A DNA stretch of 64,000 nucleotides. It comes from Candidatus Omnitrophota bacterium. Lineage in GTDB: Bacteria > Omnitrophota > Gorgyraeia > Zapsychrales > Fredricksoniimonadaceae. Numbering within the stretch: the first letter of the stretch is position 1; every line of letters starts with the position of its first letter. The notes below the pieces were generated by a model. That model was not told where the DNA came from, did not search any database, and worked only from the letters and a program-made list of their open reading frames with translations. A program made the translations under genes and the position numbers. Location of the stretch: assembly GCA_021731625.1 (NCBI GenBank), contig JAKFXC010000062.1, forward strand, positions 4,479 to 68,478, in the 5' to 3' direction. Shown here one piece after another: positions 1 through 64,000 of the stretch.

Positions 1-501
1 TTAAAAGACATCTACAGCGCTGAGAAACAAATCACCAAGGCCTTGCCCAAGTTGGCAAAAGCCGCATCTTCAGATGATTTAAAAAAGGGGTTTCAGGAGC
101 ATTTGAAACAGACCGAAGGTCAAATCAATCGGCTGGAGAAAATATTCCGCCGTCTGGGCGAAAGCACTTCCGGTCCCAAATGCAAGGGGATGGAAGGTTT
201 ATTAGAAGAAGGCAGCGACTTCACTGAGGAACCTGCTTCTGCGGAAGTCCTGGATGCCGGAATGATTGTGGCCGCTCAGAAGGTCGAGCATTATGAGATC
301 GCCGCGTACGGCAGTCTCTGTACGTTTGCCAAATTGCTCGGTTACGATGAGGATTTGGACCTCTTAAAAGAAAGCATTGCTGAAGAGGAGGAGACCGACC
401 AAAAATTGACGGTATTGGCGGAATCCTACATCAACCAGGCCGCTGAGGAAAGTTCCATAATTGAGGAATCCGGTGCGGGGCGTGGCAAATCTAGGCGATA
501 A
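1..501 (+). CDS. Ferritin-like DUF892 (YciE/YciF-family) protein, 5' partial; reading frame is open from base 1
   Basis: The ORF frame continues to the window edge (LKDIYSAEKQITKALPKLAKAA...). The all-helical acidic sequence with EHYEIAAYGSL and QKLT motifs is typical of YciF/DUF892. Confidence 0.55.
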   Translation, partial: LKDIYSAEKQITKALPKLAKAASSDDLKKGFQEHLKQTEGQINRLEKIFRRLGESTSGPKCKGMEGLLEEGSDFTEEPASAEVLDAGMIVAAQKVEHYEIAAYGSLCTFAKLLGYDEDLDLLKESIAEEEETDQKLTVLAESYINQAAEESSIIEESGAGRGKSRR

Positions 502-531
502 GAACCGAACGTGTTAGCACTGTGGTGCATT

Positions 532-564
532 GAAAGCCCTTCATCTGGGATGAAGGGCTTTCGC
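532..564. terminator. Perfect 13-bp inverted repeat hairpin (gaaagcccttcatc / gatgaagggctttc) downstream of the first gene; no U-tract
   Basis: Seen directly in the sequence. Lacking a T-run, it may be a terminator-like or regulatory hairpin. Confidence 0.3.
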
Positions 565-631
565 ACATCTGCGAGGGGAGAATGATAATCCAAAATTTAT
601 TGACCATGCACGGACCTATTTTCTGCGGGGT

Positions 632-1102
632 TTGCTAGCCGTTATCCCGATCCTGCTGTGTGCGTTGTCGCTCAATTTGCTTTATGTTTTGATTGATAAA
701 AAGATCGTGGGGTTCTTGGATCGATTTATTGAGGTGCGTCAAATTCCTGGCCTGGGGATTGTTTTGCTGGCGATTTGCCTGTATTTGATCGGGCTGGTGG
801 CCAGCAATATCATCGGCCGCCAAGTTTTGCGGTTTCTTGAAAACATTACTCAGAAGATCCCTTTTTTAGGTTCCATTTACGGGATCGGTAAACAACTGAC
901 CCGGGGGTTTTCCGCCACCGGTAAAAAGCAAGCTTTTAAAAAAGCCCTGCTCATTAAATTGAGTGGTAATGATTTGTGGGTCCCGGCTTTTGTGATGAAT
1001 ACCCTCAAAAGCCGCAAAACCGCCGAGGATTTGTTTTTAGTCTATGTCCCGACGGTACCCACACCCACCGGAGGTTTTGTTTTTATTGTTAAAGCGTCCT
1101 AA
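632..1102 (+). CDS. DUF502 family membrane protein (TTG/CTG start)
   Basis: N-terminal TM helices plus the conserved QIPGLG...KIPFLGSIYG..KQLT motif of DUF502. The ORF opens after a TGA at 602; the first in-frame starts are non-ATG. Confidence 0.5.
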   Translation: MLAVIPILLCALSLNLLYVLIDKKIVGFLDRFIEVRQIPGLGIVLLAICLYLIGLVASNIIGRQVLRFLENITQKIPFLGSIYGIGKQLTRGFSATGKKQAFKKALLIKLSGNDLWVPAFVMNTLKSRKTAEDLFLVYVPTVPTPTGGFVFIVKAS

Positions 1103-1266
1103 ACCATGGATCCCGGTTGGTCGGTGGAAGAATGCGTGAAGCTGATTGTGTCCATGGGCATCGTGACCCCCAAACATATTGAAATTTAATAAGTTTTTAA
1201 CCCTCTATTCATTATCAAAATGAGAAGCTATAGCCAATCGTTCAAATCCACTAAAGAGGAGCCGCT

Positions 1267-1812
1267 ATGAGACCTACCCTAGAGTTGCCCAGACTGACCA
1301 TGCCGGTAAGTACCCGAGACCACATCAGAGGCAATATCAACGCGCCTGTCACTTTATTGGAGTATGGCGATTTTGAGTGTTTGCATTGCGCGGCGGCCCA
1401 CAAGATTTTGAGTTTAATCCGCATCGAAAGCCAGGATTGGGTGCGCTTCGTGTATCGCCATTTTCCATTGGCGACCGTGCACCCGCACGCCACAGCTTCG
1501 GCGGAAGCGGCGGAAGCGGCCGGCGGCCAGGGAAAATTTTGGGACATGCACGATTTTTTGTTTGAGAACCAGGAGAGCTTGGGAGACACCGAGTTGATCG
1601 ACGAGGCCCACACGTTGGGGCTGGATACAGATCAGTTCGCTCAAGACATGGAGGAACACGTGTATTTGCGGCGCGTGCAAGAAGATTTTCGCAGCGGCAT
1701 CCGCAGCGGGGTCAATGGGACGCCGGCATTTTTCATCAACGGCCACCGCCACAATGGCGGATATGACCTGGAATCGTTGTGGGAAGCGGTTGTTATTGCC
1801 AAGAAAGGATAA
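1267..1812 (+). CDS. DsbA-family thioredoxin-fold thiol:disulfide oxidoreductase
   Basis: YGDFECLHCAAAH CXXC motif and NGTPAFFING motif; the ~180-aa length is typical of the DsbA/Thioredoxin_4 fold. Confidence 0.75.
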   Translation: MRPTLELPRLTMPVSTRDHIRGNINAPVTLLEYGDFECLHCAAAHKILSLIRIESQDWVRFVYRHFPLATVHPHATASAEAAEAAGGQGKFWDMHDFLFENQESLGDTELIDEAHTLGLDTDQFAQDMEEHVYLRRVQEDFRSGIRSGVNGTPAFFINGHRHNGGYDLESLWEAVVIAKKG

Positions 1813-1907
1813 AAGGCCGGCCGCTCCCTGCGACCAACCGGGAGTGCCCGATATGAGGGCCGGCCGGCACGTTATCGAATATGCAATAGGATAAACAGGA
1901 GACAGCT

Positions 1908-2240
1908 ATGAATAAAATGCTCATGACAACGTTTTTAGTGACAGGTCTGGCCTTGCCGGCTTTAGCGGCGGACCAATATAACAAAAACCAAAACAAGGGG
2001 ATTGTCAGCCGAGGCGACATGAGCATGCCCTCGGACTTAAACGTCAGAGGAATGGTCATGATGTTGGACCAGGCGACCAATACCATCACGATCAGTGAAT
2101 ACAATTCCGGCATAGATCGCACCTTTACAGTTGCCAACCAAAGCGACTTAAGGGACATTAAAACCGGGGATAAAGTCAGTGTGACGCCTCAGGAGAACAA
2201 TGAAAATACGGCCAGCAAGATCAGAAAAGACGTATCGTAA
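1908..2240 (+). CDS. CusF-like periplasmic metal-binding protein (signal peptide, small OB-fold)
   Basis: Signal peptide LALPALAA. Core VRGMVMMLDQATNTITISE...TFTVANQSDLRDIKTGDKVSV matches the CusF pattern (G.V..ID...ITI.H......MTM.F.......L..GD.V). RBS aggaga upstream. Confidence 0.55.
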   Translation: MNKMLMTTFLVTGLALPALAADQYNKNQNKGIVSRGDMSMPSDLNVRGMVMMLDQATNTITISEYNSGIDRTFTVANQSDLRDIKTGDKVSVTPQENNENTASKIRKDVS

Positions 2241-2275
2241 TCTGATCAGGCAGCTACCGTTCTCATGAGCACCAA

Positions 2276-2314
2276 GGGTCCTTTGTAATGAATGATTACA
2301 AAGGACCTTTTTTT
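2276..2314 (+). terminator. Rho-independent terminator (13-bp stem gggtcctttgtaat/attacaaaggacc, 5-nt loop, T7 tract)
   Basis: Perfect inverted repeat followed by ttttttt, immediately after the cusF-like stop. Confidence 0.75.
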
Positions 2315-2380
2315 ACTGCCGTGCAAGGCCCCAGCCATCGCTACTCATACCCATTCAGCAATTGACAGCGGGTCAAATTA

Positions 2381-2395
2381 TGATACACTGTATCA
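2381..2395. promoter_or_regulatory. 15-bp perfect palindrome TGATACAcTGTATCA immediately upstream of the fur-family start; candidate Fur/Zur-type operator
   Basis: A 7-1-7 inverted repeat seen in the sequence. It overlaps a TTGACA (2363-2368) promoter-like region and sits just 5' of ATG 2398. Confidence 0.4.
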
Positions 2396-2397
2396 CT

Positions 2398-2835
2398 ATG
2401 GACACGCGTATCGATCAAGAACAGCAAAGGTACCAATCTTATCTTAGCAACGAAGGCCTGCGGTTCAGCCGGGGCCGCCAGACTGTCTTCCGCCAGGCCA
2501 TCCATGCCCACGGCCATTTTAGCGCCGAAGAAATCTCCAAGATCTGCACGCAGTTAAACCCAGCAGTGTCCCGGGCCACGGTGTACCGCACTTTGCATGA
2601 AATGCTGGAGGCCGGCATCATCCGCGGCACCGCGTTTGGGGACAAACACCAGAATTATGAACATCTCTATGATGAGAAAAAGCACCATCATGCCCAGTGT
2701 GTGCGCTGCCATTGCTTTATTGAATTTCCGGATTTAGACGAGGATCGGCGCTACCACCCTTTATTAGAGAAACAAGGATTTAAGATCCTTGGCCATGAAA
2801 TGCATTTTTACGGGATTTGCCGGAGGTGCCAATGA
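2398..2835 (+). CDS. Fur-family metalloregulator (Fur/Zur/Mur-like), 145 aa
   Basis: HFSAEEI...RATVYRTLHEMLEAGI DNA-binding helix, HHHAQCVRCHC..HEMHFYGICRRC metal sites. The ORF track starts at 2362, but the 2398 start gives the typical Fur length and leaves the palindrome upstream. Confidence 0.75.
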   Translation: MDTRIDQEQQRYQSYLSNEGLRFSRGRQTVFRQAIHAHGHFSAEEISKICTQLNPAVSRATVYRTLHEMLEAGIIRGTAFGDKHQNYEHLYDEKKHHHAQCVRCHCFIEFPDLDEDRRYHPLLEKQGFKILGHEMHFYGICRRCQ

Positions 2836-3683
2836 CCTACAAATGGGTGGTTTTGATTGTCTTTATAAATAGTTGGGCCGGCAGCGCCTATGGAGCGGCC
2901 GCAGACAAGGGCGCATTTCATTTGTTAAATCCTACTCCGCGGGAATTGATGAGGGAAATGTCCACTGACCGGCCGGACAAAACCGAAAGCCCCTATACAG
3001 TGGATGCCGGGCACTTCCAAATGGAAGCGAGTTTGATGGACTACACGTACGATCATAAGAATACCGAACGCAGCGATGAAAGGGTGGATAATTATAGTGT
3101 ATTCCCGCTCAACCTAAAGGCTGGTTTGACCAACAATGTCGACCTGCAAGTGGTGTTAAACCCTTATATCCGGGAACATAACCGGGGAGAAGGAGCAAAA
3201 GCGACTAAAACGGGCTTCGGTGATGTCCAGACCCGATTGAAGATCAATGTCTGGGGCAATGACGAAGGGCCCACCGCGTTTGCACTTATGCCTTTTGTGA
3301 AATTTCCCACCAATACCGACGATCTTGGCAATAAAGCTATGGAAGGAGGCCTGATTGTGCCTTTGGCCGTTTCTTTGCCAGCAGGATGGGGTCTTGGTTT
3401 GATGACGGAATTTGACTTTAACCGCAATGCGGACAAGGATTACTATACAGATTTTATTAATACCATCACGCTGGGGCATCAGATCGTCGGCAATCTGGAT
3501 GGTTATGTGGAATTTTTTGGCAGTTTTAATGATGAGCCGGAGTCCCCATGGGTGGGCACCGTCGATTTAGGGCTCACCTATGCGCTGACCGAAGACATTC
3601 AGTTAGATACCGGGGTCAACATAGGGGTCACCCGTTCCGCTGATGATTTTAACCCTTTTATCGGGTGTTCGATAAGATACTGA
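2832..3683 (+). CDS. Outer-membrane beta-barrel protein of the MetA-pathway/transporter-like family (PF13557-like), signal peptide
   Basis: ATGA overlap with the fur stop and a ggaggtg RBS. Signal peptide WAGSAYGAAA and alternating beta-strand pattern; the conserved TDRPD N-terminal motif is typical of this barrel family. Confidence 0.5.
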   Translation: MTYKWVVLIVFINSWAGSAYGAAADKGAFHLLNPTPRELMREMSTDRPDKTESPYTVDAGHFQMEASLMDYTYDHKNTERSDERVDNYSVFPLNLKAGLTNNVDLQVVLNPYIREHNRGEGAKATKTGFGDVQTRLKINVWGNDEGPTAFALMPFVKFPTNTDDLGNKAMEGGLIVPLAVSLPAGWGLGLMTEFDFNRNADKDYYTDFINTITLGHQIVGNLDGYVEFFGSFNDEPESPWVGTVDLGLTYALTEDIQLDTGVNIGVTRSADDFNPFIGCSIRY

Positions 3684-3693
3684 AAGGAAATGT

Positions 3694-4623
3694 ATGATTT
3701 TATTTTTAGTCTTTGTGTTGATGGCGGTGCCCGCCGGTGCTGCCGTGGCAGCGACGGAAGAGGTTAAACCCAAACGCGTGGTCACCACCTTTACGATTTT
3801 ACAGGATATGGCGCAAAATGTGGCCGGCACCGTGGCCATTGTCGAATCCGTCACCAAACCCGGGGCGGAAATCCATGAATATGAGCCCACTCCGCTGGAC
3901 GTGGTCAAAGCTCAATCCGCTGATTTGGTTTTGTGGAACGGCCTCGGCCTCGAGCGATGGTTTGAAAAATTTTTCAGCAAAATCAAAAAGGTCCCCAGCG
4001 CGTATTTATCGGAAGGGATCGAACCTATGAGCATTGTGGAGGGCCCATACACCGGAAAAGCCAACCCCCATTCCTGGATGTCCCCGGCCAACGCGGTCAT
4101 TTATGTGGAGAACATACGTCAGGCCTTCATTGCCATGGACCCGGCCAACGCCGAAACCTATAATACCAACGCTGCCCTCTATATCGCCAAAATCAAAGCC
4201 GTGGACGAGCCTGTAAGGAAGAAATTGGAGGAAATCCCCCAGGACCAACGCTGGTTAGTCAGCAGCGAAGGGGCTTTTTCGTACCTTATTCGAAATTATG
4301 CCATGAAAGAACTTTATTTGTGGCCAGTCAATGCCGACAGCGAGGGCACTCCCAAACAGGTGCGCAAAGTGGTGGACACCGTGCGCAAAAATAAAATTCC
4401 GGTTGTTTTTGCGGAGAGCACCGTGAGTGACAAACCCATGCGGCAAGTGGCCAAGGAAACCGGGGCCCGGTTTGGCGGAGTGCTTTACGTGGACTCGCTG
4501 ACCGATGAGAACGGGCCAGCCTCCACATATCTTAAGCTCCTGCAATTTAATGCTAACACCATTGTCGAGGGGTTTGCCGGTAAAACGCATAAGGATGAGG
4601 GAGTTTCCAATGGATCAAAATGA
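3694..4623 (+). CDS. Metal ABC transporter substrate-binding protein (TroA/SitA/MntC/ZnuA cluster 9 family)
   Basis: Signal peptide; conserved [15 protein letters not shown] and DSL motifs. It lacks the His-rich ZnuA loop, and the two downstream permeases suggest an Mn/Fe/Zn SitABCD-type system. Confidence 0.8.
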
Positions 4624-5497
4624 AGGACCATTGACTTTGGAGCTTAAAGACCTCACCGTGGTCTATAACAACGGGTATGTGGGGTTGAAAAATGTCAGTT
4701 TTGACTTAGGCCCGGGCACGGTGTGCGCCTTGGTGGGTGTCAACGGCAGTGGCAAGTCGACTCTCTTTAAAGCGATCATGGGTTTTTTAAAACCGGCCCG
4801 GGGCAGTGTCCGGCTCGCCGGGCACTCGGTGGGGGCTGCCCTTCATAAAAATTTGGTGGCCTATGTGCCGCAATCCGAGGACGTGGATTGGACTTTTCCA
4901 GTAAGTGTTTGGGATGTGGTGCTGATGGGGCGTTATGGGTACATGAATTTTTTAAGGATCCCTAGCCTGGAAGATCAGAGCATCGCATTAAAGAGCCTGG
5001 AACGGGTGAATATGCAGGATTATCGCGACCGTCAGATCGGCGAATTGTCCGGCGGGCAGAAAAAGCGGGTCTTCTTGGCCCGGGCCTTAGCCCAGGGCGG
5101 GGGGATCATGCTGTTGGATGAGCCCTTTACCGGTGTGGATGTGAAAACAGAGTCCGCTATCATTGGACTTTTGCAGGAATTGCGTCGGGACGGACACATC
5201 ATTTTAGTCTCTACTCACAACCTGGGTTCGGTGCCGGATTTTTGTGACCAAGTGGTGCTTATTAATCGCACGGTGTTGGCGTTTGGGCCGACGGCGGAAG
5301 TCTTCACTGAGGCGAACTTGGGACGGGCTTTCGGTGGTGCCTTGAGACATTTGAAGTTTGACCACACCGATGTGCCGGGGGCGCGCAATGAAGTGGTGGT
5401 CTTAAGCGATGATGAGCGTCCGCTGGTCTTGGGACAGGACGGCCAGCCCAGCCATTTGGAAGACACGGAAAAAGATAAGAAGGACAAGGAACCATGA
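4610..5497 (+). CDS. Metal ABC transporter ATP-binding protein (SitB/MntB/TroB-like)
   Basis: Walker [10 protein letters not shown], signature LSGGQKKR, Walker B MLLDEP. Start set at ATG 4610 ([15 protein letters not shown]), overlapping the SBP stop by 14 nt. Confidence 0.8.
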
Positions 5498-6357
5498 TCG
5501 AGAATTTGTTGGTCCCTTTCCAATACGAATATATGCAAAAGGCGATTTTTGTCAGCGCCCTGATCGGCGGGGTCTGCGCGTTTCTGTCCTGCTATATCAT
5601 ACTCAAAGGCTGGTCGCTGATGGGGGATGCTTTGTCCCATTCCATTGTGCCAGGTGTTTCCATCGCCTATATGTTGGGTATTCCTTTTGCCTTCGGGGCA
5701 TTCTTTGCTGGGCTGGGCGCGGCTGGCCTCATGGCGTATCTCAAATCCAATACCCGCATCCGTGAGGACGCGGTCATCGGCGTGGTGTTCACCACTTTTT
5801 TTGCTTTAGGGCTGCTGTTGATTTCTCTTTATCCCAGCAACATTAATCTGCGCACCATTGTATTTGGAAATATTTTGGGAATATCGGACCCCGACACCAT
5901 GCAGGTGGTGATCATCTCGGCGCTTAGCTTATTGATCATCGGCTGCAAGTGGAAAGACTTGCTGCTTTTTTGTTTTGATGCCAACCACGCCCGCAGCCTT
6001 GGCCTGAATGTGCGGGCCCTGCACCTTATGCTCCTGACTTTGCTGGCAATGACCGCCGTAGCAGCTTTGCAGACGGTGGGGGCCTGTTTGGTGGTGGCGA
6101 TGCTGGTGACGCCGGGCGCCACCGCATATTTGTTGACCGACCGTTTCAGTAAAATGCTTATGCTGGCCTGTCTCATGGGGGTCGGCAGTTCCTTAGTCGG
6201 CGCCTATGTGAGCTATTTTATCGACGGCTCCACCGGGGGCTGCATTGTGGTGCTGCAGACGATGATATTTTTACTCGCCCTGTTTTTTGCCCCTAAACAC
6301 GGCATCATGGCCCACCGGTCGCAACGGCAATCGGCGTCGGCTTTATCAGCGCCATGA
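5494..6357 (+). CDS. Metal ABC transporter permease (SitC/TroC-like)
   Basis: ABC-3 family permease, 8-9 TM helices, paralogous to the next gene; ATGA overlap with the ATPase. Confidence 0.8.
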
Positions 6358-7187
6358 ATTTCTTAGCCCCCTTTCAATATGATTTTATGGTTCAGGCCCT
6401 GGCCGTGGGGGCGTTAGTCGGTGCCGTGTGTGCGGTTTTTTCCTGCTTTCTGGTCCTGAAAGGCTGGTCGCTCATGGGGGACGCTGTCTCGCACGCCGTG
6501 CTGCCGGGCATTGTGATCGCTTATATGGTTGGGTTGCCTTTGGCTTTGGGTGCTTTTTTATCCGGCCTTTTTTGCGCCGTGGCCACTGGGTTTATCAAGG
6601 AAAATACCCGGGTCAAAGAGGACACGTCGATGGGGATCGTATTTACCGGATTATTTGCTTTGGGTCTAGTCTTATTTACCAAAGTAGAAACGGACATCCA
6701 TTTAAACCACATCCTGTTCGGCAGCCTGCTGGGAATTTCCAAGCGGGACATCATCCAAACTTCCCTGGTTGCCACCATCACTCTGACAGTGATTTTATTA
6801 CTGCGCAAAGATCTGCTGCTGTTTTGTTTTGACCCCAGCCAGGCCCGCAGCATTGGCCTTAATACCAAATTGCTGTATTATGTGCTATTGTCCTTATTGT
6901 CCGCCACCATCGTGGCGGCATTGCAAGCGGTCGGCATCATCCTGGTCATCGCCATGTTGATTACGCCGGGATGCATTGCGTACCTTTTAAGTGACCGCTT
7001 TAACCATATGCTGATCATTGCCTCCGTTAGTGCGGTTTTTTCCTGTCTGGTCGGGACCTACATCAGTTATTTTATCAACGGCTCGACGGCGGGGTGCATT
7101 GTGCTCGTGCAGGCCCTATTATTTACCCTGGCGGTGATCTTTGCCCCCAAACATGGTTTGCTGGCGCAAAGATCCCGTTTGGTATAG
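6354..7187 (+). CDS. Metal ABC transporter permease (SitD/TroD-like)
   Basis: Paralog of the preceding permease ([13 protein letters not shown] motif in both); ATGA overlap. Confidence 0.8.
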   Translation: MNFLAPFQYDFMVQALAVGALVGAVCAVFSCFLVLKGWSLMGDAVSHAVLPGIVIAYMVGLPLALGAFLSGLFCAVATGFIKENTRVKEDTSMGIVFTGLFALGLVLFTKVETDIHLNHILFGSLLGISKRDIIQTSLVATITLTVILLLRKDLLLFCFDPSQARSIGLNTKLLYYVLLSLLSATIVAALQAVGIILVIAMLITPGCIAYLLSDRFNHMLIIASVSAVFSCLVGTYISYFINGSTAGCIVLVQALLFTLAVIFAPKHGLLAQRSRLV

Positions 7188-7210
7188 AATAGAAGGGTTT
7201 TTTCATAGGC

Positions 7211-7236
7211 AAGCCCCTTCGGGGGGTTACTTTGTC
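7211..7236 (+). terminator. Short GC hairpin (aagcccc ttcg ggggtt) after the permease operon; weak terminator candidate
   Basis: Stem-loop with a UUCG-type tetraloop; the downstream T content is modest. Confidence 0.3.
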
Positions 7237-7256
7237 GTAGAATAAACGGAGGGAAT

Positions 7257-7817
7257 ATGGATGACGCGTTAAAAGAACGGGGGCGTAGTCTGGAGGAAAT
7301 GTTTTTTAAGCAGCGGGATGCCGAGTTAATTGCCCAACGCAAAAAACTGGCCGAAATGAGCCAGACCCGCGAATCTTTGGCCCAGATTTCCGGGATCAAA
7401 AATCCCCAAGTGTTGGACAAATTGATCGAATCAGGAATTACTGCCAGCACTTTGGCGTCGCTTTCGCTGTTGCCTCTGGTTGAGGTGGCCTGGGCGGATG
7501 GGCAATTGAGCGAACCAGAGAAAAAAGCCGTGCTGACTGCCGCTGCCAAAGGCGGGCTCACCCAGGGGTCTGTCAATTATCAGCTGCTGGAAAATTGGCT
7601 CAAAGAGCGTCCTGCGGCCAAGCTTTTGGATGCTTGGGTGCACTACATCCGCGGCCTGCGGGATGTTCTCAACCCTCAGGAACTACGCGGGGTCAAATCC
7701 GATTTGCTGTCTCGGGCCCGGGCCGTGGCCGAGGCCGCCGGCGGGTTTATGGGCGTTTCCAAGATATCGCCGGAGGAACAGGCGGTTTTTAAGAAAATGG
7801 AAGATGCCTTCGCCTAG
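7257..7817 (+). CDS. TerB-like (tellurite-resistance TerB / DjlA N-domain-like) protein
   Basis: The motif LVEVAWADGQLSEPEKKAVL is characteristic of TerB-family helical bundles. Confidence 0.45.
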   Translation: MDDALKERGRSLEEMFFKQRDAELIAQRKKLAEMSQTRESLAQISGIKNPQVLDKLIESGITASTLASLSLLPLVEVAWADGQLSEPEKKAVLTAAAKGGLTQGSVNYQLLENWLKERPAAKLLDAWVHYIRGLRDVLNPQELRGVKSDLLSRARAVAEAAGGFMGVSKISPEEQAVFKKMEDAFA

Positions 7818-7825
7818 AGCATACG

Positions 7826-8404
7826 ATGACCACTAGCAAACAGCTGTTTTTTGTGGCGTTTATATTCGTTTCCGCCATTGCCCTGGCCTGGGCTTTTCAA
7901 GTCGGCCCGGTCGAATTTGCCAACCGAACCAGTGCCGGTCCCACCCTGTTGGTTTTAAAGGGCGCCGGATTAAAGAAATTCCTGGGCATACAAGTCGTGA
8001 CCGTGGCATTTTATATGCCCGCACGATTGAGTAGTCAACTCGCGCTCACCGATATTCCCAAACGCCTGGAAGTGGTCTACCTTCAGAACATCCCGCAAGA
8101 GGAACTGCAAAGAGCCACCAGCAAAGGGATCCGTAAAAATATTTCCAAAGAAGAGTATCTGCGGCTGCAACCCAAGATCGAGGCCGTCAACAGCATGTAC
8201 CCCGACGTGCGCAAAGGCGACAAGATCACCGTGGTCTATACACCCCAAGACGGGCTCAAACTATCGGTGAATGAAGTCTATAAGGGGACGGTGCCGGGTG
8301 CGGACATTGCCCGGGCCTTTTTTGCCATTTGGGTGGGGGAGGCCCCGGTCGATGCGGCCATGAAAGCCATATTGCTGGGAGAAAAGAATGGGCCAAACCT
8401 TTAA
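7826..8404 (+). CDS. Chalcone-isomerase-like (Chalcone_3 family) protein with signal peptide/anchor
   Basis: N-terminal hydrophobic segment; LLVLKGAGLKKFLGIQVVTVAFYMP and the C-terminal AFFAIWVGEAPVD pattern match bacterial chalcone-isomerase-like proteins. Confidence 0.5.
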   Translation: MTTSKQLFFVAFIFVSAIALAWAFQVGPVEFANRTSAGPTLLVLKGAGLKKFLGIQVVTVAFYMPARLSSQLALTDIPKRLEVVYLQNIPQEELQRATSKGIRKNISKEEYLRLQPKIEAVNSMYPDVRKGDKITVVYTPQDGLKLSVNEVYKGTVPGADIARAFFAIWVGEAPVDAAMKAILLGEKNGPNL

Positions 8405-8547
8405 AGGCAAAGAAGCCGTCCTGGCAAGCTTGGCAATTGGCATGGCTGTTGACGTATTATTTGCCGATTTATTTCTTACGCCGGTTGCAGCGCAAGTCCG
8501 CTGCCCGCCGTGGTGTTAACTAACCGACCAATCAGGAGAGGAGGCGT

Positions 8548-8862
8548 ATGGTTCTTACCAATATTGACAATATCCCAGGCCGAACGATCAAAGCGCATTA
8601 CGGTCTTGTCAGTGGGAGCACGGTGCGGTCCAAAAATGCGTTTAAGGATTTTGGCACTGGCTTAAAAAGTATTTTTGGGGGAGAGCTCAAAAGTTATACC
8701 CAACTTATGGAGGAAACCCGGAAAGAGGCATTGGAGCGCATGACGGAACAAGCCAGGCAAATGGGTGCCAATGCTGTGGTGAATGTTCGTTTTGCCACCG
8801 CCGACGTGGCGCCGGGAGCGGCGGAGATCTATGTGTATGGCACGGCCGTGACGCTGGAATAG
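8548..8862 (+). CDS. YbjQ/UPF0145 family (heavy-metal-binding-like) protein
   Basis: The ~104-aa sequence with GANAVVNVRF...YGTAV is the canonical YbjQ (DUF74) signature. Confidence 0.75.
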   Translation: MVLTNIDNIPGRTIKAHYGLVSGSTVRSKNAFKDFGTGLKSIFGGELKSYTQLMEETRKEALERMTEQARQMGANAVVNVRFATADVAPGAAEIYVYGTAVTLE

Positions 8863-8883
8863 CCCAAAACTTACGGAGGATGT

Positions 8884-9321
8884 ATGGCAGATTTTATTAA
8901 TCTGATGCTGTTCCTGGTCGCTCTGGGGACAGGGTATTTTTTCGGTTCGCGTATCGAAAAGAAACATTATCAAGAAATAGAGGCGAGGGAACAGGCCCTG
9001 CATCATTTGCCTGCCGTGACCGGTAAGAATTTTTTGGGGGATCGCCCGGTGGCGGCAGCCAACCTGGTCTCGGCCAACGTGGTCATTTGCACCGATTATT
9101 TTAAATTGGTGACCACGGCCTTGCGGAATATTTTGGGAGGCCGGGTCATGGCCTGCGAATCTTTGGTGGACCGGGCCCGACGGGAAGCGATCTTGCGCCT
9201 CAAAGAGCGGTCCGGCGGGGCAGACATCATCATCAACTTACGGGTGGTGTCTTCCCGCATCGGTGAAGGATATTCCGTGGAGGCTTTGGCGTATGGGACA
9301 GCCGTCACCTACAGCAAATGA
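8884..9321 (+). CDS. YbjQ/DUF74-family protein with N-terminal TM anchor
   Basis: TM helix followed by a DUF74 core (GADIIINLRV...YGTAVTY); paralog of the preceding gene. Confidence 0.6.
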   Translation: MADFINLMLFLVALGTGYFFGSRIEKKHYQEIEAREQALHHLPAVTGKNFLGDRPVAAANLVSANVVICTDYFKLVTTALRNILGGRVMACESLVDRARREAILRLKERSGGADIIINLRVVSSRIGEGYSVEALAYGTAVTYSK

Positions 9322-10175
9322 AGTTTGAATCCCGTCCTTTAAGCGGCAATGTCAACGTCGCACCCTGCAATCCTTTAAAGGATTTTCTAGATTTGGGTTT
9401 AAGGATTTTCGGGTGCGTCATCCTGCTGTATGTTCTCTTGGGCTGGGCCGCGGAAATTTTGGCGGTCCGCATTCCGCCGGCTTTTGAAGACAAACTGGCC
9501 AGGGCCCTCACCTTTGAGTTTAATAAAATTCCTCCCACCGCCTTGGAAGCGTATGCCACGGGGCTGACCAACAAGCTGGCTTCGTTAACGGAAGATTTAA
9601 AGGGACGCAATTTTGTGGTCCATATCATGCCCGAGAAGGAAGCCAATGCCTTGGCATGGCCCGGCGGGAATATTGTCTTGACGTCTGGCCTTTTTGAGGC
9701 GGTGCACTCGGAGAATGACCTGGCCATGGTGTTGGGGCATGAACTCGGGCATTATGCCCATCGGGACCACCTGCGGGGCTTAGGCCGGGGATTGGTGCTT
9801 TTGGCCATTTCCGTGACGGTGTTTGGGGCAGACACCAGGTCGGGGAGCTTATTTGCCAATCTGGTCTCCGACAGCGAAATGCACAATTCGCGGGAACGCG
9901 AAGCGGCCGCGGACGCCTATGGCCTCCAGGTATTGTTTAAATCCTACGGCCATGTTGGCGGGGCAGATGCGTTCTTCAATTATGCCAAAACCAAAGAAGA
10001 AAAAATGCCGGCGTGGATTCATTTTTTGTCCACGCATCCTTCCTCGCAGAAGCGCTTGGCAGCATTAAAAACAATTGCGGCGAATAGGCATTGGCCCACG
10101 GCGCCGGTGCAACCATTCCCGCCAACCTTGTCCAAAAACATTGAAGACATTCGCAAGCCGCTCAAGAAGCGCTGA
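9318..10175 (+). CDS. M48 family zinc metalloprotease (HtpX/Ste24-like)
   Basis: HELGH zinc-binding motif (GHELGHYAHRDH) plus a downstream E (NSRERE) and membrane segments. Confidence 0.8.
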   Translation: MKFESRPLSGNVNVAPCNPLKDFLDLGLRIFGCVILLYVLLGWAAEILAVRIPPAFEDKLARALTFEFNKIPPTALEAYATGLTNKLASLTEDLKGRNFVVHIMPEKEANALAWPGGNIVLTSGLFEAVHSENDLAMVLGHELGHYAHRDHLRGLGRGLVLLAISVTVFGADTRSGSLFANLVSDSEMHNSREREAAADAYGLQVLFKSYGHVGGADAFFNYAKTKEEKMPAWIHFLSTHPSSQKRLAALKTIAANRHWPTAPVQPFPPTLSKNIEDIRKPLKKR

Positions 10176-10875
10176 CAATGTCAGCATTGCCTTTGACCAT
10201 TATCAAAACCCGTCGGAAAAACTCATCATCATTGCCCCGGGTTTCTATAATAGCAAAGCTGCATTATTGCTTAAGGATTTGGCGCAGGCACTTGCCCCGG
10301 AGTATGATTGTATTGCTTTTGATTTCCGCGGGCACGGGCAGAGTGGGGGGGTGTTCTCTTGGGGGGCTAAGGAATATATGGACATGCAGGCGGTTTTGCA
10401 ATATGCTGCAAAAAGTTATGGCGCCATTGGCGTGATCGGGTTTTCTCTCGGCGCGGGCACCAGTTTGATCACTGCCGCGCGTTCGCAGCTCATCAAATCA
10501 GTCATTGCGGTCAGTGCGCCGTCGGATTTCGGAAAAATCGACTACCGTTTTTGGGAACTGGATTTTGAAAACGACATCCGTTACAGTCTTTTGAGCGAGG
10601 GCCGCATCGGCAAAGGGGCTAGGCCAGGGCCGTTTTGGTTGCCCAAGGAGAAGCCCTTGACGGCAGCGGCGCAATTGCGGGTCCCGGTGCTGTATATTCA
10701 TGGCACTCGGGATTGGGTCGTCAAACCATGGCATTCGCAGGCCTTGCTAGCCCAAACCGTTTCTAAAAAACGTCTGCAGGTCATCCAGGATGGCCCGCAT
10801 GCCGAATACTTACTGCGCCGCCATCGGGAGCAGTTGATCCGTTCAAGCCGGGAATGGTTTAAGGAAACTCTGTAG
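10075..10875 (+). CDS. Alpha/beta hydrolase fold protein (start ambiguous; overlaps M48 3' end by 100 nt)
   Basis: GFSLGAG nucleophile elbow; the conserved core begins near 10180 (IAFDHYQNPSEKLIIIAPGF); the HG...DW motifs are also present. Confidence 0.6.
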   Translation: MRRIGIGPRRRCNHSRQPCPKTLKTFASRSRSADNVSIAFDHYQNPSEKLIIIAPGFYNSKAALLLKDLAQALAPEYDCIAFDFRGHGQSGGVFSWGAKEYMDMQAVLQYAAKSYGAIGVIGFSLGAGTSLITAARSQLIKSVIAVSAPSDFGKIDYRFWELDFENDIRYSLLSEGRIGKGARPGPFWLPKEKPLTAAAQLRVPVLYIHGTRDWVVKPWHSQALLAQTVSKKRLQVIQDGPHAEYLLRRHREQLIRSSREWFKETL

Positions 10876-10877
10876 CA

Positions 10878-11756
10878 ATGCATGACCATCATCATTCAGA
10901 AAACAAAGCGAATATTGCCATCGCCTTTGGTCTGAATTTGGCGTTTGCCGTCATTGAATTTGTCGGCGGGTATTTGACCAACAGTCTGGCCGTTTTTGCC
11001 AACGCCTTGCACGATTTGGGCGATTCTTTTTCCATAGGACTTTCCTGGTATTTTGCCAAACTCTCCGAGCAAACCCCCACCAAACAATTTTCGTACGGCT
11101 TTAAACGTTTTTCATTGCTGGCGGCCTTCATCAACGGCATCATTTTACTGGTCGGGTCCTTGCTCATCCTATCCAAGGCCTTTCCGCGCGTCCTGCATCC
11201 TGAGCCCTCTCACCCGGGAGGCATGCTGGTGTTTGCCGTGATCGGGATTGCGGTCAACGCCTTGGCCATGCTGCGCCTACACCACGGCAAGACCATGAAC
11301 GAGAAAATGCTGGCCTGGCATTTTATCGAGGACATTCTGGGCTGGGTGGCCGTGCTTATTGCCGGAATCATCATGCTTTTTATAGATATTCCGGTGCTGG
11401 ACCCTATCCTTTCGATTTTGATCACCTGTTACGTGCTATGGAACGTTTTTAAGAATTTTAGAAAAACCATCGTGCTGTTCATGCAGGGCGTGCCCGAAGA
11501 GCTTAAAGTCGAGACCATTAACCAGAAAATGCGCTCGGTGGCCATGGTCCAAAGCATCCATGACACCCACATCTGGTCTTTAGACGGAGAGCATCATATT
11601 TTGACCGCGCATATCGTGGTAGAGTCGGCCTTGTCCAAAGAACAAATTTTGGCGGTCAAATGCCAGCTTAAGAAGATTTTATCCGGGCTGGGCATCCCGC
11701 ATGCTACCCTGGAAATTGAGTTGAAGGGCGAGGAATGTGCGGCGTGCGGGCTTTAA
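10878..11756 (+). CDS. Cation diffusion facilitator (CzcD/ZitB-type) divalent metal exporter
   Basis: N-terminal His-rich MHDHHHSE, six TM helices with HDLGDS and the A-site D motifs, and a C-terminal cytoplasmic domain. Confidence 0.85.
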   Translation: MHDHHHSENKANIAIAFGLNLAFAVIEFVGGYLTNSLAVFANALHDLGDSFSIGLSWYFAKLSEQTPTKQFSYGFKRFSLLAAFINGIILLVGSLLILSKAFPRVLHPEPSHPGGMLVFAVIGIAVNALAMLRLHHGKTMNEKMLAWHFIEDILGWVAVLIAGIIMLFIDIPVLDPILSILITCYVLWNVFKNFRKTIVLFMQGVPEELKVETINQKMRSVAMVQSIHDTHIWSLDGEHHILTAHIVVESALSKEQILAVKCQLKKILSGLGIPHATLEIELKGEECAACGL

Positions 11757-11820
11757 TGTTATTTTCATATTTTTTTAATGTGACGAAGGCTAGACTAACA
11801 TAATTAACTGGAGGTGGAAG

Positions 11821-12099
11821 ATGGCTAAATTTTTACTGCTAGGCAAATACTCTCTCGAAGGCATCAAAGGCATCAAATCGGAACGCACCAATAAAGCCGT
11901 GGTGGCCATTCAAAAATCCGGCGGCCGGGTCGATGCCATGTATGCCTTGTTGGGCGGTTTTGATTTGGCCTTGGTGGTTGACTTTCCAAGCAATATTGAT
12001 GCCCTCAAAGCTTCGATTGTCATCACCAAATTGACCGACATCGGCTTCACCACCTGTCCGGCCATTCCCGTCGAAGAGTTTGACAAAGTGTTGGGATGA
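11821..12099 (+). CDS. GYD domain protein
   Basis: MAKFLLLGKYSLEGIKGI is the diagnostic GYD start; ~92 aa; strong ggaggtgg RBS. Confidence 0.6.
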   Translation: MAKFLLLGKYSLEGIKGIKSERTNKAVVAIQKSGGRVDAMYALLGGFDLALVVDFPSNIDALKASIVITKLTDIGFTTCPAIPVEEFDKVLG

Positions 12100-12224
12100 C
12101 CGACGCCTCTATGCGCAAGAAGTTTAAAATATTGCACATTGAGGACAACCTGGCGGAAGTCAATTTGGTCCATCAGGCATTTGACTTATTCTTACGTGTT
12201 TACCTTCGGAATAAGTCAATGTGA
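12096..12224 (+). pseudogene. Truncated response-regulator receiver fragment (42 codons: KILHIEDNLAEVNLVHQAF...)
   Basis: It begins at the ATGA overlap with the GYD stop. It matches the N-terminus of REC domains (ILxVEDNxxD/E) but stops after ~40 aa. Confidence 0.3.
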
Positions 12225-12239
12225 TGTTCCGGTTTTTTT
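12181..12239 (+). terminator. Hairpin (11-bp perfect arms ttgacttattc/gaataagtcaa, 17-nt loop) followed at distance by a T7 run; weak terminator/attenuator candidate
   Basis: Seen in the sequence. The long loop and 13-nt gap to the T-tract make it atypical. Confidence 0.25.
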
Positions 12240-12330
12240 CTCCCGCCCGACTTAATATTGATTTAATCCTCCTTTAATCCGCAATTTTGTAGACTAACCT
12301 CAACCATCAATCAATTGACAACCATCGGAG

Positions 12331-12756
12331 GTGCCTATGTCATCTACAACTGTCAGTAAAATCATTGTCACGCTTATGTTCGGGTTCATAGCCTGCTTGG
12401 CCCACGCCACGAACACCAATGTGGGGCCGGTGGAAGGCAGAATCAAGGCTGTCTATTCCGATTTTATCACCATTGCGGTGCCGGACAGTGGGGCAAAATC
12501 CACCGATGCCAATATTGACAAAGGAGGGGATTTAAACTTTCGGATCAATTCCTCAGCGACGCTGTACAAGAATTTTAGCACATTGACGGATCTTAAAGAA
12601 GGTGATAAAGTAAGCATCGTCTACAGCGAGGAAAGAAATGGCAACATGGCTTCTATGATTACCAAGCTCGATTCCGCAGATGTGACGGCCGCCGGAATTG
12701 ACGCACCCTCGACAACGACAACCACCACGGTCACGACCACCACTTATCCGGGATAA
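12331..12756 (+). CDS. CusF-like periplasmic protein, paralog of 1908..2240, with Thr-rich C-terminal tail
   Basis: Signal peptide; the LTDLKEGDKVSIVYSEERNGNMASMI segment aligns with LRDIKTGDKVSVTPQENNENTASKI of the first copy. Confidence 0.5.
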   Translation: MPMSSTTVSKIIVTLMFGFIACLAHATNTNVGPVEGRIKAVYSDFITIAVPDSGAKSTDANIDKGGDLNFRINSSATLYKNFSTLTDLKEGDKVSIVYSEERNGNMASMITKLDSADVTAAGIDAPSTTTTTTVTTTTYPG

Positions 12757-12760
12757 CCTA

Positions 12761-13048
12761 ATGGCCCAAGCCTTTACGGCTGATAATGTCCAAGAACGCC
12801 TGAAGCAGCTCGACGGCTGGAAGTTGCAAAAGGACGGCAAGACCATTTACCGGGAATTTGCGGTCAAGAATTTTGTGGCGGCAGTGGACCTGATCAACCG
12901 CATTGCGCCTATTGCGGAAGGTTTAGGCCACCATCCGGACCTTCATCTTACCGGATACCGCCACTTGCGTGTGGAGCTCACCACCCATTCCACCGGTGGC
13001 CTTTCAGAAAAGGATTTCCTGGCAGCTGCCAAAATCAATGATCTTTAA
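12761..13048 (+). CDS. Pterin-4-alpha-carbinolamine dehydratase (PCD/DCoH)
   Basis: Canonical EGLGHHPDL...(hsTGGLS) motif; ~95 aa from ATG 12761. The ORF-track start at 12698 is an upstream extension. Confidence 0.8.
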   Translation: MAQAFTADNVQERLKQLDGWKLQKDGKTIYREFAVKNFVAAVDLINRIAPIAEGLGHHPDLHLTGYRHLRVELTTHSTGGLSEKDFLAAAKINDL

Positions 13049-13511
13049 GAAGCGTCTTCTCATCATCGACGACGAGCCATTGATCCCGAATTTATTGAAG
13101 GAAATCATTGAGGCAGACCAGGACCTGGAAATTGCCGGGGTGGCCACCAGAAAAACGGAGTTCTTGGCAATGATTTGGAAGGAAGCTTTTGATGCCCTCC
13201 TCATAGATCTTTCCATTGAGGAACGGGAAGGCGGACTGAAGTTGCTTTCTGCGTTGCAGAAAGAAAAGATAGTCATCCCATCCATTGTGTTCTCAGCCCA
13301 TGACGAACAGGATTACGCCCTCAAATGTTTAAAATTTGGGGCCAAAGGTTACATCAGCAAAAATTCTTTGGTCCCAGACCTGATCAGGGGAGTCAAAGAG
13401 GTATTAAACGGCAATTTGTTTGTGTCCGGTGAAAGCGGCAAGTACATCCTGGACCAGTATAAGCAGCACCACGCCAAAATCTATTACAATCCTCCGCCAT
13501 CGTCTTTTTAA
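13038..13511 (+). CDS. Single-domain response regulator (CheY-like receiver)
   Basis: LLIIDDEPL acidic pocket, phospho-acceptor LIDLS, and T/K (SIVFSAH...KGYISK) motifs. Start ATG 13038 overlaps the PCD stop. Confidence 0.75.
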   Translation: MIFKKRLLIIDDEPLIPNLLKEIIEADQDLEIAGVATRKTEFLAMIWKEAFDALLIDLSIEEREGGLKLLSALQKEKIVIPSIVFSAHDEQDYALKCLKFGAKGYISKNSLVPDLIRGVKEVLNGNLFVSGESGKYILDQYKQHHAKIYYNPPPSSF

Positions 13512-13541
13512 TTTAATTTTCACATTCTTTTAATCGCCACC

Positions 13542-15416
13542 GTGTTAAAAAATCACATGCCTGTACCACCTCCACAAGCGTCTAAACAGCTGGGAGCCAA
13601 GGTCTTGAAGCAGGGGGTGTTTTTTAAAGTGTGGGCCCCCAGATGCAAGCAGGTGGACGTGCTTATCGAACGGCAGCGGCTCTCGCCATTTCGCCTGCGG
13701 TCCCACGCCAATGGTTTTCACAGCGGGTTGTTCCCCGGCTTGGAAGCTGGCGCGTTGTACAAATTCCGTCTGAACCATAAGCATTCTTATCCCGATCCGG
13801 TTTCCCGTTACCAACCTGAAGGGCCGCACGGGCCCTCGATGGTCATTGACCCTACGAGCTATCGTTGGAAAGATCAATCCTGGCAAAGAAAGGGCATCCG
13901 CCTCCAGGGGCAGGTGTTTTATGAGGTCCACGTTGGGGCATTTACCGCTGAAGGGACTTTTGCGGCCATGGTCGACCAACTGGCCGCACTTAAAAAACTG
14001 GGCATCACCGCCATTGAGTTGATGCCGCTGGCCGAGTTTCCCGGGCGGTGGAACTGGGGATATGACGGGGTCAATTTATTTGCCCCTGCCCATGTGTATG
14101 GGGCCCCGGATGATCTGCGCCGGTTGGTGGATGCCGCCCACCGGCAGGGGATGGCGATGGTCCTGGACGTGGTGTACAACCATTTTGGTCCCGACGGAAA
14201 TTATTTAAAATTTTTTAGCCCCGATTATTTTACCAGGCGTTACAAGACCGACTGGGGGGAGGCGATCAATTTTGACGGCAAGAATGCCGCCCAGGTCAGA
14301 CAATTTTTTTTACAGAATGCCGCGTATTGGATCAAGGAGTTTCATTTTGACGGGCTGCGCCTGGATGCCACCCAGAATATTTATGACCAGGGCAAACCGC
14401 ATATCCTGGCGGAAATCACTAAAACCGTCCGGGCCGCGGCCTCCCCGAAGAAAGTTTTGCTGATTGGGGAAAACGAACCTCAGGAAGTCCGTTTGCTTAA
14501 ATCTCCCGCTCAAGGCGGTTATGGTTTGGATTCGCTATGGAATGATGATTTTCACCACACGGCGTATGTGCGCATGACCGGCCGTCGGGAAGCCTATTAC
14601 ACCGACTATCTGGGGCACGCGCAAGAATTCATTTCCATGGTCAAGCGGGGATTTATGTACCAGGGCCAATTTTATTCCTGGCAAAACCAACCCCGGGGAA
14701 CATATGTGGACGACCAAATCCCGGCCAGCGCTTTTACGGTCTATTTGGAAAATCATGACCAAGTGGCCAATAGTTTATACGGCCTGCGGATGGCTCATCA
14801 AACGGATATTGCGCTGTACCGCGCGCTGACCGCTTTGTTCCTTTTGGGCCCTCAGACGCCGCTGATTTTTATGGGCCAAGAATTTGCGGCCTCGACGCCG
14901 TTTTTATTTTTCACCGACCATGACAAAGAGCTGGGTCCCCTGGTGTTTAAAGGCCGCAAAGAATTCTTGTGCCAGTTTCCCAGCATTGCGGCCGCCGTGC
15001 ATAAGGTCCAGGACCCTCAGGACGCCAAGGCTTTCACGGCCTGCAAATTGAAATTCGAAGAACGCCGCACCCACAAAGAAATTTATGCTTTGCATGCCGA
15101 TTTATTAAAAATCCGTCGGGAAGACGATGTCATCAAGCGTCAAGATCATCAAGCCATCGAGGGCGCGGTCTTTACCCAGGATGCGTTTGTGCTGCGGTAT
15201 AAACATAAGGAGGCGCATCGCTTGCTGGTGGTGAATTTCGGCGACGATGTGCATTTTGTCCCTGTCTGTGAATCTTTATTGGCCCCGTTGCCGCACAGGC
15301 CCTGGGCGTTTCTTTGGTCCAGCGAAGACCCCAAGTACGGGGGCCGCGGCAAAATTCAAGCCCTGACACAGAAAGGGTGGTCTATTCCGGGCCGCTGCGC
15401 CCAATTGTATGGTTGA
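13542..15416 (+). CDS. treZ: Malto-oligosyltrehalose trehalohydrolase (GH13)
   Basis: GVFFKVWAP N-domain; GH13 regions GFHFDGLRLDA, GENEP and NHDQV; ~620 aa; adjacent to treY/treX. Confidence 0.85.
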   Translation: MLKNHMPVPPPQASKQLGAKVLKQGVFFKVWAPRCKQVDVLIERQRLSPFRLRSHANGFHSGLFPGLEAGALYKFRLNHKHSYPDPVSRYQPEGPHGPSMVIDPTSYRWKDQSWQRKGIRLQGQVFYEVHVGAFTAEGTFAAMVDQLAALKKLGITAIELMPLAEFPGRWNWGYDGVNLFAPAHVYGAPDDLRRLVDAAHRQGMAMVLDVVYNHFGPDGNYLKFFSPDYFTRRYKTDWGEAINFDGKNAAQVRQFFLQNAAYWIKEFHFDGLRLDATQNIYDQGKPHILAEITKTVRAAASPKKVLLIGENEPQEVRLLKSPAQGGYGLDSLWNDDFHHTAYVRMTGRREAYYTDYLGHAQEFISMVKRGFMYQGQFYSWQNQPRGTYVDDQIPASAFTVYLENHDQVANSLYGLRMAHQTDIALYRALTALFLLGPQTPLIFMGQEFAASTPFLFFTDHDKELGPLVFKGRKEFLCQFPSIAAAVHKVQDPQDAKAFTACKLKFEERRTHKEIYALHADLLKIRREDDVIKRQDHQAIEGAVFTQDAFVLRYKHKEAHRLLVVNFGDDVHFVPVCESLLAPLPHRPWAFLWSSEDPKYGGRGKIQALTQKGWSIPGRCAQLYG

Positions 15417-17394
15417 ACCCATCTTAAATATTCCCATCAATCCGGATGATTCCATAGAACGCTTAAGCTCCAGAGAGTGGTTAGTCACTAATGGTCTGGG
15501 CGGATACGCGTCGGGGACCATAATGGGACTCAACACCCGCCGGTATCATGGGCTGTTTGTCCCCAATTTGTCCGCCCCTTTGGGCCGCACCATGATGCTG
15601 CCGTTTCTGGCCGAAGACGTCCTTTTTGATCAGCAAAAAGTCGCCCTGGGCGCCATCGAATACAAGGATGGCCATATGGACAGCAAGGGCAAACAATTCC
15701 TGCGGGAGTTTCGCCTCGAGTGGCTCACACCTACCTGGATCTACGACTTTAACGGCCACATTTTGGAAAAAAGAATTTTTATGCCGTTTGCCAAAAATAC
15801 GGTTTATGCGTCCTACCGGTTAAGCGGGGGGAGAGGGCCTGTACGTTTGCAGTTGAGGCCGTATTGTTCCTGCCGTGTCCATGATGGATCCTTGGGTTAT
15901 CCTCCGGATTGGCCGTTCACCGTCAAGATTGAGAAAGAGCGCTATGAGATTTCAGCCTTCGAGGGGGCGCCAGCCTTACGGTTGTCGATCGATCCGTTCA
16001 AAGGATTTTTTGTGGCGGAAGGCGATTGGTTAAAAAATGTTTTTTACCGTCTAGAATTGCAGAGAGGCCTGGACTGCGTCGAGAATATTCATAGCCCCGG
16101 ATTTTTTTCTTTTGAGCTGGAGGACAATGCCGAGATGTTTTTTATGGCCAGCAACGAAGGTTGGGATTCTCTGGTCCGAGACCCGGCGGACATTTTTGAT
16201 GAGGAACTGAAACGGCGTAAAAATACCGTGGCCCAGGCCCAAGGCGTTGTTCATCACCACGTCACCAGCCAACTGGCCCTGGCTGCCGACCAATTCATTG
16301 CTTTGCCCCGCACCCGGGATGAAAAAAATGCCCGCACGGTCATGGCCGGTTACCATTGGTTTACCGACTGGGGTAGGGACACTATGATCAGTTTGGAAGG
16401 ATTGACATTGTGCACCGGCCGTAAGGCCGAGGCCCGGAAAATTTTGGAGACGTTTTCGCACTATGTGCGCAACGGGCTGTTACCCAACCATTTTCCCGAG
16501 GGGGAGACGCATCCTATTTATAACACGGCCGACGCCACTTTTTGGTTTTTTCACGCCATTGACCGCTATGTCCATTACACCCATGATCGGGGCATGGTGG
16601 AGCAGCTGTATCCCATTTTAGAATCTATCATTGATTGGCATGTGCAGGGGACCGATTTCGGGATATATATGGACCCTGCCGACGGTTTGATCCACGCCGG
16701 GACCGAAGGCCAGCAATTGACTTGGATGGATGCCAAAGTGGATGATTGGGTGGTCACTCCCCGCCGGGGAAAGCCGGTAGAAATTCAGGGTCTGTGGTTT
16801 AATGCCTTGCGGTTGATGGAAATGTGGAGCCAGTGGTTAGGCAAACCTTCGGATAAATACGCCCAGCTGGCCGAAAGAACGTTTGAGTCCTTTCATCGGA
16901 TTTTTTGGTACAAGGAGGGGGGTTATCTTTATGACGTGGTCAACGACCACCATGGCAATGATCACTCCCTGCGGCCGAACCAGATATTTGCGTTGTCATT
17001 GCATTTTCCGTTGCTGCACAAAGACCGTTGGAAAAATGTGGTGGATATCGTTGAAGAAAAATTGCTTACGCCCTTTGGGCTTCGGACCCTGGATGCGGGC
17101 CACAAAGATTACCATGCCCGTTATGAAGGTAACCGTTACCAGAGGGACGGCGCCTATCACCAGGGACTGGTCTGGGCCTGGTTGATCGGCCCTTTTCTGG
17201 ATGCCTGGGAAAAGGTCTACCATGACCCCAACAAGGCGCGGGAATTCTTCAAGGCCTTTGAAACACATTTGAAAGAAGCCGGCATTGGCACCGTTAGTGA
17301 AATCTTTGATGGGGATTGGCCTTATCTTCCCCGGGGATGCATGGCCCAGGCCTGGAGTGTGGCTGAGGTGCTGCGTTCCTTCTTGCGCCTTTAA
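15409..17394 (+). CDS. Glycogen debranching enzyme, amylo-alpha-1,6-glucosidase type (GDE N-domain + GDE_C six-hairpin)
   Basis: N-terminal TNGLGGYASGT...RRYHGLF (GDE_N_bis-like) and catalytic GYHWFTDWGRDTMISLEGL. Confidence 0.75.
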   Translation: MVEPILNIPINPDDSIERLSSREWLVTNGLGGYASGTIMGLNTRRYHGLFVPNLSAPLGRTMMLPFLAEDVLFDQQKVALGAIEYKDGHMDSKGKQFLREFRLEWLTPTWIYDFNGHILEKRIFMPFAKNTVYASYRLSGGRGPVRLQLRPYCSCRVHDGSLGYPPDWPFTVKIEKERYEISAFEGAPALRLSIDPFKGFFVAEGDWLKNVFYRLELQRGLDCVENIHSPGFFSFELEDNAEMFFMASNEGWDSLVRDPADIFDEELKRRKNTVAQAQGVVHHHVTSQLALAADQFIALPRTRDEKNARTVMAGYHWFTDWGRDTMISLEGLTLCTGRKAEARKILETFSHYVRNGLLPNHFPEGETHPIYNTADATFWFFHAIDRYVHYTHDRGMVEQLYPILESIIDWHVQGTDFGIYMDPADGLIHAGTEGQQLTWMDAKVDDWVVTPRRGKPVEIQGLWFNALRLMEMWSQWLGKPSDKYAQLAERTFESFHRIFWYKEGGYLYDVVNDHHGNDHSLRPNQIFALSLHFPLLHKDRWKNVVDIVEEKLLTPFGLRTLDAGHKDYHARYEGNRYQRDGAYHQGLVWAWLIGPFLDAWEKVYHDPNKAREFFKAFETHLKEAGIGTVSEIFDGDWPYLPRGCMAQAWSVAEVLRSFLRL

Positions 17395-17477
17395 TTTTTT
17401 CTTAATGCTGCATTCATTTCGGTTCACATAGAATAAAGGTCCAAGCATTTAAAATTAGTTAATTTAGGAGATGAATT

Positions 17478-17735
17478 ATGGCCGTTTTTAAGTCTATGGA
17501 CGGATCGCCTAAGGCCTTTCGCATCCTGCGTTTTTGTTATGTGGTTTTATCTTTGATTGCCGGATTGGACAAATTTTCTAATTCTTTGGTCAACTGGACC
17601 GCGTATTTGTCGCCGATCGTCAGCAGCAAGATGAATCCGTGTGCATTTATGAAGTTCGTGGGCGTCGTCGAAATCGCCTCCGGACTTTTGGCCATTGTCA
17701 ACCCCCGTAGTGCTGGTTATGTGATTGCCGCCTAG
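17478..17735 (+). CDS. DoxX-family membrane protein, interrupted by in-frame TAG at 17733-17735 (frame stays open to 17861)
   Basis: Two TM helices before the TAG. After it the frame continues LWGIILNLLTIPGYYD...LALANLARDHQHV without another stop for 41 codons, completing a typical ~127-aa DoxX. Confidence 0.5.
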   Translation: MAVFKSMDGSPKAFRILRFCYVVLSLIAGLDKFSNSLVNWTAYLSPIVSSKMNPCAFMKFVGVVEIASGLLAIVNPRSAGYVIAA

Positions 17736-17879
17736 CTTTGGGGGATCATCCTCAACCTTTTGACTATTCCCGGCTACTATGACGTCGCGGCGCGAGACTT
17801 TGCCTTGGCTCTGGGAGTGCTGGCCCTGGCCAATTTGGCCCGGGATCATCAACATGTTTAAATTGACTAAAGGGTCTAC

Positions 17880-19937
17880 ATGGTGCTATTGACGGGAACC
17901 CCGGAGCCCCTCGGCGCAACTTTCGCCAGCGAGGGGGTCAACTTTGCCATTTTTTCCAAATATGCCGCCGAAGTGAATCTCTTATTATTTGAACAGGCTG
18001 ACCAAGCTCCGGTGCAGACGATCAAACTCAACCGCAGCGGCGACATGTGGCATGCGTTTGTGCCGGGCTTGAAGGCGGGGCAGCTGTATGGCTATAAAAT
18101 CGACGGAGAATATAACCCCAGCCAGGGAAAAAGATTTAACCCCCACAAGCTGTTGCTGGATCCGTATGCCAAAGCCGTGACGGGAAAATTCAAGGACCAG
18201 GACCGGGTGATTTTTGCGTATGACGTGGCCGCGCCGGAAAAGGACCTGAAAATGGACCTTCGTGACACCGCTTTAGTCGCCCCGAAGGCCATTGTCATCG
18301 ACGACCAATTCGATTGGGGGGAGGACAGGCGCCCGCAGATTCCTGTGGAGGAACTGATCATTTACGAGACCCATGTCAAGGCCATGACTGCTCATCCTTC
18401 CTCATCGGTCGAAGCCGCCGGCACCTACTTGGGGTTCGTCGAAAAAATCCCTTACCTCAAAGAACTGGGCATTAATGCCGTGGAGTTTTTGCCCGTGCAT
18501 GAATTTTATATCCGCACAGAACTTTTGGATAAAGGGCTGACCGATTTTTGGGGGTATAACACCATCGGTTTTTTTGCCCCGGAGTTCTCCTACAGCACCC
18601 AGGCCAAACCCGGATGCCAGGTGCAGGAATTTAAAACTTTGGTGAAAGCGCTGCACGAGGCCGGCATCGAAGTCATCCTGGATGTGGTGTATAACCACAC
18701 CGGCGAGGGCAGTGAGCTAGGCCCGACGTTGTGTTTTAAGGGCATCGACAACCCCACCTATTATGCGTTGGTGCAGAACCCGCAAAACCCGCAGGAGCAG
18801 TACCGGTATTATTTAAACGACACCGGCACCGGCAATACCTTTAACGTCGAGCACCCACAAGTGTTGCGCCTGATCCTCGACTCCCTGAAATATTGGGCGA
18901 CCATCATGCGCGTCGATGGATTCCGTTTTGATCTGGCCCCCATTTTGGCCCGCACAAACGGCCTCTTCGACCCGCAGTCGCCCTTTTTTGAGGCAATTGC
19001 GAAAGACCCGGTTTTGAGTAAACTAAAAATGATCGCCGAGCCCTGGGATTTAACCACCTATCAGATGGGTCATTTTCCCGCGGGCTGGTTGGAGTGGAAC
19101 GGAAAATTCCGAGACACCAGCCGCTCGTTTATCAAAGGTGATGAGGGCCAGGCCCCGGAAATGGCCAAATGCCTGACCGGTTCTGCAGAAATTTTTCCGC
19201 CTCCCGATAAACGCAGCGTGAATTTTATCGCCTGCCATGACGGCTTTACCCTCCACGATGTGTTTGCTTATAACAGCAAACACAATGAAGCGAACCAGGA
19301 GGACAACCGCGATGGTTTAAACGATAACCATTCTTGGAATTGCGGGGTAGAGGGCGAGACCACAGACGCTGGCATCCTCCAGCTGCGTAAGCAAATGGTC
19401 AAAAATGGTTTGTGCGCGACTTTGTTTTCCTCCGGCACCCCTATGTTGCTTTATGGCGATGAGGTCTGGCGCACGCAGAAAGGAAATAACAATGCGTATT
19501 GCCAGGATAATGCCCGCACGTGGTTTCATTGGGAAGATTTAAAAAAACATGCCGATATTTTTAAGTTTTGCCAAAAGGCCATTGCGTTTAGAAAATCCTG
19601 TGGGCTGCTCAAGCCAGTGTCGGTGATATCCTGGTATAACCAGCGCCTGGCCCCACCACTCAACTGGCACAACCCGCGTTTAAAATTCCTGTGTTATGAA
19701 CTGGCCGACCCAGACATCGGCAAAGACGATTTCCTATTTATGGTCTGGAACATGAACCACCGCGGGACGTTAGTTGATCTGCCGCCGCATGAGAATTACC
19801 GGTGGTTCCGCCTGGTCGACACCGCGCAAAAAGCCGGCGAGGATTTTTTTCCGTCGGGGGAGGGGCGGCCATTGCGCCGGCTCCGCACCCATTGCCAGGC
19901 CCGCAGCGTGAGCATCTTCGTCGGAAGGAGGGCCTAG
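17880..19937 (+). CDS. glgX: Glycogen debranching enzyme GlgX/TreX (isoamylase, GH13_11)
   Basis: GATFASEGVNFAIFS CBM48 start; GH13 motifs DVVYNHT, GFRFDLA, EPWD, CHDGFTL; 685 aa. Confidence 0.85.
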   Translation: MVLLTGTPEPLGATFASEGVNFAIFSKYAAEVNLLLFEQADQAPVQTIKLNRSGDMWHAFVPGLKAGQLYGYKIDGEYNPSQGKRFNPHKLLLDPYAKAVTGKFKDQDRVIFAYDVAAPEKDLKMDLRDTALVAPKAIVIDDQFDWGEDRRPQIPVEELIIYETHVKAMTAHPSSSVEAAGTYLGFVEKIPYLKELGINAVEFLPVHEFYIRTELLDKGLTDFWGYNTIGFFAPEFSYSTQAKPGCQVQEFKTLVKALHEAGIEVILDVVYNHTGEGSELGPTLCFKGIDNPTYYALVQNPQNPQEQYRYYLNDTGTGNTFNVEHPQVLRLILDSLKYWATIMRVDGFRFDLAPILARTNGLFDPQSPFFEAIAKDPVLSKLKMIAEPWDLTTYQMGHFPAGWLEWNGKFRDTSRSFIKGDEGQAPEMAKCLTGSAEIFPPPDKRSVNFIACHDGFTLHDVFAYNSKHNEANQEDNRDGLNDNHSWNCGVEGETTDAGILQLRKQMVKNGLCATLFSSGTPMLLYGDEVWRTQKGNNNAYCQDNARTWFHWEDLKKHADIFKFCQKAIAFRKSCGLLKPVSVISWYNQRLAPPLNWHNPRLKFLCYELADPDIGKDDFLFMVWNMNHRGTLVDLPPHENYRWFRLVDTAQKAGEDFFPSGEGRPLRRLRTHCQARSVSIFVGRRA

Positions 19938-19938
19938 C

Positions 19939-22713
19939 ATGAAAGTCCCAGTGGCAACCTACCGCCTGCAGCTCCATCACCAATTCAACTTTGCGGACGC
20001 CCAAAACATTGTCGACTATATTTCCGTTCTGGGGATTTCCGACATTTATGCCTCGCCCATTTTTAAGGCGGTGGGCGACAGCATCCACGGGTATGACATT
20101 GTGGACCCCACGCAAATTAATCCGCAGCTGGGAGGCAAGGACGGCTTCGCGTCGCTCATGAGCAAAGTCAAAGACAAGGGCCTGGGATGGGTGCAAGACA
20201 TTGTGCCTAATCATATGGCCTTTGACAGCAGCAACCGGCTGCTCATGGACATTTTTGAAAGCGGGCCGCGCTCTAAGTTTTACCAATTTTTTGATGTCCA
20301 ATGGGACCATCCCTATGAACATTTGCGCGGCAAAATGCTGACCCCCATTTTAGGGGACATGTACGGCCTTTGCCTGGATAAAAATGAAATCAAAATCTTT
20401 TTTGATGAGAATGGATTTAGTGTGCGGGTGTCGGCCCAAGTGTTGCCGCTCAAAATTGATGGGTATGCGAAAATTTTGACTGCCAATCTGCCGTTGCTGG
20501 AGCAAAACATCCAGCGCCAGGATGAACACTTTATACAGTTCTTGGAAGTGATCGAAAGCCTGAAGAATATTTCCGAACTCATCCCTTACGATGAACGGTA
20601 TCATCGCATTTCTCTGGCCAAGACCCGGCTGTGGAAACTGTATATGGGTAATGCGACCATTAAGAATTATATCGATGGGATCATCACCTCTCTAAACGGC
20701 ACCCCCGGCGACCCGGCGTCGCTGAACCGTTTGGATGAATTGCTCTCCGAGCAAGTTTTTCGCTTGTCGTTCTGGAAGGTGGGCAATGAGGAATTGAATT
20801 ATCGGCGGTTTTTTACCATCAACAGTCTGCTCAGTTTGAAGATGGAACGCAAAGAAGTCTTTGATCTGACCCATGAGCTCATCATGCAGCTGGTCAAGGC
20901 CGGAGACTTTACCGGACTCCGGGTGGACCATGTGGATGGTTTGTATGATCCTCCAGCCTATTTAACCCGCATCCGGCAGCGGGAAGAGGACATTTACATT
21001 GTGATTGAAAAAATCTTGGATATCCACGAACATTTGCCCGCTTGCATGCCGGTGCAGGGGACCACGGGTTATGATTTTTTAAACGTGGTCAACGGGCTTT
21101 TTGTCGACACTCACACGGAAAAAATATTTGACCGCACGTATACGGCCTTCACCGGTCTGCGAACCCCTTACCGGGACTTAGTCAGCGAGAAGAAAAGATT
21201 TTTTATGGGCAAACACATGGCCGGAGACATCGACAACCTGGCCCATCTGCTCAAACACATTTTAAACCGCAATCGCTACGGCAAAGACATGACCATGTAT
21301 GCACTCCGTCGGGCAATTGTGGAAGTCATGGCCCAGTTTCCGGTGTACCGGGCCTATATGTGCGAAGGCCAAGGCATCGAGGAGGGCAGAGCCCACATCA
21401 AGGAAGCGGTGGCGCGGGCCCAAAATTTGAATCCCGGACTGTTGCACGAATTGGCTTACATGGGGAAGGTTTTGCTTTTGGATTTTCCCGCCGAGGTGGG
21501 GGTCGAGGAAAAGGAAGAATATTACCATTTTACTAAGAAGTTCCAGCAGTATTCCGGGCCCTTGATGGCCAAAGCCGCGGAGGACACCACATTTTACATT
21601 TACAACCGTTTTATTTCGCTGAATGAAGTTGGCGGAGATCCATCGGTGTTCGGGATTTCACCGGAGGATTTTCACGAGTTCATGCAGGAGCGCCAACGCC
21701 GCTGGCCCCTGGCGATCAATGCCACTTCCACCCACGACACCAAGCGCGGCGAAGACGCGCGGGCCCGTTTAAATGTGCTGACTGAAATGCCGGAGGCCTG
21801 GGAGCACATGGTCCGGATGTGGAGCAAAATCAACAAAAAAAAGAAGCGGTCCGTCGGCGCTCTAAAAGTGCCGGATAAAAATGAGGAGTATTTTATTTAC
21901 CAAGCTCTGGTCGGGGCCTATCCCTTCGACCAGCGGGAACATGCTGCATTTGCCGTGCGCCTGAAAGATTATATGATCAAGTCCCTGCGGGAAGCCAAGG
22001 TGCATACGGCGTGGATCAACCCCAACACTGCGTATGAGGAGGGCTGCCTGTATTTTATTGATGCCTTGCTTCGTCCAGGGGCGAACAATGCATTTTTAAA
22101 ATCATTTCTGGAGTTCCATCAAAAGGTGGCCTTACCGGGCGTGGGCAACTCCTTGGCCCAGGTGCTCCTTAAAATCACCTGTCCGGGCCTGCCGGATTTT
22201 TATCAAGGCAGCGAGCTATGGGATCTGTCCTTTGTGGATCCGGACAACCGCCGGCCGGTCGACTATGAGCGCCGGATGGAATTGCTGGACAAGATTAAGG
22301 GTCAGACCGGCAATGCCGATTTTCTAAGCGACCTTATAAAGAATAAGGAAGACGGCCGCCTGAAATTTTGGTTTACCTATAAAATGTTGCAGTTTCGGCA
22401 GGTGCACAAAGAGCTGTTCCTCAAAGGGGACTACATGCCGTTGGCTGCCAAGGGCACCGGCCAGAAACACATATTGGGCTTTGCCCGCAAATTGGGGCAA
22501 ACCTGGGTCGTGATCGCTGTTCCACGATTTAGCACCCAAATGACAGACGGCTGGCAGGACACTGCCTTGGTTTTGCCCGAGGGCGCGCCCTCGCAATGGG
22601 AACATGCCTTAACCGGGGCATGCAGTCATGCCGCGGGAGAAATTCAATTGGTACAACTTCTTCAGGAATTCCCGGTGGTGGTGTTGTCAGCTAAGGAGGC
22701 GCCAAAGATGTAA
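19939..22713 (+). CDS. treY: Malto-oligosyltrehalose synthase
   Basis: N-terminal ATYRLQL...ISDIYASPIF..GYD..DP is the TreY signature; 924 aa. Confidence 0.85.
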   Translation: MKVPVATYRLQLHHQFNFADAQNIVDYISVLGISDIYASPIFKAVGDSIHGYDIVDPTQINPQLGGKDGFASLMSKVKDKGLGWVQDIVPNHMAFDSSNRLLMDIFESGPRSKFYQFFDVQWDHPYEHLRGKMLTPILGDMYGLCLDKNEIKIFFDENGFSVRVSAQVLPLKIDGYAKILTANLPLLEQNIQRQDEHFIQFLEVIESLKNISELIPYDERYHRISLAKTRLWKLYMGNATIKNYIDGIITSLNGTPGDPASLNRLDELLSEQVFRLSFWKVGNEELNYRRFFTINSLLSLKMERKEVFDLTHELIMQLVKAGDFTGLRVDHVDGLYDPPAYLTRIRQREEDIYIVIEKILDIHEHLPACMPVQGTTGYDFLNVVNGLFVDTHTEKIFDRTYTAFTGLRTPYRDLVSEKKRFFMGKHMAGDIDNLAHLLKHILNRNRYGKDMTMYALRRAIVEVMAQFPVYRAYMCEGQGIEEGRAHIKEAVARAQNLNPGLLHELAYMGKVLLLDFPAEVGVEEKEEYYHFTKKFQQYSGPLMAKAAEDTTFYIYNRFISLNEVGGDPSVFGISPEDFHEFMQERQRRWPLAINATSTHDTKRGEDARARLNVLTEMPEAWEHMVRMWSKINKKKKRSVGALKVPDKNEEYFIYQALVGAYPFDQREHAAFAVRLKDYMIKSLREAKVHTAWINPNTAYEEGCLYFIDALLRPGANNAFLKSFLEFHQKVALPGVGNSLAQVLLKITCPGLPDFYQGSELWDLSFVDPDNRRPVDYERRMELLDKIKGQTGNADFLSDLIKNKEDGRLKFWFTYKMLQFRQVHKELFLKGDYMPLAAKGTGQKHILGFARKLGQTWVVIAVPRFSTQMTDGWQDTALVLPEGAPSQWEHALTGACSHAAGEIQLVQLLQEFPVVVLSAKEAPKM

Positions 22714-22796
22714 GCAGTTTAATTTTAACTTCATCTTGTTTTAATTTTCATTTTGGTACAGTAGGTCAGCATTTTCATCCCTAAAGGAGAAACGCC

Positions 22797-23168
22797 ATGG
22801 GTAGACATAAGAATCGTTTTAATAACAACCAACCCAATTCGATTCAGCCGCTTGATCATATAGGCCGTGAACCTTCTTATTTTGACATTCAACCCCGCGC
22901 GTATGCACTCCATGAGCAAAAAGGCGGCACTGAGCTGGAGAACTGCTGGAAGCGGAAAGGTAGCGTAAGGAGGCAAGGCATGCTGCTCGTTGAGCGCAAC
23001 CTTCTCAATACATGTGTCATCCTCGTGGCTGGATTTTGCCTCCTGCAGGGGTGCCGGGAGCAGAAGGCAACGTCGGACCCCAAGACCCAGTTTTCTAATT
23101 TTGTGAATGAAGGCAGTTCACATCAGGAAGAAGCGCCGGTGAATACTTGGGTGAACGTGGCATTTTAA
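22797..23168 (+). CDS. Hypothetical protein; C-terminal half could be an independent small lipoprotein (start 22980, lipobox LLQGC)
   Basis: RBS aaaggag before 22797 and aaggagg before the internal ATG 22980; no recognisable domain. Confidence 0.3.
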   Translation: MGRHKNRFNNNQPNSIQPLDHIGREPSYFDIQPRAYALHEQKGGTELENCWKRKGSVRRQGMLLVERNLLNTCVILVAGFCLLQGCREQKATSDPKTQFSNFVNEGSSHQEEAPVNTWVNVAF

Positions 23169-23200
23169 TATTTAAGGTCATCTAAACGACAATAACACCA

Positions 23201-23449
23201 ATGAAAGGAGCACGTATGATTAACCGAGAAGGCATCAACGATTATACCCAAGCCATTGATCAGGGTGAGAAAAAAGTCAAACAAGCGGTTCAAGAGGCCG
23301 AGAAAAAATTCCGCCAGACCCAGGAGCAATTGTCCCAGTGGGCTTCTAAAGTCGACCATCAAGTGCATGAAAATCCATGGCCGGCGCTGGCCGGGGTTGC
23401 GGTGGGATTTCTCATGTTGGGTTTGATCATGGGCAGATCACGCGAATGA
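23201..23449 (+). CDS. DUF883 (ElaB/YqjD-like) membrane-anchored stress protein
   Basis: Coiled-coil N-terminus and C-terminal NPWPALAGVAVGFLMLGLIMGRS, the DUF883 hallmark. Confidence 0.65.
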   Translation: MKGARMINREGINDYTQAIDQGEKKVKQAVQEAEKKFRQTQEQLSQWASKVDHQVHENPWPALAGVAVGFLMLGLIMGRSRE

Positions 23450-23889
23450 AAAAACAACTCCTGACCACGGCGTTTTTTTTGCTGAGCGCGTTCTCCAAAA
23501 TGCGGGCGCGCACCTCACTCAAGGACATCGCTGGTCTTCGAATGAAACTGTTGTACCTCAAACTGATCAAGACCAGCCGCATGCTCTTTATCAGTTTTTT
23601 AGGGGTGGGGCTATGCCTGCTTTTTTTGTGTGCCGGTTTGGTCCTGGCGCATGTGGTCTTCTTTGCTTATATGCCCTGGAGCAATGAGGCCAAAATATGG
23701 GTAGGGTTTGCCATGTCCGCCATCTACGTCGGTGCGGCCGCATGGATCTTTAGCTATGTCTTTGATCAACACAAGTGGATAGCCATGTTTCAGGCTAATG
23801 GGCTGTTGGATAATATCGCCGGAGACATGCCCTATCCGCAGAACCATAAGAATCATAAAAGAGAACCGGTAGATAGTTCTGCCCTATGA
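23446..23889 (+). CDS. YqjE-like (phage-holin-3_6 superfamily) inner-membrane protein
   Basis: ATGA overlap with the DUF883 gene, mirroring E. coli yqjD-yqjE synteny; two long hydrophobic helices. Confidence 0.5.
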   Translation: MKKQLLTTAFFLLSAFSKMRARTSLKDIAGLRMKLLYLKLIKTSRMLFISFLGVGLCLLFLCAGLVLAHVVFFAYMPWSNEAKIWVGFAMSAIYVGAAAWIFSYVFDQHKWIAMFQANGLLDNIAGDMPYPQNHKNHKREPVDSSAL

Positions 23890-26237
23890 TCGGCAGCATA
23901 GAGGGCCTTATTCGATCAACCCGGCGGAGGCTCAATCGCAGCTATTGGGCCATTCGGCTGTTGGGGCTTTCTAAACTCGACCAGCCGATTCAGGCCCCCG
24001 GCCTGATCATGGTGCAGATTGACGGACTTTCCTTGACGCAGGTGCAAAACGCCATGCGTCAAGGAAATGTCCCTTTCTTAAGCCGCTTGCTTTCCCGCGA
24101 ATCCTACGTTCTGCACACTTTTTTTTCCGGCATTCCTTCCAATACCCCTGCGGTGCAAGCGGAAATTTTTTACGGCGTTAAGACCTGCGTGCCGTCATTT
24201 TATTTTATGGACCGGAGGTTGTGTCGTCCGGTGAAAATGCAGGATGCCGCTTATGTTGAACAATTTGAACAGAAGCTAAAGGAAAAGAATGCCGGGCTGC
24301 TCTCCGGCGGGAGTTCCTATAGCAATATTTTCACCGGTGGGGCTTCCGAAGCCCATTTTTGCTGGGCCCAATTAGGGTTCGGCGGTGTGTTGCACGCGGC
24401 CAACCCTTTGGTATTTCCCTTTTTATTTCTTTTATATATTGATATTTTTGTCCGCACGTTTGTTTTGCTCATCGTGGAATTCTTGATCGCTTTTTATGAA
24501 TGCATCCGGGGCACCCTGAAGGGCCGCTTGTTTTTTGAAGAGCTGCGCTTTGTCATGCTGCGGGTTTTGGTATGCATATTTCTGAGGGAACTGATCGTGG
24601 CCGGGGTCTGCATTGACATCATGCGGGGTTTACCGGTCATTCATTGTAATTTTCTGGGCTACGATGAGCAGGCCCATTGCCGGGGCCCATCGTCGCGTTT
24701 TGCCCACTGGGCTTTGCAAGGCATTGATGCTGCCATCAAACGCATTGACCACACCATGAAACAATCGCCTTACCGTGAATATGACCTCTGGGTGTACGGG
24801 GACCATGGCCAGGAAACCACCACCCCGTATTTTATCCGCTACGGCCGCACCATCGAAGAGGCGGTGCAGGAACTCTTTGGCAAGAATCTGGATCCGGTGG
24901 TGCGTCGCCGCAATTTGCGGCAGCACAATGCCGACGGACGGGCCGATTTATTGGTCAGTCGAAAAGACAAACCATTGCCCCGGGGGGAGCAGCCAGAGAT
25001 TTTAGTCACCGCCATGGGGCCTTTGGGGCAAATTTACGTGAAGAAAAAACTCAGTCAGGCAGAATTGGAATTTTTTGGCAATGAATTGGCGACTAAGCTG
25101 CATATCCCGCTGGTGGTGATCCGCCAAGGCCAAAAGCTCTTGGCGTACACCCCGCACGGGTCTTATACCTTGCCGGACCAAACCGCCTTAGTGTTTGGCG
25201 AGGATCATCCTTTTCTTGAGGACATTCAGGTCGATTTTATGACTGCATGTTTCCATCCGGATGCCGGCGAGTTCATTATTGCGGGGTGGAGCAAAGGCGA
25301 GTCGCCGATCAGCTTTCCTTTAGAGTATGGGGCCCATGCCGCCATGAGTGTTGAGGAAACCCGGGCTTTTGCCCTCATGCCGGTTGATGCCCCTTTAAAA
25401 TCCCGGTCTAAAAAATATCTCCGACCCCTGGATTTGCGGGACACCGCCCTGCGGTACCTTAATAAGGAAGTGATCGGGCCGGCAGCGGCGCCGGAGGAAG
25501 TGCCTGGGGTGCTGCGCCTCATGAGCTACAATGTGCACGGGTGCAAGGGCATGGATGGTTATCTGTCCACGGAACGCATCGCGCGGGTCATTGCCCGGCA
25601 CCGTCCTGATGTCATTGCCCTGCAGGAACTCGACGTCGGACGGGCCCGGTCCCAAGGCATGGACCAGGTCCAAAAGGTGGCCAAGTATCTCGAGATGAAG
25701 TATCATTTTCATCCTGTTCTCTGCCAGGAAGCCGAGCAATACGGCAATGCCATTTTAAGCCGGTACCCTGTGACCTTGATCAAAGTCGCGACCCTGCCCG
25801 GGCTTCATGATCAAGAACCTCGAGGGGCCATGTGGGTCCAAATAGAGTTTCAAAACATTGGTGTTCATGTGATTAACACCCATTTGAGTATTTGGCCGAG
25901 GGAACGGATGCTGCAGGTGAAAGCCCTTTTAAGCGAACAGTGGATAGGTCAGCACGACCATCGCACTCCTTTGGTTTTATGCGGAGATTTTAATGCCATG
26001 CCCGGATCATCTTCCTATAAACGGATTTGCCAAAAATTAAAGGATAGCCAGACCCTGCTGAACGGACATCAACCCTTCCGCACTTGGTTTGGTCGATACC
26101 CGGTGTCCCAGATCGACCACGTCTTTGTGAACCCTCAATTGAAGGTCCACGCCGCGTCTGTTCCCCACACCAGCCTCGATAAGGTGGCCTCGGACCACCT
26201 ACCGCTCATCGTCGACCTTAAGATGTATGTAAATTAA
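23886..26237 (+). CDS. Fusion phosphoesterase: N-terminal alkaline-phosphatase-like (type I phosphodiesterase/nucleotide pyrophosphatase) domain, internal TM segments, C-terminal endonuclease/exonuclease/phosphatase (EEP) domain
   Basis: AlkP-core motifs VQIDGLS, SGIPSNTP and VYGDHGQ. EEP motifs LRLMSYNVHG, IALQELD, VINTHLS, CGDFNAMPGS, DHVF, SDHLPL. Hydrophobic stretch at residues ~190-250. Confidence 0.65.
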   Translation: MIGSIEGLIRSTRRRLNRSYWAIRLLGLSKLDQPIQAPGLIMVQIDGLSLTQVQNAMRQGNVPFLSRLLSRESYVLHTFFSGIPSNTPAVQAEIFYGVKTCVPSFYFMDRRLCRPVKMQDAAYVEQFEQKLKEKNAGLLSGGSSYSNIFTGGASEAHFCWAQLGFGGVLHAANPLVFPFLFLLYIDIFVRTFVLLIVEFLIAFYECIRGTLKGRLFFEELRFVMLRVLVCIFLRELIVAGVCIDIMRGLPVIHCNFLGYDEQAHCRGPSSRFAHWALQGIDAAIKRIDHTMKQSPYREYDLWVYGDHGQETTTPYFIRYGRTIEEAVQELFGKNLDPVVRRRNLRQHNADGRADLLVSRKDKPLPRGEQPEILVTAMGPLGQIYVKKKLSQAELEFFGNELATKLHIPLVVIRQGQKLLAYTPHGSYTLPDQTALVFGEDHPFLEDIQVDFMTACFHPDAGEFIIAGWSKGESPISFPLEYGAHAAMSVEETRAFALMPVDAPLKSRSKKYLRPLDLRDTALRYLNKEVIGPAAAPEEVPGVLRLMSYNVHGCKGMDGYLSTERIARVIARHRPDVIALQELDVGRARSQGMDQVQKVAKYLEMKYHFHPVLCQEAEQYGNAILSRYPVTLIKVATLPGLHDQEPRGAMWVQIEFQNIGVHVINTHLSIWPRERMLQVKALLSEQWIGQHDHRTPLVLCGDFNAMPGSSSYKRICQKLKDSQTLLNGHQPFRTWFGRYPVSQIDHVFVNPQLKVHAASVPHTSLDKVASDHLPLIVDLKMYVN

Positions 26238-26331
26238 TCTTGTTTTCATGTTCTCTTAATGGTGGGATTGGTAAATTAATCCGCGTTTAGGAACGCAATC
26301 ACAGAGAAAACCAGCTAAAAAGGAGACTCAC

Positions 26332-27096
26332 ATGTTTAAAGACTTTCGCTTACTGTTTGCGGTAGGAGTCATGGCTTTATCGTTTGCCGCGTCCGCACGG
26401 GCGGCAGATACGGATGGTCGTATTGAATCCTCGTTTAAGAATTCATACGTCTATAAAACTTATTTGAGAGACGATCAGATTGATATCCATGTCAAACACG
26501 GCGTGGTGACATTGACTGGCACGGTGGATCAAGAAAATCATCGGGGCTTGGCCCAAGAAACGGCGGCGGGTTTACCGGGAGTACAACGGGTGGAAAATAC
26601 CCTGGAAGTTCGTGGGGGGAAAGTACCGGAGCAATCGGACGCTTGGTTGGCTATGAAGGTCAAAGCCGCATTGGTGTTTCACCGCAGTGTTAGCGGTTTA
26701 AGGACCCAGGTGGAAACCAAAGACGGTATAGTAACTTTGAGAGGCGAAGCGGAAAGTCAAGCTGAAAAAGACCTGGCCGCCGAATATGCCAAGGATGTCG
26801 AGGGAGTGAAATCCGTCCGAAACGACATGGTCATCGCCAAGAACGACAATCCTGACCAGATAGACAAACAAACATTTAAGGAAAAAATTGATGATGCATC
26901 CATCACCGCGCAAGTCAAGACAGCCTTGTTGTCGCATCGCTCAACCAGCGCCATCGGGACTAAAGTCGAGACCCGTGACGGGGTTGTGACGGTCAGCGGC
27001 AATGCCAAAAACCAGGCTGAGAAAGACCTAGTGACCAAACTGGTGACCGACATCAAAGGTGTGGATAGAGTCGTTAATAATATGAACGTAAGCTAA
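26332..27096 (+). CDS. BON-domain protein with three BON repeats (OsmY-like), signal peptide
   Basis: Repeated ...V.HGVVTLTG.V....K..A...A..V.GV..V.N.L.V pattern three times. Confidence 0.8.
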   Translation: MFKDFRLLFAVGVMALSFAASARAADTDGRIESSFKNSYVYKTYLRDDQIDIHVKHGVVTLTGTVDQENHRGLAQETAAGLPGVQRVENTLEVRGGKVPEQSDAWLAMKVKAALVFHRSVSGLRTQVETKDGIVTLRGEAESQAEKDLAAEYAKDVEGVKSVRNDMVIAKNDNPDQIDKQTFKEKIDDASITAQVKTALLSHRSTSAIGTKVETRDGVVTVSGNAKNQAEKDLVTKLVTDIKGVDRVVNNMNVS

Positions 27097-27113
27097 TCAA
27101 ACGGAGAACATCA

Positions 27114-27251
27114 ATGCGGAACTTATTTGTTAAGTTAGTCGCCGTGGCCTTCATTGCCTCGATCGTTGGGTGCAATACGATGAAGGGGGCTGGCCAAGAT
27201 ATGGAACAAACCGGGAAAAACATCAAGGAAACCGTGGAGCATAACGATTAA
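27114..27251 (+). CDS. Entericidin A/B family small lipoprotein (45 aa)
   Basis: MRNLFVKLVAVAFIASIVGCNTMKGAGQDMEQTGKNIKE matches Ecn (lipobox VGC, NT.KG.G.D...G); RBS ggag. Not in the ORF track because it is under 60 aa. Confidence 0.6.
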   Translation: MRNLFVKLVAVAFIASIVGCNTMKGAGQDMEQTGKNIKETVEHND

Positions 27252-27269
27252 CCAATCAAGGAGGTACTT

Positions 27270-27437
27270 ATGTTAAGTTGGTCCATTAGCTTTTTATTGA
27301 TTGCCATCGTGGCAGCGTTTTTTGGGTTCGGCGGAATTGCGGGTACGGCCACCGAAATCGCCAAAGCATTGTTTGTAGTCTTTTTGGTCCTTTTCTTTAT
27401 TTCTTTGCTTTTAGGTCGACGCGTCCCATCGGTGTAA
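27270..27437 (+). CDS. UPF0391/DUF1328 small membrane protein (55 aa)
   Basis: [49 protein letters not shown] is the canonical family sequence; RBS aaggagg. Confidence 0.6.
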
Positions 27438-27522
27438 CGTCGCTCTCAAGATAACCGCCCGGATAGGTGAGGACATTCGCCGCGTTTAGCGGCGGTGCCT
27501 TGCCAAGGCGGAAGGGGGAACT

Positions 27523-27879
27523 ATGAAGAAACTTAAGACGCAGAAAAGGTTTGACATCGAGCAACACGTGCAGAGTTTTGAGTCGGTGTCCCGGTTCGTC
27601 AGTGAAGGGAATCCTCTCACGGGCGAGGCCATTGAAAAGGCCCGGCAGGACGTTTATCAGGACTTGAAATTGATCGAAGACACCAAAGAAGCCATAAAGA
27701 AAGAGCCAGCTCTGGCCGAGGCCCTCCCGTATGTGGCAGTGACCGCGTCTGAAGGAGTGATCGTCCTGAAAGGCACCGTGGAATCCGAAGTCGAGAAAAA
27801 GTCGGTGGGCGAACAAGCCACCGGAGTGGCTGGTTACGGAAAAGTCCATAACGATCTCCAGGTGTCCGAAGAAAAATGA
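27523..27879 (+). CDS. Small BON-domain protein
   Basis: VTASEGVIVLKGTVESEVEKKSVGEQATGVAGYGKVHNDLQV is a BON repeat. Confidence 0.55.
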   Translation: MKKLKTQKRFDIEQHVQSFESVSRFVSEGNPLTGEAIEKARQDVYQDLKLIEDTKEAIKKEPALAEALPYVAVTASEGVIVLKGTVESEVEKKSVGEQATGVAGYGKVHNDLQVSEEK

Positions 27880-30125
27880 TATGGAACCGGTGGTCTCTCA
27901 TGGGGTTTTTCTTGACCCGCATGGCAAAGGCCCAAGGATTTTTGGATCCCCGGGTGCTTTTTGGTCAGTTGCAACGTTTTGCCCGCCCCTCGGAGGTTTG
28001 GGTGCCGTCGGAACTCTTACGTTCCGGCATGACACTGCAAGCCCGGGGGGTGTTAAACAGCCAGGCCATCCAGCACAACCTCGATTGGATATGGCCGTTC
28101 TGGGTCTATCATCAGTTCAATCCCCACGATCCGGCATTTCTGCCGCGGGCTTTTAATCTTTCCCACATCAATTTGACGCATCGCAATTGGACGGCGCTGG
28201 GTGTTCCGGATTATGCGGATTATCCTTTAGTAGACCCGCGTGGATTAGTGACTCCTTTTTTTGACGGATGGTCTCTAGATGCCTGGATCATTGCGGAGAA
28301 CGGAGCATCGCTCATCCCAGCCCAAATGCCTTATGTCCATCAGCAATTGAATTTGGACGGGTTAAGGGTGCTCACCTCATCAACGTCTGAAGGCATGTAC
28401 TTGCGCTCCCAGGCGGAAGTCATTGTGGACCAATCCATTCCCAAATGCGTGGTGTGCTATCAAGCCCTCACGTCGAGCCAGGCCTGGCTGTTGGTGTGCG
28501 TGCGGCCGTTTAATACCGAGGGGGTGAGTTTTGTCCACGACCTGGACCGTTTAAGCGACGAGGAAGGATGGCTGGTCAATGGCGAACATAATGTCCGCCT
28601 GCGCCTGCCCCCGCAAAGTTACGCGTTTTCCAACTATCATGATGGAGACATTGCCCGGCCCGGCCCTTCGCCTCGGGAGCAGGTGGCCATTGCCACAGAC
28701 AAAATCCATTGCCCGGTGGGCATGGCCACGGCTGCCGCGCTTTATGCTTTGTCCCCGCATCAAAATTTTGAAGTGACGGTGGAAGTGCCATTGTCCAAGG
28801 CGCCGGTCAGGACCACCCTGTGGAAAGAGCATTTGCATAATTATTGCCGTATAGAAGTCCCTGATCAATCTTTTCAGTGTTTGTACGAAACAGCCTTGCG
28901 CACCTTGATTTTGCATTCGCCCGGCGATGTTTATCCAGGGCCATTCACCTATAAGCGTTTTTGGTTTCGCGACGCGGCTTTTATCCTGGATGCCATGCTG
29001 GCCACAGGACTCATGAAGAACATGGAAGCCATTGTGCATGCGTTTCCCAAACGGCAAACCCCTTTAGGGTATTTTAAATCGCAGGACGGCGAATGGGATT
29101 CGAATGGCCAGGCCTTGTGGATCATCCACCGCTACAGCACCATGGCCCCGGCGGTCATTGGTCCGGATTTGTTAAAAAGTGTCGCCGCCGGTGCCGCCTG
29201 GATCAGACGCAAGCGCTTGAGCGGTACTACCACCGGCGCGCATGCCGGCCTCATGCCGGCGGGTTTCAGTGCCGAACATTTGGGTCCAAGTGATTTTTAC
29301 TATTGGGATGATTTTTGGTCGGTGGCGGGTTTGCGTGCGGCAGCGGCCTTGATGGTTTCTCATCGAGAAGTTGCCGAGGGATTTGCCGCCGAGGCGACCG
29401 AACTCACCCGGGCCATTGAGCAAAGCCTGGAACATGTCCGTCAACGGCAGTGCCGAGGCATCCCGGCGTCCCCTTACCGGCGGATGGACGGTGGTGCGGT
29501 GGGGTCCTTGGCAGCCAGCTATCCGTTGCGGCTGCTGCCTCCCGATGATGAGCGGATGAAATGCACTGTGGACTTTCTGTTGGAAAAATATTTGTTCGAC
29601 GGCGTTTATTACCATGAAGTCAGCCATTCCGGTATTAACGCGTATTTGAGTTTGCACTTAGCCCAGGTGTTGTTGCGGGCCGGTGATCCGAGGTTTTTTG
29701 AGATTGTCCGCAAAGTCGCGGAATGGGCCAGCCCCACAGGGCAATGGCCCGAGGCGATCCACCCGCAAACCAAGGGTGGATGTATGGGCGACGGACAGCA
29801 TGTGTGGGCGGCCGCCGAATGGGTTTTGATGCTGCGCAATATGTTTGTGCGTGAGGAAAAAGACACTTTGATTTTATGTTCCGGCCTGCCAGCGGAATGG
29901 CTGGAGAAAGGACAGATCTTGTTTTTGGGACCCACCCGGACCTCATTCGGCAAAATATCTGTGACTGTGCATACTAAGGACCGGTTGCGGGTTGCATGGG
30001 CAGCCGAGTGGCACGCGGCCGCGCCGACCATTGAAGTGCATTTGCCGGGAGGACCCAAAGGCGTGGCTGAGCCGGGGATGTCGGCAATGGAATTCGGGAG
30101 TCGGACCGCAGGAGGAGTGCGATGA
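27876..30125 (+). CDS. Six-hairpin (alpha/alpha)6 glycoside hydrolase-like protein (GDE_C/GH15-related)
   Basis: The FTYKRFWFRDAAFILDAM motif (W.RD catalytic region of the GDE/GH15 clan) and a large helical C-domain; N-domain unknown. Confidence 0.5.
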   Translation: MIWNRWSLMGFFLTRMAKAQGFLDPRVLFGQLQRFARPSEVWVPSELLRSGMTLQARGVLNSQAIQHNLDWIWPFWVYHQFNPHDPAFLPRAFNLSHINLTHRNWTALGVPDYADYPLVDPRGLVTPFFDGWSLDAWIIAENGASLIPAQMPYVHQQLNLDGLRVLTSSTSEGMYLRSQAEVIVDQSIPKCVVCYQALTSSQAWLLVCVRPFNTEGVSFVHDLDRLSDEEGWLVNGEHNVRLRLPPQSYAFSNYHDGDIARPGPSPREQVAIATDKIHCPVGMATAAALYALSPHQNFEVTVEVPLSKAPVRTTLWKEHLHNYCRIEVPDQSFQCLYETALRTLILHSPGDVYPGPFTYKRFWFRDAAFILDAMLATGLMKNMEAIVHAFPKRQTPLGYFKSQDGEWDSNGQALWIIHRYSTMAPAVIGPDLLKSVAAGAAWIRRKRLSGTTTGAHAGLMPAGFSAEHLGPSDFYYWDDFWSVAGLRAAAALMVSHREVAEGFAAEATELTRAIEQSLEHVRQRQCRGIPASPYRRMDGGAVGSLAASYPLRLLPPDDERMKCTVDFLLEKYLFDGVYYHEVSHSGINAYLSLHLAQVLLRAGDPRFFEIVRKVAEWASPTGQWPEAIHPQTKGGCMGDGQHVWAAAEWVLMLRNMFVREEKDTLILCSGLPAEWLEKGQILFLGPTRTSFGKISVTVHTKDRLRVAWAAEWHAAAPTIEVHLPGGPKGVAEPGMSAMEFGSRTAGGVR

Positions 30126-31399
30126 ACATTTTGATGATGACCAACACGTATAAGCCGCTCTTGGGGGGTTTGGAAAAATCCGTGGAATATTTTAGCGAAG
30201 AATTTCGTCAAAGGGGGCACCGCGTGGTCATCGTTACTCCGGAATATGAGGGCGCCCCTGCTTCGGAAAAGGACATCATCCGCATTCCAGCGGTGCAAAG
30301 ATTCAACGGCTCGGATTTTTCTGTGCAACTTCCCATCCCCGGCGGACTGGCCGAAGCCCTGGGGAGTTTTAAGCCACACATCGTGCATTCGCATCATCCG
30401 TTCTTTATTGGCGACACGGCCCTGCGGGTGGCGGCCCGGTACAATGTCCCGCTGGTATTTACCCATCACAGTTTATATGAAGAGAACGTGCATTACCTGC
30501 CCGGCAACGAGCAAGCCCTGAAACAATTTGTCATTGCGCTTTCAACCGGTTATGCCAACCTCGCCGACCAAGTGTTTGCACCCAGCATAAGTGTGGCGAA
30601 ATTGATCAAAGAACGAGGGGTGGAGACTCCCATCGAGGTCATCCCCACCGGTTTGCGGGTCAATGAATTTTCCCGCGGAGCCGGCAGGGCGTTCCGTAAA
30701 AAGCAGGGTATCCCGGCGGACGCCTTTGTGGTGGGGCATTTGGGCCGTTTGGCCCCGGAGAAGAATATGGAATTCTTGACGCGGGCGGTGACGTTGTTTG
30801 TGCGTAAGCATCCCCAGGCGTATTTTTTGCTGCTCGGTAGCGGTCCGTCGGAAGCTGTCATCAAGGAGATCGCTGCCAAGGAGGGGGTCAGTGAGCGTTT
30901 GCGCATGGCAGGCACGGTGGAGGGGAAAGAAAAGACCGCGGCCTACCACGCCATGGATGTGTTTGCTTTTGCGTCTCAAAGTGAGACCCAGGGACTGGTC
31001 TTGACCGAAGCGTTCGCCGCCAAGGTGCCGATCGTGGCCGTGGATGCTTGCGGGGTCAGGGACGTGGTAGAAGACAAAATCAACGGCCGTCTGCTTGAGA
31101 AAGAGGATGCTGATGCTTTTGTTGCCGCCCTGGATTGGATCAAGGAACGTTCCGGCCCGGAACGGACCAAAATCCGGCAAGCTTGCCGCAAAACCGCCGG
31201 TCAGTTTCAAATGGACAAGATCGTCGAGAACGCTTTAGCAGCGTATACGTCTTTATCGGTGCGGCATGGTTTCATACGTCGGGCTGTTGGTGACAGCAAG
31301 TGGAGTAAAACCCGGCGTTTGATCCAAGCCGAATTTGGTTTGGTGAGAAATCTCACTAAGGCGGCCCGCCGCTTAGTGTCCGTTACCTTGCAAGGATAA
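30122..31399 (+). CDS. Glycosyltransferase family 4 (GT-B, Glycos_transf_1)
   Basis: N-terminal GGLEKSV..F and C-terminal E(x7)E region (FASQSETQGLVLTEAFAAKVPIVAVDACGVRDVV). Confidence 0.8.
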   Translation: MNILMMTNTYKPLLGGLEKSVEYFSEEFRQRGHRVVIVTPEYEGAPASEKDIIRIPAVQRFNGSDFSVQLPIPGGLAEALGSFKPHIVHSHHPFFIGDTALRVAARYNVPLVFTHHSLYEENVHYLPGNEQALKQFVIALSTGYANLADQVFAPSISVAKLIKERGVETPIEVIPTGLRVNEFSRGAGRAFRKKQGIPADAFVVGHLGRLAPEKNMEFLTRAVTLFVRKHPQAYFLLLGSGPSEAVIKEIAAKEGVSERLRMAGTVEGKEKTAAYHAMDVFAFASQSETQGLVLTEAFAAKVPIVAVDACGVRDVVEDKINGRLLEKEDADAFVAALDWIKERSGPERTKIRQACRKTAGQFQMDKIVENALAAYTSLSVRHGFIRRAVGDSKWSKTRRLIQAEFGLVRNLTKAARRLVSVTLQG

Positions 31400-31402
31400 C
31401 AT

Positions 31403-33046
31403 ATGAAAGCATCGGATCTTTTTGTGAAGTGTTTGGAAAATGAAGGGGTAAAATACATCTTTGGCATCCCGGGGGAAGAGACCGAAGACCTGCTGTTTTC
31501 TCTACAGGCATCGTCCATTAAATTCATTCCCACCCGCCACGAACAGGGCGCGGCTTTTATGGCAGATATGTGGGGACGTTTGAGCGGGAAGGCCGGTGTG
31601 TGCTTATCCACGTTAGGGCCCGGCGCAACCAATTTAGTCACCGGCGTGGCGGATGCGAATTTGGACAAGAGTCCGGTGGTGGCCATCTCCGCCCAGGCCG
31701 GATTGAATCGGTTGTACAAAGAGAGTCATCAATATGTCAACCTCGTCGAGCTGTTTCGTCCCATCACCAAATGGAACACCACCATTGCCAGCCCGGACGT
31801 GATTCCTGAAGTTGTGCGCAAAGCTTTTAAAGTGGCGGAAAGCGAAAAACCAGGGGCCACCCACATTGAATTTCCCGAGGACATCGCCGGGATGGAAACC
31901 ACCGGCAAACCCATCCGCGCTACTCGAGTTCGACGGCCTGACCCGGATCAACACGCCTTGAAGGAAGCGGTGGACTTTCTGAAGGCGGCCAAATATCCTT
32001 TGATCATCGCCGGCAACGGGGCCGTGCGCAAGCTTGCCTCCGAAGAGTTGAGCGCGTTTGTGCGGCGGTACAACATTCCAGTGGTGCACACGTTTATGGG
32101 CCAGGGGGCTGTGGCCGACAGTCAGCCGCAACTCCTTTTTACCATTGGCTTCGGATTCCGCGAGATTGTCATGGAAGCGGTGGACAAAGCGGATGTGGTG
32201 GTCACCGTCGGGTATGACATTGCGGAATATGCCCCTGATCAATGGAACCCTAAGAAGGACAAGAAAATCATCCATGTGGATTTCACTTCCGCGGAAGTGT
32301 ACGCCCATTACCAGCCCTGCGTCGAGATCGTGGCGGACATTCCAGCCACTTTAAGGGAACTCAACCAGGCCCTGGCAAAGGACGGCCACCGCTTTGATGG
32401 TCAATGGTATGCGCCGGTGCGCCAACGCATCATTGAGGACATTGCGGGATACGCGCCTCATGGGGAAACCTTCACGGTGCCAGGGGTCATTCATGTGCTC
32501 AATGAGCTCATGCACGGCGACGACCTTTTGATCAGCGACGTGGGCACCCATAAAATTTGGGTGGCCAGGAATTTTTCCGCCAAATGCCCCAACGGCTGCA
32601 TCATTTCCAACGGCTTGGCCAGCATGGGGATTGCTTTGCCCGGCGCTGTCGCGGCAGCGTTGTATGAGCCGCAGCGCCGGATTGTGGCGGTCATGGGCGA
32701 CGGAGGATTTATGATGAACGCCCAGGAATTGGAAACCGCCAAACGCCTAAAGGTTGCCTTTACCGCCATCATTTTCAACGACAATGACTACGGCTTGATC
32801 AGCTGGAAGCAGCAGATGAGCCGCGGCCGCAGCACCGGTACTCAGTTGACCAATCCCGATTTTCCTAAATTTGTGCAAAGCTTTGGCATCCAATCTTATC
32901 GACCCCGCACAGTTTCTGAAATGAAGACCCAGTTGACCAAGGCGCTGAGCGACCGGGAGCTGTGCGTTTTTGAAGTTCCCATCGACAACAGCGTCAATGC
33001 CGAGCTCATTCAAAAACTTAAAGCCATTGTCTCGAGGAAGAAATGA
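31403..33046 (+). CDS. Thiamine-pyrophosphate enzyme of the acetolactate synthase large-subunit family (catabolic AlsS-like)
   Basis: TPP_enzyme N, M and C domains with the GDGGF...NN TPP-binding motif; 547 aa and no small regulatory subunit nearby. Confidence 0.75.
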   Translation: MKASDLFVKCLENEGVKYIFGIPGEETEDLLFSLQASSIKFIPTRHEQGAAFMADMWGRLSGKAGVCLSTLGPGATNLVTGVADANLDKSPVVAISAQAGLNRLYKESHQYVNLVELFRPITKWNTTIASPDVIPEVVRKAFKVAESEKPGATHIEFPEDIAGMETTGKPIRATRVRRPDPDQHALKEAVDFLKAAKYPLIIAGNGAVRKLASEELSAFVRRYNIPVVHTFMGQGAVADSQPQLLFTIGFGFREIVMEAVDKADVVVTVGYDIAEYAPDQWNPKKDKKIIHVDFTSAEVYAHYQPCVEIVADIPATLRELNQALAKDGHRFDGQWYAPVRQRIIEDIAGYAPHGETFTVPGVIHVLNELMHGDDLLISDVGTHKIWVARNFSAKCPNGCIISNGLASMGIALPGAVAAALYEPQRRIVAVMGDGGFMMNAQELETAKRLKVAFTAIIFNDNDYGLISWKQQMSRGRSTGTQLTNPDFPKFVQSFGIQSYRPRTVSEMKTQLTKALSDRELCVFEVPIDNSVNAELIQKLKAIVSRKK

Positions 33047-34410
33047 AACTCACATCCATCAATCCTGCCACCGGGCAGATCATCCAATCCTACGACGAGC
33101 ACACCCAGGAGGGTCTTGAAAACATCGTGCACCAGGCCAAATCTGCCTTCCTGATTTGGCACCGCCTTCCGTTTAAGGAGCGGGCCGTGAAAATGAAGGC
33201 CATGGCCGCCGCCTTACAAAAGAACCGGGCCTTGCTGGCCCAACTCATGGCGAATGAGATGGGCAAACCCTTAAAACAGGGGGAGGGAGAAATTGACAAA
33301 TGCGCCTGGGTGTGTGAATTTTACGCCGACACTGCGGCGGCGTTTTTGGCCGATGAGCCCGTTGCCACCGACGCCCAAAAAAGTTATGTGCATTTTTCAC
33401 CCTTGGGCACGGTCCTGGCCGTGATGCCCTGGAATTATCCCTTTTGGCAGGTGTACCGTTGCGCGGCCCCGATTCTAATGGCAGGCAATGCCTTGGTCCT
33501 CAAACACGCGTCCAATGTTTCGGGCGTGGCCTTGGCCATCGAGAACCTCTTTAAATTGTGCGGCTTTCCCGACGGATTAATGCGCGCGGTGCTGGTCAAA
33601 AGTGAACGCGTGGAAAAACTCATCGAGCATCCGCTGGTGCATGCGGTGACGGTCACCGGCAGTGTGCAGGCCGGCAAAGCCGTGGCCGCGAAAGCCGGAG
33701 CCATGATCAAGAAGACGGTGCTGGAACTTGGCGGCAGCGACGCCTACATCGTGCTGCCTGATGCGGACCTCGAAGCGGCCGCCCAAACCTGTGCGGCCTC
33801 GCGACTCATTAATGCGGGGCAAAGCTGCGTGTCGGCCAAACGTTTCATTGTCCCGAATGCCATTTTAAGCAAATTTGAAGTCCTATTCGTCGAGCAAATG
33901 CGGCAGCAGGTCATGGGCCCGCCGACGAAAGAGGGGGTCACCTTAGGTCCGCTGGCCCGCCATGATTTAAGAGATCAGTTGCATCGCCAGGTGCAGGAAT
34001 CTTTTAAAGCGGGAGCGCGGCTGTTGCTCGGGGGATCTATCCCCGACGGCCCCGGGGCTTTTTATCCGCCCACCGTGCTCTCCGACGTCAAACCCGGGAT
34101 GCCGGCCTATCATGACGAATTCTTTGGTCCGGTGGCGTCGATCATTCCGGTCACGGATGACAAAGAAGCCATTCGGGTGGCCAATGACACGGTCTTCGGC
34201 CTGGGTGCTGCGGTATTCACCCGCGACGTGGAGCGCGCGGAACACATCGCCGCGCATGAACTGGAAGCGGGATGCTGTTTTGTGAACACCGCGGTCAAAT
34301 CTGACCCTCGCCTGCCCTTTGGCGGGATCAAGGAATCCGGGTATGGACGCGAGTTGTCCGGTTTCGGCATCCGTGAATTCATCAACATTAAGACCGTCTA
34401 TATTCAATAA
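33043..34410 (+). CDS. NAD(P)+-dependent aldehyde dehydrogenase (succinate-semialdehyde dehydrogenase-like)
   Basis: ALDH motifs PWNYPFWQ, GSVQAGK, ELGGSDA and the catalytic Cys region QSCVSAKR; 455 aa. Confidence 0.85.
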   Translation: MKLTSINPATGQIIQSYDEHTQEGLENIVHQAKSAFLIWHRLPFKERAVKMKAMAAALQKNRALLAQLMANEMGKPLKQGEGEIDKCAWVCEFYADTAAAFLADEPVATDAQKSYVHFSPLGTVLAVMPWNYPFWQVYRCAAPILMAGNALVLKHASNVSGVALAIENLFKLCGFPDGLMRAVLVKSERVEKLIEHPLVHAVTVTGSVQAGKAVAAKAGAMIKKTVLELGGSDAYIVLPDADLEAAAQTCAASRLINAGQSCVSAKRFIVPNAILSKFEVLFVEQMRQQVMGPPTKEGVTLGPLARHDLRDQLHRQVQESFKAGARLLLGGSIPDGPGAFYPPTVLSDVKPGMPAYHDEFFGPVASIIPVTDDKEAIRVANDTVFGLGAAVFTRDVERAEHIAAHELEAGCCFVNTAVKSDPRLPFGGIKESGYGRELSGFGIREFINIKTVYIQ

Positions 34411-34499
34411 CCTGCCGAGTTTAATATTCTATTAACCCAGCATTCATCTGCATTCCTCTATAATTTGATCAATGAGACACGCAAAAAAGAGAGGATGAT

Positions 34500-34685
34500 A
34501 TGAAAGTTTATGTTGTGGTGATGTTGATTATCGTCGGGATATGGACAACCATGAGCCATGCTCAGAATACCACTTCCCCAAGCGGGGCAGCGGGCGGCTC
34601 GGGCAGCCTCGCAAACACCAACACCGGTATGAACTGGTCAAGCAAGACCAACAGTCAAACCGGTCTCCCAATTCCGCGGTTATAG
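34500..34685 (+). CDS. Possible small secreted peptide (signal peptide + Gly/Ser/Thr-rich tail)
   Basis: ORF only, hydrophobic N-terminus, RBS gagagg; no homology evidence. Confidence 0.2.
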   Translation: MKVYVVVMLIIVGIWTTMSHAQNTTSPSGAAGGSGSLANTNTGMNWSSKTNSQTGLPIPRL

Positions 34686-34826
34686 AAAAACCGTTTATCA
34701 TAAAAATACGCTGGATTAAATTTCCATGGCATTCATGGAAAACCCAGCGTATAGTCTTTCAAGCGACGCTTTTATCGGAAGTCAGCAAGGGGTCCACATT
34801 CTATTTTACACTCAGCGCAATTTAAC

Positions 34827-36602
34827 TACGCCATTATCGGCAATTGCACCACCGCTGCCCTGGTTAACGACGATTGTTCCATTGACTGGCTGTGCCTGCC
34901 TTTTTTTGACTCCCCGTCGATTTTTGCCCGTCTCCTGGACCAAAAAATAGGCGGCCATTTCAAGATTTGGGCCAAGGACGTGGTCAGTGTCGAGCAGGCC
35001 TACATCACCCATACTCCCATCTTAAAAACCATTTTCACCACCAAAGACGGCATTTTTGAGGTCCGCGATTACATGCCCCGCTTTGAACTCGCCGAAGGGG
35101 AGGTGTATTGCCCGTCCGAAATCCACCGCATCATCCGTCTGGTCCAGGGGAATCCAAAAATGACCGTTGAGCTTCAACCGCGCCCCAACTATGCCTTAAG
35201 CGAGGCGCACTTTGTCCATTCGAGCGAATATTTAAAAATCACCTCGATGAGCGGAGAGTACAACAGTTTTTATCTGTACTCGAATTTGAATCTCCACGAT
35301 GTCCTGAGTAATAAGGAAATGGAAATCAAGGAGTCATCCTATTTTTTATTGTCCTACCATGAGAAACTGGAAACGATAAACCCCGAAAAGATCCTGGTCG
35401 AGTATGAACGCACCAAGAGCCATTGGATGTACTGGGTGTACCGCACCAAAATTCCGGAGAGATACCGGGAAATGCTCATCCGTTCGATCATCACCTTAAA
35501 ACTCTTGATGTTCCAACGCACCGGCGCGGTGATTGCGGCCCCGACCACGTCTTTGCCTGAAATTATCGGGAAGGACCGCAACTGGGATTACCGTTATTGC
35601 TGGATGCGCGATTCAGCCATGATCATTTATCTATACACGCATTTGGGTCACGCGCGTTCCGCGTCCCGGTACATTTCATTCATTTTAAACCGGATGCTGC
35701 TTAAACATGAGGACATCGCGGTGATGTACGGCATCAACGGCGAACGCCTGCTGGAGGAGAGGGTCCTGGAGCATCTTAGCGGTTACGCAAATTCCCGCCC
35801 GGTGCGCGTGGGCAATGACGCCTATAGGCAAAAACAGAACGATGTGTACGGCGAATTGATTGAAACCATCTATGCGTTTTTTATTGCCAACCCTAAGGAG
35901 GTCATAGGGGTCAATGAGGAAATCTGGACCCTGGTGCGTTCCCTCGTCAATCGCGTGCTGGCCACCTGGCGAGACCCTGACAGCGGCATTTGGGAGAGGC
36001 GGGGGCCCATGCGGCATTTTGTGCATTCCAAACTGATGAATTGGGTGGCCATGGACCGGGCCGCCAAAATCGCGCAATTCGTCGGGAAAACCCGGTATGT
36101 GCCGGGGTATCTAAAAGTGGCGGATGAAATCAAGGACGATATTTTAAAAAATGGATGGAACCAGGACCAGCAAAGTTTTATGATGTATTATGGAGGAGGG
36201 GAGCTGGATGCTTCCAGCCTTTTGATGTTGCACTACGGCTTTTTGGACCGCAAAGACCCCCGCATGGTCAGCACCGTGCAGACCTTGCACCGGGAATTGA
36301 CCAGGGAAGGATTTGTGTTGCGTTACAAAGCTGCGGATGAGTTTGGGGTTCCGGAAAACGCCTTCATTGTGTGCACTTTTTGGATGATCAATGCCCTCTA
36401 TTTAATTGGGCAAGAACAGCAGGCCAGAGTCATGCTAGAAAAAATGATTTCCTTCGCGAACAAATTCGGACTTTATTCCGAAGACATTGAGCCGGCCACC
36501 GGGCGTTTGACCGGAAATTTTCCCCAGGGGTATTCGCATCTGGCCTTCATCCAAACTATTTTTTTGCTGGAAACCCAATACGACTGGAGCGATGCGGCCT
36601 AA
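34827..36602 (+). CDS. Glycoside hydrolase family 15 (glucoamylase/trehalase-type); true start lies upstream of the annotated ATG 34980 and is non-canonical or disrupted
   Basis: The conserved GH15 N-terminus YAIIGNCTTAALVNDDCSIDWLCLPFFDSPSIFARLLD is encoded from 34827, in frame with the 34980 ORF. There is no ATG/GTG/TTG between the upstream stop (34752) and this motif. The catalytic region SLPEIIGKDRNWDYRYCWMRDSA is present. Confidence 0.7.
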   Translation, partial: YAIIGNCTTAALVNDDCSIDWLCLPFFDSPSIFARLLDQKIGGHFKIWAKDVVSVEQAYITHTPILKTIFTTKDGIFEVRDYMPRFELAEGEVYCPSEIHRIIRLVQGNPKMTVELQPRPNYALSEAHFVHSSEYLKITSMSGEYNSFYLYSNLNLHDVLSNKEMEIKESSYFLLSYHEKLETINPEKILVEYERTKSHWMYWVYRTKIPERYREMLIRSIITLKLLMFQRTGAVIAAPTTSLPEIIGKDRNWDYRYCWMRDSAMIIYLYTHLGHARSASRYISFILNRMLLKHEDIAVMYGINGERLLEERVLEHLSGYANSRPVRVGNDAYRQKQNDVYGELIETIYAFFIANPKEVIGVNEEIWTLVRSLVNRVLATWRDPDSGIWERRGPMRHFVHSKLMNWVAMDRAAKIAQFVGKTRYVPGYLKVADEIKDDILKNGWNQDQQSFMMYYGGGELDASSLLMLHYGFLDRKDPRMVSTVQTLHRELTREGFVLRYKAADEFGVPENAFIVCTFWMINALYLIGQEQQARVMLEKMISFANKFGLYSEDIEPATGRLTGNFPQGYSHLAFIQTIFLLETQYDWSDAA

Positions 36603-37273
36603 TGCGCACATTCATTTTGGTCGTGTCTTTGTTCTCTTTCCCGGTAACAGCCGTCGCGGCGCCGGCCTACGGCACCCGTATGCCCGAGAGCCGTCATGCG
36701 ACCGTGGGTTTGCAAGCCTACAATATTTTTTACAGCAAATTGGAAAAAGATTATGGCAAAATCAGCAGTTTGCAGCATTTTGGTCTGCTCACCCTGGGGA
36801 TATTTGACTGGTTGTGTTTGGATTTGAAGGGCGGGGCGGGCCATGTGCATTCTCGCAATGCCGCGGCCGGAGACATCAATTACACCCCGTTTTTAGGCGG
36901 CGGGTATGGGTTTAGGGTGCGGGTCCTGGAACACGAGCAAACCAAGGCCGTGATTGGATTTCAACATATCAGCATTCACCCCTATTCAAAGGTGATCGGC
37001 AACGGCAGAAATAAAGCCGTGCTGGACGATTGGCAATTTTCCGGCCTGGTTTCTTATGAACTTAAAGCATTGACCCCCTACATTGGAGGCCGGTGGTCCA
37101 GGGTGGACCACATCCACTGGATCAATGATCAACGCAAAAGAGAACAACCCGTCCGCACCGCCGGTTTGATCACCGGCTTCGACATTCCGCTGAACGCGAA
37201 AACCTGGCTGAACATCGAAGGCCAGTTCTTGGACGCCACTGCCGTCGCTGCCAGCATCAATTTTTCCTTCTGA
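36602..37273 (+). CDS. Outer-membrane beta-barrel protein (signal peptide, C-terminal aromatic F)
   Basis: Signal peptide FPVTAVAAPA, amphipathic strands, terminal INFSF typical of OMP C-termini. Confidence 0.5.
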   Translation: MRTFILVVSLFSFPVTAVAAPAYGTRMPESRHATVGLQAYNIFYSKLEKDYGKISSLQHFGLLTLGIFDWLCLDLKGGAGHVHSRNAAAGDINYTPFLGGGYGFRVRVLEHEQTKAVIGFQHISIHPYSKVIGNGRNKAVLDDWQFSGLVSYELKALTPYIGGRWSRVDHIHWINDQRKREQPVRTAGLITGFDIPLNAKTWLNIEGQFLDATAVAASINFSF

Positions 37274-37391
37274 CCAATCCCTCGACTTAAAAATTTTTAA
37301 TTTACGATTCATGTTCTCTTCATTTTTATTTTAGTACGATAACATCCATAGTTCGCAAACAACCCCGTCCTTACTAGGGAAAGGAGTAGTC

Positions 37392-37628
37392 ATGAGAAAG
37401 AATATCCACCAAAGGAAATGGCAGCAGGATCGATCGGCAGCGGAATTGTTCCCCACACAGCAGAAAGACGATGATGATATTTTCGCGTCCCGCTACGCCA
37501 ACAACGATCCTCTGGAGCCGCAGGATTTGCAATTGCCGTATTACAGCTATACAGATGAGGCAGACTTTTTAGAAGGCAAAGTCACCACCTATGTCAGCTT
37601 TCCCTGGGAGGACGATGAAGAGGAATAG
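37392..37628 (+). CDS. Small acidic hypothetical protein
   Basis: ORF with a strong downstream intrinsic terminator; highly acidic C-terminus (WEDDEEE). Confidence 0.35.
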   Translation: MRKNIHQRKWQQDRSAAELFPTQQKDDDDIFASRYANNDPLEPQDLQLPYYSYTDEADFLEGKVTTYVSFPWEDDEEE

Positions 37629-37653
37629 CCCCTTCCTGTGTGATCTTTCCTTC

Positions 37654-37683
37654 GGCCGGTCTGTCCAAGACCGGCCTTTTTTT
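37654..37683 (+). terminator. Rho-independent terminator (ggccggtc-tgtccaa-gaccggcc + T7)
   Basis: Perfect 8-bp GC stem and a 7-T tract. Confidence 0.75.
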
Positions 37684-37685
37684 GA

Positions 37686-37725
37686 CATGAAAATATTTTC
37701 ATGAAGAATTCATGTCCGGTTCATG
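37686..37725. promoter_or_regulatory. 18-bp perfect palindrome CATGAAAATATTTTCATG followed by three TTCATG direct repeats at 11-bp phasing (37698, 37709, 37720); candidate response-regulator operator upstream of the RR/HK pair
   Basis: Seen in the sequence. The direct-repeat spacing equals one helical turn, as in OmpR/PhoB-family sites. Confidence 0.4.
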
Positions 37726-37891
37726 GCGGATGTGATAAATCTATTCAACTTCATGTGTAAGTGTCTTAGTCTTCACCGGTTGCGGCACAATCAACAGCGT
37801 TGGGGACGTCAAACGATAACCATTGACAATTTTTTGTTTCAGGACTAAAGTTTCCTATTAACGGAAATGTACCCCAAGCGGAGGAGAATAC

Positions 37892-38560
37892 ATGCGCATC
37901 TTAGTCATAGATGATGAAAAAAGGGTGACTGGCTTTATTGCCCGTGGTTTGAAAGAGCGCCATTATGTGGTGGATGTGGCCAACGACTCTCAGGAAGCCC
38001 AGGAAAAGGCCGAAATTAACCCATATGACCTGATTATTCTCGATATCCTTATGCCTGACAAGGACGGGATCTCTATTTGCAGAGAGTTGAGAAAGAACAA
38101 AATCGCCACCCCTATTTTGATGCTGACGGCCCGCAGCGGGGTCAGGGACAAGGTGCGGGGTTTGGACGTGGGGGCGGACGATTATTTGACCAAGCCGTTT
38201 GTCTTTGATGAGCTCTTGGCCAGAGTCAGGGCCTTGTTGCGCCGCGAAGTTAAAGAAAAACAGAATATGTTGCGAGTTGCCGACCTCGAACTCAACCAAT
38301 TGACGAGGGAAGTTAAACGCCAGGACAGGGCCATTACCTTGACCAGCAAAGAATACGCGTTGCTGGAATATTTTATGTTGAATGCCAATGAAGTCATCAC
38401 CCGCACCATGATTTCCGAGCATGTTTGGCAGGAGGATTTCGATAGTTTCACCAATGTCATTGACGTCTATGTCAAACATTTGCGGGACAAGATTGACCGG
38501 GGGTTTGGTAGTTCCTTGATCCAGACCATTCGAGGCACCGGTTATATCCTTAAAGAATGA
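37892..38560 (+). CDS. OmpR-family winged-helix response regulator (CusR/CopR-like)
   Basis: REC domain (DD...D53 ILD, T/K) plus Trans_reg_C; the C-terminal IQTIRGTGYIL resembles the heavy-metal RR subgroup. Confidence 0.85.
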   Translation: MRILVIDDEKRVTGFIARGLKERHYVVDVANDSQEAQEKAEINPYDLIILDILMPDKDGISICRELRKNKIATPILMLTARSGVRDKVRGLDVGADDYLTKPFVFDELLARVRALLRREVKEKQNMLRVADLELNQLTREVKRQDRAITLTSKEYALLEYFMLNANEVITRTMISEHVWQEDFDSFTNVIDVYVKHLRDKIDRGFGSSLIQTIRGTGYILKE

Positions 38561-40104
38561 AGGCATCCTTTTTATCCTCACCGCTCAAAAGTTTAGCAGC
38601 CGCCATTAAATTCAATTCTATCAAGTTCAAGTTCAGCGTGCTCTACACGGTTATCCTGGGCATCATCTTGGTGGTTTTTAGTGTGGTGTTGTATGCCATC
38701 CTCGCTTTTTACCTCTATCAAAATATTGACTTCAGCTTAAAGCTCAAGGCCCGGGAAGTCATGGCCGCAATTGAAAATTATGCTTCACTCGGCGACAAAC
38801 CCCAGGTCTTGGATGCGGCGGTCAAGAAAACGCTGCTTTATCCGGTGGAGAATTTTCCGGTGGGCATGTTTGAGCAGGGCAAGCTCAAGCGCCTGGAAAC
38901 CAAGTGGGAGGAACGGGCCGATGCCATGCGTTTAAGCGACACGGTTATCGCCTTCATTTCGCTGCAGCCGACCCGCGCCATCAAAAGTCGGAATTTTCCC
39001 GCCAAAATGGTCCCTCAATTCGTCACCCTGGCACAACTGTCGATGGGCAGCAAACAGCCGATGTTTTATAACCAGCGGTTTAGCGGGAATGCGTACCGGG
39101 TGATCGCGGTTCCCTATGCTCGGGAAGGCCAGCGAGTTTCGGTCTTAACCATAGGCACGTCTTTAAAACCGATTGAACGCGTGCTGGGCAGCTTTTTGCA
39201 AGCCACCGGTTTGGGGATCCCGCTGGTCTTGATCCTGACCAGTTTTGTGGGGCTATTTTTTGTCAAACGGCTGCTGGGCCCCATCGAGGAAATCGCCCGC
39301 ACCGCCAACCGCATCACCCACGAAGACCTGGACGCGCGCATCAAAACCGAACACTTAGATAGCGAAATTGAATATCTAGTGGGTTCGTTTAATGACATGA
39401 TCGGGCGGCTGGAACGTTCCTTCACCCACATCAATGAATTCAGCTCCCAGGTGGCGCATGAACTCAAAACGCCCTTGGCCATCATTAAAGGCGAGTCGGA
39501 GCTGGCACTGGGGCAGCCCCGCGACGTGGATGAGTACCGTTCCACCATCCGCATCAATATGGAGGAGGCCAGCCGCATGCGCAAGACCATTGAAGACCTC
39601 TTGCTGCTGGCCCGGCTAGACTACCATCCGGAGGGTTTTAATTTTCAGAGTTTTGACTTTGTGGAATTTTTCCGCGAGATTTGCGAGCAGACCGAAATCC
39701 TGGCCGCCGATAAGGGCCATCAGATCAAGGCCGTGTTGCCGGACAGCAAAATCCTCATCACTGCGGACAAACTGCATTTGCGGCGGATGTTTTTTAACAT
39801 CATCGACAATGCGCTAAAGTACACTTTGCCGCCGGGGGAGATTAAGCTGCAGGTGGCCTGCAAAAGAAAAAAAATCCTGGTTTTGATCTCTGACAACGGG
39901 GTGGGCATTCCCGCCCAGGACATTTCCAAAATTTTTGACAAATTTTACCATTCCGACCGCACCGGACAAAATGAGTTCCGCAGCAATGGTTTGGGCCTCA
40001 GCATTGTGCACTCCATTTTGAAAATCCACCATGGCCAGGTGAGGGTCACCAGCCGCATCAACCAGGGGACCACCTTTCACATCATGCTTCCCGCACAGCT
40101 TTGA
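38557..40104 (+). CDS. Sensor histidine kinase (heavy-metal sensor kinase architecture: 2 TM + periplasmic loop + HAMP + HisKA + HATPase_c)
   Basis: H-box SQVAHELKTPL, N/G boxes IIDNALKY, DNGVGI and GLGLSIV. Confidence 0.85.
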   Translation: MKASFLSSPLKSLAAAIKFNSIKFKFSVLYTVILGIILVVFSVVLYAILAFYLYQNIDFSLKLKAREVMAAIENYASLGDKPQVLDAAVKKTLLYPVENFPVGMFEQGKLKRLETKWEERADAMRLSDTVIAFISLQPTRAIKSRNFPAKMVPQFVTLAQLSMGSKQPMFYNQRFSGNAYRVIAVPYAREGQRVSVLTIGTSLKPIERVLGSFLQATGLGIPLVLILTSFVGLFFVKRLLGPIEEIARTANRITHEDLDARIKTEHLDSEIEYLVGSFNDMIGRLERSFTHINEFSSQVAHELKTPLAIIKGESELALGQPRDVDEYRSTIRINMEEASRMRKTIEDLLLLARLDYHPEGFNFQSFDFVEFFREICEQTEILAADKGHQIKAVLPDSKILITADKLHLRRMFFNIIDNALKYTLPPGEIKLQVACKRKKILVLISDNGVGIPAQDISKIFDKFYHSDRTGQNEFRSNGLGLSIVHSILKIHHGQVRVTSRINQGTTFHIMLPAQL

Positions 40105-40223
40105 TGTATTTATATTATTAAAATAAATTAATTTTAATTTCACGTTTTGTTCATACCTCCCTTGGTATCTTTAATACGCCAGCTGACGTGCATTTGACAT
40201 TGTCATAACTAAGGTAAAATATC

Positions 40224-40577
40224 ATGAAAAAAGTACTCATTGTGGAGGACGAACAGAGGATCACCGACATCTATTTGCGTTTACTGGTGCCGGCGGGCTA
40301 TATTGTCCGCTGCGCCAATAATGCGCAGGCTGCCACCAGCATCTTGGTCAGGGAAAACATTGACCTGGTCTTGCTGGACATTAAGATGCCGAAAATCAAC
40401 GGCCAAAAGATATTTGAAATCATCGAAGAGTATAACCCTGACATTAAAGTCATTGTCAGCAGTGTGTATCCGGTCGAGAAGCAGAAGGAGTTGCTGCCGC
40501 AGGCGGAGAATTATTTTGACAAATCCGAAGGTCCCATGAACCTTTTGGCCAAAGTCCAGCATGCTTTGGCAGGCTGA
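40224..40577 (+). CDS. Single-domain response regulator (receiver only)
   Basis: VLIVEDE, LLDIKMP and VIVSS motifs; 117 aa. Confidence 0.75.
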   Translation: MKKVLIVEDEQRITDIYLRLLVPAGYIVRCANNAQAATSILVRENIDLVLLDIKMPKINGQKIFEIIEEYNPDIKVIVSSVYPVEKQKELLPQAENYFDKSEGPMNLLAKVQHALAG

Positions 40578-43110
40578 AACGTCTCGTCTCATGTTTAAAA
40601 AAATCATTCTTACCCAATCCTCACGTGTGTTCCCCACCGTAGATCCTCGCCGGGTGTACGATGTTTTGCGCATCCTGGCGCTGGCCTGGCTCTATTATGT
40701 GGCAGCGATGTGGAGTCTTCAGTTTGCCTTTAAAGAAACCAATGCCTCGCCGGTGTGGTTGCCGTCGGGCATTGCCTTTACTGGCCTGCTGATTTTTGGT
40801 TTCCAGCTGTGGCCGGGCATTTGGCTGGGGGCGTTCCTGGCCAATCTGCATATTTCTTTAGCCAGCCACTTTTTGACAGTCCCCGCCGCTTCGTTTGTGC
40901 TGGCCTTTCTCATCGCCTGGGGCAACACCGCCGAAGCCGTGTTGGGGGTATTTTTACTCAACACGCTGATTGGACGCCGCCTGCCCCGCTTTCGCATCCC
41001 GCACATTCTTAAATTGGCCGGCGTGATTCTGGTCGCCGCTTTAGTCAGCGCCTCGGTGGGGGTGACGGCGGTTAGTTTATTCAAAAGTTTTCCGCCGGCG
41101 GAATATCAGACGATGTGGTACGTGTGGTGGATGGGCGATGTCTTAAGTATTTTGATTTTGACCCCGCTGTTTTTGGCGGCCCGCTATGCGCCGCTGAAAA
41201 TCCAGTCGGCCAAACGTTTTGTGGAGACATTGGCCATGCTGGTGGTCATTGCTTTGGTCAACAGCGTCATTTTTGGCACCAAGCCGGGGATCAATACGCC
41301 GTTTTTTCCAACCATCTATTTGAGTTTACCGATCATGGTGTGGTCCACCTATCGCTTCGGGTATTGGGGGACCATTGCCACGTCGTTTATCACTTTGGTT
41401 TGCGGATTGCAGGGGACCACCAATGGGCTGGGTCCCTTTGTCAGCGCTGATCCGGTGTTGTCGATGCTGCTGTTGCAGTCGTTTGTCGGCATCTTGACGT
41501 TGACAGGGCTGGTTTTGGCCGTGGCGTTGAATGAACGGGAGCGGGCGGAAGAGGAAGTGCGGCGGGGGAGTCTGAGGTTTCAGGGTCTAGTGGAAAACAG
41601 CCAGGATATGATTGTGCTCATGGACGACCAGGCCAGGGTAACTTACATCAGTCCGTCGGTGACTAAAATGCTGGGCTATTCGCTGGAGGAATTTCGTGAT
41701 TACATGGCCTATGTCCATCCCGGGGACAATGCGTATGTGCAGGGTCGGCTAGGCCAAGCTCTTGCCGCCACCGGAAACATCGTGGACGGCCAATGCCGCT
41801 TCCGTCACAAGAACGGGGATTGGCGGTGGATCGAAGGCACGGGCCACAATTTATTGCATGACCCGGCCATGCGCGCGGTGGTTTTCAATTACCGCGACAT
41901 CACGCACCGCAAGGAATGGGAAGAGGACCAGCAGCGCTCGAAATTATCTTTGCAGGAAAGTGAACAGCGGTTCCGATCCATGGCCGACACCGCTCCGGTC
42001 ATGATCTGGATGTCCGGGGCGGACATGATCTGCACGTTTTTTAACCAGGAATGGCTGGATTTCCGGGGCCAAAGCATGGAAGAAGAGTTGGGACACGGCT
42101 GGATCCAGGGCCTTTTCCCCGACGACATCAAGCGCTGCTGGACCCAGTATATGAAATCCTTCAAGGCCCATGAAAAATTCACCATGGACTACCGCCTGCG
42201 CCGGGCCGACGGGAACTACCGATGGATTCTAGCCACCGGCGTGCCGCGCTTTACGGCGGACGGTCATTTTTCCGGGTTCATCGGTTCCTGCATCGACATC
42301 ACCGAGCGCAAATTGGCCGAGGAAGTCTTAAAACGGGACAAAGAAAGCCTGGAGCAGCTCGTCGATGAACGTTCCCGGCAGTTGGTCCAGACCCAGCAGG
42401 AACTCAAACACGCAAGCCGTCTGGCGGACATCGGAACTTTGGCCGCCACCGTGGCCCATGAATTGCGCAACCCGCTGGGGGTCATCCACATGGCGGCCTA
42501 TAATTTGAAACGCAAGAACCAAAATTTCGAGAATGACAAACACCTCATCAACATCGAGAAAAAAGTCTGGGAGGGCAATCGCATCATTGACAATTTGCTC
42601 AGTTATTCGCGCATCAAAATCCCTTCCTATGAGCAGGTGCCGCTCAACAGCCTCATTGAGGAATGCATCGGCGTCACCCGCAGCAAATTCCACGACCATG
42701 ACATCATCATCAAAAAGGAGTACCAGGCCCCGGCGATCAACTTCATTGAGGCAGACCCGCACCAGATGAGGGAAGTGTTTGTTAATATTTTAAACAATGC
42801 CTGCCAGGCCTTCCCAAATAAAACCGGGCAGGTAGAAATCCTGGCCCGGGCTGAAGACTCAAATCAAGTGCGGGTGGTTTTTAAAGACAATGGGGCCGGC
42901 ATTGAGCAGGAAGACTTACAAAAAGTTTTTGAGCCGTTTTTTACCCGTAAGTCCAAGGGGACCGGACTTGGCTTGACGATTTGTAATGAGCTGGTGACCC
43001 TTCACCACGGCAAAATTGAAATTGCCAGCCGCACCGGGGAAGGCACCAGCGTTAACGTGATTTTGCCGATCAGCCGGAGGCATAGTGAACAAGAGGTTGC
43101 TCATCATTGA
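40561..43110 (+). CDS. Hybrid-type sensor histidine kinase with N-terminal MASE1 membrane domain, two PAS domains, HisKA and HATPase_c
   Basis: MASE1-like 7-TM N-terminus (LAWLYYVAAMWSLQFAF...), PAS repeats (DWRWIEG.., NYRWILAT..), H-box VAHELRNPL, G-boxes DNGAGI and GTGLGL. Confidence 0.8.
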   Translation: MLWQAETSRLMFKKIILTQSSRVFPTVDPRRVYDVLRILALAWLYYVAAMWSLQFAFKETNASPVWLPSGIAFTGLLIFGFQLWPGIWLGAFLANLHISLASHFLTVPAASFVLAFLIAWGNTAEAVLGVFLLNTLIGRRLPRFRIPHILKLAGVILVAALVSASVGVTAVSLFKSFPPAEYQTMWYVWWMGDVLSILILTPLFLAARYAPLKIQSAKRFVETLAMLVVIALVNSVIFGTKPGINTPFFPTIYLSLPIMVWSTYRFGYWGTIATSFITLVCGLQGTTNGLGPFVSADPVLSMLLLQSFVGILTLTGLVLAVALNERERAEEEVRRGSLRFQGLVENSQDMIVLMDDQARVTYISPSVTKMLGYSLEEFRDYMAYVHPGDNAYVQGRLGQALAATGNIVDGQCRFRHKNGDWRWIEGTGHNLLHDPAMRAVVFNYRDITHRKEWEEDQQRSKLSLQESEQRFRSMADTAPVMIWMSGADMICTFFNQEWLDFRGQSMEEELGHGWIQGLFPDDIKRCWTQYMKSFKAHEKFTMDYRLRRADGNYRWILATGVPRFTADGHFSGFIGSCIDITERKLAEEVLKRDKESLEQLVDERSRQLVQTQQELKHASRLADIGTLAATVAHELRNPLGVIHMAAYNLKRKNQNFENDKHLINIEKKVWEGNRIIDNLLSYSRIKIPSYEQVPLNSLIEECIGVTRSKFHDHDIIIKKEYQAPAINFIEADPHQMREVFVNILNNACQAFPNKTGQVEILARAEDSNQVRVVFKDNGAGIEQEDLQKVFEPFFTRKSKGTGLGLTICNELVTLHHGKIEIASRTGEGTSVNVILPISRRHSEQEVAHH

Positions 43111-43465
43111 CGATGACGAAGAGCTGTGTATGGAGCTTAAAGAGATTTTAGGCGACGAGGGGTACGAGGTGCACGTGGCCATGGACGGGTTTAAGGCCAC
43201 CGCTCTTATAGAACGTGACCAATATGCCGTGATCATTTTGGACCTTAAGCTGCCGAAAATGAACGGATATCAAGTATTGGAAACCGTCAAGCGCCGGGCC
43301 CCGAACCTTAAAGTCATTGTGTTGTCCGGACGCCCGATGGGAGAAACGGCCTTAAACAACACAGCCGATCCCGAGGTGGAAAAGTCGCTGCAATTCGCCG
43401 ATGCGGTCATGAATAAGCCGGTACTCATTCCGGTATTGGTGAAAGAGATTAAGAAATACGCCTAA
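43085..43465 (+). CDS. Single-domain response regulator (GTG start)
   Basis: LLIIDDDEEL, ILDLKLP and VIVLSG motifs; 126 aa. Confidence 0.75.
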   Translation: MNKRLLIIDDDEELCMELKEILGDEGYEVHVAMDGFKATALIERDQYAVIILDLKLPKMNGYQVLETVKRRAPNLKVIVLSGRPMGETALNNTADPEVEKSLQFADAVMNKPVLIPVLVKEIKKYA

Positions 43466-43490
43466 CGAACGCAAAAATAAGGAGAATCCT

Positions 43491-43919
43491 ATGTTCACCA
43501 AAGATTTTGCCGTCGACCATCCCAGGATCATGATTGTAGATGACAATGTGGAGTTTTTAGAGGAATTGGAAGAAATCCTCTCTCAAAGCGGATACGACAC
43601 CCAGACGCTGCCGGACAGCACCAAAGCGTTGGAGCTGGCCAATGAAACCAATCCAGACCTTATCCTGCTGGATTTGAAGATGAGCCCCAAAAGCGGCTTT
43701 CAATTGGCGGACCAATTGCGGCATTCGGAGAAAATGAAGGATGTCCCGATTGTGGCCATGACGGGGTTTTTTACCGAGCAAGAGCATGTGCTCATGATGA
43801 AACTTTGCGGCATCCGGAATTTTATCCTTAAACCTTTTATGCCGCTTAATTTGATCGCCAAAATTGAATTCGCGCTGGGCCGGCGTCCTTCGAATGAATT
43901 TGACGAAGACACCACGTGA
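43491..43919 (+). CDS. Single-domain response regulator
   Basis: IMIVDDN, LLDLKMS and IVAMTG motifs; 142 aa. Confidence 0.75.
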   Translation: MFTKDFAVDHPRIMIVDDNVEFLEELEEILSQSGYDTQTLPDSTKALELANETNPDLILLDLKMSPKSGFQLADQLRHSEKMKDVPIVAMTGFFTEQEHVLMMKLCGIRNFILKPFMPLNLIAKIEFALGRRPSNEFDEDTT

Positions 43920-44007
43920 AGTTTTTTTAATGGTATATTCATGCCCTCTTCACATGGGGTTTAGTAATCTACATCCAGTAGATTCACTTAAAACTAACGG
44001 GAGGGCC

Positions 44008-44304
44008 ATGATGCGATTTTTAATGATTTGTGTTTTACTTACCATGCCTGTGCTTTCCGCAACCGGCTGTGCGCACCGGGCCAGCACCACCCGGACAGAA
44101 ACAACCACCACCACAGACCGGGCCAGCAACATCGAGCCGGCGCAAGACACCACAATCCAGACCAAGACCCAGACCACCGAAACGAACACCACCGACACAC
44201 CTCACAGCGAGGGGGGTATTTTGGGCGGGACTTTCCATGTGGTGGGGGAAATTTTGGCGTTGCCGTTTAGGGTCATTGCCGGTGTTTTTGACGCCATTTT
44301 TTAA
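44008..44304 (+). CDS. Thr-rich lipoprotein
   Basis: Lipobox LSATGC after a signal peptide, then a TTTTTD/TQTTETNTTDT low-complexity region. The ORF-track start at 43864 is an upstream extension lacking signal logic. Confidence 0.5.
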   Translation: MMRFLMICVLLTMPVLSATGCAHRASTTRTETTTTTDRASNIEPAQDTTIQTKTQTTETNTTDTPHSEGGILGGTFHVVGEILALPFRVIAGVFDAIF

Positions 44305-44321
44305 GAAGGGGGGAGAGGGCC

Positions 44322-44855
44322 ATGAATCTTATTGCTTCGAGCATGATTTTCGGATTTCTGTTGTTATTTTTGGGCCGGAAATTGTTCTGGCTTATGGTGG
44401 GCCTCGCCGGCTTCTGGGTCGGTATGCACTATTCCGCCGTTTGGTGGCCGCAAAACACCCCAGCTATGCAAATGGGCCTAGCGTTGTTCTTCGGCATCAT
44501 GGGCGCGGTCCTGGCCATGGCCTTTGAATGGGCGGCGGTCATGTTGGCCGGGTTTGGGGCCGGCGGGTATTTGAGTTTATATTTTGTCGGGCCTATCCTG
44601 GATCCGTCCTATACGATGTGGATGTTTTTGGCCGCAGGGGTGATCGGCATGGTGGTGATGTATTTTGTTTTTGATAGGGCCTTGATCCTCATTTCCGCGG
44701 TCACCGGGGCGGCGCTGATTGTAACCCATTTAAGCCTGGCGCCGATATGGCAGAGCGTCGTGTTCATTGGCCTAGCGATCGGCGGGGCTGCGGTGCAGTA
44801 CTATAGTTTAGGGGAACGGGAAACGCATTTGGCAGAGCCGCACCCCCAGACCTAA
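44322..44855 (+). CDS. Polytopic membrane protein (6 predicted TM helices), unknown family
   Basis: Hydrophobicity pattern only. Confidence 0.45.
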   Translation: MNLIASSMIFGFLLLFLGRKLFWLMVGLAGFWVGMHYSAVWWPQNTPAMQMGLALFFGIMGAVLAMAFEWAAVMLAGFGAGGYLSLYFVGPILDPSYTMWMFLAAGVIGMVVMYFVFDRALILISAVTGAALIVTHLSLAPIWQSVVFIGLAIGGAAVQYYSLGERETHLAEPHPQT

Positions 44856-44884
44856 TATTTATTCTGGCCCAAACCCAGAATTTT

Positions 44885-45337
44885 TTGTACAATGGCGCTG
44901 TGAATGGCGCCATTGTCTTTTTTTTAACTGTGTCGATGTCCCTCTTAAGCAGCGGGCCCTTGCAGGCGGACCCCTATTCCGTCAAAAAATACAGTCCGAT
45001 TTCTTTAAAAATTGAATTGCCCAAAGACACCTATGCCGTGGGCGAGCGCATCGACGCTAAAATTGTGGTGAGCAGCACCCGCGGCGGGGGTTATCCCGCC
45101 ACATTCAATATCCGTCTCTACCATGGCAAAGACCTTTTCGATGAATACCGGACCAATTTTCCGCGGATTTTTATGGGCCGCACCGAATATGCCTTAAATG
45201 ATTTTGGCATCCCGCCGTTTAATGATTCTCCGGCGGCGGTGGGGGACTGGAACATCAGCATTTTGCAGCAAGACCTGGATGTGTCGAACGCGGCGTGGGC
45301 GACCATCCATGTGGTGATGCCGGAAAGGGAAGAGTAA
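44885..45337 (+). CDS. Hypothetical exported protein
   Basis: Hydrophobic N-terminus; no recognised domain. Confidence 0.35.
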   Translation: MYNGAVNGAIVFFLTVSMSLLSSGPLQADPYSVKKYSPISLKIELPKDTYAVGERIDAKIVVSSTRGGGYPATFNIRLYHGKDLFDEYRTNFPRIFMGRTEYALNDFGIPPFNDSPAAVGDWNISILQQDLDVSNAAWATIHVVMPEREE

Positions 45338-45855
45338 TGCCAGACCTGGACCTGGAAAAAATTTATCTGCTCTTTATCCAATATGGCATGAACGTGCTCG
45401 CTGCGGTGGTCATTTTTATCATTGGCCGCTGGGCAGCGCACCTTATCTCCAACTTTTTTGGGGCTGTATTGGAACGGACCAAGGTCAACTTGACCTTAGT
45501 CTCCTTTGCCAAGCACTTGGCTTTTTACGGGATCATGACCTTTGTGATCATTGCCGCGCTGAACAAGCTGGGGGTGGAAACCACGTCGTTCATAGCGGTT
45601 TTGGGGGCAGCTTCTTTGGCGGTGGGGCTGGCTCTGCAGGGCTCCTTGTCCAATTTTGCCTCGGGCGTGCTGCTTATCGTGTTTCACCCGTTTAGAGTGG
45701 GCGACCACATCGAGGCCGGCGGGGCGAACGGCCGGGTGGTGGAGATCCAGATTTTTAATACCCTGATGGTGACCGATGACTATAAACGCATCATTGTACC
45801 CAACTCCAAAATTACCGCAGATAAAATTGTCATTTTTCCTCCTGCAGCTGCTTAA
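45337..45855 (+). CDS. Small MscS-family mechanosensitive channel protein (TM3 + beta-domain only, 172 aa)
   Basis: The pore-helix motif AVLGAASLAVGLALQGSLSNFASGVLLIVFHPFRVGD..E is the MscS TM3/beta-domain signature. Confidence 0.7.
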   Translation: MPDLDLEKIYLLFIQYGMNVLAAVVIFIIGRWAAHLISNFFGAVLERTKVNLTLVSFAKHLAFYGIMTFVIIAALNKLGVETTSFIAVLGAASLAVGLALQGSLSNFASGVLLIVFHPFRVGDHIEAGGANGRVVEIQIFNTLMVTDDYKRIIVPNSKITADKIVIFPPAAA

Positions 45856-45860
45856 AAATT

Positions 45861-45890
45861 ACCTGCTGATACCTGCTGATACCTGCTGAT
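45861..45890. repeat. Perfect 3x tandem repeat of 10-bp unit ACCTGCTGAT in the promoter region of the first giant paralog
   Basis: Seen directly: acctgctgat acctgctgat acctgctgat. Confidence 0.9.
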
Positions 45891-45930
45891 AAAATTTGCA
45901 TATCCGATAAAATTATGGCACACTTTCTCT

Positions 45931-48710
45931 ATGTTAGATTATCTATATAAGAAGATGGTCAGCCTGGCGCTAGTCACCGCCTTTGTCGGCTCTTTCGTGT
46001 ATTTACCCCCATCTCAGGCCCACGCGGATGTCCTTTTAGGGCTGCCTGCCCCCGGTACTATGGTCAGCTTAAGCCCCGGCTATGCCACAGCTTTAATCAA
46101 AGGTTTAACCCTTCGTAAAGACAATCCTTTTTTGTTTGATTTCGTGGTGGACACCGGGGATAGCGGCCTCTCCGCTGAGGCTTAAAAATAGAAGGGGACC
46201 GTTTAGTCAAATATTTCTTTGCCTGTTTGACCATTCCTGAAAAAGATCTCTGGGTCAACTTAAGCCCCTATGAAAAAGATCGAATAGTCCCGGAAGCCTT
46301 AGGACAAACCGCTTTGGGCCGGGATCTACTCGCCCAAGACTATTTCCTCAAACAATTAACCGCTTCGCTGATTTATCCAGAGAAAGGCCTGGGCAAAACG
46401 TTTTGGGACCGCGTCTATGCCCAAGCCCAGCAAAAATTTGGGACTTCGCAGATTCCCGTCAATACTTTCAATAAAGTCTGGATCATGGCAGATAAAGCCA
46501 ACGTTTATGAGAGCGGTCAAACCGCCTTTGTGCTCGACGGTCATTTAAAGGTGATGCTCGAAGAGGACTACCTAGCGCTGCAGAAGAATGCCAAACCGAA
46601 ACAAAATGCCGGGACCTCTCAAATTGTCCGCGAAATCCCGGCTTCCATATCAACGGCTCATGCCCAGGAAAGCCGGGATTCCCTGCTGGCTAAAAGTATT
46701 CTGCAGGAAATCATCATCCCGGAGCTTGAGCGGGAAGTGAATACGGGTAAGAATTTTGCCACTTTGCGCCAAATTTATAATTCCCTTATCCTGGCCAGCT
46801 GGTACAAGAAGAATCTCAAGGAAGCATTACTCAATGAAGTTTACACCGATAAGAGCATGGTCAAAGGGGTGGATCTTTCTGACCCTTCTATAAAAGAAAA
46901 GATTTATGAGCAATATCTGAAAGCGTATAAGCAAGGCGTATTTAACTATATTAAGGAGGAACCCCGGGGTGACGGGCAAACTCTTCCTAAGAAGTATTTC
47001 TCCGGTGGATTTGGCGTTGCCCAGAATTTTCAGGCCACGTACCATTCTAATTCTCCTGGCAGTAGACCACTCTTAAATAGAGCCATGCAAAGCCTTTCAA
47101 AGACCTTAGCGGTGGTTGCCGTTGCGTTGGTGATGAATAGTCCGTTAGCTGTTTCGGCCGCTGGCTATGATGCGAAAACAGACACCATTATTGATTTTAG
47201 CGGGCGAGCGCACAAGGCTCCGACTTTGGATGAAATGATAGAGCGAGGTATGGATCCGAGGGATCCTCGGAGTTTCCTGCCCCCAGATTATTTTCGTGAT
47301 CTTTTTGGATTTGAAGAAATGATGCTGGCAGATCCTAAAATAAAGACGGAGGTCCTGAGAAGGATAGCGGAGGCGGTCAACCCGCGTGGGGCAATGTCCG
47401 CCGAAGAACTGGCGTATTTAACCAAATTTTCCAGCGAATTGTTGAGGAGACTGGCAGGATATGATCAGCCTCCTTCGCCGTGGTATACCGCACCAGGAGT
47501 AACTATTCCCAATGATGTCCAAGTCGACGCTCAAAAGGCAAAAAGAACGGCGGGTTTCAAAACAACCCAAGAGTGGGTGGATTATTTGGAAAACGAACTG
47601 CGCTTACCGCGGTTGATGGTTGAAGAATTGAGGGAGCTCAATGAAAAAGGCAAAGATGTTTTTGCTATCATCGATGCGTTGCCCCTGAAAGGATTCTCAC
47701 CACGGGTCGCCGATTTAGCCAGAGGGTTTCTCAAGGCGAGGTTTGCCAACGATCAAAAAACCCAGCTGCAGACGATCATGGACTTGATAAGAATACGAGA
47801 GGAAGCCCTAATTCTACGATCAGATGATCTGCTTCTGCTGGCTGTTTTTAAGGCGGGGTATTTTACCATACTCGAGACGAAGCGATTAGATCAAATAGCT
47901 GGTATTGCCGCAGAGGATGTAAGCCGCTATAACAGTGTGTTTTTTGGTCATTTGCTGGCCCAAATGATGGGGGACTCAGACCAAAAAGCGGAATTAAAGC
48001 AACGCATCAGGCAAATGTATGTGACAGCGTATGCCCGCGCATGGGCAGCCAAGCGAAACACCCTAAACGGACTATTTGCGGACAACGGTATTTACACCCG
48101 ACCCATGTTTAATTCCGCAGGCATGGACAACACCGAATTGCGGCGTATGAATGACATAGCCCAAGGCATTATCACGGCGGCGACGGCCTTAAGACTAGCC
48201 AATGGCAGTCAGGATCGCCTGGAGTCTTTAATCAGAGAATGGGACAAGGCTAAAGGCAATGTCTCATTTGCTTTCTCGAGAATTTTCCATGCCGTAGTCA
48301 TGGGACGACAAGCCGGTGATGTGCAGAATATAGATTTCCCAGGAATATTGGACACATTGAATGCTCTCCCGCCCAATAGAAGACCGGACCGTGACGATCT
48401 TCGAAGATGGGCCGAGCTTGTCCAAAAAAATAGAACTAAGCAAGAGAAGGCAATGGTGGCGCCGGACGAGGCCGATCAAGCCGTAATCACGGAGACCAGC
48501 GATGCCGTATCACCCGGCGGTATCGACTTAAAAACGGCCAACCTGGCCATGACGGTCACCAAAGACGGGAACGGCGGTGTGCAGGTGCTATTTGACCCGT
48601 TACTGCTGGAGGATCTCAGAACTCAAGGTATAAAATCTGCAAACCCCATCATTGTGGATATTAAGCTCATGAGTTCGGCGCAGATTCCCGCTCTCCTTTC
48701 TACACCATGA
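45931..48710 (+). CDS. Giant-protein family paralog 1 (~925 aa if the frameshift is repaired): signal peptide + shared N-domain + unique middle + shared C-terminal module; frameshifted at 46181-46189
   Basis: ORFs 45931..46185 and 46227..48710 are collinear with paralogs 2 and 3: ...DSGLSAEA | LKIEGDRLVKYFFACLTIPEKDLWVNLSPYEK versus LSGEALKQESLKLIKYFLAGLTVPQKDLWVNLSPYEK. One extra nucleotide in the ctt-aaaaa run would restore the frame. Confidence 0.6.
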
Positions 48711-51700
48711 GTCTACGACGCTATATTCTTATTTTGATAATCAGCACAAACTTGATGGCTCCATTGCCGGCACCGCAGGCCTCCGAACTGATTTTGCCGC
48801 AGCCGGGCAGTATGCTCACGCCTACAAAAGCATACAATTCGGTATCGGTCAAAGGCCTAACCATTGACCCTAAAAATCCACTGCGATTTAGTTTTATTGT
48901 TGAACCCGGGGATACGGGATTAAGCGGCCTGCAGCTTAAAGATGAATCCCTCAAGCTTATTAAATATTTTCTTTCGGCATTAACCATACCGGAAGACGAA
49001 ATGTGGGTCAACCTTTCGCCTTACGAAAAAAATCGCATCATTACCGATCAATTCGGATCAACTCAAATGGGCCGGGATTTATTGGCCCAAGACTACATCC
49101 TTAAACAGCTCAGCGCTTCTTTGATCTATCCGGAACATGCTTTAGGAAAGGCGTTTTGGCAAAAAGTATATTCTCAGGTTAAGGATCAATTTAGAACCAC
49201 GCAAATGCCGGTTAATATGTTCAACAAAATTTGGATCGTTCCGGACCAAGCGTCAATCTATGAGCATCAAAACAGCGCGTTTATTGTTAACTCGAGATTA
49301 AAAGTGTTAATGGAACAAGACTATCTGGCCACTCAAAAGAATGATCAGGTTATTTCAAAAGAGCCGCAGGATCGCGGGCTATCTCAAATCATACGCGATA
49401 ATATCGTGCCTGCGATCGAAAAAGAGGTCAACGAAGGGGCCCACTTTGCCAATTTACGGCAAATCTATCAAGCCATGATATTAGCGGTTTGGTATAAAAT
49501 TCGGCTCAAAGACAGCCTCTTGGGAAAGACGTATGTCAATTTGCATAAAGTCAAAGGTGTGGCACTGGCGAACACCAAAGACAATGACATGATTTATCAG
49601 AATTATCTTCGGGCTTTTAAAAAAGGAGTCTTTAACTACATCAAGGAAGAAGAGAATTTGGCAAATCACGAAATGGTTTCCAGAAAATATTTTTCCGGGG
49701 GATTTATGCCGGCTCAATTAGCCCCCATCGTAAAGCAAGGTTTAGTATTCAACCTGCCAGATAGGGCGATCCTAAGCCCAGAGGCTCAAACTGTCACCTG
49801 GGAAGCGGAGGCACTGACCTCGGACCAGGGGATGACTGGAGAATTGCAACAAAGTCTAAAAATGTCGGATCAAGATTTTCAAGTCCTGCTGGGTAGACTG
49901 GCCAAAGATAAGTACATCACCGCAAATTCGGAAGTGGATTTAGAGTTTAAAGGCCTGAAGCCGGCTTACGCCAGGCTTTATCCTGCTCACCATGACCGAA
50001 TTTCAAAGTTACTTTCCGACGGACGTTTAAAACGGCTGGAAAAAATGGAACAAGACCGCAGAGCTTCCATCAAGCAGGAGCTAGGTGATTGGACAGAGAA
50101 AGTCAATGCGGCGGTAAAGCGGAATCAGCAAACAGAAGCAACCAAAAGGGAGGCCTTGGTCCAAAAATGGACACCAACATTTAAAAGATACGGCATTTAT
50201 TATTTTTATTTATTTAAATATATGTCAGAACGTATATTCCACATGCCGTTTAGGTATGAGCTGGAAGATTTTCTCCAAGAATCTGTTGTTGCTTGCCATG
50301 GCGTTGCTGAATTGGGAAAGACAGATGACATTTCGTTTATCATAGCTGCCCAACGGCATTTTCTGCAGTTTTTCGCGGAAGAAGACAGGATACCCTACAA
50401 AACAAAAGTTGGCGTGGTTACAAAGTTGCGGGCTTTGATCGAAAATTATTCTGCCTCCAAGCTTCAAGTGGTGCCAAATAGGTACCTTGTGCCTGCGCTA
50501 CGAGCTGAGTTTCCTAAGCTCCAGCGGTATGTACGCCCCAATGACCCGTTGGAAGGGGAGGTTGAGGCGGGTCATTTCGGATTAATTCCCCTGGAGGAAA
50601 CGTCACGGGAACTATATTTGCAAGCGGCTCTACCTAGAGTCTTGGATCAAACGAAGAAAGCCAATCGTCTTGTCGCTCTGCAATTTGGCCTTGGTGATGA
50701 CATAGAAAAGAGCAATGCATGGATTGCCAAAGAGTTGGGGTATCAGTTCGAAAATAGTGTGCGCTCAAGGTCGTACGAAATCCGGGTGACATTAAGCAAG
50801 AATAAGGCCTTGCGGGACCTTACTGTTTATGATCATCAATGGGTACTGTTCAATGATACTCTAGATTTTTTGCGTTATCAAGAGCGCGCCGCACAGAGTT
50901 CCTCGCCCAAAAAAATTCCTCATGAGCCGGCATTGAATTTTGAAGACGAGCGGCGATTGATGGATTTGGTGCATTTGTGGTTTGCTGCAAGTCAGCTGCG
51001 ATTTCTGCGGGCACTGTATTTAGGAGACAATACCGATAGCTTCAACGAGGGGGTGCAACGAGAAGCTAAACGAAGGATCAATTTATTCCTCACGCTCGGT
51101 GTGTTGTCTGAATTTGGTTTGGGGGAGCAATTAATCCCCACCATTGTCCGCTTGAGCGCCGAAACCCCACTGCAGCGCATGTTTCGTCATGCGGGAGTAG
51201 AGCAATTGTTAAGAATTTCCAATGGGGACATTAATGCCGTGGTTGAATTCGTCATGCAAATGTTTCCCGAGGTATATAAGGAAGAGGATGTTCGGCGTTT
51301 AGCTCGAGGCTATTTTGATTTACCCAAGATTCCGCAAAGTCCCCATGTTGCTCCTCAACAAGTCCTTAGAATTGTTCATAACGTCATTAGTAAAATGGAA
51401 GGTGGCGAGAGTAGACGTAGATATTTGGTCAAAAGACGCTTAGTCCGTGATCTCTACTACCATTCGATCGTAAACAATACATCGCAAGCATTAGAGGGTC
51501 TTAATGCTGCTATCGGCGAAGCCGGCAGCGATCAAGAATGGCAAAATCTTTTAAAAGACACGTATGACTACTATCAACAAGCGACCGCGTTTTATCCACG
51601 CGGCTTTCAGGAGGAAACTGAGGTGGGTCAGGAGCCGATGCTGCCCGCGCAGAGATTTGGTATTTGGGAGGCAGTTTTGTCCCTATCCAATCCTCGTTTG

Positions 51701-53347
51701 GAAAGTGCGGTGCATATGAGTGAAGCCCGTATCGGCAAAACCATTATGGCGATTTTGTCCGTCTTTAATGTGCGCAAGCCGAATAGCAATGACTATGCGG
51801 TGCGGAAGGTCCTCTACACCACCACCAATAGCGCCAAATATGAGGTTTACAATGAGCTTGTGCGGCGTACGAATAAAGAGTTGGATTTGCATGTTATTGT
51901 GGTCGACCGTCAAAACGGCAATCGTGAGCAGCAAGTCGAAGAAGCCATTAAGTTAGCGGAAGATCCAACCAAAAACGTGGTGTTAATCGCCAATTATGAC
52001 GCCGTGAGATTATCACCGGAGGCATTTTCTAAATTTGCTCCTGACGCGCACATTGTTGACGAGGTGGAGTCGCTAAAAAGTGGTGATGCCAAGCGCACTC
52101 CTATCATTTTCGGTATTCCAGCGAAATATCGGGTTGCGGTCAGTGCCCGCGCCGTAGTCAATCGCTCAGAGGATGTCCATGAATTAATTTTGTGGACCCA
52201 GCACCGCGAATTCTTGCCTTGGGGAAGAAAGAAAGAAGACGCATTGCAGGAGCTTAAAGACATGTCCCAAGATCGAGTATTTGAGGTGTTAAGCAGGAAT
52301 CAGAGTCGATGGCGCCGTAGTACCGTTATGCCTGAGGTCAAAGAACCCGTATTTACCAATGAGCCTATTGAATATTCACTGGAGCAGCAACAAAGCATTC
52401 TGAAAATCAGCAGCGTGGATGAATTTGAGGATTGGCAATTAAACGAAGCGCGGGAAGACAAGGGAGACATGAACGATAGTGTTCTGACAAGGATTGATTT
52501 ACTGAGAAGAGCCAGTATTGAGCTGGGCTTGGTTCAAAAAGAAGCCTATTTCGGACAATATATGGACGCGTCCCCAAAAATTCAGCGCCTGGATGCCATC
52601 ATTGACAATGAATTCAAGAGTCAGGGAAAAGTATACGTCGAAGCAGATTTTCCCGAAGCCATTGACCGATTGGTGGCGCGTTATGCCCAAAAATACGGGC
52701 CGCGAGCAGCGGCAGGAATCCATGGTCAAACGCTCGTTAAGGACCGAGTTGATATTATTCGCCGGTTCCGCAGTGACCCGGAATTAAAAATATTGATAGG
52801 GACACCGCATACAACAGCTTCTTCCTTGAATTTGTCTCAGCTGCGAGGTAGTTCTTTCCACAATTCTTTGTTAGTGCGATTAGATTTGCCCGCTCGCAAT
52901 GTCGATGATGGCGATCGTTTGATCGATCCTTGGCAAGATAAGCAAGTCCGGGTGATCTCATTAATAGGCGTCTTTCGAAAGGATGATCTTGCCAAATACA
53001 AGCGATCCATTGATGAGCAGTTCTTCGACTTGCGGTCGGAGAAGCAACGGGTCTTCGAGCATGTTATTGATGGAAAACCCCTCGTTTCGGATGAGGAAAC
53101 GGAAGAAATTAAGGATATGGTTGAGGAGTTTATGGAGCCGTCGGAAATCGACGCTGCCATGATGGAAAAGGGTGGTATCGATTTAAATTCCAAATCCTTG
53201 AAGCTGCACATGAATGGTGATCAACCGGCTGCCTCGTTTAGGGGTACGTTCCTCCCTGCATTTGATGGTCTTTACCCGGTGCTTGTCGATATACAGCCAG
53301 CGAATACTGGTTCGAAATACCCCCCCGGATTATTTGAAAAGCATTAA
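48707..53347 (+). CDS. Giant-protein family paralog 2 (1546 aa, intact): signal peptide + shared N-domain + SNF2-like SF2 ATPase module + shared C-terminal module
   Basis: Shares the N-terminal ~330 aa with the other two paralogs. Internal SNF2 motifs: I SEARIGKTIMAI, II HIVDEVESLKS, III RVAVSARAVVNRSEDVHELILW..FLP; helicase-C-like GIHGQT..ILIGTPHTTASSLNLS and DKQVRVISLIG. Confidence 0.7.
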   Translation: MSLRRYILILIISTNLMAPLPAPQASELILPQPGSMLTPTKAYNSVSVKGLTIDPKNPLRFSFIVEPGDTGLSGLQLKDESLKLIKYFLSALTIPEDEMWVNLSPYEKNRIITDQFGSTQMGRDLLAQDYILKQLSASLIYPEHALGKAFWQKVYSQVKDQFRTTQMPVNMFNKIWIVPDQASIYEHQNSAFIVNSRLKVLMEQDYLATQKNDQVISKEPQDRGLSQIIRDNIVPAIEKEVNEGAHFANLRQIYQAMILAVWYKIRLKDSLLGKTYVNLHKVKGVALANTKDNDMIYQNYLRAFKKGVFNYIKEEENLANHEMVSRKYFSGGFMPAQLAPIVKQGLVFNLPDRAILSPEAQTVTWEAEALTSDQGMTGELQQSLKMSDQDFQVLLGRLAKDKYITANSEVDLEFKGLKPAYARLYPAHHDRISKLLSDGRLKRLEKMEQDRRASIKQELGDWTEKVNAAVKRNQQTEATKREALVQKWTPTFKRYGIYYFYLFKYMSERIFHMPFRYELEDFLQESVVACHGVAELGKTDDISFIIAAQRHFLQFFAEEDRIPYKTKVGVVTKLRALIENYSASKLQVVPNRYLVPALRAEFPKLQRYVRPNDPLEGEVEAGHFGLIPLEETSRELYLQAALPRVLDQTKKANRLVALQFGLGDDIEKSNAWIAKELGYQFENSVRSRSYEIRVTLSKNKALRDLTVYDHQWVLFNDTLDFLRYQERAAQSSSPKKIPHEPALNFEDERRLMDLVHLWFAASQLRFLRALYLGDNTDSFNEGVQREAKRRINLFLTLGVLSEFGLGEQLIPTIVRLSAETPLQRMFRHAGVEQLLRISNGDINAVVEFVMQMFPEVYKEEDVRRLARGYFDLPKIPQSPHVAPQQVLRIVHNVISKMEGGESRRRYLVKRRLVRDLYYHSIVNNTSQALEGLNAAIGEAGSDQEWQNLLKDTYDYYQQATAFYPRGFQEETEVGQEPMLPAQRFGIWEAVLSLSNPRLESAVHMSEARIGKTIMAILSVFNVRKPNSNDYAVRKVLYTTTNSAKYEVYNELVRRTNKELDLHVIVVDRQNGNREQQVEEAIKLAEDPTKNVVLIANYDAVRLSPEAFSKFAPDAHIVDEVESLKSGDAKRTPIIFGIPAKYRVAVSARAVVNRSEDVHELILWTQHREFLPWGRKKEDALQELKDMSQDRVFEVLSRNQSRWRRSTVMPEVKEPVFTNEPIEYSLEQQQSILKISSVDEFEDWQLNEAREDKGDMNDSVLTRIDLLRRASIELGLVQKEAYFGQYMDASPKIQRLDAIIDNEFKSQGKVYVEADFPEAIDRLVARYAQKYGPRAAAGIHGQTLVKDRVDIIRRFRSDPELKILIGTPHTTASSLNLSQLRGSSFHNSLLVRLDLPARNVDDGDRLIDPWQDKQVRVISLIGVFRKDDLAKYKRSIDEQFFDLRSEKQRVFEHVIDGKPLVSDEETEEIKDMVEEFMEPSEIDAAMMEKGGIDLNSKSLKLHMNGDQPAASFRGTFLPAFDGLYPVLVDIQPANTGSKYPPGLFEKH

Positions 53348-53386
53348 GAATATGTTATACTTTCATAGATTCACAGGGAAATCCTC

Positions 53387-56300
53387 ATGAACAAATCCAA
53401 AAAAACCGCATACCTTGCTTCCTTTATTATAGTTTCTTTCGTCACCAGTTTTTCGCAAACGCCGGTCTACGCCCAGGAACTGATCCTGCCGTTGCCCGGG
53501 ACCATGGTCACGGCCAGCCCTAAATTTGCGCCAGCCATTATACGCGGTATCCAGTTTAACGCCAAAAACCCCTTCCAATTTGATTTTATCATTGACCGCG
53601 GGGACGACAAGCTCTCCGGGGAGGCTTTGAAACAGGAGTCCTTGAAACTCATCAAGTATTTCCTGGCCGGCTTGACTGTGCCGCAAAAGGACTTGTGGGT
53701 CAACCTCTCGCCGTACGAAAAAGGCCGCATTGTGCCGGACGGCTTTGGCCAAACCGACATGGGCCGCGACCTGTTGGCGCAGGATTACCTTTTGAAACAA
53801 CTGACCGCGTCGCTGGTGTACCCAGAAAAAGAATTAGGCAAAAAGTTTTGGGAAAAAGTCTACGCTAGGGCCAAAGAGCAGTTCGGTTCGGCCCAAATAC
53901 CCGTTAATACCTTTAATAAGGTGTGGATCGTGCCGGACAAGGCCGTGGTGTTGGAGCGTAAAGGCGGCGTGTATGTGTCTCAAAGCCATTTGAAGGTGAT
54001 GCTGGAACAAGACTACCTGGCTTCTCAAAAAAACGTTAAGGTAGCTAGGTCCCAGAAGGGGATTACCACTGCTTCAGACAAGGCCGTGTCTTCCCAAACC
54101 ATCCGCGACATCATTCTCCCCGAGATCGAACAGGAAGTCAATGAAGGCGCCAATTTCGCCGCCTTGCGCCAGGTGTTCAATTCTCTAATTTTGGCCATCT
54201 GGTATAAAAAGAACCTCAAAGATGCGGTGCTCAATAGAGTTTATGCTAACTCCAACAAAATCAACGGCATTGATATTGAAGATAAAGACAGCAAGGAGAA
54301 AATTTACCAGCAGTACCTGCAGGCGTTTAAAAAAGGTGTGTATAGCTATATTAAGGAAGATGCTACGCCTGCGGGTCAGTCAGCCGCCAGGAAATATTTT
54401 TCCGGCGGCGTCAACGTGGAAAACTTGGTTGTGGAAACCGAAAAAGAAAACCAGGCCATGGCCCTCACCATCGCTGAACGGAGCCGCAATGGCGATCTGG
54501 CTCAAATTAGCTGGTTGACCCAGGAGGTTAAAAATCCTAGGTATAGACAAAATTACACACAGGCCCGGTATACCTTCTTAATGAGCACCAAAGGCTATCA
54601 GGAGAGCCTGGGTCGTAAATTTGCACTGCAACTGGATGCTAATCGTGGTGATGGTGTGCTCTCGTATCATCAGCAATTATTGCAAAAAGCATTTAGCCTC
54701 GACCTGAAGAAGCAGAAGGAATTCCTGGCTGCATATAAAGATTATTTTAAATATAACCGCTATGGGATGGAAAATTCATCGATCCCCCGGACCTCGAAAA
54801 ATTGGTGGGTACGGAGCCCGCATTCGGATACTACGAGGGTGAGCATTTCACTTCCTATGCGACCGATGAACTGCTGGCTGTGGATTATCTTAAGACTTTT
54901 GCCCCGGCAGATTTTGACCGCGAACTCAACTGGCTGCTCGTGGAAGTTCCCGCCTTAACGGACGAGCAGGATATGAGTTCCGAAAAGCTGCTGCAATATT
55001 TGGACGAGGCCATTAAGCGCTTGTTCTCCTTTGCAGACCTTAAGCTTCATACGGATGTCCGCTTTCAAGTAGAGCAAGACTTACGCACCTATTTTTATAA
55101 ACAGCTGCTAAATCGCAAAAGTACTTCCCAGCGTATAATCCGGTTGTCCAACACCACGTCGCGCGATGGCCAGCAATCTAACAAAGGCACAAACCTGACA
55201 GGTCTTGACCAGTGGAAACTATTGTCCTGGATTGTAAAATTTGGCAATGTATCCACGATTGAATCCTGGGGCGGGGCTGCAAATCAATCCGCGGTCTTAA
55301 AGACCAAGCGCATTTATCAAGTGCCCGGACAGGAAGAGCCGCTGAAAAATTGGGCCGAGGACCCTTTTTTTAATTTAAGAGAGCAGACAAAATTGTTGGA
55401 AGATAACCTCAAGGAAGCTTTTGGGGAAGACCTGGATCGGTTGGAGGATGATGACCGCGAAAGGATTTTCAATCGGTACAAGCGCGACTTTGACCGCAAA
55501 ATCTTATCCGAATTTGACCTTAATGCGATTCTGAAAAGATACAATCTCAGTGAACAGGTGAAGAATCGCGTCCGTAAAGTCTATGAGATTAAGCAGGAAA
55601 TGCTTTTACGCGGGACTTTTCTGGTTGCCCTGGATCAGTTTCCGGAACCGGTGGTGAAGGAATTTGTGGAGGTGGCATGGCGGAATGGAGTCGATGTTTT
55701 TCGTATTTTTGATGCCATGAACCGGATCAACGAAATCGATGGGCCGCTTAAATACGCCCGGGCCCTGGGAGCTAAAGTCCAGCCTGCCATTCATTACACC
55801 AAAGGTTTTCCTAGGGGGATTCCTAAATATGTGGAGCTAGCCAAGGAATTGGTCAGAATCAGCGGGCACGCCCTGGATAGTTTAGTGATCAAGGATGCCG
55901 CAGGCCAGTTGGAGCCGGAGGAAGCCTATAAACTGGTTAAAGCTTTGCGTCAGGCGGGCATCACTGTTCCGATTCAAATCCATACCCATGATACCAATGG
56001 TAATCGGCAATTGACGTTGTTGGAAGCTATCCGAGCCAACGGGGAAGATTATCCCATTATTGTGGATGTGTCCACCGGTGAGTTGGCCGCACCCTTGGCC
56101 CAGCCCAATGACCGCCATTTTTTAAACATTGTGCAGGGAACAAAGTGGGAGGGGACGCTCATTAAAGATGTGGATTTTGAGCAAATGGAGCAAGCGGAAT
56201 TTTTTATAAAAAGCGACATTAACCTTCACAGTCCCTCTGTGCCAATGACGACCGAAGATCGTTTACGCATCGTGAGAGCGAACATTCCCGGAGGTTTAAA

Positions 56301-57489
56301 AACGAATAATGACAATGATATCAACAATGCCTTACATATGTATGAAAAACTCATCCGTAAAGTTTTCGATATTATTTTTTGGGATCCGCGTGGGAACTTG
56401 ACCGCCAAGGGCCAGGCCTTTAGAGCTGCCTTAGTACGGCTTATGGAGGAAGAAATACCAAGGGTTCGTAAGGACATGGGCAATTTCTCATTGGTCACGC
56501 CCACCAGCGAGTGGGTGGTCAAGCAGTCGCTAAATAATGTTATAGGGTGGATTATTGCAGACCAAACGGTTTTGAACACCAGCAATCCGCAGCAGTGGCA
56601 GCTGTCCATCAAAGAAGATCTCCTCCGTAAAAACCGTAAGAGCCAATATCTGTACAGTGTTGGTTTGGCCGCTCATTTGCATGAAGATCTGCAAAATTAC
56701 CTGGTTGAGTGGACCCAGGACACGGAATTGCAGGATATGTATCCGGATATAAACACAGAGTTGCTGGCTTGGGCGTTTGATATCGAAGGCATTAATATTG
56801 AATTGGATGATCAAAATCGGTTGACTGATAGTCCGCTCGAAAAATTTCAAAATTTAAGAAAATTTTTTGAAAAAAGATTTGTGGATGTGCCTACCATCAA
56901 AGTTTTGCATAAAATGGAAAAATTACGGGAAGGCGGCGATGCGGACGCTCTAGAGAATCTGGAATCTCAAGAATTTTCTTGGGACCTGATCAATAGGATT
57001 TTAAAAAACGAAAAACCCATGAATATCATCAAAAGGCCGGAAGATTATGTCCAGAACTACCAACAGCTGCGGAATAAATATCCTCAGGTCAAGGGTTCAC
57101 CGGAAGATAAAATCTTGGCCAGAGTTTTTCCCAAGGAAGGTCAGTTTTCAAATTTAATTGAAACCAGGAGGATCTTAGAAGAGCAGATCGACCAAGCCCG
57201 CCAAAACTTGCCGGCAGATCATGAGAAGATTCGCAGTTTAGCTGCGGCTTATAAACGTGCCGGCGGTCGCAGCGGAGAGCGGCGTAGCGCAGCGAGTGCC
57301 GCCATGATCGGTGATGACAAAGACGGCGGCATCAATTTGAATCCGGATTTTTATGATCTGCAGATTAATCGCGAAGGTAAAAGAGCTATTGATTTTGCCA
57401 TGCAGGGACCTGCTTTAACTCCGCAGCAAGTCCAAGGCCTCACCCCTGTCATCCTCGGCGTCAAGATCTTGACGCATTTGGAAATTTAA
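53387..57489 (+). CDS. Giant-protein family paralog 3 (~1367 aa if the frameshift is repaired): signal peptide + shared N-domain + pyruvate-carboxylase-type carboxyltransferase TIM-barrel domain + shared C-terminal module; frameshifted in C5 tract 54784-54788
   Basis: ORFs 53387..54958 and 54802..57489. One extra C gives a continuous ...YGMENSSIPPDLEKLVGTEPAFGYYEGEHF. The internal region NGVDVFRIFDAMN...AIHYTKG...LVIKDAAGQLEPEEAYKLVKALRQAGITVPIQIHTHDTNGN...DVSTGELA aligns with the PC/OadA carboxyltransferase domain. Confidence 0.6.
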
Positions 57490-57514
57490 CCTGATTTGAT
57501 GCTATAATTCTAAA

Positions 57515-58063
57515 ATGGATTTCGAAGCGGTTTCCAAAATGGTCATGGATCAGTTTGGGAAACACCAGGTGCGGTGTGCCATTATCGGTGGTTTTGCCCT
57601 GCATGCGGCGGGGTTCCATCGGGCTACCGTCGATATTGATTTTCTTGTCCATGTTCAGGACATGCCGAAGGTTAAGGCCACTTTGGCAGCTTTAGGGTAC
57701 GACCTTAAGCATGAAAGCAAAGACGCCGCCAATTTTTGGGGTAAAATGGATACCTTGGGCAACATTGATTTCATCATTGCCCACCGCAAGTATGCTCTGG
57801 CCATGCTTGAGCGTTCTAAACCTTTTGAAATCGTCAAAGGCTGCACAGTCAATGTGATTGTCCCCGAGGATATCATTGGGTTAAAAGTCCAAGCGTTTAG
57901 CAATGATCCTGACCGCTACCGCCAAGATATAGCCGATATTTACTGGTTAATCAAGAATTACCGTGAACAATTGGATTTAAATTTACTCCGGGAATATTTC
58001 GGATTATTTAATTGTTCAGATAAGTTAGAGCAAATTTTAAAAGAGACGAACAATGCTCAGTGA
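57515..58063 (+). CDS. Minimal nucleotidyltransferase-fold protein (AbiEii/AbiGii toxin-like family)
   Basis: The IGGFALHAAGFHRATVDIDFLV motif is GG(x)...DxD of the NTase fold, as in AbiEii-type proteins. Confidence 0.55.
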   Translation: MDFEAVSKMVMDQFGKHQVRCAIIGGFALHAAGFHRATVDIDFLVHVQDMPKVKATLAALGYDLKHESKDAANFWGKMDTLGNIDFIIAHRKYALAMLERSKPFEIVKGCTVNVIVPEDIIGLKVQAFSNDPDRYRQDIADIYWLIKNYREQLDLNLLREYFGLFNCSDKLEQILKETNNAQ

Positions 58064-58247
58064 CGAAGAGAAAAGAGAGATGTTGGAAGACGCGCGCAGT
58101 CCATCGCGACGAAAAGAGTTTGCGCAGGCAAAGAAAAATCAACCGCTTTCCTGGGGGCAATATTTTGGTTTTCTAAAAGCAATAGGGAATCTTTTTCCGC
58201 AGAAAAAATCGCTTAAAAAAATCGAAGGCAATATGTTTAGACTCTAA
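58053..58247 (+). CDS. Small hypothetical protein overlapping the NTase gene 3' end by 11 nt
   Basis: ORF only; basic and charged; possible partner of the NTase. Confidence 0.25.
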   Translation: MLSDEEKREMLEDARSPSRRKEFAQAKKNQPLSWGQYFGFLKAIGNLFPQKKSLKKIEGNMFRL

Positions 58248-58519
58248 TGGATATGCGGACGCAAGGCTTTTTTGATTTGAGTCCTTGCCTCTTCGGATAG
58301 TTTTTGTTCTGTTGTTGATGAATTGCTATATGCCTGCACTATTTTTTGTAATCCCTTAATTTGTACCTCAAACCGCTGGCACAATCCACACACCAATGCA
58401 TGCAGCCGCATATCCATCCATTCTTTAAACGAAAGACGGCGGTCGAGGGACAGGGACATCAAACGCGTGGCCTCCTGGCAGGAGACCCCGGGAATTTTAT
58501 CTAGGAGTTTATCAATCAT
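58244..58519 (-). CDS. Anti-sigma factor, zf-HC2 (ChrR/RsrA-like) type
   Basis: The H-x3-C-x2-C motif (MRLHALVCGLCQRF) and an ATGA start/stop overlap with the upstream ECF sigma gene. The ORF track extends it to 58585. Confidence 0.6.
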   Translation of the reverse strand: MIDKLLDKIPGVSCQEATRLMSLSLDRRLSFKEWMDMRLHALVCGLCQRFEVQIKGLQKIVQAYSNSSTTEQKLSEEARTQIKKALRPHIH

Positions 58520-59031
58520 TGTTTGAACCAGTTCTGTTCCAGGCATTGCCGCAGCTGCAAGCGGGCCCGATAGAGCAGTACCCATAGATTAGTCGAAGAT
58601 ACCCCTAAAATCTTACAAATTTCCTCGCTTTGCATCGCTTCCAGTTTGCGCAGACGGAAGGCTTGCGCAGCTTTGTCCGGCAAACGCCCCATGCAGTCCT
58701 GGAACAGCTGCCAAAACTCCTTGTTTTCCAGCAAGGCGGCGGGGTTAAATTGCCAATTGCCGGGGGCTTTGGCCAAATGGCCATAATCGGCATTGTCAAA
58801 AAATTGCTCCACGTGCATGTCAGCTTCGACCAGTTGCGAGGCCGGCACTTCCCTATATGTAAGACGCAGATAATCTGCGATTTTATGTTTGAGGATGCCG
58901 ATCAACCAAGTTTGTTCGCTGGATTTACCTTGGAAATGGGCACGGTTCTGCAAAGCAGAAAGCAAGGTTTCCTGTACCAGGTTTTGGGCTTGGTCTGGCT
59001 GGGCGATCGATTTGAGGGCGTAGGCATACAA
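58516..59031 (-). CDS. ECF-subfamily RNA polymerase sigma-70 factor (TTG start)
   Basis: Region 2 (LVQETLLSALQNRAHFQGKSSEQTWLIGILKHKIADYLR) and region 4 HTH (SEEICKILGVSSTNLWVLLYRARLQLRQCL). Confidence 0.8.
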   Translation of the reverse strand: MYAYALKSIAQPDQAQNLVQETLLSALQNRAHFQGKSSEQTWLIGILKHKIADYLRLTYREVPASQLVEADMHVEQFFDNADYGHLAKAPGNWQFNPAALLENKEFWQLFQDCMGRLPDKAAQAFRLRKLEAMQSEEICKILGVSSTNLWVLLYRARLQLRQCLEQNWFKQ

Positions 59032-59199
59032 GCTCGCCGTATAAATCGACCCAATCCTCGGGATCTGAAGAAGATGCGGAAGACATCAGCCCTCATTCAA
59101 CCTGAGACGGACAAAAAAGGCAAGAATTTTGTAAGGATTTGCTGGTATAATCGACTAATACGCAAAGGCAAAGAAAATCAGGAAAGGCCGGTCCCATTG

Positions 59200-60738
59200 A
59201 TGAATGCCCCTGCAAACCATGATATTCTTAATTTCATAGGATTCTTTTTCGCCGGCTTGACAGTCAACCTTACCCCGTGCGTGTACCCCATGCTTGCGGT
59301 GACGGCGTCGCTATTTAAGCCAAAACCTGAATTGCGGGAAGACCTTCGGCATTCTTTTGCCAGGGCCCTGGCGTATTTTTTGGGCATTGTCTTTACCTAT
59401 TGCGCCCTGGGGTATTTTGCCGCTTCGACAGGTAAGTTATTCGGCAGCGCTCTGCAAAGCCAGTGGGTGCAGGGGGTTGTCGGCCTGTTCATGCTGGGTT
59501 TAGCCCTGTCTATGTTTGGCTTTTTCCACTTGCGTATTCCGGCTGGAATTCTAAGCCATCTGGGTAAATTCCGCAAAGCCGATTATCCGGGGCTGTTTGC
59601 CTCCGGGATGCTAGTCGGCGTTTTTGCGGCGCCGTGCATCGGCCCGCCGGTGCTGGCCCTGCTGGCGGCCGTGGCGGACAACGGCAATCCGCAATACGGG
59701 TTCACGGCGTTCTTGACATTTTCTTCCGGGTTGGGGTTGCCCTATTTGCTTTTGGGGACTTTTGAGAATTTGATTGTCAAATTGCCCAAAACTGGGACGT
59801 GGCTCATTTGGATGCAGCGTTTCTTTGGGGTGGTCTTGCTGGGTTTTTCTTTTTTCTATTTGTCGGTGGCGTTTGGCCCACATTCAATCAAGAAAAATAG
59901 GGACTCGATTTGGAAACCGTACAGCGTTGAAGCGGTGCAAGGGGCTTTGGCGGCGCATACGCCGGTCATCATCGACCTTTTTGCCGAATGGTGTTTGAGC
60001 TGTTATGAATTGGAAGACCAGGTGTTTGCCAAACCAGCGGTCAAGGCAGAGCTGGCCAAGGCCGTCACGTTGCGGGTGGACATGACGGACGTTAATACCC
60101 CGGAAAATCGGCAATTTGGCGAACAATATGAGATCATTGGCTTGCCGACGGTGATTTTTTTAGGGCCGGACGGCAAAGAGATTCGAGAGGCGCGGGTGGA
60201 GGGGGTCAGTTCTTTGAAGGATTTTTTGAAGTCGCTGGACATGCAGCAGAAAAGTTTTGGCGTAACCCCGGTAAAGGAGGGTCCGATGAGCGATGCCCAA
60301 TCCAACAGGGTCCGCATTTTTGATGCGGCGAGTCAAACATATAAGGTGGTGGACAAAGTCGTTAAATCCGACGAGGAGTGGAAGAAAATCTTGACCCCGG
60401 AGCAGTTGCGCGTGACCCGCGGCCACGGCACCGAGCGGGCTTTTTGCGCCCTGCCCACCAAGCACACCAAAGGCATTTACAAATGCGTGGGTTGCGGCAC
60501 CGATTTATTTTTGGTGGGTAATAAATTTGAGTCTGGCACCGGTTGGCCGAGCTTTTGGCAGCCGCTCGATGAGGCCAATGTGGGTACCCAAGTGGACAAG
60601 CAATTCGGCATGGTGCGCACGGAAGTGCATTGCGCACGGTGCAATGGGCATTTGGGGCATGTGTTTGATGACGGCCCACCGCCTACCGGAAAACGCTACT
60701 GCATCAATTCTGTGGCCTTGAAATTTGAGGAGGCATAA
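59200..60738 (+). CDS. Fusion protein: DsbD/CcdA-like transmembrane thiol-disulfide transporter + thioredoxin-like domain (WCLSC) + methionine-R-sulfoxide reductase MsrB
   Basis: CcdA-type TM region with LTPCVYPML and AAPCIGP cysteine motifs; Trx CXXC AEWCLSCYELED; MsrB RGHGTERAF...CVGCG...GWPSF...CARCNGHLGHVF. The ORF-track N-terminus (58630) overlaps the antisense sigma gene and is rejected. Confidence 0.75.
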   Translation: MNAPANHDILNFIGFFFAGLTVNLTPCVYPMLAVTASLFKPKPELREDLRHSFARALAYFLGIVFTYCALGYFAASTGKLFGSALQSQWVQGVVGLFMLGLALSMFGFFHLRIPAGILSHLGKFRKADYPGLFASGMLVGVFAAPCIGPPVLALLAAVADNGNPQYGFTAFLTFSSGLGLPYLLLGTFENLIVKLPKTGTWLIWMQRFFGVVLLGFSFFYLSVAFGPHSIKKNRDSIWKPYSVEAVQGALAAHTPVIIDLFAEWCLSCYELEDQVFAKPAVKAELAKAVTLRVDMTDVNTPENRQFGEQYEIIGLPTVIFLGPDGKEIREARVEGVSSLKDFLKSLDMQQKSFGVTPVKEGPMSDAQSNRVRIFDAASQTYKVVDKVVKSDEEWKKILTPEQLRVTRGHGTERAFCALPTKHTKGIYKCVGCGTDLFLVGNKFESGTGWPSFWQPLDEANVGTQVDKQFGMVRTEVHCARCNGHLGHVFDDGPPPTGKRYCINSVALKFEEA

Positions 60739-60800
60739 GGATAGCAGTTTGGCAGGAGAGCATTGCTGACTTTAACTACACATTTGCCGAGGATAAGACC

Positions 60801-61337
60801 ATGAGCGATGCCAATTATCAAAAAGCCACTTTTGCCGGGGGCTGCTTCTGGTGCATGCAGCCTTTTTTGGAAAAGCTTAAAGGGGTCAAAAAAGTCACGG
60901 TTGGCTATACCGGCGGCCAGACCGTCAATCCAACCTATGAGCAAGTGACCTCCGGCAACACCGGACATGCCGAAGCGGCAGAAGTTTTGTTTGACCCGCA
61001 GGAGATTTCCTACGCCAAATTGCTCGACGTGTTCTGGCGCAACATTGATCCCACCACCGAGAATCAGCAATTTGTGGACATCGGCACCCAGTACCGCAGT
61101 GCGGTGTATTATCACGATGCCCAGCAGAAGCGTCTGGCGGAAGAATCCAAGAAGCAGCTAGAGGCTTCAGGCAAGTTCGATAAGCCGATTGTCACTGAGA
61201 TTTCCGCCGCTTTGCCGTTTTATCCGGCCGAGAATTACCATCAGGACTATTACAAGAAAAGCCCGCTGCATTACAAAATGTACAGCACCGGCTCCGGCCG
61301 AGAGCAGTTCTTGCAGAAGGCATGGGGCAAGGACTGA
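60801..61337 (+). CDS. msrA: Peptide methionine-S-sulfoxide reductase
   Basis: Canonical GGCFWC active site, YHQDYY and the whole-length MsrA pattern. Confidence 0.9.
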   Translation: MSDANYQKATFAGGCFWCMQPFLEKLKGVKKVTVGYTGGQTVNPTYEQVTSGNTGHAEAAEVLFDPQEISYAKLLDVFWRNIDPTTENQQFVDIGTQYRSAVYYHDAQQKRLAEESKKQLEASGKFDKPIVTEISAALPFYPAENYHQDYYKKSPLHYKMYSTGSGREQFLQKAWGKD

Positions 61338-61348
61338 TGAGTGTCCCC

Positions 61349-61376
61349 TTGACATGTGGGTTGTTCATGATATAAT
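61349..61376 (+). promoter_or_regulatory. Consensus sigma-70-type promoter TTGACA-N16-TATAAT upstream of the MarR-fusion gene
   Basis: Exact hexamers with a 16-bp spacer, seen in the sequence. Confidence 0.5.
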
Positions 61377-61388
61377 TTATCAAGTTAA

Positions 61389-61407
61389 TAGTTAATCGAG
61401 TTAACTA
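61389..61407. promoter_or_regulatory. Palindrome TAGTTAA-tcgag-TTAACTA between the promoter and the start codon; candidate MarR operator
   Basis: 7-bp perfect inverted arms; the position is typical of MarR autoregulation. Confidence 0.4.
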
Positions 61408-61419
61408 GATAGAGGTCCC

Positions 61420-63129
61420 GTGGACATCCAGGATTTCAGCCGCCGCATGATCGAGCTCTTGCCCAAATGCATCCGCGGCTTTCAGGGCTACGAAAGCAAT
61501 TATCTCTCCCGAGGTCAGATCAGCTTGCCGCAGTTTTGGGCCTTGGAATACCTCTCCCGGCACGGCCACTGCCTGATGAGTGAATTGGCCGTTTTTTTGG
61601 GGATCTCCCGGCCGGCTGCCACCGGCCTCATCAACCGCCTGATCGCCCAAAAATTGGTGGACCGCCGCAGCGAACAGAAAGACCGCCGCACCGTGCGGGT
61701 CAGCATTTCCGCCAAGGGCAAAAAGATTGTTACCCACGTTTGGCAGCAAAAACGCCGCGGCATGGAAACCGTCTTTGCCAAAATTTCGGCTGCTGAGCGT
61801 AAACAGTATCTGGATATCTTAGAGAAGGTGGTCAATAATTTCAGCCCTAAAATACTGATCGGGGCGGTGGTGTTGGGGGCGGCTTTTGTGGGTGCGGATT
61901 GCGGCCAAGCACAGGAGGCCCCCCTAGCCAATTTGACCTTGCGGCAGGCTTACGAACTTGCACTCAAGCGCAGTGAAACCCTCGCCATACAAAAGCAGGT
62001 GATTGAAGAGGCGCATGGCCGGCTCAGCCAAACCATCAGCCGGTCTTTGCCGCAGGTGTCTTTTACCGACACGGAGAAATTTCAAGACCGCTTTTCCAGC
62101 TCATCCTCCTCAGAAAATAGTTCCCGGGTGTATGTGCCGACCCGGACGTTCACCTTTAGCCAACCTTTGTTTTCCGGTTTTCGAGAATTTGCCGCCATCG
62201 CTGCCAACAAAGCTGAGCGTAAACAGCGCGAACAGGAGTTGGAACGGGCTAAACAATTGCTGTTTACCGATGTTTCCGACGCCTTTTATTTGTCCATCGG
62301 CTATCAGCAGCAATTGGGCATTCTGCTCGAAGTCAATAAAGTCTTGCAGGGACGGTCCGACGAATTGAGCCAGCGGCTGTCCATTGGCCGGTCGCGCCCC
62401 AGCGAAGTGGCCAACACCGAATCCAAATTTTACCAAAACGAGGCGGACATTGAATCCTTGCGCGGCCAGCAGGATTCTTCTTTTGAACTGATGGAGTTCT
62501 TGGTCGGCCATAAAATTGAGTCCTTGGCAGAGACAAAGGTCCTGCCGGCGGGCCTTCCGACCCGGGAGGAATATTTGGCCAGGGTAGCCCAGAGGGCGGA
62601 TGTGCTGGCGGCAAAGCATGCCAGCGTGGCCGCAGAAAAAAACATCACGGTGCAAAGGGCAGGGTATTTTCCATCCGTCAATGTCACCGGCAATTCGTAC
62701 TTGAAGCGGGTGGGCCCGATAGGTGATTCGGATTGGGATGTGACCGTCAATATTTCGGTGCCCCTTTTTAATGCCAAAGAGACAGCCGGGGCCGTGACCA
62801 TTGCCAGGGCCCAGGCCGAGCAGGCTAAATTGCGCCTTAGCCAGGCCCAGCGTCAGGCCGATTTGGACATCAAAAATGCATACACTAATCTGTCGGCAGG
62901 CATGAAGCGGATGGAGGCATATCACAAAGCCGTTCAAGCCGCCGAGAAGAATTATGCGCTGCAGTCTGGTGATTACACCAAAAGTCTGGTCAACAACCTG
63001 GACGTGCTGCAGGCCTTGGAAGATCTGCAAAGCGTGCGCGGGGATTACATCTCGGTTAAAAATGAAACCCAACGGGCTTATTGGTCCCTCAAGGTAGCGG
63101 CAGGAGATATTTCCGATGACACTCTCTGA
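61420..63129 (+). CDS. MarR-family transcriptional regulator N-terminal domain fused in frame (no stop) to a TolC-like outer-membrane efflux protein
   Basis: Residues 1-145 form a MarR wHTH (MSELAVFLGISRPAATGLINRLIAQKLVDRRSEQKDRRTVRVSISAKGKKIV). A signal-peptide-like KILIGAVVLGAAFVGADCGQAQ segment follows, then OEP repeats (LTLRQAYELALKRSETL...), with no intervening stop codon. Confidence 0.6.
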   Translation: MDIQDFSRRMIELLPKCIRGFQGYESNYLSRGQISLPQFWALEYLSRHGHCLMSELAVFLGISRPAATGLINRLIAQKLVDRRSEQKDRRTVRVSISAKGKKIVTHVWQQKRRGMETVFAKISAAERKQYLDILEKVVNNFSPKILIGAVVLGAAFVGADCGQAQEAPLANLTLRQAYELALKRSETLAIQKQVIEEAHGRLSQTISRSLPQVSFTDTEKFQDRFSSSSSSENSSRVYVPTRTFTFSQPLFSGFREFAAIAANKAERKQREQELERAKQLLFTDVSDAFYLSIGYQQQLGILLEVNKVLQGRSDELSQRLSIGRSRPSEVANTESKFYQNEADIESLRGQQDSSFELMEFLVGHKIESLAETKVLPAGLPTREEYLARVAQRADVLAAKHASVAAEKNITVQRAGYFPSVNVTGNSYLKRVGPIGDSDWDVTVNISVPLFNAKETAGAVTIARAQAEQAKLRLSQAQRQADLDIKNAYTNLSAGMKRMEAYHKAVQAAEKNYALQSGDYTKSLVNNLDVLQALEDLQSVRGDYISVKNETQRAYWSLKVAAGDISDDTL

Positions 63130-64000
63130 TCTGTCGATTAACCGCCCGGTGTTTGCGTGGATGGTCATGGGGGCCTTGATCCTGTTTGGGGCCATGGGTT
63201 TTTCCCGCATGGGGGTCAGCCAATTGCCGGACGTGGAATTTCCGGTCATTTCCATCAGCGTCACCTGGTCGGGGGCGGCTCCGGAGGTCATGGAATCGGA
63301 AGTGGTGGATGTTATTGAACAGGCGGTGATGTCGGTTCAGGGGATCCGCGATGTTTCCTCGTCGGTGTCAAACGGGTCCGCTTCGATCACCATCGAGTTG
63401 CAGTTGGACCGCAAGATTGATTTTGCGGTCCAGGAAGTGCAAAGCAAAATCGCCCAGGCCCAGCGCCTGTTGCCCAAAGACATTGACCCGCCCATTGTCA
63501 CGAAGGCCAACCCCACCCAACAGCCCATCACTTGGCTGGCTTTGACCGGCGAGCGGCCGGCCCGTGAGCTCATGGCCTTCGTTCAAGACCATTTGAAAGA
63601 TAAATTTTCCACCGTGGCCGGCGTGGGGGACATTGCTTTGGGAGGGTTTGTGGCGCCGGCATTGCGGGTGTGGGTTGATGCGGACAAGCTGCTTGCCAAG
63701 GAATTGACCGTCGATGATGTGATCAATACCATCCAATCTGAACATTCGGAACTTCCAGCCGGGCGCATTGAAACCCAGCTGAAGGAACAAAATGTGCGGG
63801 CCATGGGAGAAGCCAAGACAGCCGAAGAATTCGGTAACATTGCCATTACCAAGCGCAACGGCCAGCCTGTGTACGCGCCCATTTACTTGAAAGACGTGGC
63901 CACCATTGAAGATGGCCTCGACGATGTGCGCCGTATTTCGCGCAGTGACGGCAAGTCCGCCGTCGGGTTGGGGATCCGCAAACAAGTCGGTTCCAATGAA
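63118..64000 (+). CDS. RND efflux transporter permease (AcrB/CzcA family), 3' partial; continues beyond the window
   Basis: The N-terminal LSDLSINRPVFAWMVMGALILFGAMGFSRMGVSQLPDVEFPVISISV is the universal RND start; the frame is open to the window edge. Confidence 0.8.

Follow-up and report, generated by a model that had tools for sequence, protein, structure and literature searches.

The locus examined here raises the question of why three neighboring genes should encode proteins that share both ends and differ completely in the center. The DNA analyzed, hereafter the window, is a stretch of 64 kb from a Candidatus Omnitrophota bacterium. An earlier note on this DNA proposed a candidate new modular secreted-effector system, and likened it to polymorphic toxin and effector families. 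We asked how the three genes are built, how widely their shared parts occur, what the centers resemble, and which known system, if any, they fit.

Organization of the three genes

An ORF map of the 64-kb window placed genes 1-3 consecutively and in tandem on the + strand at positions 45931-57489 (Table 1). Gene 1 runs 4 nt into gene 2 (ATGA, the gene 1 stop lying on the gene 2 ATG), and 39 nt separate gene 2 from gene 3. With this overlap and this gap the genes look co-transcribed. The earlier note had described three consecutive genes of ~925, 1546 and ~1367 aa. The order and the 1546 aa of gene 2 stood, but neither gene 1 nor gene 3 is a continuous ORF, and their ~925 and ~1367 aa result only if the frame breaks are read through. 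Each carries a one-base break, so gene 2 is the sole intact copy in the window as assembled. The label "giant" was overstated, since members of the family start at about 500 aa, the longest exceeding 4,900 aa.

With one extra T, gene 1 reads gct-tta (..LSAEA-LKIEGDRLVKYF..) and is colinear with genes 2 and 3. Its detached 5' piece matches residues 20-73 of gene 2 with 44% identity over 57 aa (E 7e-9). The gene 3 break interval begins just past the last stop of the downstream frame (taa, 54754-54756), and the upstream frame becomes junk right after. No slippery heptamer was found in the interval. The 523-aa first ORF of gene 3 is identical to database protein P0026, recorded from an 84,233-bp NCBI contig; because this ORF is already on record, the break belongs to the deposited assembly.

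Table 1. Features of the three genes, all on the + strand, numbered from the first nucleotide of the window.
Gene	Feature	Position	Remarks
1	5' ORF, 84 aa	45931..46185	Signal peptide, motif and first ~45 aa of N-domain; TAA end made by frame break
1	Signal peptide, aa 1-32	45931-46026	Predicted cleavage between AHA and DV
1	LPAPGTM motif	46042-46062
1	Frame break, -1 type	46180..46183	"gcttaaaaa", one T short of gct-tta-aaa
1	Main ORF, 842 codons + stop	46182..48710	N-domain remainder, cargo, C-module
1	N-domain remainder	46182-47042
1	Cargo	47043-48509	Type not recognized
1	Hydrophobic signal-peptide-like segment LAVVAVALVMNSPLAVSAA	47106..47162	Directly past N-domain; Kyte-Doolittle 2.02
1	C-module	48510-48698
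2	Intact gene, 1546 aa	48707..53347	Signal peptide to C-module in one ORF
2	Signal peptide, aa 1-25	48707-48781
2	LPQPGSM motif	48794-48814
2	N-domain	to 49765	Ends at aa 353
2	Cargo	49766-53164
2	Divergent SF2/SNF2-like helicase region, aa 976-1379	51632..52843	Pfam, PHROG
2	C-module	53165-53305
3	First ORF, 523 aa	53387..54958	Final ~65 codons are out-of-frame text
3	Signal peptide, aa 1-29	53387-53473
3	LPLPGTM motif	53486-53506
3	N-domain	to 54454	Followed by start of cargo
3	Frame break, -1 type	54757..54770	Somewhere inside this interval
3	Second ORF	54757..57489	First start codon 54802; remaining cargo, C-module, stop
3	Carboxyltransferase TIM-barrel region	55144..56550	Pyruvate carboxylase / oxaloacetate decarboxylase alpha type
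3	C-module	57319-57483

Shared ends and divergent centers

The N-domain of gene 2, used as query, found exactly two further copies within the window, and the next match had an E of 3.6. Identity was 51% over 336 aa with gene 3 (E 3e-115) and 50% over 286 aa with gene 1 (E 1e-90), plus the detached 5' piece. The common N-domain of ~330 aa described earlier was thus confirmed, at ~50% pairwise identity among the three genes. So were the Sec-type signal peptide followed by LPxPGxM (3/3 genes, as LP[AQL]PG[TS]M), the shared C-terminal module, which is ~55-60 aa long and ends 3/3 proteins, and the divergence of the middle parts, the three centers being unrelated to one another.

Some 40 N-domain positions do not vary among 70 sequences, and the fold of the domain was predicted to be mixed alpha/beta, not beta-helix. 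The C-module is a beta-rich unit of ~60 aa (GGIDLNP...GFxPVIINITPV). The C-modules of the three genes scored 41.8, 37.2 and 45.7 bits against the family HMM (E 2e-12 to 6e-11). The paralogs, ~50% identical, are no more similar to one another than to copies from other genomes. By this comparison the three genes are old paralogs and not a recently diversifying cassette array.

Size and architecture of the family

A word-indexed search with the N-domain returned 1,095 proteins, and an exhaustive search at least 8,418 clusters at 50% identity. The domain begins at residues ~2-30 in 150/150 matches listed. More than 579 genomic copies of the family were found, several per MAG. Within 80 other 21-kb loci and the window, 76 ORFs contained a C-module, one each and at the extreme C-terminus in 76/76; 64/76 also had the N-domain, and the other 12 were cut by a contig end or split. 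Among complete N-domain ORFs, 61-64/71 carried the C-module. The order is constant, N-domain first and C-module last, with a single copy of each per protein, and the cargo between them is 76-4515 aa long.

Judged by these searches the family is very large and phylum-wide in uncultured Omnitrophota. It appears to lack a prior description or name; a text search of two reports on Omnitrophota long proteins (10.1101/2023.11.21.568195, 10.64898/2026.06.07.730766) gave no mention of a conserved head of 330 aa, of a GGIDLNP tail or of the cysteine purge described below. The earlier note had named as a check whether the N-domain occurs with other cargos in other genomes, and hundreds of different cargos were found. 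Because the N-domain recurs with so many cargos and signal peptides are family-wide, the proposal of a modular exported family is upheld, on a far larger scale than the three genes. The two outcomes that the note had set against its own proposal were not observed: the N-domain did not fall into a known intracellular enzyme family, and the proteins were not fragments of a signal-less metabolic enzyme.

Signal peptides and cysteine content

Signal peptides were called by rule-based counts and not by a trained predictor. Across 373 family N-termini, a K/R n-region was present in 97.6% and a small-x-A site in 340/373. The +1 residue was Gln in 209 of 373, and a median of 6 residues separated the signal site from LPxPGxM. 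Genes 2 and 3 had no transmembrane helices beyond the signal peptide. A strongly hydrophobic 19-mer was found in only 12% of cargos (42/350), gene 1 included; it could be a membrane helix, which would change the topology. In gene 1 the segment LAVVAVALVMNSPLAVSAA may be a membrane helix, or else a signal peptide left over from a captured gene.

Cysteine made up 176/294,734 cargo residues (0.06%) vs 1.10% in 283 neighboring ORFs, an 18-fold depletion (Mann-Whitney p 4e-91), and 69% of cargos vs 2.8% of neighbors were cysteine-free. The window alone had 2 Cys in about 3,750 aa of family genes vs 1.04% elsewhere, and gene 2 had 1 in 1546 aa. The near-absence of cysteine extends to inserts derived from cytoplasmic enzymes. 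Asp plus Glu were enriched 1.2-1.4 fold in family proteins. Proteins that pass the outer membrane in unfolded form by type 5 secretion (T5SS) are known to be low in cysteine (PMC8151025).

Coevolution of head and tail

Mean-field DCA on 246 proteins ranked the pair N125-C8 third of all pairs, with a score of 2.40; four permutations peaked at 1.07-1.33. This pair couples the GGID[L/F] motif of the tail to the GRD[L/M]LAQDY helix of the N-domain. Its states (LL 144, MF 41, LF 33, ML 18; odds ratio 9.9) are not clade-bound, and paralogs of one MAG differ. When nearest neighbors were contrasted, the two positions changed jointly in 14/23 pairs vs 16/91 (p 8e-5). The next tail couplings in the DCA run from C9 and C10 to N97 and N99, in the same head region. 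AlphaFold2 modeling of a 500-aa, nearly cargo-less member gave a pTM of 0.79, with tail strands at pLDDT 78-96.

The strong coevolution of GGID[L/F] with the GRD[L/M]LAQDY helix is the reason for proposing a "clasp", and suggests that head and tail clasp together. One strong pair, a cluster of weak pairs and the AlphaFold confidence values are consistent with such a contact; a homotypic contact between chains would give the same signal.

Nature of the cargo

The 350 cargos formed 250 similarity groups, 217 of them singletons. Metabolic Pfam matches included PGK, PEPCK, FBPase, TIM, transaldolase, hexokinase, Glu/Ala dehydrogenases, acyl-CoA dehydrogenase and PPDK_N. Signaling and repeat matches included Response_reg, HATPase_c and HEAT/WD40/Ank/TPR, and others included HAD, macro, methyltransferases, kinases and peptidases M3/M48. 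Toxin families were absent from the Pfam matches of 117 scanned members. One fused PGK is far from canonical PGKs (~60 bits vs T. maritima PGK) and, being so divergent, is not simply a housekeeping copy.

The earlier note had seen nothing recognizable in the center of gene 1, an SNF2-type ATPase in gene 2 and a carboxyltransferase barrel in gene 3, and these assignments held, that of gene 2 for a divergent SF2/SNF2-like region with one of its two lobes above the Pfam cut-off. The gene 1 cargo had no match in Pfam, NCBIfam or PDB. In gene 2, SNF2-rel_dom matched above its Pfam cut-off (8.8e-7; 28.7 bits, cut-off 24.9) and Helicase_C fell under its own (19.3 bits, cut-off 23.5); PHROG 62 DNA helicase also matched (2.4e-18). 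ZorD and DpdE matched weakly, and a PDB sequence search at E<=1e-3 gave no match. By eye, helicase motifs I (GKT) and II (DE) are present and VI is degenerate.

The gene 3 barrel matched pyruvate carboxylase subunit B / OadA (NCBIfam PRK09282, 8e-57) and exceeded the PYC_OADA cut-off (33 bits, cut-off 27); its best NCBIfam score was 193 bits vs a full-length cut-off of 402. An insertion of ~80 aa lies past the first strand. In the alignment to OadA 2nx9 (E 6e-33) the KDxAG Lys (K178) and HxH (H207/H209) were matched and RD..QS was weakly aligned. We take the metal ligands of 2nx9 to be Asp, the carbamylated Lys and His-x-His, as in the known structure; on this alignment the metal-site Lys and HxH are retained. 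Pfam and NCBIfam gave no biotin/lipoyl domain in this cargo, and partner genes were not found nearby in the window. The cargo thus qualifies as a carboxyltransferase domain without the full make-up of a pyruvate carboxylase or decarboxylase.

What the proteins may do

The reading that we prefer, with a probability of about one half, is that genes 1-3 are old paralogs of an Omnitrophota family of Sec-exported, disulfide-free carriers that display or deliver cargo. Each begins with a signal peptide that looks cleavable, followed by a short spacer, LPxPGxM, the ~330-aa N-domain, a variable insert and the ~60-aa tail. Sec export and cleavage of the signal peptide would yield a chain without disulfides, and we infer that such a chain would be competent for movement or retention outside the cytoplasm. 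The GGID[L/F]NP tail would dock on the head at its most conserved face, where helix GRD[L/M]LAQDYxLKQ lies beside WVNLSPYE. Head and tail would then be one split domain into which the cargo is in effect inserted, and this constant clasp could anchor the protein, sort it, or be recognized by machinery whose genes lie elsewhere. The insert would be the working part, on the cell surface or passed to a host or prey cell, which would suit the host-dependent or predatory lifestyle proposed for Omnitrophota. This mechanism is drawn from sequence patterns, and the pattern points to an export or display route without prior description.

The carrier reading has a difficulty. Most recognizable cargos require ATP, NAD(P), CoA or phosphorelay partners, and we know of none of these outside a cytoplasm. 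It is therefore difficult to see how the cargo could work at an extracellular site, short of entering another cell. No secretion, anchoring, partner or immunity gene was conserved beside family genes in the 80 other loci. A bolder version, which we hold only tentatively, is that the clasp is the substrate signature of an Omnitrophota-specific export or display pathway. Cytoplasmic enzymes, together with kinases, helicases and signaling domains, would have been copied thousands of times by these nanobacteria, purged of cysteine and sent out, most plausibly into host or prey cells whose metabolism they would rewire. If true, the family would be the long-sought effector repertoire of Omnitrophota, acting much as phage auxiliary metabolic genes do.

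Could the proteins instead stay inside, as membrane-tethered scaffolds with an uncleaved or unused N-terminal segment, whose head and tail organize enzymes into a metabolon or target them to an internal compartment? Cargo types are indeed overwhelmingly cytoplasmic (PGK, TIM, PEPCK, hexokinase, response regulators, HATPase_c, SF2 helicase), and metabolic domains behind signal peptides pose the same puzzle in the Omnitrophota long-protein preprint (10.64898/2026.06.07.730766). However, the n/h/c arrangement of the N-termini is that of cleaved Sec signals, with conservation of a small-x-A site that Gln often follows, and an N-in anchor would still leave the remaining chain outside. The cysteine purge would have no rationale in cytoplasmic enzymes, given the content of neighboring cytoplasmic genes, and the fused PGK is too divergent for a plain housekeeping copy. 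We consider such scaffolds improbable. We are similarly doubtful of a surface lattice, in which identical molecules bind tail to head, forming chains or an S-layer-like coat with protruding cargos. Coevolution cannot separate contact within a chain from homotypic contact between chains, each genome holds many copies, and the proteins are cysteine-free and acidic, a composition typical of S-layer and other surface proteins. Against this, coupled states differ among paralogs of one genome, so the coupling would be kept by self-polymers only. Regular packing is hard to reconcile with cargos that are so extremely diverse and as long as 4,500 aa, and AlphaFold2 already yields confident tail strands from a single chain.

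Two further readings seem very unlikely to us. The genes might be a pseudogene graveyard or an assembly artifact without current function, as 2/3 copies in the window have frame breaks and other MAGs hold split or truncated copies (L057, L078, L080, L014, L058, L044). Yet 842 or 907 open codons persist past the breaks in genes 1 and 3, which makes these breaks either sequencing errors or very recent events. The frame of gene 2 is open throughout, the N-domain keeps its invariant positions, intact members number thousands, and about 25 other genes in the window have full-length Pfam coverage. We give equally little credence to an array of polymorphic toxins or contact-dependent effectors with swapped toxic domains. 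Tandem paralogs with signal peptides, constant ends and differing centers would fit it, and predation is suspected in the lineage (PMC10066038; 10.1101/2023.11.21.568195). But the variable part is central, no ORFs of immunity size lie between or after the genes, no TPS, PAAR, LXG or Rhs trafficking domain was detected with Pfam, toxin families are missing from the scanned members, and the paralogs are ancient. The likeness drawn in the earlier note is contradicted by these features together with the conserved C-terminus and the housekeeping-type cargo.

Comparison with known systems

Polymorphic toxins (CdiA, Rhs, MafB) also join a constant delivery part to a variable part and occur in tandem arrays. 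Their variable C-terminus is not seen here, where the conserved module occupies the final ~60 aa of 76/76 ORFs that carry it; variability is central, cargos are of housekeeping type and paralogs are ancient. The window has no cognate downstream immunity gene, and no small neighbor recurs in the 80 loci. TPS, PAAR, LXG and Rhs/YD had no Pfam or NCBIfam match in window genes.

T5SS proteins (autotransporters, TpsA) are alike in their Sec signal, conserved end module, long variable passengers, low cysteine and multi-copy families, and TpsA has a conserved ~250-aa domain directly after the signal peptide, as here. The family differs in lacking a beta-barrel, in its ~60-aa tail and alpha/beta head, and in having two conserved ends in apparent mutual contact. 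Autotransporter, TPS and ShlB/Omp85 models gave no match, and no partner transporter adjoins the genes in the 80 loci or the window.

In T9SS cargo, an N-terminal Sec signal and a small beta-rich C-terminal domain (CTD) are likewise found on hundreds of unrelated proteins of one phylum. T9SS cargo differs in having no obligatory N-terminal 330-aa domain and in carrying typical extracellular enzymes as passengers. To our knowledge T9SS occurs in Bacteroidota and relatives and not in Omnitrophota. The tails of the three window genes had no Pfam or NCBIfam match to the T9SS CTD.

LapA-like and RTX adhesins of type 1 secretion (T1SS) share a globular N-module, a long variable middle, a C-terminal signal region of ~60 aa starting with Gly-Gly, and an acidic, Cys-poor composition. 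T1SS substrates lack Sec signals, whereas the Omnitrophota family has a Sec-type signal. RTX repeats were not detected in window genes, and an ABC transporter, membrane-fusion protein or LapG-type protease was not linked to family genes in the window or the 80 loci. The window contains a TolC-like OEP gene 4 kb downstream, a pairing that does not recur in other loci.

The Omnitrophota giants ("Archaeovorins", dockerin-type) come from the same phylum and also have divergent metabolic and regulatory domains behind signal peptides (10.1101/2023.11.21.568195, 10.64898/2026.06.07.730766). Domains listed for Omnitrophota long proteins are PPDK_N, HAD, HATPase_c, HEAT, methyltransferases and phosphoglucomutase, and the giants, at 10,000-147,000 aa, hold many transmembrane helices along with domains of the C39/S8 peptidase and SecA-like kinds (10.1101/2023.11.21.568195; 10.64898/2026.06.07.730766). 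An Archaeovorin/dockerin-type protein is defined by a length >30,000 aa, numerous transmembrane helices, and the presence of C39/S8 peptidase, SecA-like or dockerin/TSP3 domains (10.1101/2023.11.21.568195). At 0.9-1.5 kaa and with none of these domains, the window genes are set apart by the published descriptions, and membership was rejected.

Cellulosomal enzymes likewise join diverse enzymes to a signal peptide and a small terminal module that mediates assembly, the dockerin. In the Omnitrophota family dockerin and cohesin models had no match, the cargo is not carbohydrate-active, and the tail seems to bind its own head and not a separate scaffoldin.

Architecture of the gene array

Three adjacent genes at 45931–57489 on the + strand, designated genes 1, 2 and 3, encode products that share an N-terminal domain of ~330 aa (the head) and a C-terminal module of ~60 aa (the tail), on either side of a centre (the cargo) that differs from member to member. 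Copies of the head were sought by tblastn within the window using residues 1–347 of gene 2, the only intact copy. Genes 1 and 3 each gave a match, that of gene 1 with a detached 5' piece, and the next best match in the window had an E value of 3.6. All three N-termini consist of a basic n-region, a hydrophobic stretch of 15–17 residues and a small-x-Ala site, followed after a few residues by LP[AQL]PG[TS]M. The C-termini run in all three from GGI[DN]L through two short strands to G[LF]xP[VI][IL], and a family tail HMM scored genes 1, 2 and 3 at 41.8, 37.2 and 45.7 bits, respectively.

The centres do not match one another. Gene 2 carries a divergent SF2/SNF2-like helicase (SNF2-rel_dom 8.8e-7, above the Pfam cut-off; PHROG 62 2.4e-18). 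Gene 3 carries a carboxyltransferase of the pyruvate carboxylase/oxaloacetate decarboxylase type (NCBIfam 8e-57; PYC_OADA above cut-off; E 6e-33 against OadA 2nx9), which retains the Lys and His-x-His aligned to the OadA metal site, lacks a biotinyl domain and falls far under full-length thresholds. Nothing recognisable was found in gene 1 using Pfam, NCBIfam and the PDB. An earlier note on this DNA had assigned the same domains and had described three adjacent genes with signal peptides, shared ends and unrelated centres; all of this stands, except that genes 1 and 3 are broken in frame.

The window copies are ~50% identical to one another versus up to 56% identical to copies in other genomes, and DNA similarity among them is confined to the most conserved motifs (60–77%). 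The array is therefore ancient, and the confinement of DNA likeness to those motifs rules out recent gene conversion. The G+C content of the three genes (46000–58000) is 45–48% versus 49–56% in the rest of the window, which may reflect a composition rich in Asp, Glu, Asn and Lys and poor in Cys and His, or a different history. The 75-nt gap between an MscS-like gene and gene 1 holds a perfect tandem repeat, TACCTGCTGA x3.2, which overlaps two weak promoter-like hexamer pairs and might bind a regulator of the array.

Features of the window discussed in the text
Feature	Position	Strand	Details
Alpha-glucan gene cluster	13542-22713 and 34980-36602
Histidine kinase and response regulators	40561-43919	+	upstream of array
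Tandem repeat	45860-45891
Gene 1, detached 5' head piece	46003-46173	+	44% over 57 aa, E 7e-9
Gene 1, frame break	46180-46183	+	gct-taa as read; extra T gives gct-tta-aaa
Gene 1, head copy	46182-47024	+	50% identity to gene 2, 286 aa, E 1e-90
Gene 1, signal-peptide-like segment in cargo	47106-47162	+
Gene 2	48707-53347	+	intact, 1546 aa
Gene 3, head copy	53414-54409	+	51% identity to gene 2, 336 aa, E 3e-115
Gene 3, frame break	between 54757 and ~54770	+	downstream frame closed up to taa at 54754-54756
AbiEii-like/nucleotidyltransferase gene	57515-58063		25 nt downstream of gene 3
DsbD-thioredoxin-MsrB fusion	59200-60738
MarR/OEP ORF	61420-63129

Both frame breaks act like one missing base. 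With a T restored, gene 1 reads LSAEA-LKIEGDRLVKYF and is colinear with the two other copies; in gene 3 the upstream frame turns into Trp/Cys-rich junk directly past the taa. Programmed -1 frameshifting was rejected in favour of mutation or assembly error: a slippery heptamer (X XXY YYZ) is absent at both sites, and the UUUAAA run by the gene 3 break lies upstream of target-frame stops. A truncated 523-aa gene 3 product is already on record from an NCBI contig of 84,233 bp, therefore this break is present in the deposited assembly. Since the ORFs past the breaks are still open for 842 (gene 1) and 907 (gene 3) codons, the breaks either arose in assembly or inactivated the genes very recently. 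Among the other genes in the window, about 25 are covered by Pfam matches over their full length. Other MAGs also hold split or truncated family copies, which fits with rapid gene birth and death in the family. Many family genes, even on long contigs, end shortly past the head or are split into two ORFs (fetched loci L014, L044 (244-1692), L057, L058, L078 and L080; database proteins P0004, P0007, P0076 and P0093); these represent either a high pseudogene load or head-only products made on purpose.

A large family with variable centres

Purpose-built head and tail HMMs were used to scan 80 loci fetched from other assemblies plus the window. In this set the head was always at the extreme N-terminus. 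The tail, with consensus GGIDLNPANLDLQIKRDGNGVPLPLDQQPLENLNIEGFVPVIINITPITNLPLLLGL, occurred once per protein and always at the extreme C-terminus, a median of 12 residues from the end. The head was also present in 64/76 tail-bearing ORFs, the other 12 being split or truncated at the edge of a contig. Inserts were 76–4,515 aa long (median 662), and arrays with two to four family copies were common.

The head has no model in Pfam, NCBIfam, PHROG or PADLOC, and a profile search found no PDB sequence relative at E<=1; the earlier note had not recognised it as any described family. A word-indexed search matched 1,095 proteins, the named ones nearly all 'hypothetical protein, Candidatus Omnitrophota/Omnitrophica'. 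When 1.84 billion representatives were searched exhaustively with the profile, the head was found in at least 8,418 clusters (50% identity), and 8,016 of these matched at E<=1e-10. Among 150 listed family proteins, 420–4,969 aa long, the head started within the first ~30 residues in all but one, where it started at residue 68. More than 579 genomic copies, several per MAG, were found by a scan of one genome per species. Roughly one third of the 80 retained loci are from TPA assemblies labelled 'uncultured Planctomycetales', a placement taken from the record label. The Omnitrophota and the phylum of the Planctomycetales both belong to the PVC group. Searching the large protein database with the tail profile recovered only fragments of 57–116 aa, 43/49 from contigs <5 kb; the candidate step seems to be bound by query length.

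None of the papers in the searched literature contains the motif string WVNLSPYE, GGIDLNP or KYFSGG, and the main Omnitrophota papers, including those on giant proteins, do not mention the family or its modules. The family is apparently undescribed so far, and the array finding is real and larger than first thought.

On a question raised by the earlier note, the head does occur with other cargo in other genomes: 350 inserts formed 250 similarity groups, 217 of them singletons. The majority have no Pfam match. Those that do have domains typical of the cytoplasm, including enzymes of carbon metabolism (phosphoglycerate kinase (PGK; 6e-101), GTP-PEPCK, class V FBPase, triosephosphate isomerase, transaldolase and hexokinase), glutamate and alanine dehydrogenases, acyl-CoA dehydrogenase, proline dehydrogenase, UDP-glucose pyrophosphorylase, PPDK_N, CofD, HAD, macro and methyltransferases. 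Signalling and peptidase domains (response-regulator receiver, HATPase_c, protein kinase, peptidases M3/M48) and HEAT, WD40, ankyrin and TPR repeats were also identified. The gene 3 cargo was found again in a 2,291-aa family member (36% identity over 906 aa). One PGK-bearing member scored only ~60 bits against T. maritima PGK, which matches the 'highly divergent domains' noted for Omnitrophota giant proteins.

The neighbourhood of the family genes in the 80 loci and the window contains no conserved partner or secretion gene. Apart from histidine kinases, the neighbours are housekeeping genes such as those for ABC-F ATPases, GMP synthase, pantothenate kinase and glutamate synthase. The commonest neighbour, histidine kinase, was found at 16/81 loci, which by our guess rather than by computation is roughly the chance level for so common a family. 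In the window, directly upstream of the array and on its strand, lie a gene for a MASE1-PAS-PAS histidine kinase and, after it, genes for two single-domain response regulators. The AbiEii-like gene (Pfam AbiEii 4e-10, PADLOC AbiEii 6e-5) has no obvious AbiEi partner. Further downstream, a single ORF joins an N-terminal MarR-type winged helix to a TolC-like outer-membrane efflux (OEP) region and is either an odd fusion or a merger of two genes by the ORF caller. The alpha-glucan cluster, comprising two alpha-amylase-family/CBM48 enzymes, a glycogen debranching enzyme (GDE_N/GDE_C), an isoamylase-like protein, a 924-aa amylase-family protein and a GH15 glucoamylase-like gene, suggests trehalose or glycogen turnover.

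Export signals and cysteine content

Export signals were examined in 373 family N-termini. Lys or Arg stood ahead of the hydrophobic stretch in 97.6%, and a small-x-Ala site was found within 16 residues ahead of LPxPGxM in 340/373. The +1 residue was Gln in 209/373, and the cleavage-type site preceded LPxPGxM by a median of 6 residues. Only 12% of inserts, that of gene 1 among them, contained any 19-mer at Kyte-Doolittle >=1.8. Single hydrophobic signal-peptide-like segments, mostly in the first ~300 cargo residues, were seen in 42/350 cargos; these could be remnants of the signal peptides of secreted proteins that were captured, which would hint at how cargo is acquired.

The strongest new observation is the Cys-poor composition of the inserts. 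They contain 176 Cys in 294,734 residues (0.06%) versus 1.10% in 283 non-family ORFs from the same loci, an 18-fold difference (p 4e-91), and 69% have no Cys at all versus 2.8% of neighbour ORFs. The purge is equal in inserts with a hydrophobic segment. Within the window, the family genes have 2 Cys in ~3,750 residues versus 1.04% Cys elsewhere. Relative to neighbour genes, inserts are also depleted in His (0.67x), Trp (0.80x), Tyr and Phe (both ~0.84x), and enriched in Glu (1.37x) and Asp (1.23x).

Low cysteine is a property of T1SS substrates and S-layer proteins. It is likewise known for proteins that must pass the outer membrane with no disulphides locking their structure (T5SS review, PMC8151025). 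Judged by composition, the loss of Cys from domains derived from cytoplasmic enzymes speaks for selection that has acted over a long time in an extracytoplasmic route, rather than for accidental fusions of recent date. Separately, the window encodes an unusual fusion protein in which a DsbD-type transmembrane thiol-disulphide transporter is joined to a thioredoxin domain and, at the C-terminus, to the methionine sulfoxide reductase MsrB (SelR), which shows that the organism keeps up periplasmic redox chemistry.

Covariation of head and tail

AlphaFold2 modelled the head alone (70 sequences) at pLDDT 77 and pTM 0.68 as a mixed alpha/beta fold with three beta-hairpins and about seven helices. 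Coevolution was analysed by mean-field DCA on 246 proteins (358 head and 64 tail columns), with four shufflings of tails among proteins as control. The pair head-125/tail-8 scored 2.40, third among all pairs, versus shuffled maxima of 1.07–1.33. Head-125 is the L/M of GRD[L/M]LAQDY and tail-8 the L/F of GGID[L/F]; their states were LL in 144 proteins, MF in 41, LF in 33 and ML in 18 (odds ratio 9.9). These states are not bound to clades and vary among paralogs within one MAG. In disjoint nearest-neighbour pairs the two positions changed jointly in 14/23 versus 16/91 (p 8e-5). Head-116 was coupled with head-125, and the next tail contacts were tail-9 and tail-10 on head-97 and head-99, beside WVNLSPYE.

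Positions 125, 129 and 133 lie on one face of a head helix, D129 and K133 being invariant. Together with the couplings, this face points to the most conserved head surface as the probable docking site of GGIDLNP. The coupling could be intramolecular, or it could arise where two identical chains meet.

Proposed model and alternatives

We propose that family proteins are exported by Sec, that the signal peptide would be cleaved ahead of Gln, and that the exported chain would remain without disulphides. Head and tail would close into a single domain, the clasp, into which the cargo would be inserted as a passenger. The clasp may be the constant part that machinery encoded at other loci uses for anchoring, sorting or recognition, and the cargo would work at the surface or within another cell. 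We put the probability of this proposal as a whole at roughly one half. The architecture, signal-peptide pattern, Cys purge and coupled pair are observed, while the proposal infers from them cleavage, final location, clasp geometry and any delivery to hosts. The main difficulty is that domains dependent on ATP, NAD or a phosphorelay make little sense outside the cytoplasm, which pushes the interpretation either to delivery into another cell or to scaffolds inside the cell. In the latter, rival reading the proteins would be membrane-tethered scaffolds in the cell's own cytoplasm; the Cys purge and the conserved cleavage site speak against it.

Readings as a defence system or as phage genes were rejected. 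PADLOC gave only weak helicase matches for gene 2 (ZorD, DpdE), PHROGs gave only a generic helicase, and the head was found on only 3 of 2.9 million viral contigs.

The Omnitrophota, a widespread group of ultra-small bacteria that are uncultured, are suspected of living off other cells. The family ranks among the largest unannotated protein families one could hope for, comprising at least 8,400 clusters (50% identity) and occurring several times per genome. Three of its signatures are clear and can be tested: a signal peptide whose cleavage context is fixed, a head and tail split from each other, and near-total Cys avoidance in domains that come from cytoplasmic enzymes. The family offers a sequence handle for exported proteins in any Omnitrophota genome. 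It may also offer a new carrier scaffold that tolerates inserts of 76 to >4,500 residues. Were delivery of cargo into hosts true, the family would be a new class of metabolic effectors.

Comparison with known systems

The analogy with polymorphic toxins drawn in the earlier note proved wrong, as no immunity-sized ORFs, known trafficking domains or toxin families are present. The family shares a general logic with polymorphic toxin systems and with T5SS, T9SS and T1SS substrates, but the defining features of those systems are absent from it. It is also set apart from the Omnitrophota giant proteins described so far. With these it shares the puzzle of metabolic enzymes behind signal peptides, although the family proteins are smaller, and the puzzle is thereby recast in small, tractable proteins.

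Follow-up and report, generated by a model that had tools for sequence, protein, structure and literature searches.

A one-base frame break in a paralog array of an Omnitrophota bacterium: recent gene loss or assembly indel

Two adjoining open reading frames in the genome of a Candidatus Omnitrophota bacterium raise the question of whether they are two genes, one gene that is read through a change of frame, or one gene that has been broken by a single base; and, if broken, whether the base is absent from the organism or only from its assembly. The window referred to below is the whole stretch of DNA that was analysed, 64,000 nucleotides in length (assembly GCA_021731625.1, contig JAKFXC010000062.1, positions 4,479 to 68,478). 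The two reading frames belong to the first of three paralogs that form an array on the same strand. The parts of paralog 1 are as follows.

45931..46185, forward strand: 5' fragment of paralog 1, 84 codons and a TAA (open reading frame list; BLASTP to paralog 3)
46179..48710, forward strand: 3' fragment of paralog 1, 843 codons in the -1 frame (stop counts; BLASTP)
46227..46229, forward strand: TTG, the first possible start of the downstream open reading frame (open reading frame list; sequence)

Translation of the window from the ATG at 45931 gives 84 codons ending in GDSGLSAEA, followed by the TAA at 46183-46185; the letters at 46160-46200 are gat agc ggc ctc tcc gct gag gct TAA aaa tag aag ggg acc. 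Shifted back by one base, the reading frame is blocked by a TGA at 46176-46178, then continues as GLKIEGDRLVKYFFACLTIPEKD... and stays open until the TGA at 48708-48710. Within 46179..48710 the 843 codons of this frame hold no stops, whereas the two other frames contain 46 and 56. In the open reading frame listing of the window the two frames appear as 45931..46185 and 46227..48710, so the preliminary description of this DNA, which had reported two abutting reading frames and the GDSGLSAEA ending, was correct on both.

The two fragments carry complementary parts of one protein. The first encodes a signal peptide (MLDYLYKK-hydrophobic-SQAHA/DV) and beta strands 1 and 2 of the N-domain; the second encodes what is left of the N-domain, up to about 47020, then a middle region that is an orphan, and finally the C-terminal module PGGIDLKTANL...NPIIVDI. 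When the frames are joined, they carry the signal peptide and a domain of about 360 residues with the motifs WVNLSPYE, GRDLLAQDY and KYFSGG. A product started at TTG 46227 (827 residues), which has no Shine-Dalgarno sequence upstream, would miss the signal peptide as well as ~100 residues from the beginning of the domain. By BLASTP, residues 7-84 of the 84-residue fragment align with residues 5-80 of the 523-residue open reading frame of paralog 3, where the match ends in LSGEA (E 1e-19); the match of the second frame begins at residue 80 of paralog 3 (ALKQESLKLIKYF...) and runs for 280 residues at 58% identity (E 3e-113), covering paralog 3 residues 80-344. Aligning paralog 1 jointly with the paralogs that start at 48707 and 53387 gave the same collinearity of the two halves. 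The halves abut to the residue with nothing lost, and they are one gene. The collinearity with the neighbours, which the preliminary description had noticed, is borne out by these alignments and is far beyond chance.

The position of the missing base can be narrowed down from the stops on its two sides. Because the frame-3 stop TGA ends at 46178 and the frame-1 stop TAA begins at 46183, an insertion that restores the reading must fall within the following interval.

46177..46184, forward strand: interval containing the single-base indel (AGGCTTA...), bounded by TGA 46176-78 and TAA 46183-85

The shift needed in paralog 1 is -1, that is, one base is absent (codon phases 46180 to 46179). As given, 46180-46189 is GCTTAAAAAT; the versions longer by one base are GCTTTAAAAAT or GCCTTAAAAAT. 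Ala codon 84 (GAG GC[N] TTA AAA ATA) is the most parsimonious site of the lesion, with its third base missing, and one extra base at this codon restores the family reading E-A-L-K. An equivalent description is a contraction from three to two Ts or from two Cs to one, just 5' of the A5 run. The indel cannot sit inside the AAAAA run at 46184-46188. It had earlier been put inside the ctt-aaaaa homopolymer (46181-46189); this was a misplacement, since the flanking stops put it in the C/T run of one to three bases that precedes the A5. Runs of this kind are commonplace, with 113 A5 and 126 T5 runs in the window.

A comparison with related assemblies, which had been proposed as a check, was made by fetching 80 related loci from Omnitrophota metagenome-assembled genomes (MAGs) and extracting the homologous codons. 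Residues 41-130 are in a single frame, with no gap at the break site, in all 80. The consensus of the relatives at the site is x-L/F-K-x-E, and the codons of the nearest ones are GAG GCC TTA AAA (loci L006 and L035) and GAT GCT TTA AAG (L039), with GCA TTA AAR in L007 and L036. The statement that a single-base indel has split one gene, be it through an assembly error or through pseudogenisation, is thus upheld: the halves abut and the relatives are contiguous. A second copy of the site itself was sought with a gapped DNA pattern across the break in genome and metagenome contig collections, which gave no match, and exact look-up of the 827-residue and 1546-residue products led to no further contig. 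The window products that were checked are singleton protein clusters, all of them from one NCBI contig of 84,233 bp, which apparently belongs to an Omnitrophota MAG, as do all the relatives used here.

The remainder of the array bears on what the break may be, in particular the two genes that follow.

48707..53347, forward strand: paralog 2, intact, 1546 residues (open reading frame; alignment; Pfam)
53387..54958, forward strand: 5' part of paralog 3, 523 codons, signal peptide and N-domain
54752..57489, forward strand: 3' part of paralog 3 in the -1 frame, open (open reading frame 54802..57489, about 895 residues)

Paralog 2 consists of the family N-domain, an SNF2-type helicase middle and a C-terminal GGIDLN module. 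The start codon of paralog 2 shares bases with the TGA of paralog 1 (ATGA), and no Shine-Dalgarno sequence precedes it; these two features suggest that translation of paralog 2 may be coupled to the end of paralog 1. Paralog 3 begins 39 nt after paralog 2, with an SD-like AGGGA. The last ~55 codons of 53387..54958 are an out-of-frame read-through, a tail rich in W, C and R that lacks the C-module, while the -1 frame at 54752..57489, which has neither a signal peptide nor a Shine-Dalgarno sequence, encodes a carboxyltransferase domain of the pyruvate carboxylase/oxaloacetate decarboxylase type and the C-module GGINLN...GLTPVILGV. A second -1 shift therefore lies within ~54752-54795, a segment that holds G3, A4 and C5 runs; homologues of the paralog 3 linker were searched for to narrow this junction, and only self-matches were returned. 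This split of paralog 3 (53387..54958 / 54802..57489) had been overlooked in the preliminary description.

On the other side of the array, the region upstream of paralog 1 shows the following feature.

45860..45913, forward strand: region 5' of paralog 1, with TACCTGCTGA in three tandem copies (45860-45889) and two promoter-like matches

The MscS-like open reading frame directly upstream ends at profile position 178 of 286 and is without its C-terminal domain; a 3' remnant of the MscS gene was searched for downstream of the array and was not found. The GC content of the array (46-59 kb) is 0.44-0.49, against 0.50-0.56 in the flanks. The 10-mer GCTTAAAAAT occurs twice, once where the truncated MscS gene ends (45850-59) and once at the frameshift (46180-89). 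It is expected 0.27 times per window, and 2 of 100 shuffles had at least two copies. The pair was considered as a recombination or insertion junction and rejected, as the similarity ends with the 10-mer and the local alignment score was equalled in 36 of 300 shuffles; the shared 10-mer is probably a coincidence.

It is also worth looking at how the rest of the window fares. No other split genes were found in it: the overlapping or short open reading frame pairs, and the gaps between reading frames, were scanned with Pfam and NCBIfam models, and the domains were complete. One possible exception is the GH15 gene at 34980..36602, whose homology reaches upstream to 34755 with no canonical start codon. 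About 40 kb of intact genes hold 92 homopolymers of at least 6 nt (20 of them at least 7 nt), none of which is frameshifted, and longer runs inside the array genes stay in frame as well (T6 at 46128, A7 at 48424, A7 at 53399 and A7 at 54027). The window is unlike an assembly with generic homopolymer errors, and it is unlikely that such an assembly would err at a run of 2-3 nt. Both frame breaks of the window lie in the 11.5-kb array, for which p is ~0.05 if they are placed randomly over the coding sequence.

The feature of paralog 1 is an ordinary one-base frame break. Like the frameshift pseudogenes, or genes annotated as "frameshifted", in bacterial genomes and MAGs, it involves a single-base indel in a gene whose intact homologues are contiguous and whose parts adjoin exactly, with the first one terminated by a stop that is out of frame. 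It differs from the usual frameshift pseudogene in having no further degeneration and in that two of three tandem paralogs are affected. No additional stops or indels were found in paralog 1, where all 843 downstream codons are open and the C-module is intact, so the event must be very young, if it is real at all.

The reading that we prefer, and that we regard as having an even chance of being right, is that a genuine deletion, of very recent date, has inactivated a member of a redundant multicopy family. The loss of the third base of codon 84 would cause translation from the ATG at 45931 to stop at the TAA at 46183 after 84 residues, and would leave the remaining 843 codons of paralog 1 in the -1 frame; a restart product would have no signal peptide and would be cut within a confidently modelled helix. 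Paralog 1 would then be a young pseudogene in a redundant family with fast turnover, in which the adjacent paralog 3 has been similarly hit. We infer that the base is absent from the DNA of the organism, not just from the assembly, and that paralog 1 is hence non-functional. Several observations speak for this. The remaining window is clean and the affected run is very short; all 80 relatives have the site in one frame and without a gap; the family is very large and multicopy, and other members are disrupted at other positions in other genomes. There are other signs of rearrangement or decay at the locus, namely the shortened MscS gene and the GC content of the array below that of its flanks, and the location of both breaks inside a redundant paralog array fits relaxed selection. 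Against a real mutation stand the lack of a second lesion, as the absence of stops in 843 codons is equally expected from an indel in the assembly only; the precedent of split members on contigs of low coverage (1.39x and 1.71x); and the consideration that a real break would also penalise the coupled paralog 2.

The alternative that survives best, which we rate as a serious possibility a little short of an even chance, is an assembly, consensus or sequencing indel. The gene would be intact in the organism, with one base dropped at 46180-46183 and another in paralog 3, and low coverage at the locus or heterogeneity among strains, in a variable genomic island, could be responsible. The fully open downstream frame with its intact C-terminal family module is in keeping with this, as is the fact that both breaks are one-base deficits beside short homopolymers, and the start of paralog 2 overlapping the stop of paralog 1 suggests that the full-length frame is in use. 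The array is a compositional island, and it is in such islands that a MAG consensus is often weakest. The disrupted family members of other MAGs are instructive here. They break at positions unrelated to the paralog 1 site: L044 at a G7 run, on a contig with a coverage of 1.39x; L042 by an in-frame TAA, on a contig with a coverage of 1.71x; and L033 through a degraded N-terminus. The contigs of L044 and L042 are the two lowest in coverage among the 19 with a stated coverage, which shows that such splits can be artefacts and warns that they often are. However, an error of the assembly would have struck a run of just 1-3 nt while sparing every one of the 92 longer runs in ~40 kb of genes, and the 84-kb length of the contig implies a reasonable coverage.

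Readings in which the break serves a purpose fare much worse. Programmed or switchable frameshifting in paralog 1 is unsupported, and all of its forms taken together carry only a very small probability. In its least ordinary version, the output of individual cargo proteins of the family would be throttled or switched by a -1 frameshift that is non-canonical and of low efficiency, or by a reversible indel. This idea is drawn from the two adjacent -1 paralogs, their open downstream frames and the apparent coupling of paralog 2, and we find it very unlikely.

The more specific proposal of a programmed -1 recoding event, in which a ribosomal frameshift or slippage during transcription would fuse the two frames, perhaps in paralog 3 as well, is extremely unlikely. 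It is true that paralogs 1 and 3 both need a -1 shift into a fully open downstream frame, that a stop codon would occupy the A site at the shift position, and that AAAAAT follows both candidate sites. However, there is no X XXY YYZ heptamer at the paralog 1 site, where the zero-frame codons are GAG GCT TAA and tRNA-Ala would need to re-pair from GCU to GGC; the best candidate in paralog 3, G AAA AAT, is a non-canonical heptamer. Segments of 80-86 nt at or after both sites were examined for a stimulatory RNA structure and were found to be no more stable than shuffled sequences (z +0.52, +0.90, +1.15 and -0.30). Nor is the shift conserved, since all 80 relatives are in a single frame and the splits elsewhere are at unrelated positions. 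Transcriptional slippage needs about eight or more A or T residues at or before the frame change; here, only TT (46182-83) precedes the stop, and the A5 lies at or after it. The locus resembles dnaX and the -1 frameshifting elements of the IS3 family in needing a -1 shift for a full-length product, but it has no slippery heptamer, no stimulatory structure and no conserved shift. A +1 frameshift of the prfB type (CUU UGA with an SD-like element) was rejected as well, as paralog 1 requires -1 and the direction is wrong.

The preliminary description had also allowed that paralog 1 could be phase-variable, with slipped-strand mispairing at the T/A run toggling the gene as in a contingency locus. 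The indel does adjoin a homopolymer, and the family is multicopy, variable and probably secreted or surface-related. There is a likeness in this to the contingency loci of Neisseria, Haemophilus and Campylobacter, where an indel near a homopolymer falls early in a probably exported, multicopy and variable gene. The known switches of this kind, however, use tracts of ~7 nt or more, and the tract of paralog 1 is far too short: the indel is confined to a run of 1-3 nt beside and outside the A5, longer runs in the array genes are in frame, and no expanded tract is present at codon 84 in the relatives. Without a long repeat at the site, with 80 of 80 loci in a single frame and with the other splits located elsewhere, the suggestion is not sustained, and we consider it barely plausible. 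The least credible reading is that of two products by design, a secreted peptide of 84 residues and an independently initiated protein of 827 residues: both open reading frames are called as separate proteins in a public protein collection, but the arrangement is seen in 0 of the 80 relatives, the second frame has no Shine-Dalgarno sequence, no ATG and no copy of the near-universal family signal peptide, and the break would fall at the start of the predicted helix 78-97 in the paralog 3 model, in a region with pLDDT ~90, which would make such a design structurally senseless.

The gene family in which paralog 1 lies is a more interesting object than the frame break itself. A similarity search with the repaired paralog 1 gave 4,369 significant relatives among 8,000 scored candidates, and the named relatives are from Candidatus Omnitrophota/Omnitrophica. 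When the N-domain of paralog 3 was used as the query of an exhaustive HMMER scan, 8,054 cluster representatives at 50% identity were recovered, and 6,267 of these had E<=1e-30; in the matches the N-domain is always N-terminal, in proteins of 420-4,553 residues. The family is multicopy, with several loci per MAG. Its members share an architecture in which a Sec-type signal peptide, present nearly universally, is followed by the N-domain of ~360 residues with its WVNLSPYE, GRDLLAQDY and KYFSGG motifs, a highly variable middle, and a C-terminal module of ~70 residues (GGIDLN...G.xSLxPVI). In the relatives, the middle part contains Pfam domains of cytoplasmic-type proteins. They include enzymes such as adenylate kinase, enolase, phosphoglycerate kinase, Glu/Leu dehydrogenase, transaldolase, malate synthase and methyltransferases, and regulators such as the RpoA C-terminal domain and response-regulator receivers. 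The middle region of paralog 1 is an orphan, with only a self-match among 5.8 billion proteins. The N-domain of the family is matched by no Pfam or NCBIfam model, has no sequence relative in the PDB, and gave no significant match among solved structures. A text search of Seymour 2023 (PMC10066038) and of bioRxiv 10.64898/2026.06.07.730766 found nothing on the family or on frameshifts.

In its general layout the family can be compared with the polymorphic secreted toxins of the Rhs/CdiA and TANFOR types, in which an exported, conserved N-terminal module likewise precedes parts that vary strongly, and which occur in many copies per genome and in tandem arrays. There is no sequence or fold similarity between these toxins and the Omnitrophota family. 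Unlike in Rhs/CdiA, the variable part of the Omnitrophota proteins is flanked by a conserved module on either side, and it is made up of enzymes and regulators of cytoplasmic type instead of toxins.

For annotation, the consequence is that these genes should be flagged as frameshifted: the 84-residue and 827-residue products of paralog 1, and the 523-residue and ~895-residue products of paralog 3, should not be passed on as separate proteins, and some of the split products are already present in public protein collections as singletons. If the break in paralog 1 is real, it documents the birth-and-death turnover of a very large, lineage-specific family. The broken gene has in this way led to a family of more than 8,000 clusters in which secretion signals are fused to cytoplasmic-type enzymes, and this Omnitrophota family merits a study of its own.

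Like paralog 1, the third gene of the array is broken by a -1 frame change. The preliminary description had taken paralog 3 to be intact; it is instead divided into two overlapping reading frames:

53387-54958, forward strand: first part of paralog 3
54752-57489, forward strand: second part of paralog 3
54752-54795: interval in which the frame change lies, containing G3, A4 and C5 runs

Two disrupted members of the same family are also found in other Omnitrophota MAGs. One of them (locus L042) has an in-frame TAA at 4501-4503, between the N-part and the C-module, and the other (locus L044) is frameshifted at a G7 run within 4875-4941; the stated coverage is below 2x for both contigs.

The upstream edge of the array has several features of its own:

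45295-45855: MscS-like gene, whose profile match ends at position 178 of 286; the C-terminal domain is missing
45850-45859 and 46180-46189: exact 10-mer GCTTAAAAAT, one copy where the truncated MscS ORF stops, the other at the paralog 1 frameshift/stop
45860-45889: TACCTGCTGA, three perfect tandem copies between the MscS ORF and the start of paralog 1

The MscS-like gene is apparently 3'-truncated exactly where the paralog array starts, and a search of the sequence downstream of the array turned up no MscS remnant. The two copies of GCTTAAAAAT, 330 bp apart, are the only ones in the window, against an expected count of 0.27 per window. No similarity between the two sites was found past the 10-mer, and the double occurrence is probably a coincidence. 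The tandem copies of TACCTGCTGA overlap promoter-like matches and could be an operator or regulatory repeat. GC content is 0.44-0.49 across the array and the genes that immediately follow (46000-59000), versus 0.50-0.56 in both flanks, which is consistent with a compositional island.

Elsewhere in the window, the TREH_N homology of a GH15 (glucoamylase/trehalase-like) gene, which begins at profile position 19, reaches upstream of the first ATG/GTG/TTG; in the region 34755-34980 the frame is open from 34755 without a canonical start. A possible start is the ATT at 34803, with AAGGGG 10 nt upstream of it. It is also possible that the gene has another small indel relative to a different-frame ATG at 34727. 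Similar copies of a T-rich motif, ttttcaYRttYtYttaatg, follow the stop codons of three genes and may represent a shared terminator or regulatory element:

11757-11780: first copy
13512-13535: second copy
26238-26260: third copy

The family of paralogs 1-3 (45931-57489) and the 80 related loci (L001-L080) comprises 8,054 clusters at 50% identity in Omnitrophota, with several copies in each genome. Neither a Pfam/NCBIfam model, nor a PDB sequence relative, nor a credible structural neighbour was found for it. Its members have a Sec signal peptide, a conserved N-domain of ~360 aa, a variable middle and a conserved C-terminal GGIDLN module of ~70 aa. The middle parts are cytoplasmic-type proteins, among them adenylate kinase, enolase, PGK, GDH, RpoA-CTD, SNF2 helicase and carboxyltransferase. 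Housekeeping enzymes would in this family be borne on exported scaffolds.

Follow-up and report, generated by a model that had tools for sequence, protein, structure and literature searches.

Omnitrophota are widespread, ultra-small bacteria thought to be predators or parasites, and attention has so far centred on their giant proteins; we know of no account of how members of the phylum act on other cells. In CdiA-CT after VENN, Rhs after DPxGL, MafB and MARTX, a conserved frame carries interchangeable payloads with sharp breaks at junction motifs. T9SS cargo combines an N-terminal Sec signal peptide with a conserved extreme C-terminal module after unrelated functional domains, and flagellins have co-evolving conserved termini around a variable centre that can hold entire enzymatic domains. 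[quoted passage not shown] Elements of each of these systems recur in the products of three directly consecutive genes within the window, the whole stretch of 64,000 nucleotides analysed here, and in what appears, from sequence comparison, to be a very large and previously undescribed family of exported Omnitrophota proteins.

Three consecutive genes with a common C-terminal module

The preliminary description reported a shared C-terminal module in three giant paralogs, and all of the peptides that it quoted are present at the positions given. With lengths of 925, 1546 and ~1366 aa, the proteins are large, not giant. All three have a signal peptide and all features described below are on the + strand. 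The paralog 1 gene (45931..48710; ~925 aa) has a one-base frame break near 46180, at an A/T run, with codons 1-84 in 45931..46182 and the remainder in 46179..48710, and N-domain profile positions 4-82 and 84-342 are contiguous across the two frames. The signal peptide (MLDYLYKKMVSLALVTAFVGSFVYLPPSQAHA) is directly N-terminal to the conserved N-domain (45940..47000; 64.7 + 426.3 bits against the N-domain profile), which ends in KKYFSGG, and just past this there is a hydrophobic 19-mer (47106..47162; Kyte-Doolittle mean 2.02) that could span a membrane. If this is a true membrane helix, the cargo and C-module of paralog 1 would be cytoplasmic. The C-module of paralog 1 (48492..48707; PGGIDLKTANLAMTVTKDGNGGVQVLFDPLLLEDLRTQGIKSANPIIVDIKLMSSAQIPALLSTP) has the first base of PGGIDL at 48513 and scores 38 bits for the matched stretch, with E 3.7e-11 for the whole ORF piece.

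The paralog 1 stop and paralog 2 start codons overlap as ATGA. The paralog 2 gene (48707..53347; 1546 aa) is intact and encodes an N-domain (48719..49693; 464 bits), a SNF2 helicase payload (51722..52804; SNF2-related ATPase, PF00176, E 8.8e-7, plus helicase C-terminal domain, PF00271, E 1.4e-3) and a C-module (53150..53344; E 1.8e-5, 19.6 bits) in which the central strand/DPAM segment is shortened. The paralog 3 gene (53387..57489; ~1366 aa) has a one-base frame break near 54745-54770 (~54766), again at an A/T run, and is divided between ORFs 53387..54958, identical to public protein P0006, and 54757..57489. Its N-domain (53396..54400; 523 bits) is followed by a carboxyltransferase of the pyruvate carboxylase/oxaloacetate decarboxylase alpha type (55576..56550; PF00682, PF02436; E 8e-57 against NF006761, under the curated cut-off) and by a C-module (57298..57486; E 2e-8, 28.8 bits) that stops early, without the LLG end.

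Pairwise, the three C-termini are 22-41% identical over 17-54 residues with BLOSUM62 scores of 35-51, a weak resemblance that is unconvincing alone. A C-module profile was constructed from 12 unrelated external metagenomic sequences, with the window sequences left out. When compared with the 1,225 six-frame pieces of the window, this profile matched the three C-termini only (cores 48492-48677, 53150-53299 and 57298-57480; E 3.7e-11, 1.8e-5 and 2e-8, respectively), with the next-best piece at E 0.24, and the sequence match thus indicates a common module far above the level of chance. With 38, 20 and 29 bits, respectively, versus a median of 64 in other genomes, the window copies are at the divergent end of the family. 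Given this degeneracy and the frame breaks in two of the three genes, the copies in the window may be non-functional.

The HMM search for further carriers that the preliminary description proposed found the tag in thousands of proteins. Exhaustive database searching returned 6,466 protein clusters at E<=1e-3, of which 3,177 are at E<=1e-10; an earlier word-indexed search with the three C-termini, which gave only 5 matches, under-reports the family. The module has ~65 residues and the consensus GGIDLN…F.FDPAM…G..PVI..I.P…LLG, and is C-terminal in nearly all of the best 150 of the 6,466 clusters, almost always <=~10 residues from the stop.

The C-module is coupled to one N-terminal domain

A Sec-type signal peptide opens each family protein and is followed by the ~330-residue N-domain, with ...RKYFSGG at its end, then by a payload that varies and lastly by the ~65-residue C-module, which starts with GGIDL and ends with ...PVI..I.P....LLG a few residues before the stop codon. 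The N-domain, recognizable by the motifs WVNLSPYEK, RDLLAQDY and the terminal ...RKYFSGG, is present in all three window genes (426-523 bits) and its profile has 1,371-1,402 database matches. In 81 loci from other genomes (1.02 Mb), both ends are present on 63 uninterrupted ORFs, with the N-domain starting at residue 1-127 (<=65 in 61 of the 63) and the module ending 0-13 residues before the stop in 58 and <=31 residues before it in all 63. The remaining module copies in these loci run off the locus or lie in a frame-broken gene, and database proteins that appeared to have the module with no N-domain are truncations whose longer cluster mates bear the N-domain. In these sequences, the C-module is never free-standing and occurs only together with this one N-terminal domain.

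A hydrophobic N-terminal segment is present in 194 of 198 distinct family N-termini, and the listed signal peptides end in an A-x-A-type site (YAQ, AQAQ) followed by LPxPGxM. Later hydrophobic segments are lacking in 99 of the 125 members that are complete. We considered, and rejected as a general rule, a helix that would cross the membrane beyond the N-domain and leave the cargo in the cytoplasm: only 10 of the 125, paralog 1 among them, have a hydrophobic 19-mer <=120 residues past the N-domain end. Named matches are almost all from Omnitrophota MAGs, and the proteins range from 0.4-3.8 kaa, mostly without membrane helices. A viral origin was also rejected, since a survey of 2.9 million viral contigs gave no more than 3 loci, each of them at the end of a contig. 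Current annotations call the family proteins hypothetical or give them wrong names taken from the cargo.

The N-domain is predicted to be mostly helical and has no detectable fold relative. AlphaFold2 was run on two different sequences: in the full-length model of P0100 the module has pLDDT 81-93, with two short strands plus helices, and the paralog 1 module alone gave no strands and pTM 0.34. From these models, the C-module by itself probably forms few regular secondary-structure elements, being mostly coil plus one helix.

Payloads are replaced between conserved ends

Among 120 pairs whose N-domains are 80-90% identical, 118 have payloads with no BLAST match to each other at E<1e-5. Similarity was lost at YFSGG in all six pairs that were aligned; on the C-side, three of them regained it at GGIDL and the other three as much as ~55 residues before that motif. 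These alignments indicate that the conserved ends are retained while the payload between them is replaced. N-domain and C-module identities are correlated (Pearson r 0.76, 8,128 pairs), a correlation that two segments of a single gene should show even if they never touch. N-domains are 53-58% identical within the window and up to 92% identical elsewhere, with the DNA just 66-82% identical, a level that rules out ongoing gene conversion between paralogs. N-domain conservation is attributed to selection rather than to gene conversion because, in a same-genome pair, the proteins are 89% identical and the DNA 76.5% identical.

By their domain matches, the payloads are cytoplasm-type enzymes. In addition to the helicase and carboxyltransferase in the window, they include methyltransferases, HATPase_c, radical SAM, PPDK_N, Glu dehydrogenase, GNAT, PP2C, HEAT, TPR and also kinases, with payload lengths of up to >2,000 aa. 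One of 128 complete members lacks cargo: P0100 is a natural, intact protein in which the N-domain and C-module are joined by a ~20-residue linker. The segment that follows the N-domain resembles the first half of the C-module at the motif level only (GG-hydrophobic-[DN]-[LF]); that it is a copy of the C-module was rejected, the similarity being non-significant beyond the cargo-less member (3/267 at E<0.01 versus 0 in shuffles).

A proposed two-part carrier frame

The tail is best explained as a C-terminal cap that makes up half of a bipartite frame carrying a payload exported by Sec, and we give this reading a probability of roughly 0.5. Once the protein has been exported by Sec and its signal peptide cleaved off, the C-module, short as it is, would work jointly with the N-domain, either by docking on it or by being read together with it by envelope machinery encoded elsewhere. 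The payload would presumably be handled as a loop, with a flexible hinge on either side, and be sorted, displayed or passed on; the [DN]xAM and GG motifs enriched at the junctions are candidate release sites. The tail may plausibly have a sorting, anchoring or targeting role after Sec export. The payloads would make most sense as effectors inside another cell, because most need ATP, SAM or NAD. We extend the argument tentatively, as a possibility on which we would not insist, to a phylum-wide and undescribed delivery platform in which the N-domain and GGIDL frame would deliver cytoplasm-type enzymes to or into host or prey cells. Such a platform would comprise thousands of Sec-exported proteins, with a novel-fold N-domain and enzymes between two Gly-Gly hinges, and would be a counterpart, modular and of middle size, to the giant 'Archaeovorin' proteins.

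Alternatively, the C-module might complete the N-domain fold in a flagellin-like structural scaffold, with the payload inserted as a domain and presented on a surface layer or polymer that the conserved frame would build; the tail would then have no sorting information. The obligate coupling and co-divergence of the two ends, the intact P0100, the high module pLDDT in its full-length model and the very strong purifying selection on the N-domain across paralogs, as in co-assembling subunits, are all consistent with a scaffold. However, cargo-less members are just 1 of 128 complete proteins and payloads of >2,000 aa are unusually large insertions, and we regard a scaffold as rather unlikely.

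A second alternative, which we consider improbable, is that the module is a removable pro-piece, with a dedicated peptidase, for example of the C39 double-glycine type, cutting at Gly-Gly or [DN]xAM to free the payload. The C-module would then be a processing handle, and the head might be removed too. Several observations favour this reading: GG is invariant at both the N-domain/cargo and cargo/C-module boundaries, [DN]xAM is ~100-fold enriched at both (1.4-1.6 per 100 aa observed versus 0.016 expected) and ~8-fold enriched within multi-domain cargo, the breakpoints in similarity coincide with these motifs, and the C39/S8 domains on Omnitrophota giant proteins are proposed cleavers (bioRxiv 10.1101/2023.11.21.568195). 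No peptidase gene is, however, linked to the loci, a role as hinges or helix caps would suit the motifs just as well, and no Cys, His or Ser is invariant in the N-domain, which makes self-cleavage by a Cys/Ser/His-type protease unlikely.

The preliminary description took the tail to be a candidate T1SS- or T9SS-like secretion signal or sorting domain. Thousands of proteins do carry the conserved tag at their very C-terminal end, beyond cargo of unrelated kinds, as they would an autonomous signal of known type, but the T1SS and T9SS assignments are excluded, and each of the named families, including the sortase/exosortase signals, is contradicted by the evidence. T1SS substrates are defined by having no N-terminal signal peptide, by an uncleaved C-terminal signal and by tandem GGxGxDxUx (RTX) repeats upstream of it, whereas here Sec-type signal peptides are near-universal (194/198) and there is a single GGIDL per protein, with no tandem array. 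No ABC transporter or membrane-fusion protein genes adjoin the three window genes. A nearby dedicated secretion apparatus, which the preliminary description proposed to look for, is not apparent from the genes: a TolC-like ORF (61420-63129), ~4 kb downstream, favours an autonomous signal and is the only secretion gene in the window, and no neighbour recurs in >8 of 82 loci, the largest non-family clusters being housekeeping genes. Over the C-termini there was no NCBIfam or Pfam match to the T9SS CTD models (TIGR04183/TIGR04131) at E<=0.1, the seven-stranded Ig-like beta-sandwich of 70-100 residues that characterizes these domains is not predicted for the module, and no T9SS machinery (PorK/L/M/N, Sov) was seen within the 64-kb window. 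LPXTG, PEP-CTERM and GlyGly-CTERM patterns, for sortase, exosortase and rhombosortase, were likewise without an NCBIfam match, and there is no C-terminal membrane helix with a basic tail; the best C-terminal 17-mer has a median hydropathy of 1.32, the segment has prolines and polar residues, and the tails are often acidic. The conserved C-terminal region, of just ~65 residues, is also too short for the beta-barrel of >=~250 residues of an autotransporter (T5SS). As far as its sequence reveals, the tail matches no known secretion signal and, given also that the module was never found without the N-domain, an autonomous signal of known type is highly improbable.

Chance or low-complexity resemblance without common origin, to which the low and short pairwise identity of the window copies might point, is refuted by the external-profile E values of 4e-11 to 2e-5 at precisely the three sites and by the 3,177 database matches with the module at the same terminal position, and has a negligible probability.

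Significance

With a simple and recognizable frame, thousands of members, sharp cargo boundaries and ordinary gene sizes, the family is a much more tractable handle on Omnitrophota than the giant proteins. If the frame does serve for export or delivery, the cargo list would be a ready catalogue of the effectors of the phylum, the two end modules would provide an easy annotation marker, and use of the frame as a carrier for heterologous cargo would be testable. On a conservative reading too, the N-domain and C-module are two large, uncurated domains that merit family models.

Comparison with known systems

Polymorphic toxin and MARTX families resemble the Omnitrophota family in having a conserved frame with the payload replaced at a junction motif, and in both there are many paralogs per genome, commonly in tandem arrays. 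The likeness to MARTX extends to conserved regions that flank the payload on both sides and to junction motifs that could be processing sites. There is, however, no sequence or fold similarity, and export is Sec-dependent here, whereas MARTX use a T1SS and Rhs a T6SS. Sec is likewise used in two-partner secretion of the CdiA type, but the Omnitrophota N-domain is predicted to be mostly helical and not a TPS beta-helix. Polymorphic toxins have an immunity gene immediately downstream and, in 82 loci, no downstream gene family recurs beside the Omnitrophota genes. The payloads of the latter are for the most part repeat domains and enzymes of housekeeping type, not recognized toxins.

The resemblance to T9SS cargo is in overall layout. 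The T9SS CTD works without a conserved N-domain, whereas the GGIDL module, ~65 residues of mostly coil plus one helix by prediction, is always accompanied by one. As in flagellin, conserved ends enclose a variable centre, and the Omnitrophota family includes an insert-less minimal member. Flagellin has coiled-coil D0/D1 domains and T3SS-type export; the Omnitrophota proteins have neither and carry a cleavable Sec signal instead, their termini are very unequal (330 versus 65 residues), unlike those of flagellin, and polymerization is hypothetical.

Searches of the Omnitrophota/Omnitrophica/Velamenicoccus literature, giant-protein preprints included, found no description of the N-domain/GGIDL family and no occurrence of the string 'GGIDLN', and neither the N-domain nor the GGIDL module is described in the two giant-protein papers (bioRxiv 10.1101/2023.11.21.568195, 10.64898/2026.06.07.730766), the second of which reports 176 complete Omnitrophota genomes. 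Archaeovorins differ from the GGIDL family, with its 0.4-3.8 kaa proteins mostly without membrane helices, in size and membrane association. They are, nevertheless, from the same phylum, their payloads overlap (methyltransferase, HATPase_c, radical SAM, HEAT, TPR, PPDK_N, HAD, GNAT) and they present the same puzzle, namely cytoplasm-type enzymes on proteins predicted to be exported.

Three tandem genes with a common C-module

The three genes are arranged head to tail on the plus strand: paralog 1 at 45931-48710, paralog 2 at 48707-53347, its start overlapping the stop of paralog 1, and paralog 3 at 53387-57489. Each encodes a signal peptide and a conserved N-terminal domain (N-domain) of ~330 residues, 53-58% identical among the three, and closes with the stretch (C-module) that the preliminary description had put forward as a shared secretion or anchoring signal. 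The middle regions are mutually unrelated; that of paralog 2 is a SNF2 helicase, that of paralog 3 a carboxyltransferase of the pyruvate-carboxylase type, and that of paralog 1 contains no domain recognised by Pfam or NCBIfam. A tandem triplicate of the 10-mer TACCTGCTGA (45862-45891) separates the stop of an MscS-like gene (45855) from paralog 1, and an AbiEii-like nucleotidyltransferase (57515-58063) directly follows paralog 3.

In pairwise comparison the three tails share only 22-41% identity, over 17-54 residues. An initial word-indexed search matched a few metagenomic fragments, in which the consensus is clearer: PGGIDLNP.N..M....G....F.FDPA........GL.PVI..I.P.....LLGL. A profile built from 12 external sequences, with the window sequences left out, was run on the complete six-frame translation of the window (1,225 pieces) and matched exactly the three C-termini (E 3.7e-11, 2e-8 and 1.8e-5; next match 0.24). 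The common module is therefore real, as first proposed. The window copies are divergent members, scoring 38, 29 and 20 bits versus a median of 64 in other genomes; part of the centre is missing in paralog 2, and paralog 3 stops short of the LLG motif.

One-base frame breaks occur in A/T homopolymer runs near 46180 (46170-46190) in paralog 1 and near 54766 (54745-54770) in paralog 3; the public protein P0006 is the same paralog 3 ORF with the same break. As N-domain profile positions 4-82 and 84-342 lie contiguously on either side of the break in paralog 1, the breaks are either recent or assembly errors. Further window ORFs overlap oddly (3694..4623 with 4505..5497, and 43864-44855, for example) and, with the homopolymer breaks, suggest that the assembly may contain indel errors.

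Distribution and coupling to the N-domain

Searched exhaustively with HMMER for further carriers of the tail, 1.84 billion representative proteins yielded 6,466 at E<=1e-3, of which 3,177 reach E<=1e-10; the proteins are 72 to 2,646 aa in length. In nearly all of the best 150 matches the module ends within ~10 residues of the C-terminus, and neither Pfam nor NCBIfam has a model for it. The N-domain alone retrieved 1,371-1,402 proteins, the named ones nearly all hypothetical proteins of 'Candidatus Omnitrophica/Omnitrophota' MAGs. Scanning one genome per species located at least 588 family loci, the best 80 labelled Omnitrophota/Omnitrophica (63), 'uncultured Planctomycetales' (15, all from one MAG series) and Ca. 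Elulimicrobium (2), with up to 7 of these 80 contributed by a single MAG.

In these 80 loci and one further locus (1.02 Mb), 94 ORF pieces have the N-domain, 77 the C-module, and 63 uninterrupted ORFs have both; every other copy is cut off by the locus end or belongs to a gene with a frame break, on the same strand. The N-domain of the 63 complete ORFs begins at residues 1-127, no later than residue 65 in 61 of them. From the end of the C-module to the stop there are 0-13 residues in 58 ORFs and no more than 31 in the others, and the sequence between N-domain and C-module, the cargo, is 206-2,127 aa long (median 795). Approximately one fifth of the 81 loci have tandem copies. About half of the long database matches to the C-module apparently lack an N-domain, but are truncated gene calls, as longer cluster mates (3,808, 2,463 and 1,575 aa) contain it. 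In one MAG, a lone in-frame stop codon (locus L049, 4691-4695) splits an N-domain ORF from a C-module ORF in the same frame. The N-domain itself has, at ~residues 295-310 (282-298 in the database proteins P0281 and P0283), a 'K.GGIDI.DK' or 'GV.I.D' sequence similar to GGIDL, with which the C-module begins.

A conserved frame around interchangeable cargo

N-domain and C-module form the two parts of a frame that surrounds interchangeable cargo, with the tail as its C-terminal cap. Among 128 complete proteins (8,128 pairs), N-domain and C-module identities are strongly correlated (Pearson 0.76), and in 118 of 120 pairs with 80-90% N-domain identity the cargoes have no BLAST similarity at E<1e-5. 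Paralogs within a genome are only 66-82% identical as DNA, although the N-domains of one pair are 89% identical as protein; the frame is thus kept by purifying selection and not by recent gene conversion.

The cargoes of 53 complete proteins from other genomes include 55 Pfam families, none in more than 5 members, among them methyltransferases, radical SAM, Glu and Ala dehydrogenases, GDSL lipase, histidine phosphatase, ATP-grasp, HATPase_c, PPDK_N, GNAT, PP2C, and HEAT and TPR repeats. Precomputed annotations add zeta toxin, protein kinase, HAD and sugar transferase. This repertoire overlaps with the domains listed for the giant proteins of Omnitrophota in two papers (bioRxiv 10.1101/2023.11.21.568195; 10.64898/2026.06.07.730766), neither of which describes the frame.

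In all six aligned pairs, similarity ends at ...PRKYFSGG on the N side; on the C side it restarts at GGIDL in three and, in the others, up to ~55 residues upstream, sometimes at 'AM'. Downstream of the N-domain (60 residues) and upstream of GGIDL (30 residues), the motif [DN]xAM has a density of 1.4-1.6 per 100 residues, versus 0.016 expected from composition, 0.13 in cargo and 0.01 in the N-domain, an enrichment of ~100-fold at both junctions and ~8-fold inside multi-domain cargo. Window examples are NRAM following the N-domain of paralog 1, DAAM ahead of GGIDL in paralog 2, and ENQAM and SAAM in paralog 3. The motif could be a cleavage site, hinge or helix cap. Gene calling frequently starts fragment ORFs at the Met of this motif. 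In some long members the first part of the C-module recurs internally as partial 'GGIDLTPA.MNLQT' copies (P0147, residues 616-637; P0188, 979-1003) that look like fusion scars, as if two family genes had been joined end to end.

Export and structure

The family is multi-copy and predicted to be Sec-exported. A hydrophobic segment is present in 194 of 198 distinct N-termini; those listed have a basic start, this segment, an A-x-A-type site (YAQ, AQAQ) and then directly LPxPGxM, the first conserved motif. As 99 of 125 complete members have no later hydrophobic 19-mer, complete translocation across the inner membrane is predicted for most. Only 10 of the 125 have one within 120 residues of the N-domain end, paralog 1 included, where a strongly hydrophobic 19-mer (47106-47162) directly follows the N-domain and, if it spans the membrane, would reverse the cargo topology.

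The model of P0100, a cargo-less member of 438 aa (79-sequence alignment; mean pLDDT 79, pTM 0.75), shows two short strands and short helices in the C-module (pLDDT 81-93), which a low-confidence linker (residues 345-361) joins to an alpha/beta N-domain. Modelled alone, the paralog 1 module (52-sequence alignment; pLDDT 72, pTM 0.34) has two helices (32-40 and 58-65), no strands and otherwise coil. These models suggest that the C-module is not a domain that folds on its own; it may contact the N-domain.

Genomic context and possible function

A dedicated secretion apparatus, which the preliminary description suggested looking for nearby, was not found beside the three genes. Across 82 loci, 8 is the largest number in which any non-family gene recurs, and those that do recur are housekeeping genes. 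The family is essentially missing from the viral contigs searched. The window also encodes two-component systems, an MscS-like channel, glycogen and trehalose enzymes and, at 58630-61337, a fusion of DsbD transmembrane, thioredoxin and MsrB (SelR) domains followed by MsrA, an envelope methionine-sulfoxide repair module. One ORF (61420-63129) encodes both a MarR-type regulator domain (residues 33-105) and TolC-like outer-membrane efflux repeats (385-557), and is either an unusual fusion or two genes merged by a frame error.

The proposal of a secretion or sorting tag holds in that a conserved C-terminal handle is attached to divergent cargo, but the handle belongs to none of the named secretion-signal families and is inseparable from the N-domain, two points absent from that proposal. 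We assign a probability of about one half to the following two-part-frame reading. After export, the tail would act jointly with the N-domain, in docking or through joint reading by machinery encoded elsewhere; the cargo would be looped out between two Gly-Gly hinges, with possible release sites at the junction motifs. The cargo might then act inside another cell, as we infer from its cofactor dependence. The main rival readings are a flagellin-like scaffold with a purely structural role, which is less probable, and a cleavable pro-piece, less probable again. The family appears to be undescribed so far, and its size makes it relevant to an understanding of the Omnitrophota phylum.

From each of the known tag families compared, T1SS/RTX, T9SS CTD and sortase-type signals and autotransporters, these proteins depart in one or more of the defining features tested. 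By analogy they are nearest to polymorphic toxins and MARTX, which likewise combine a conserved frame with a variable payload but have no homology to this family.
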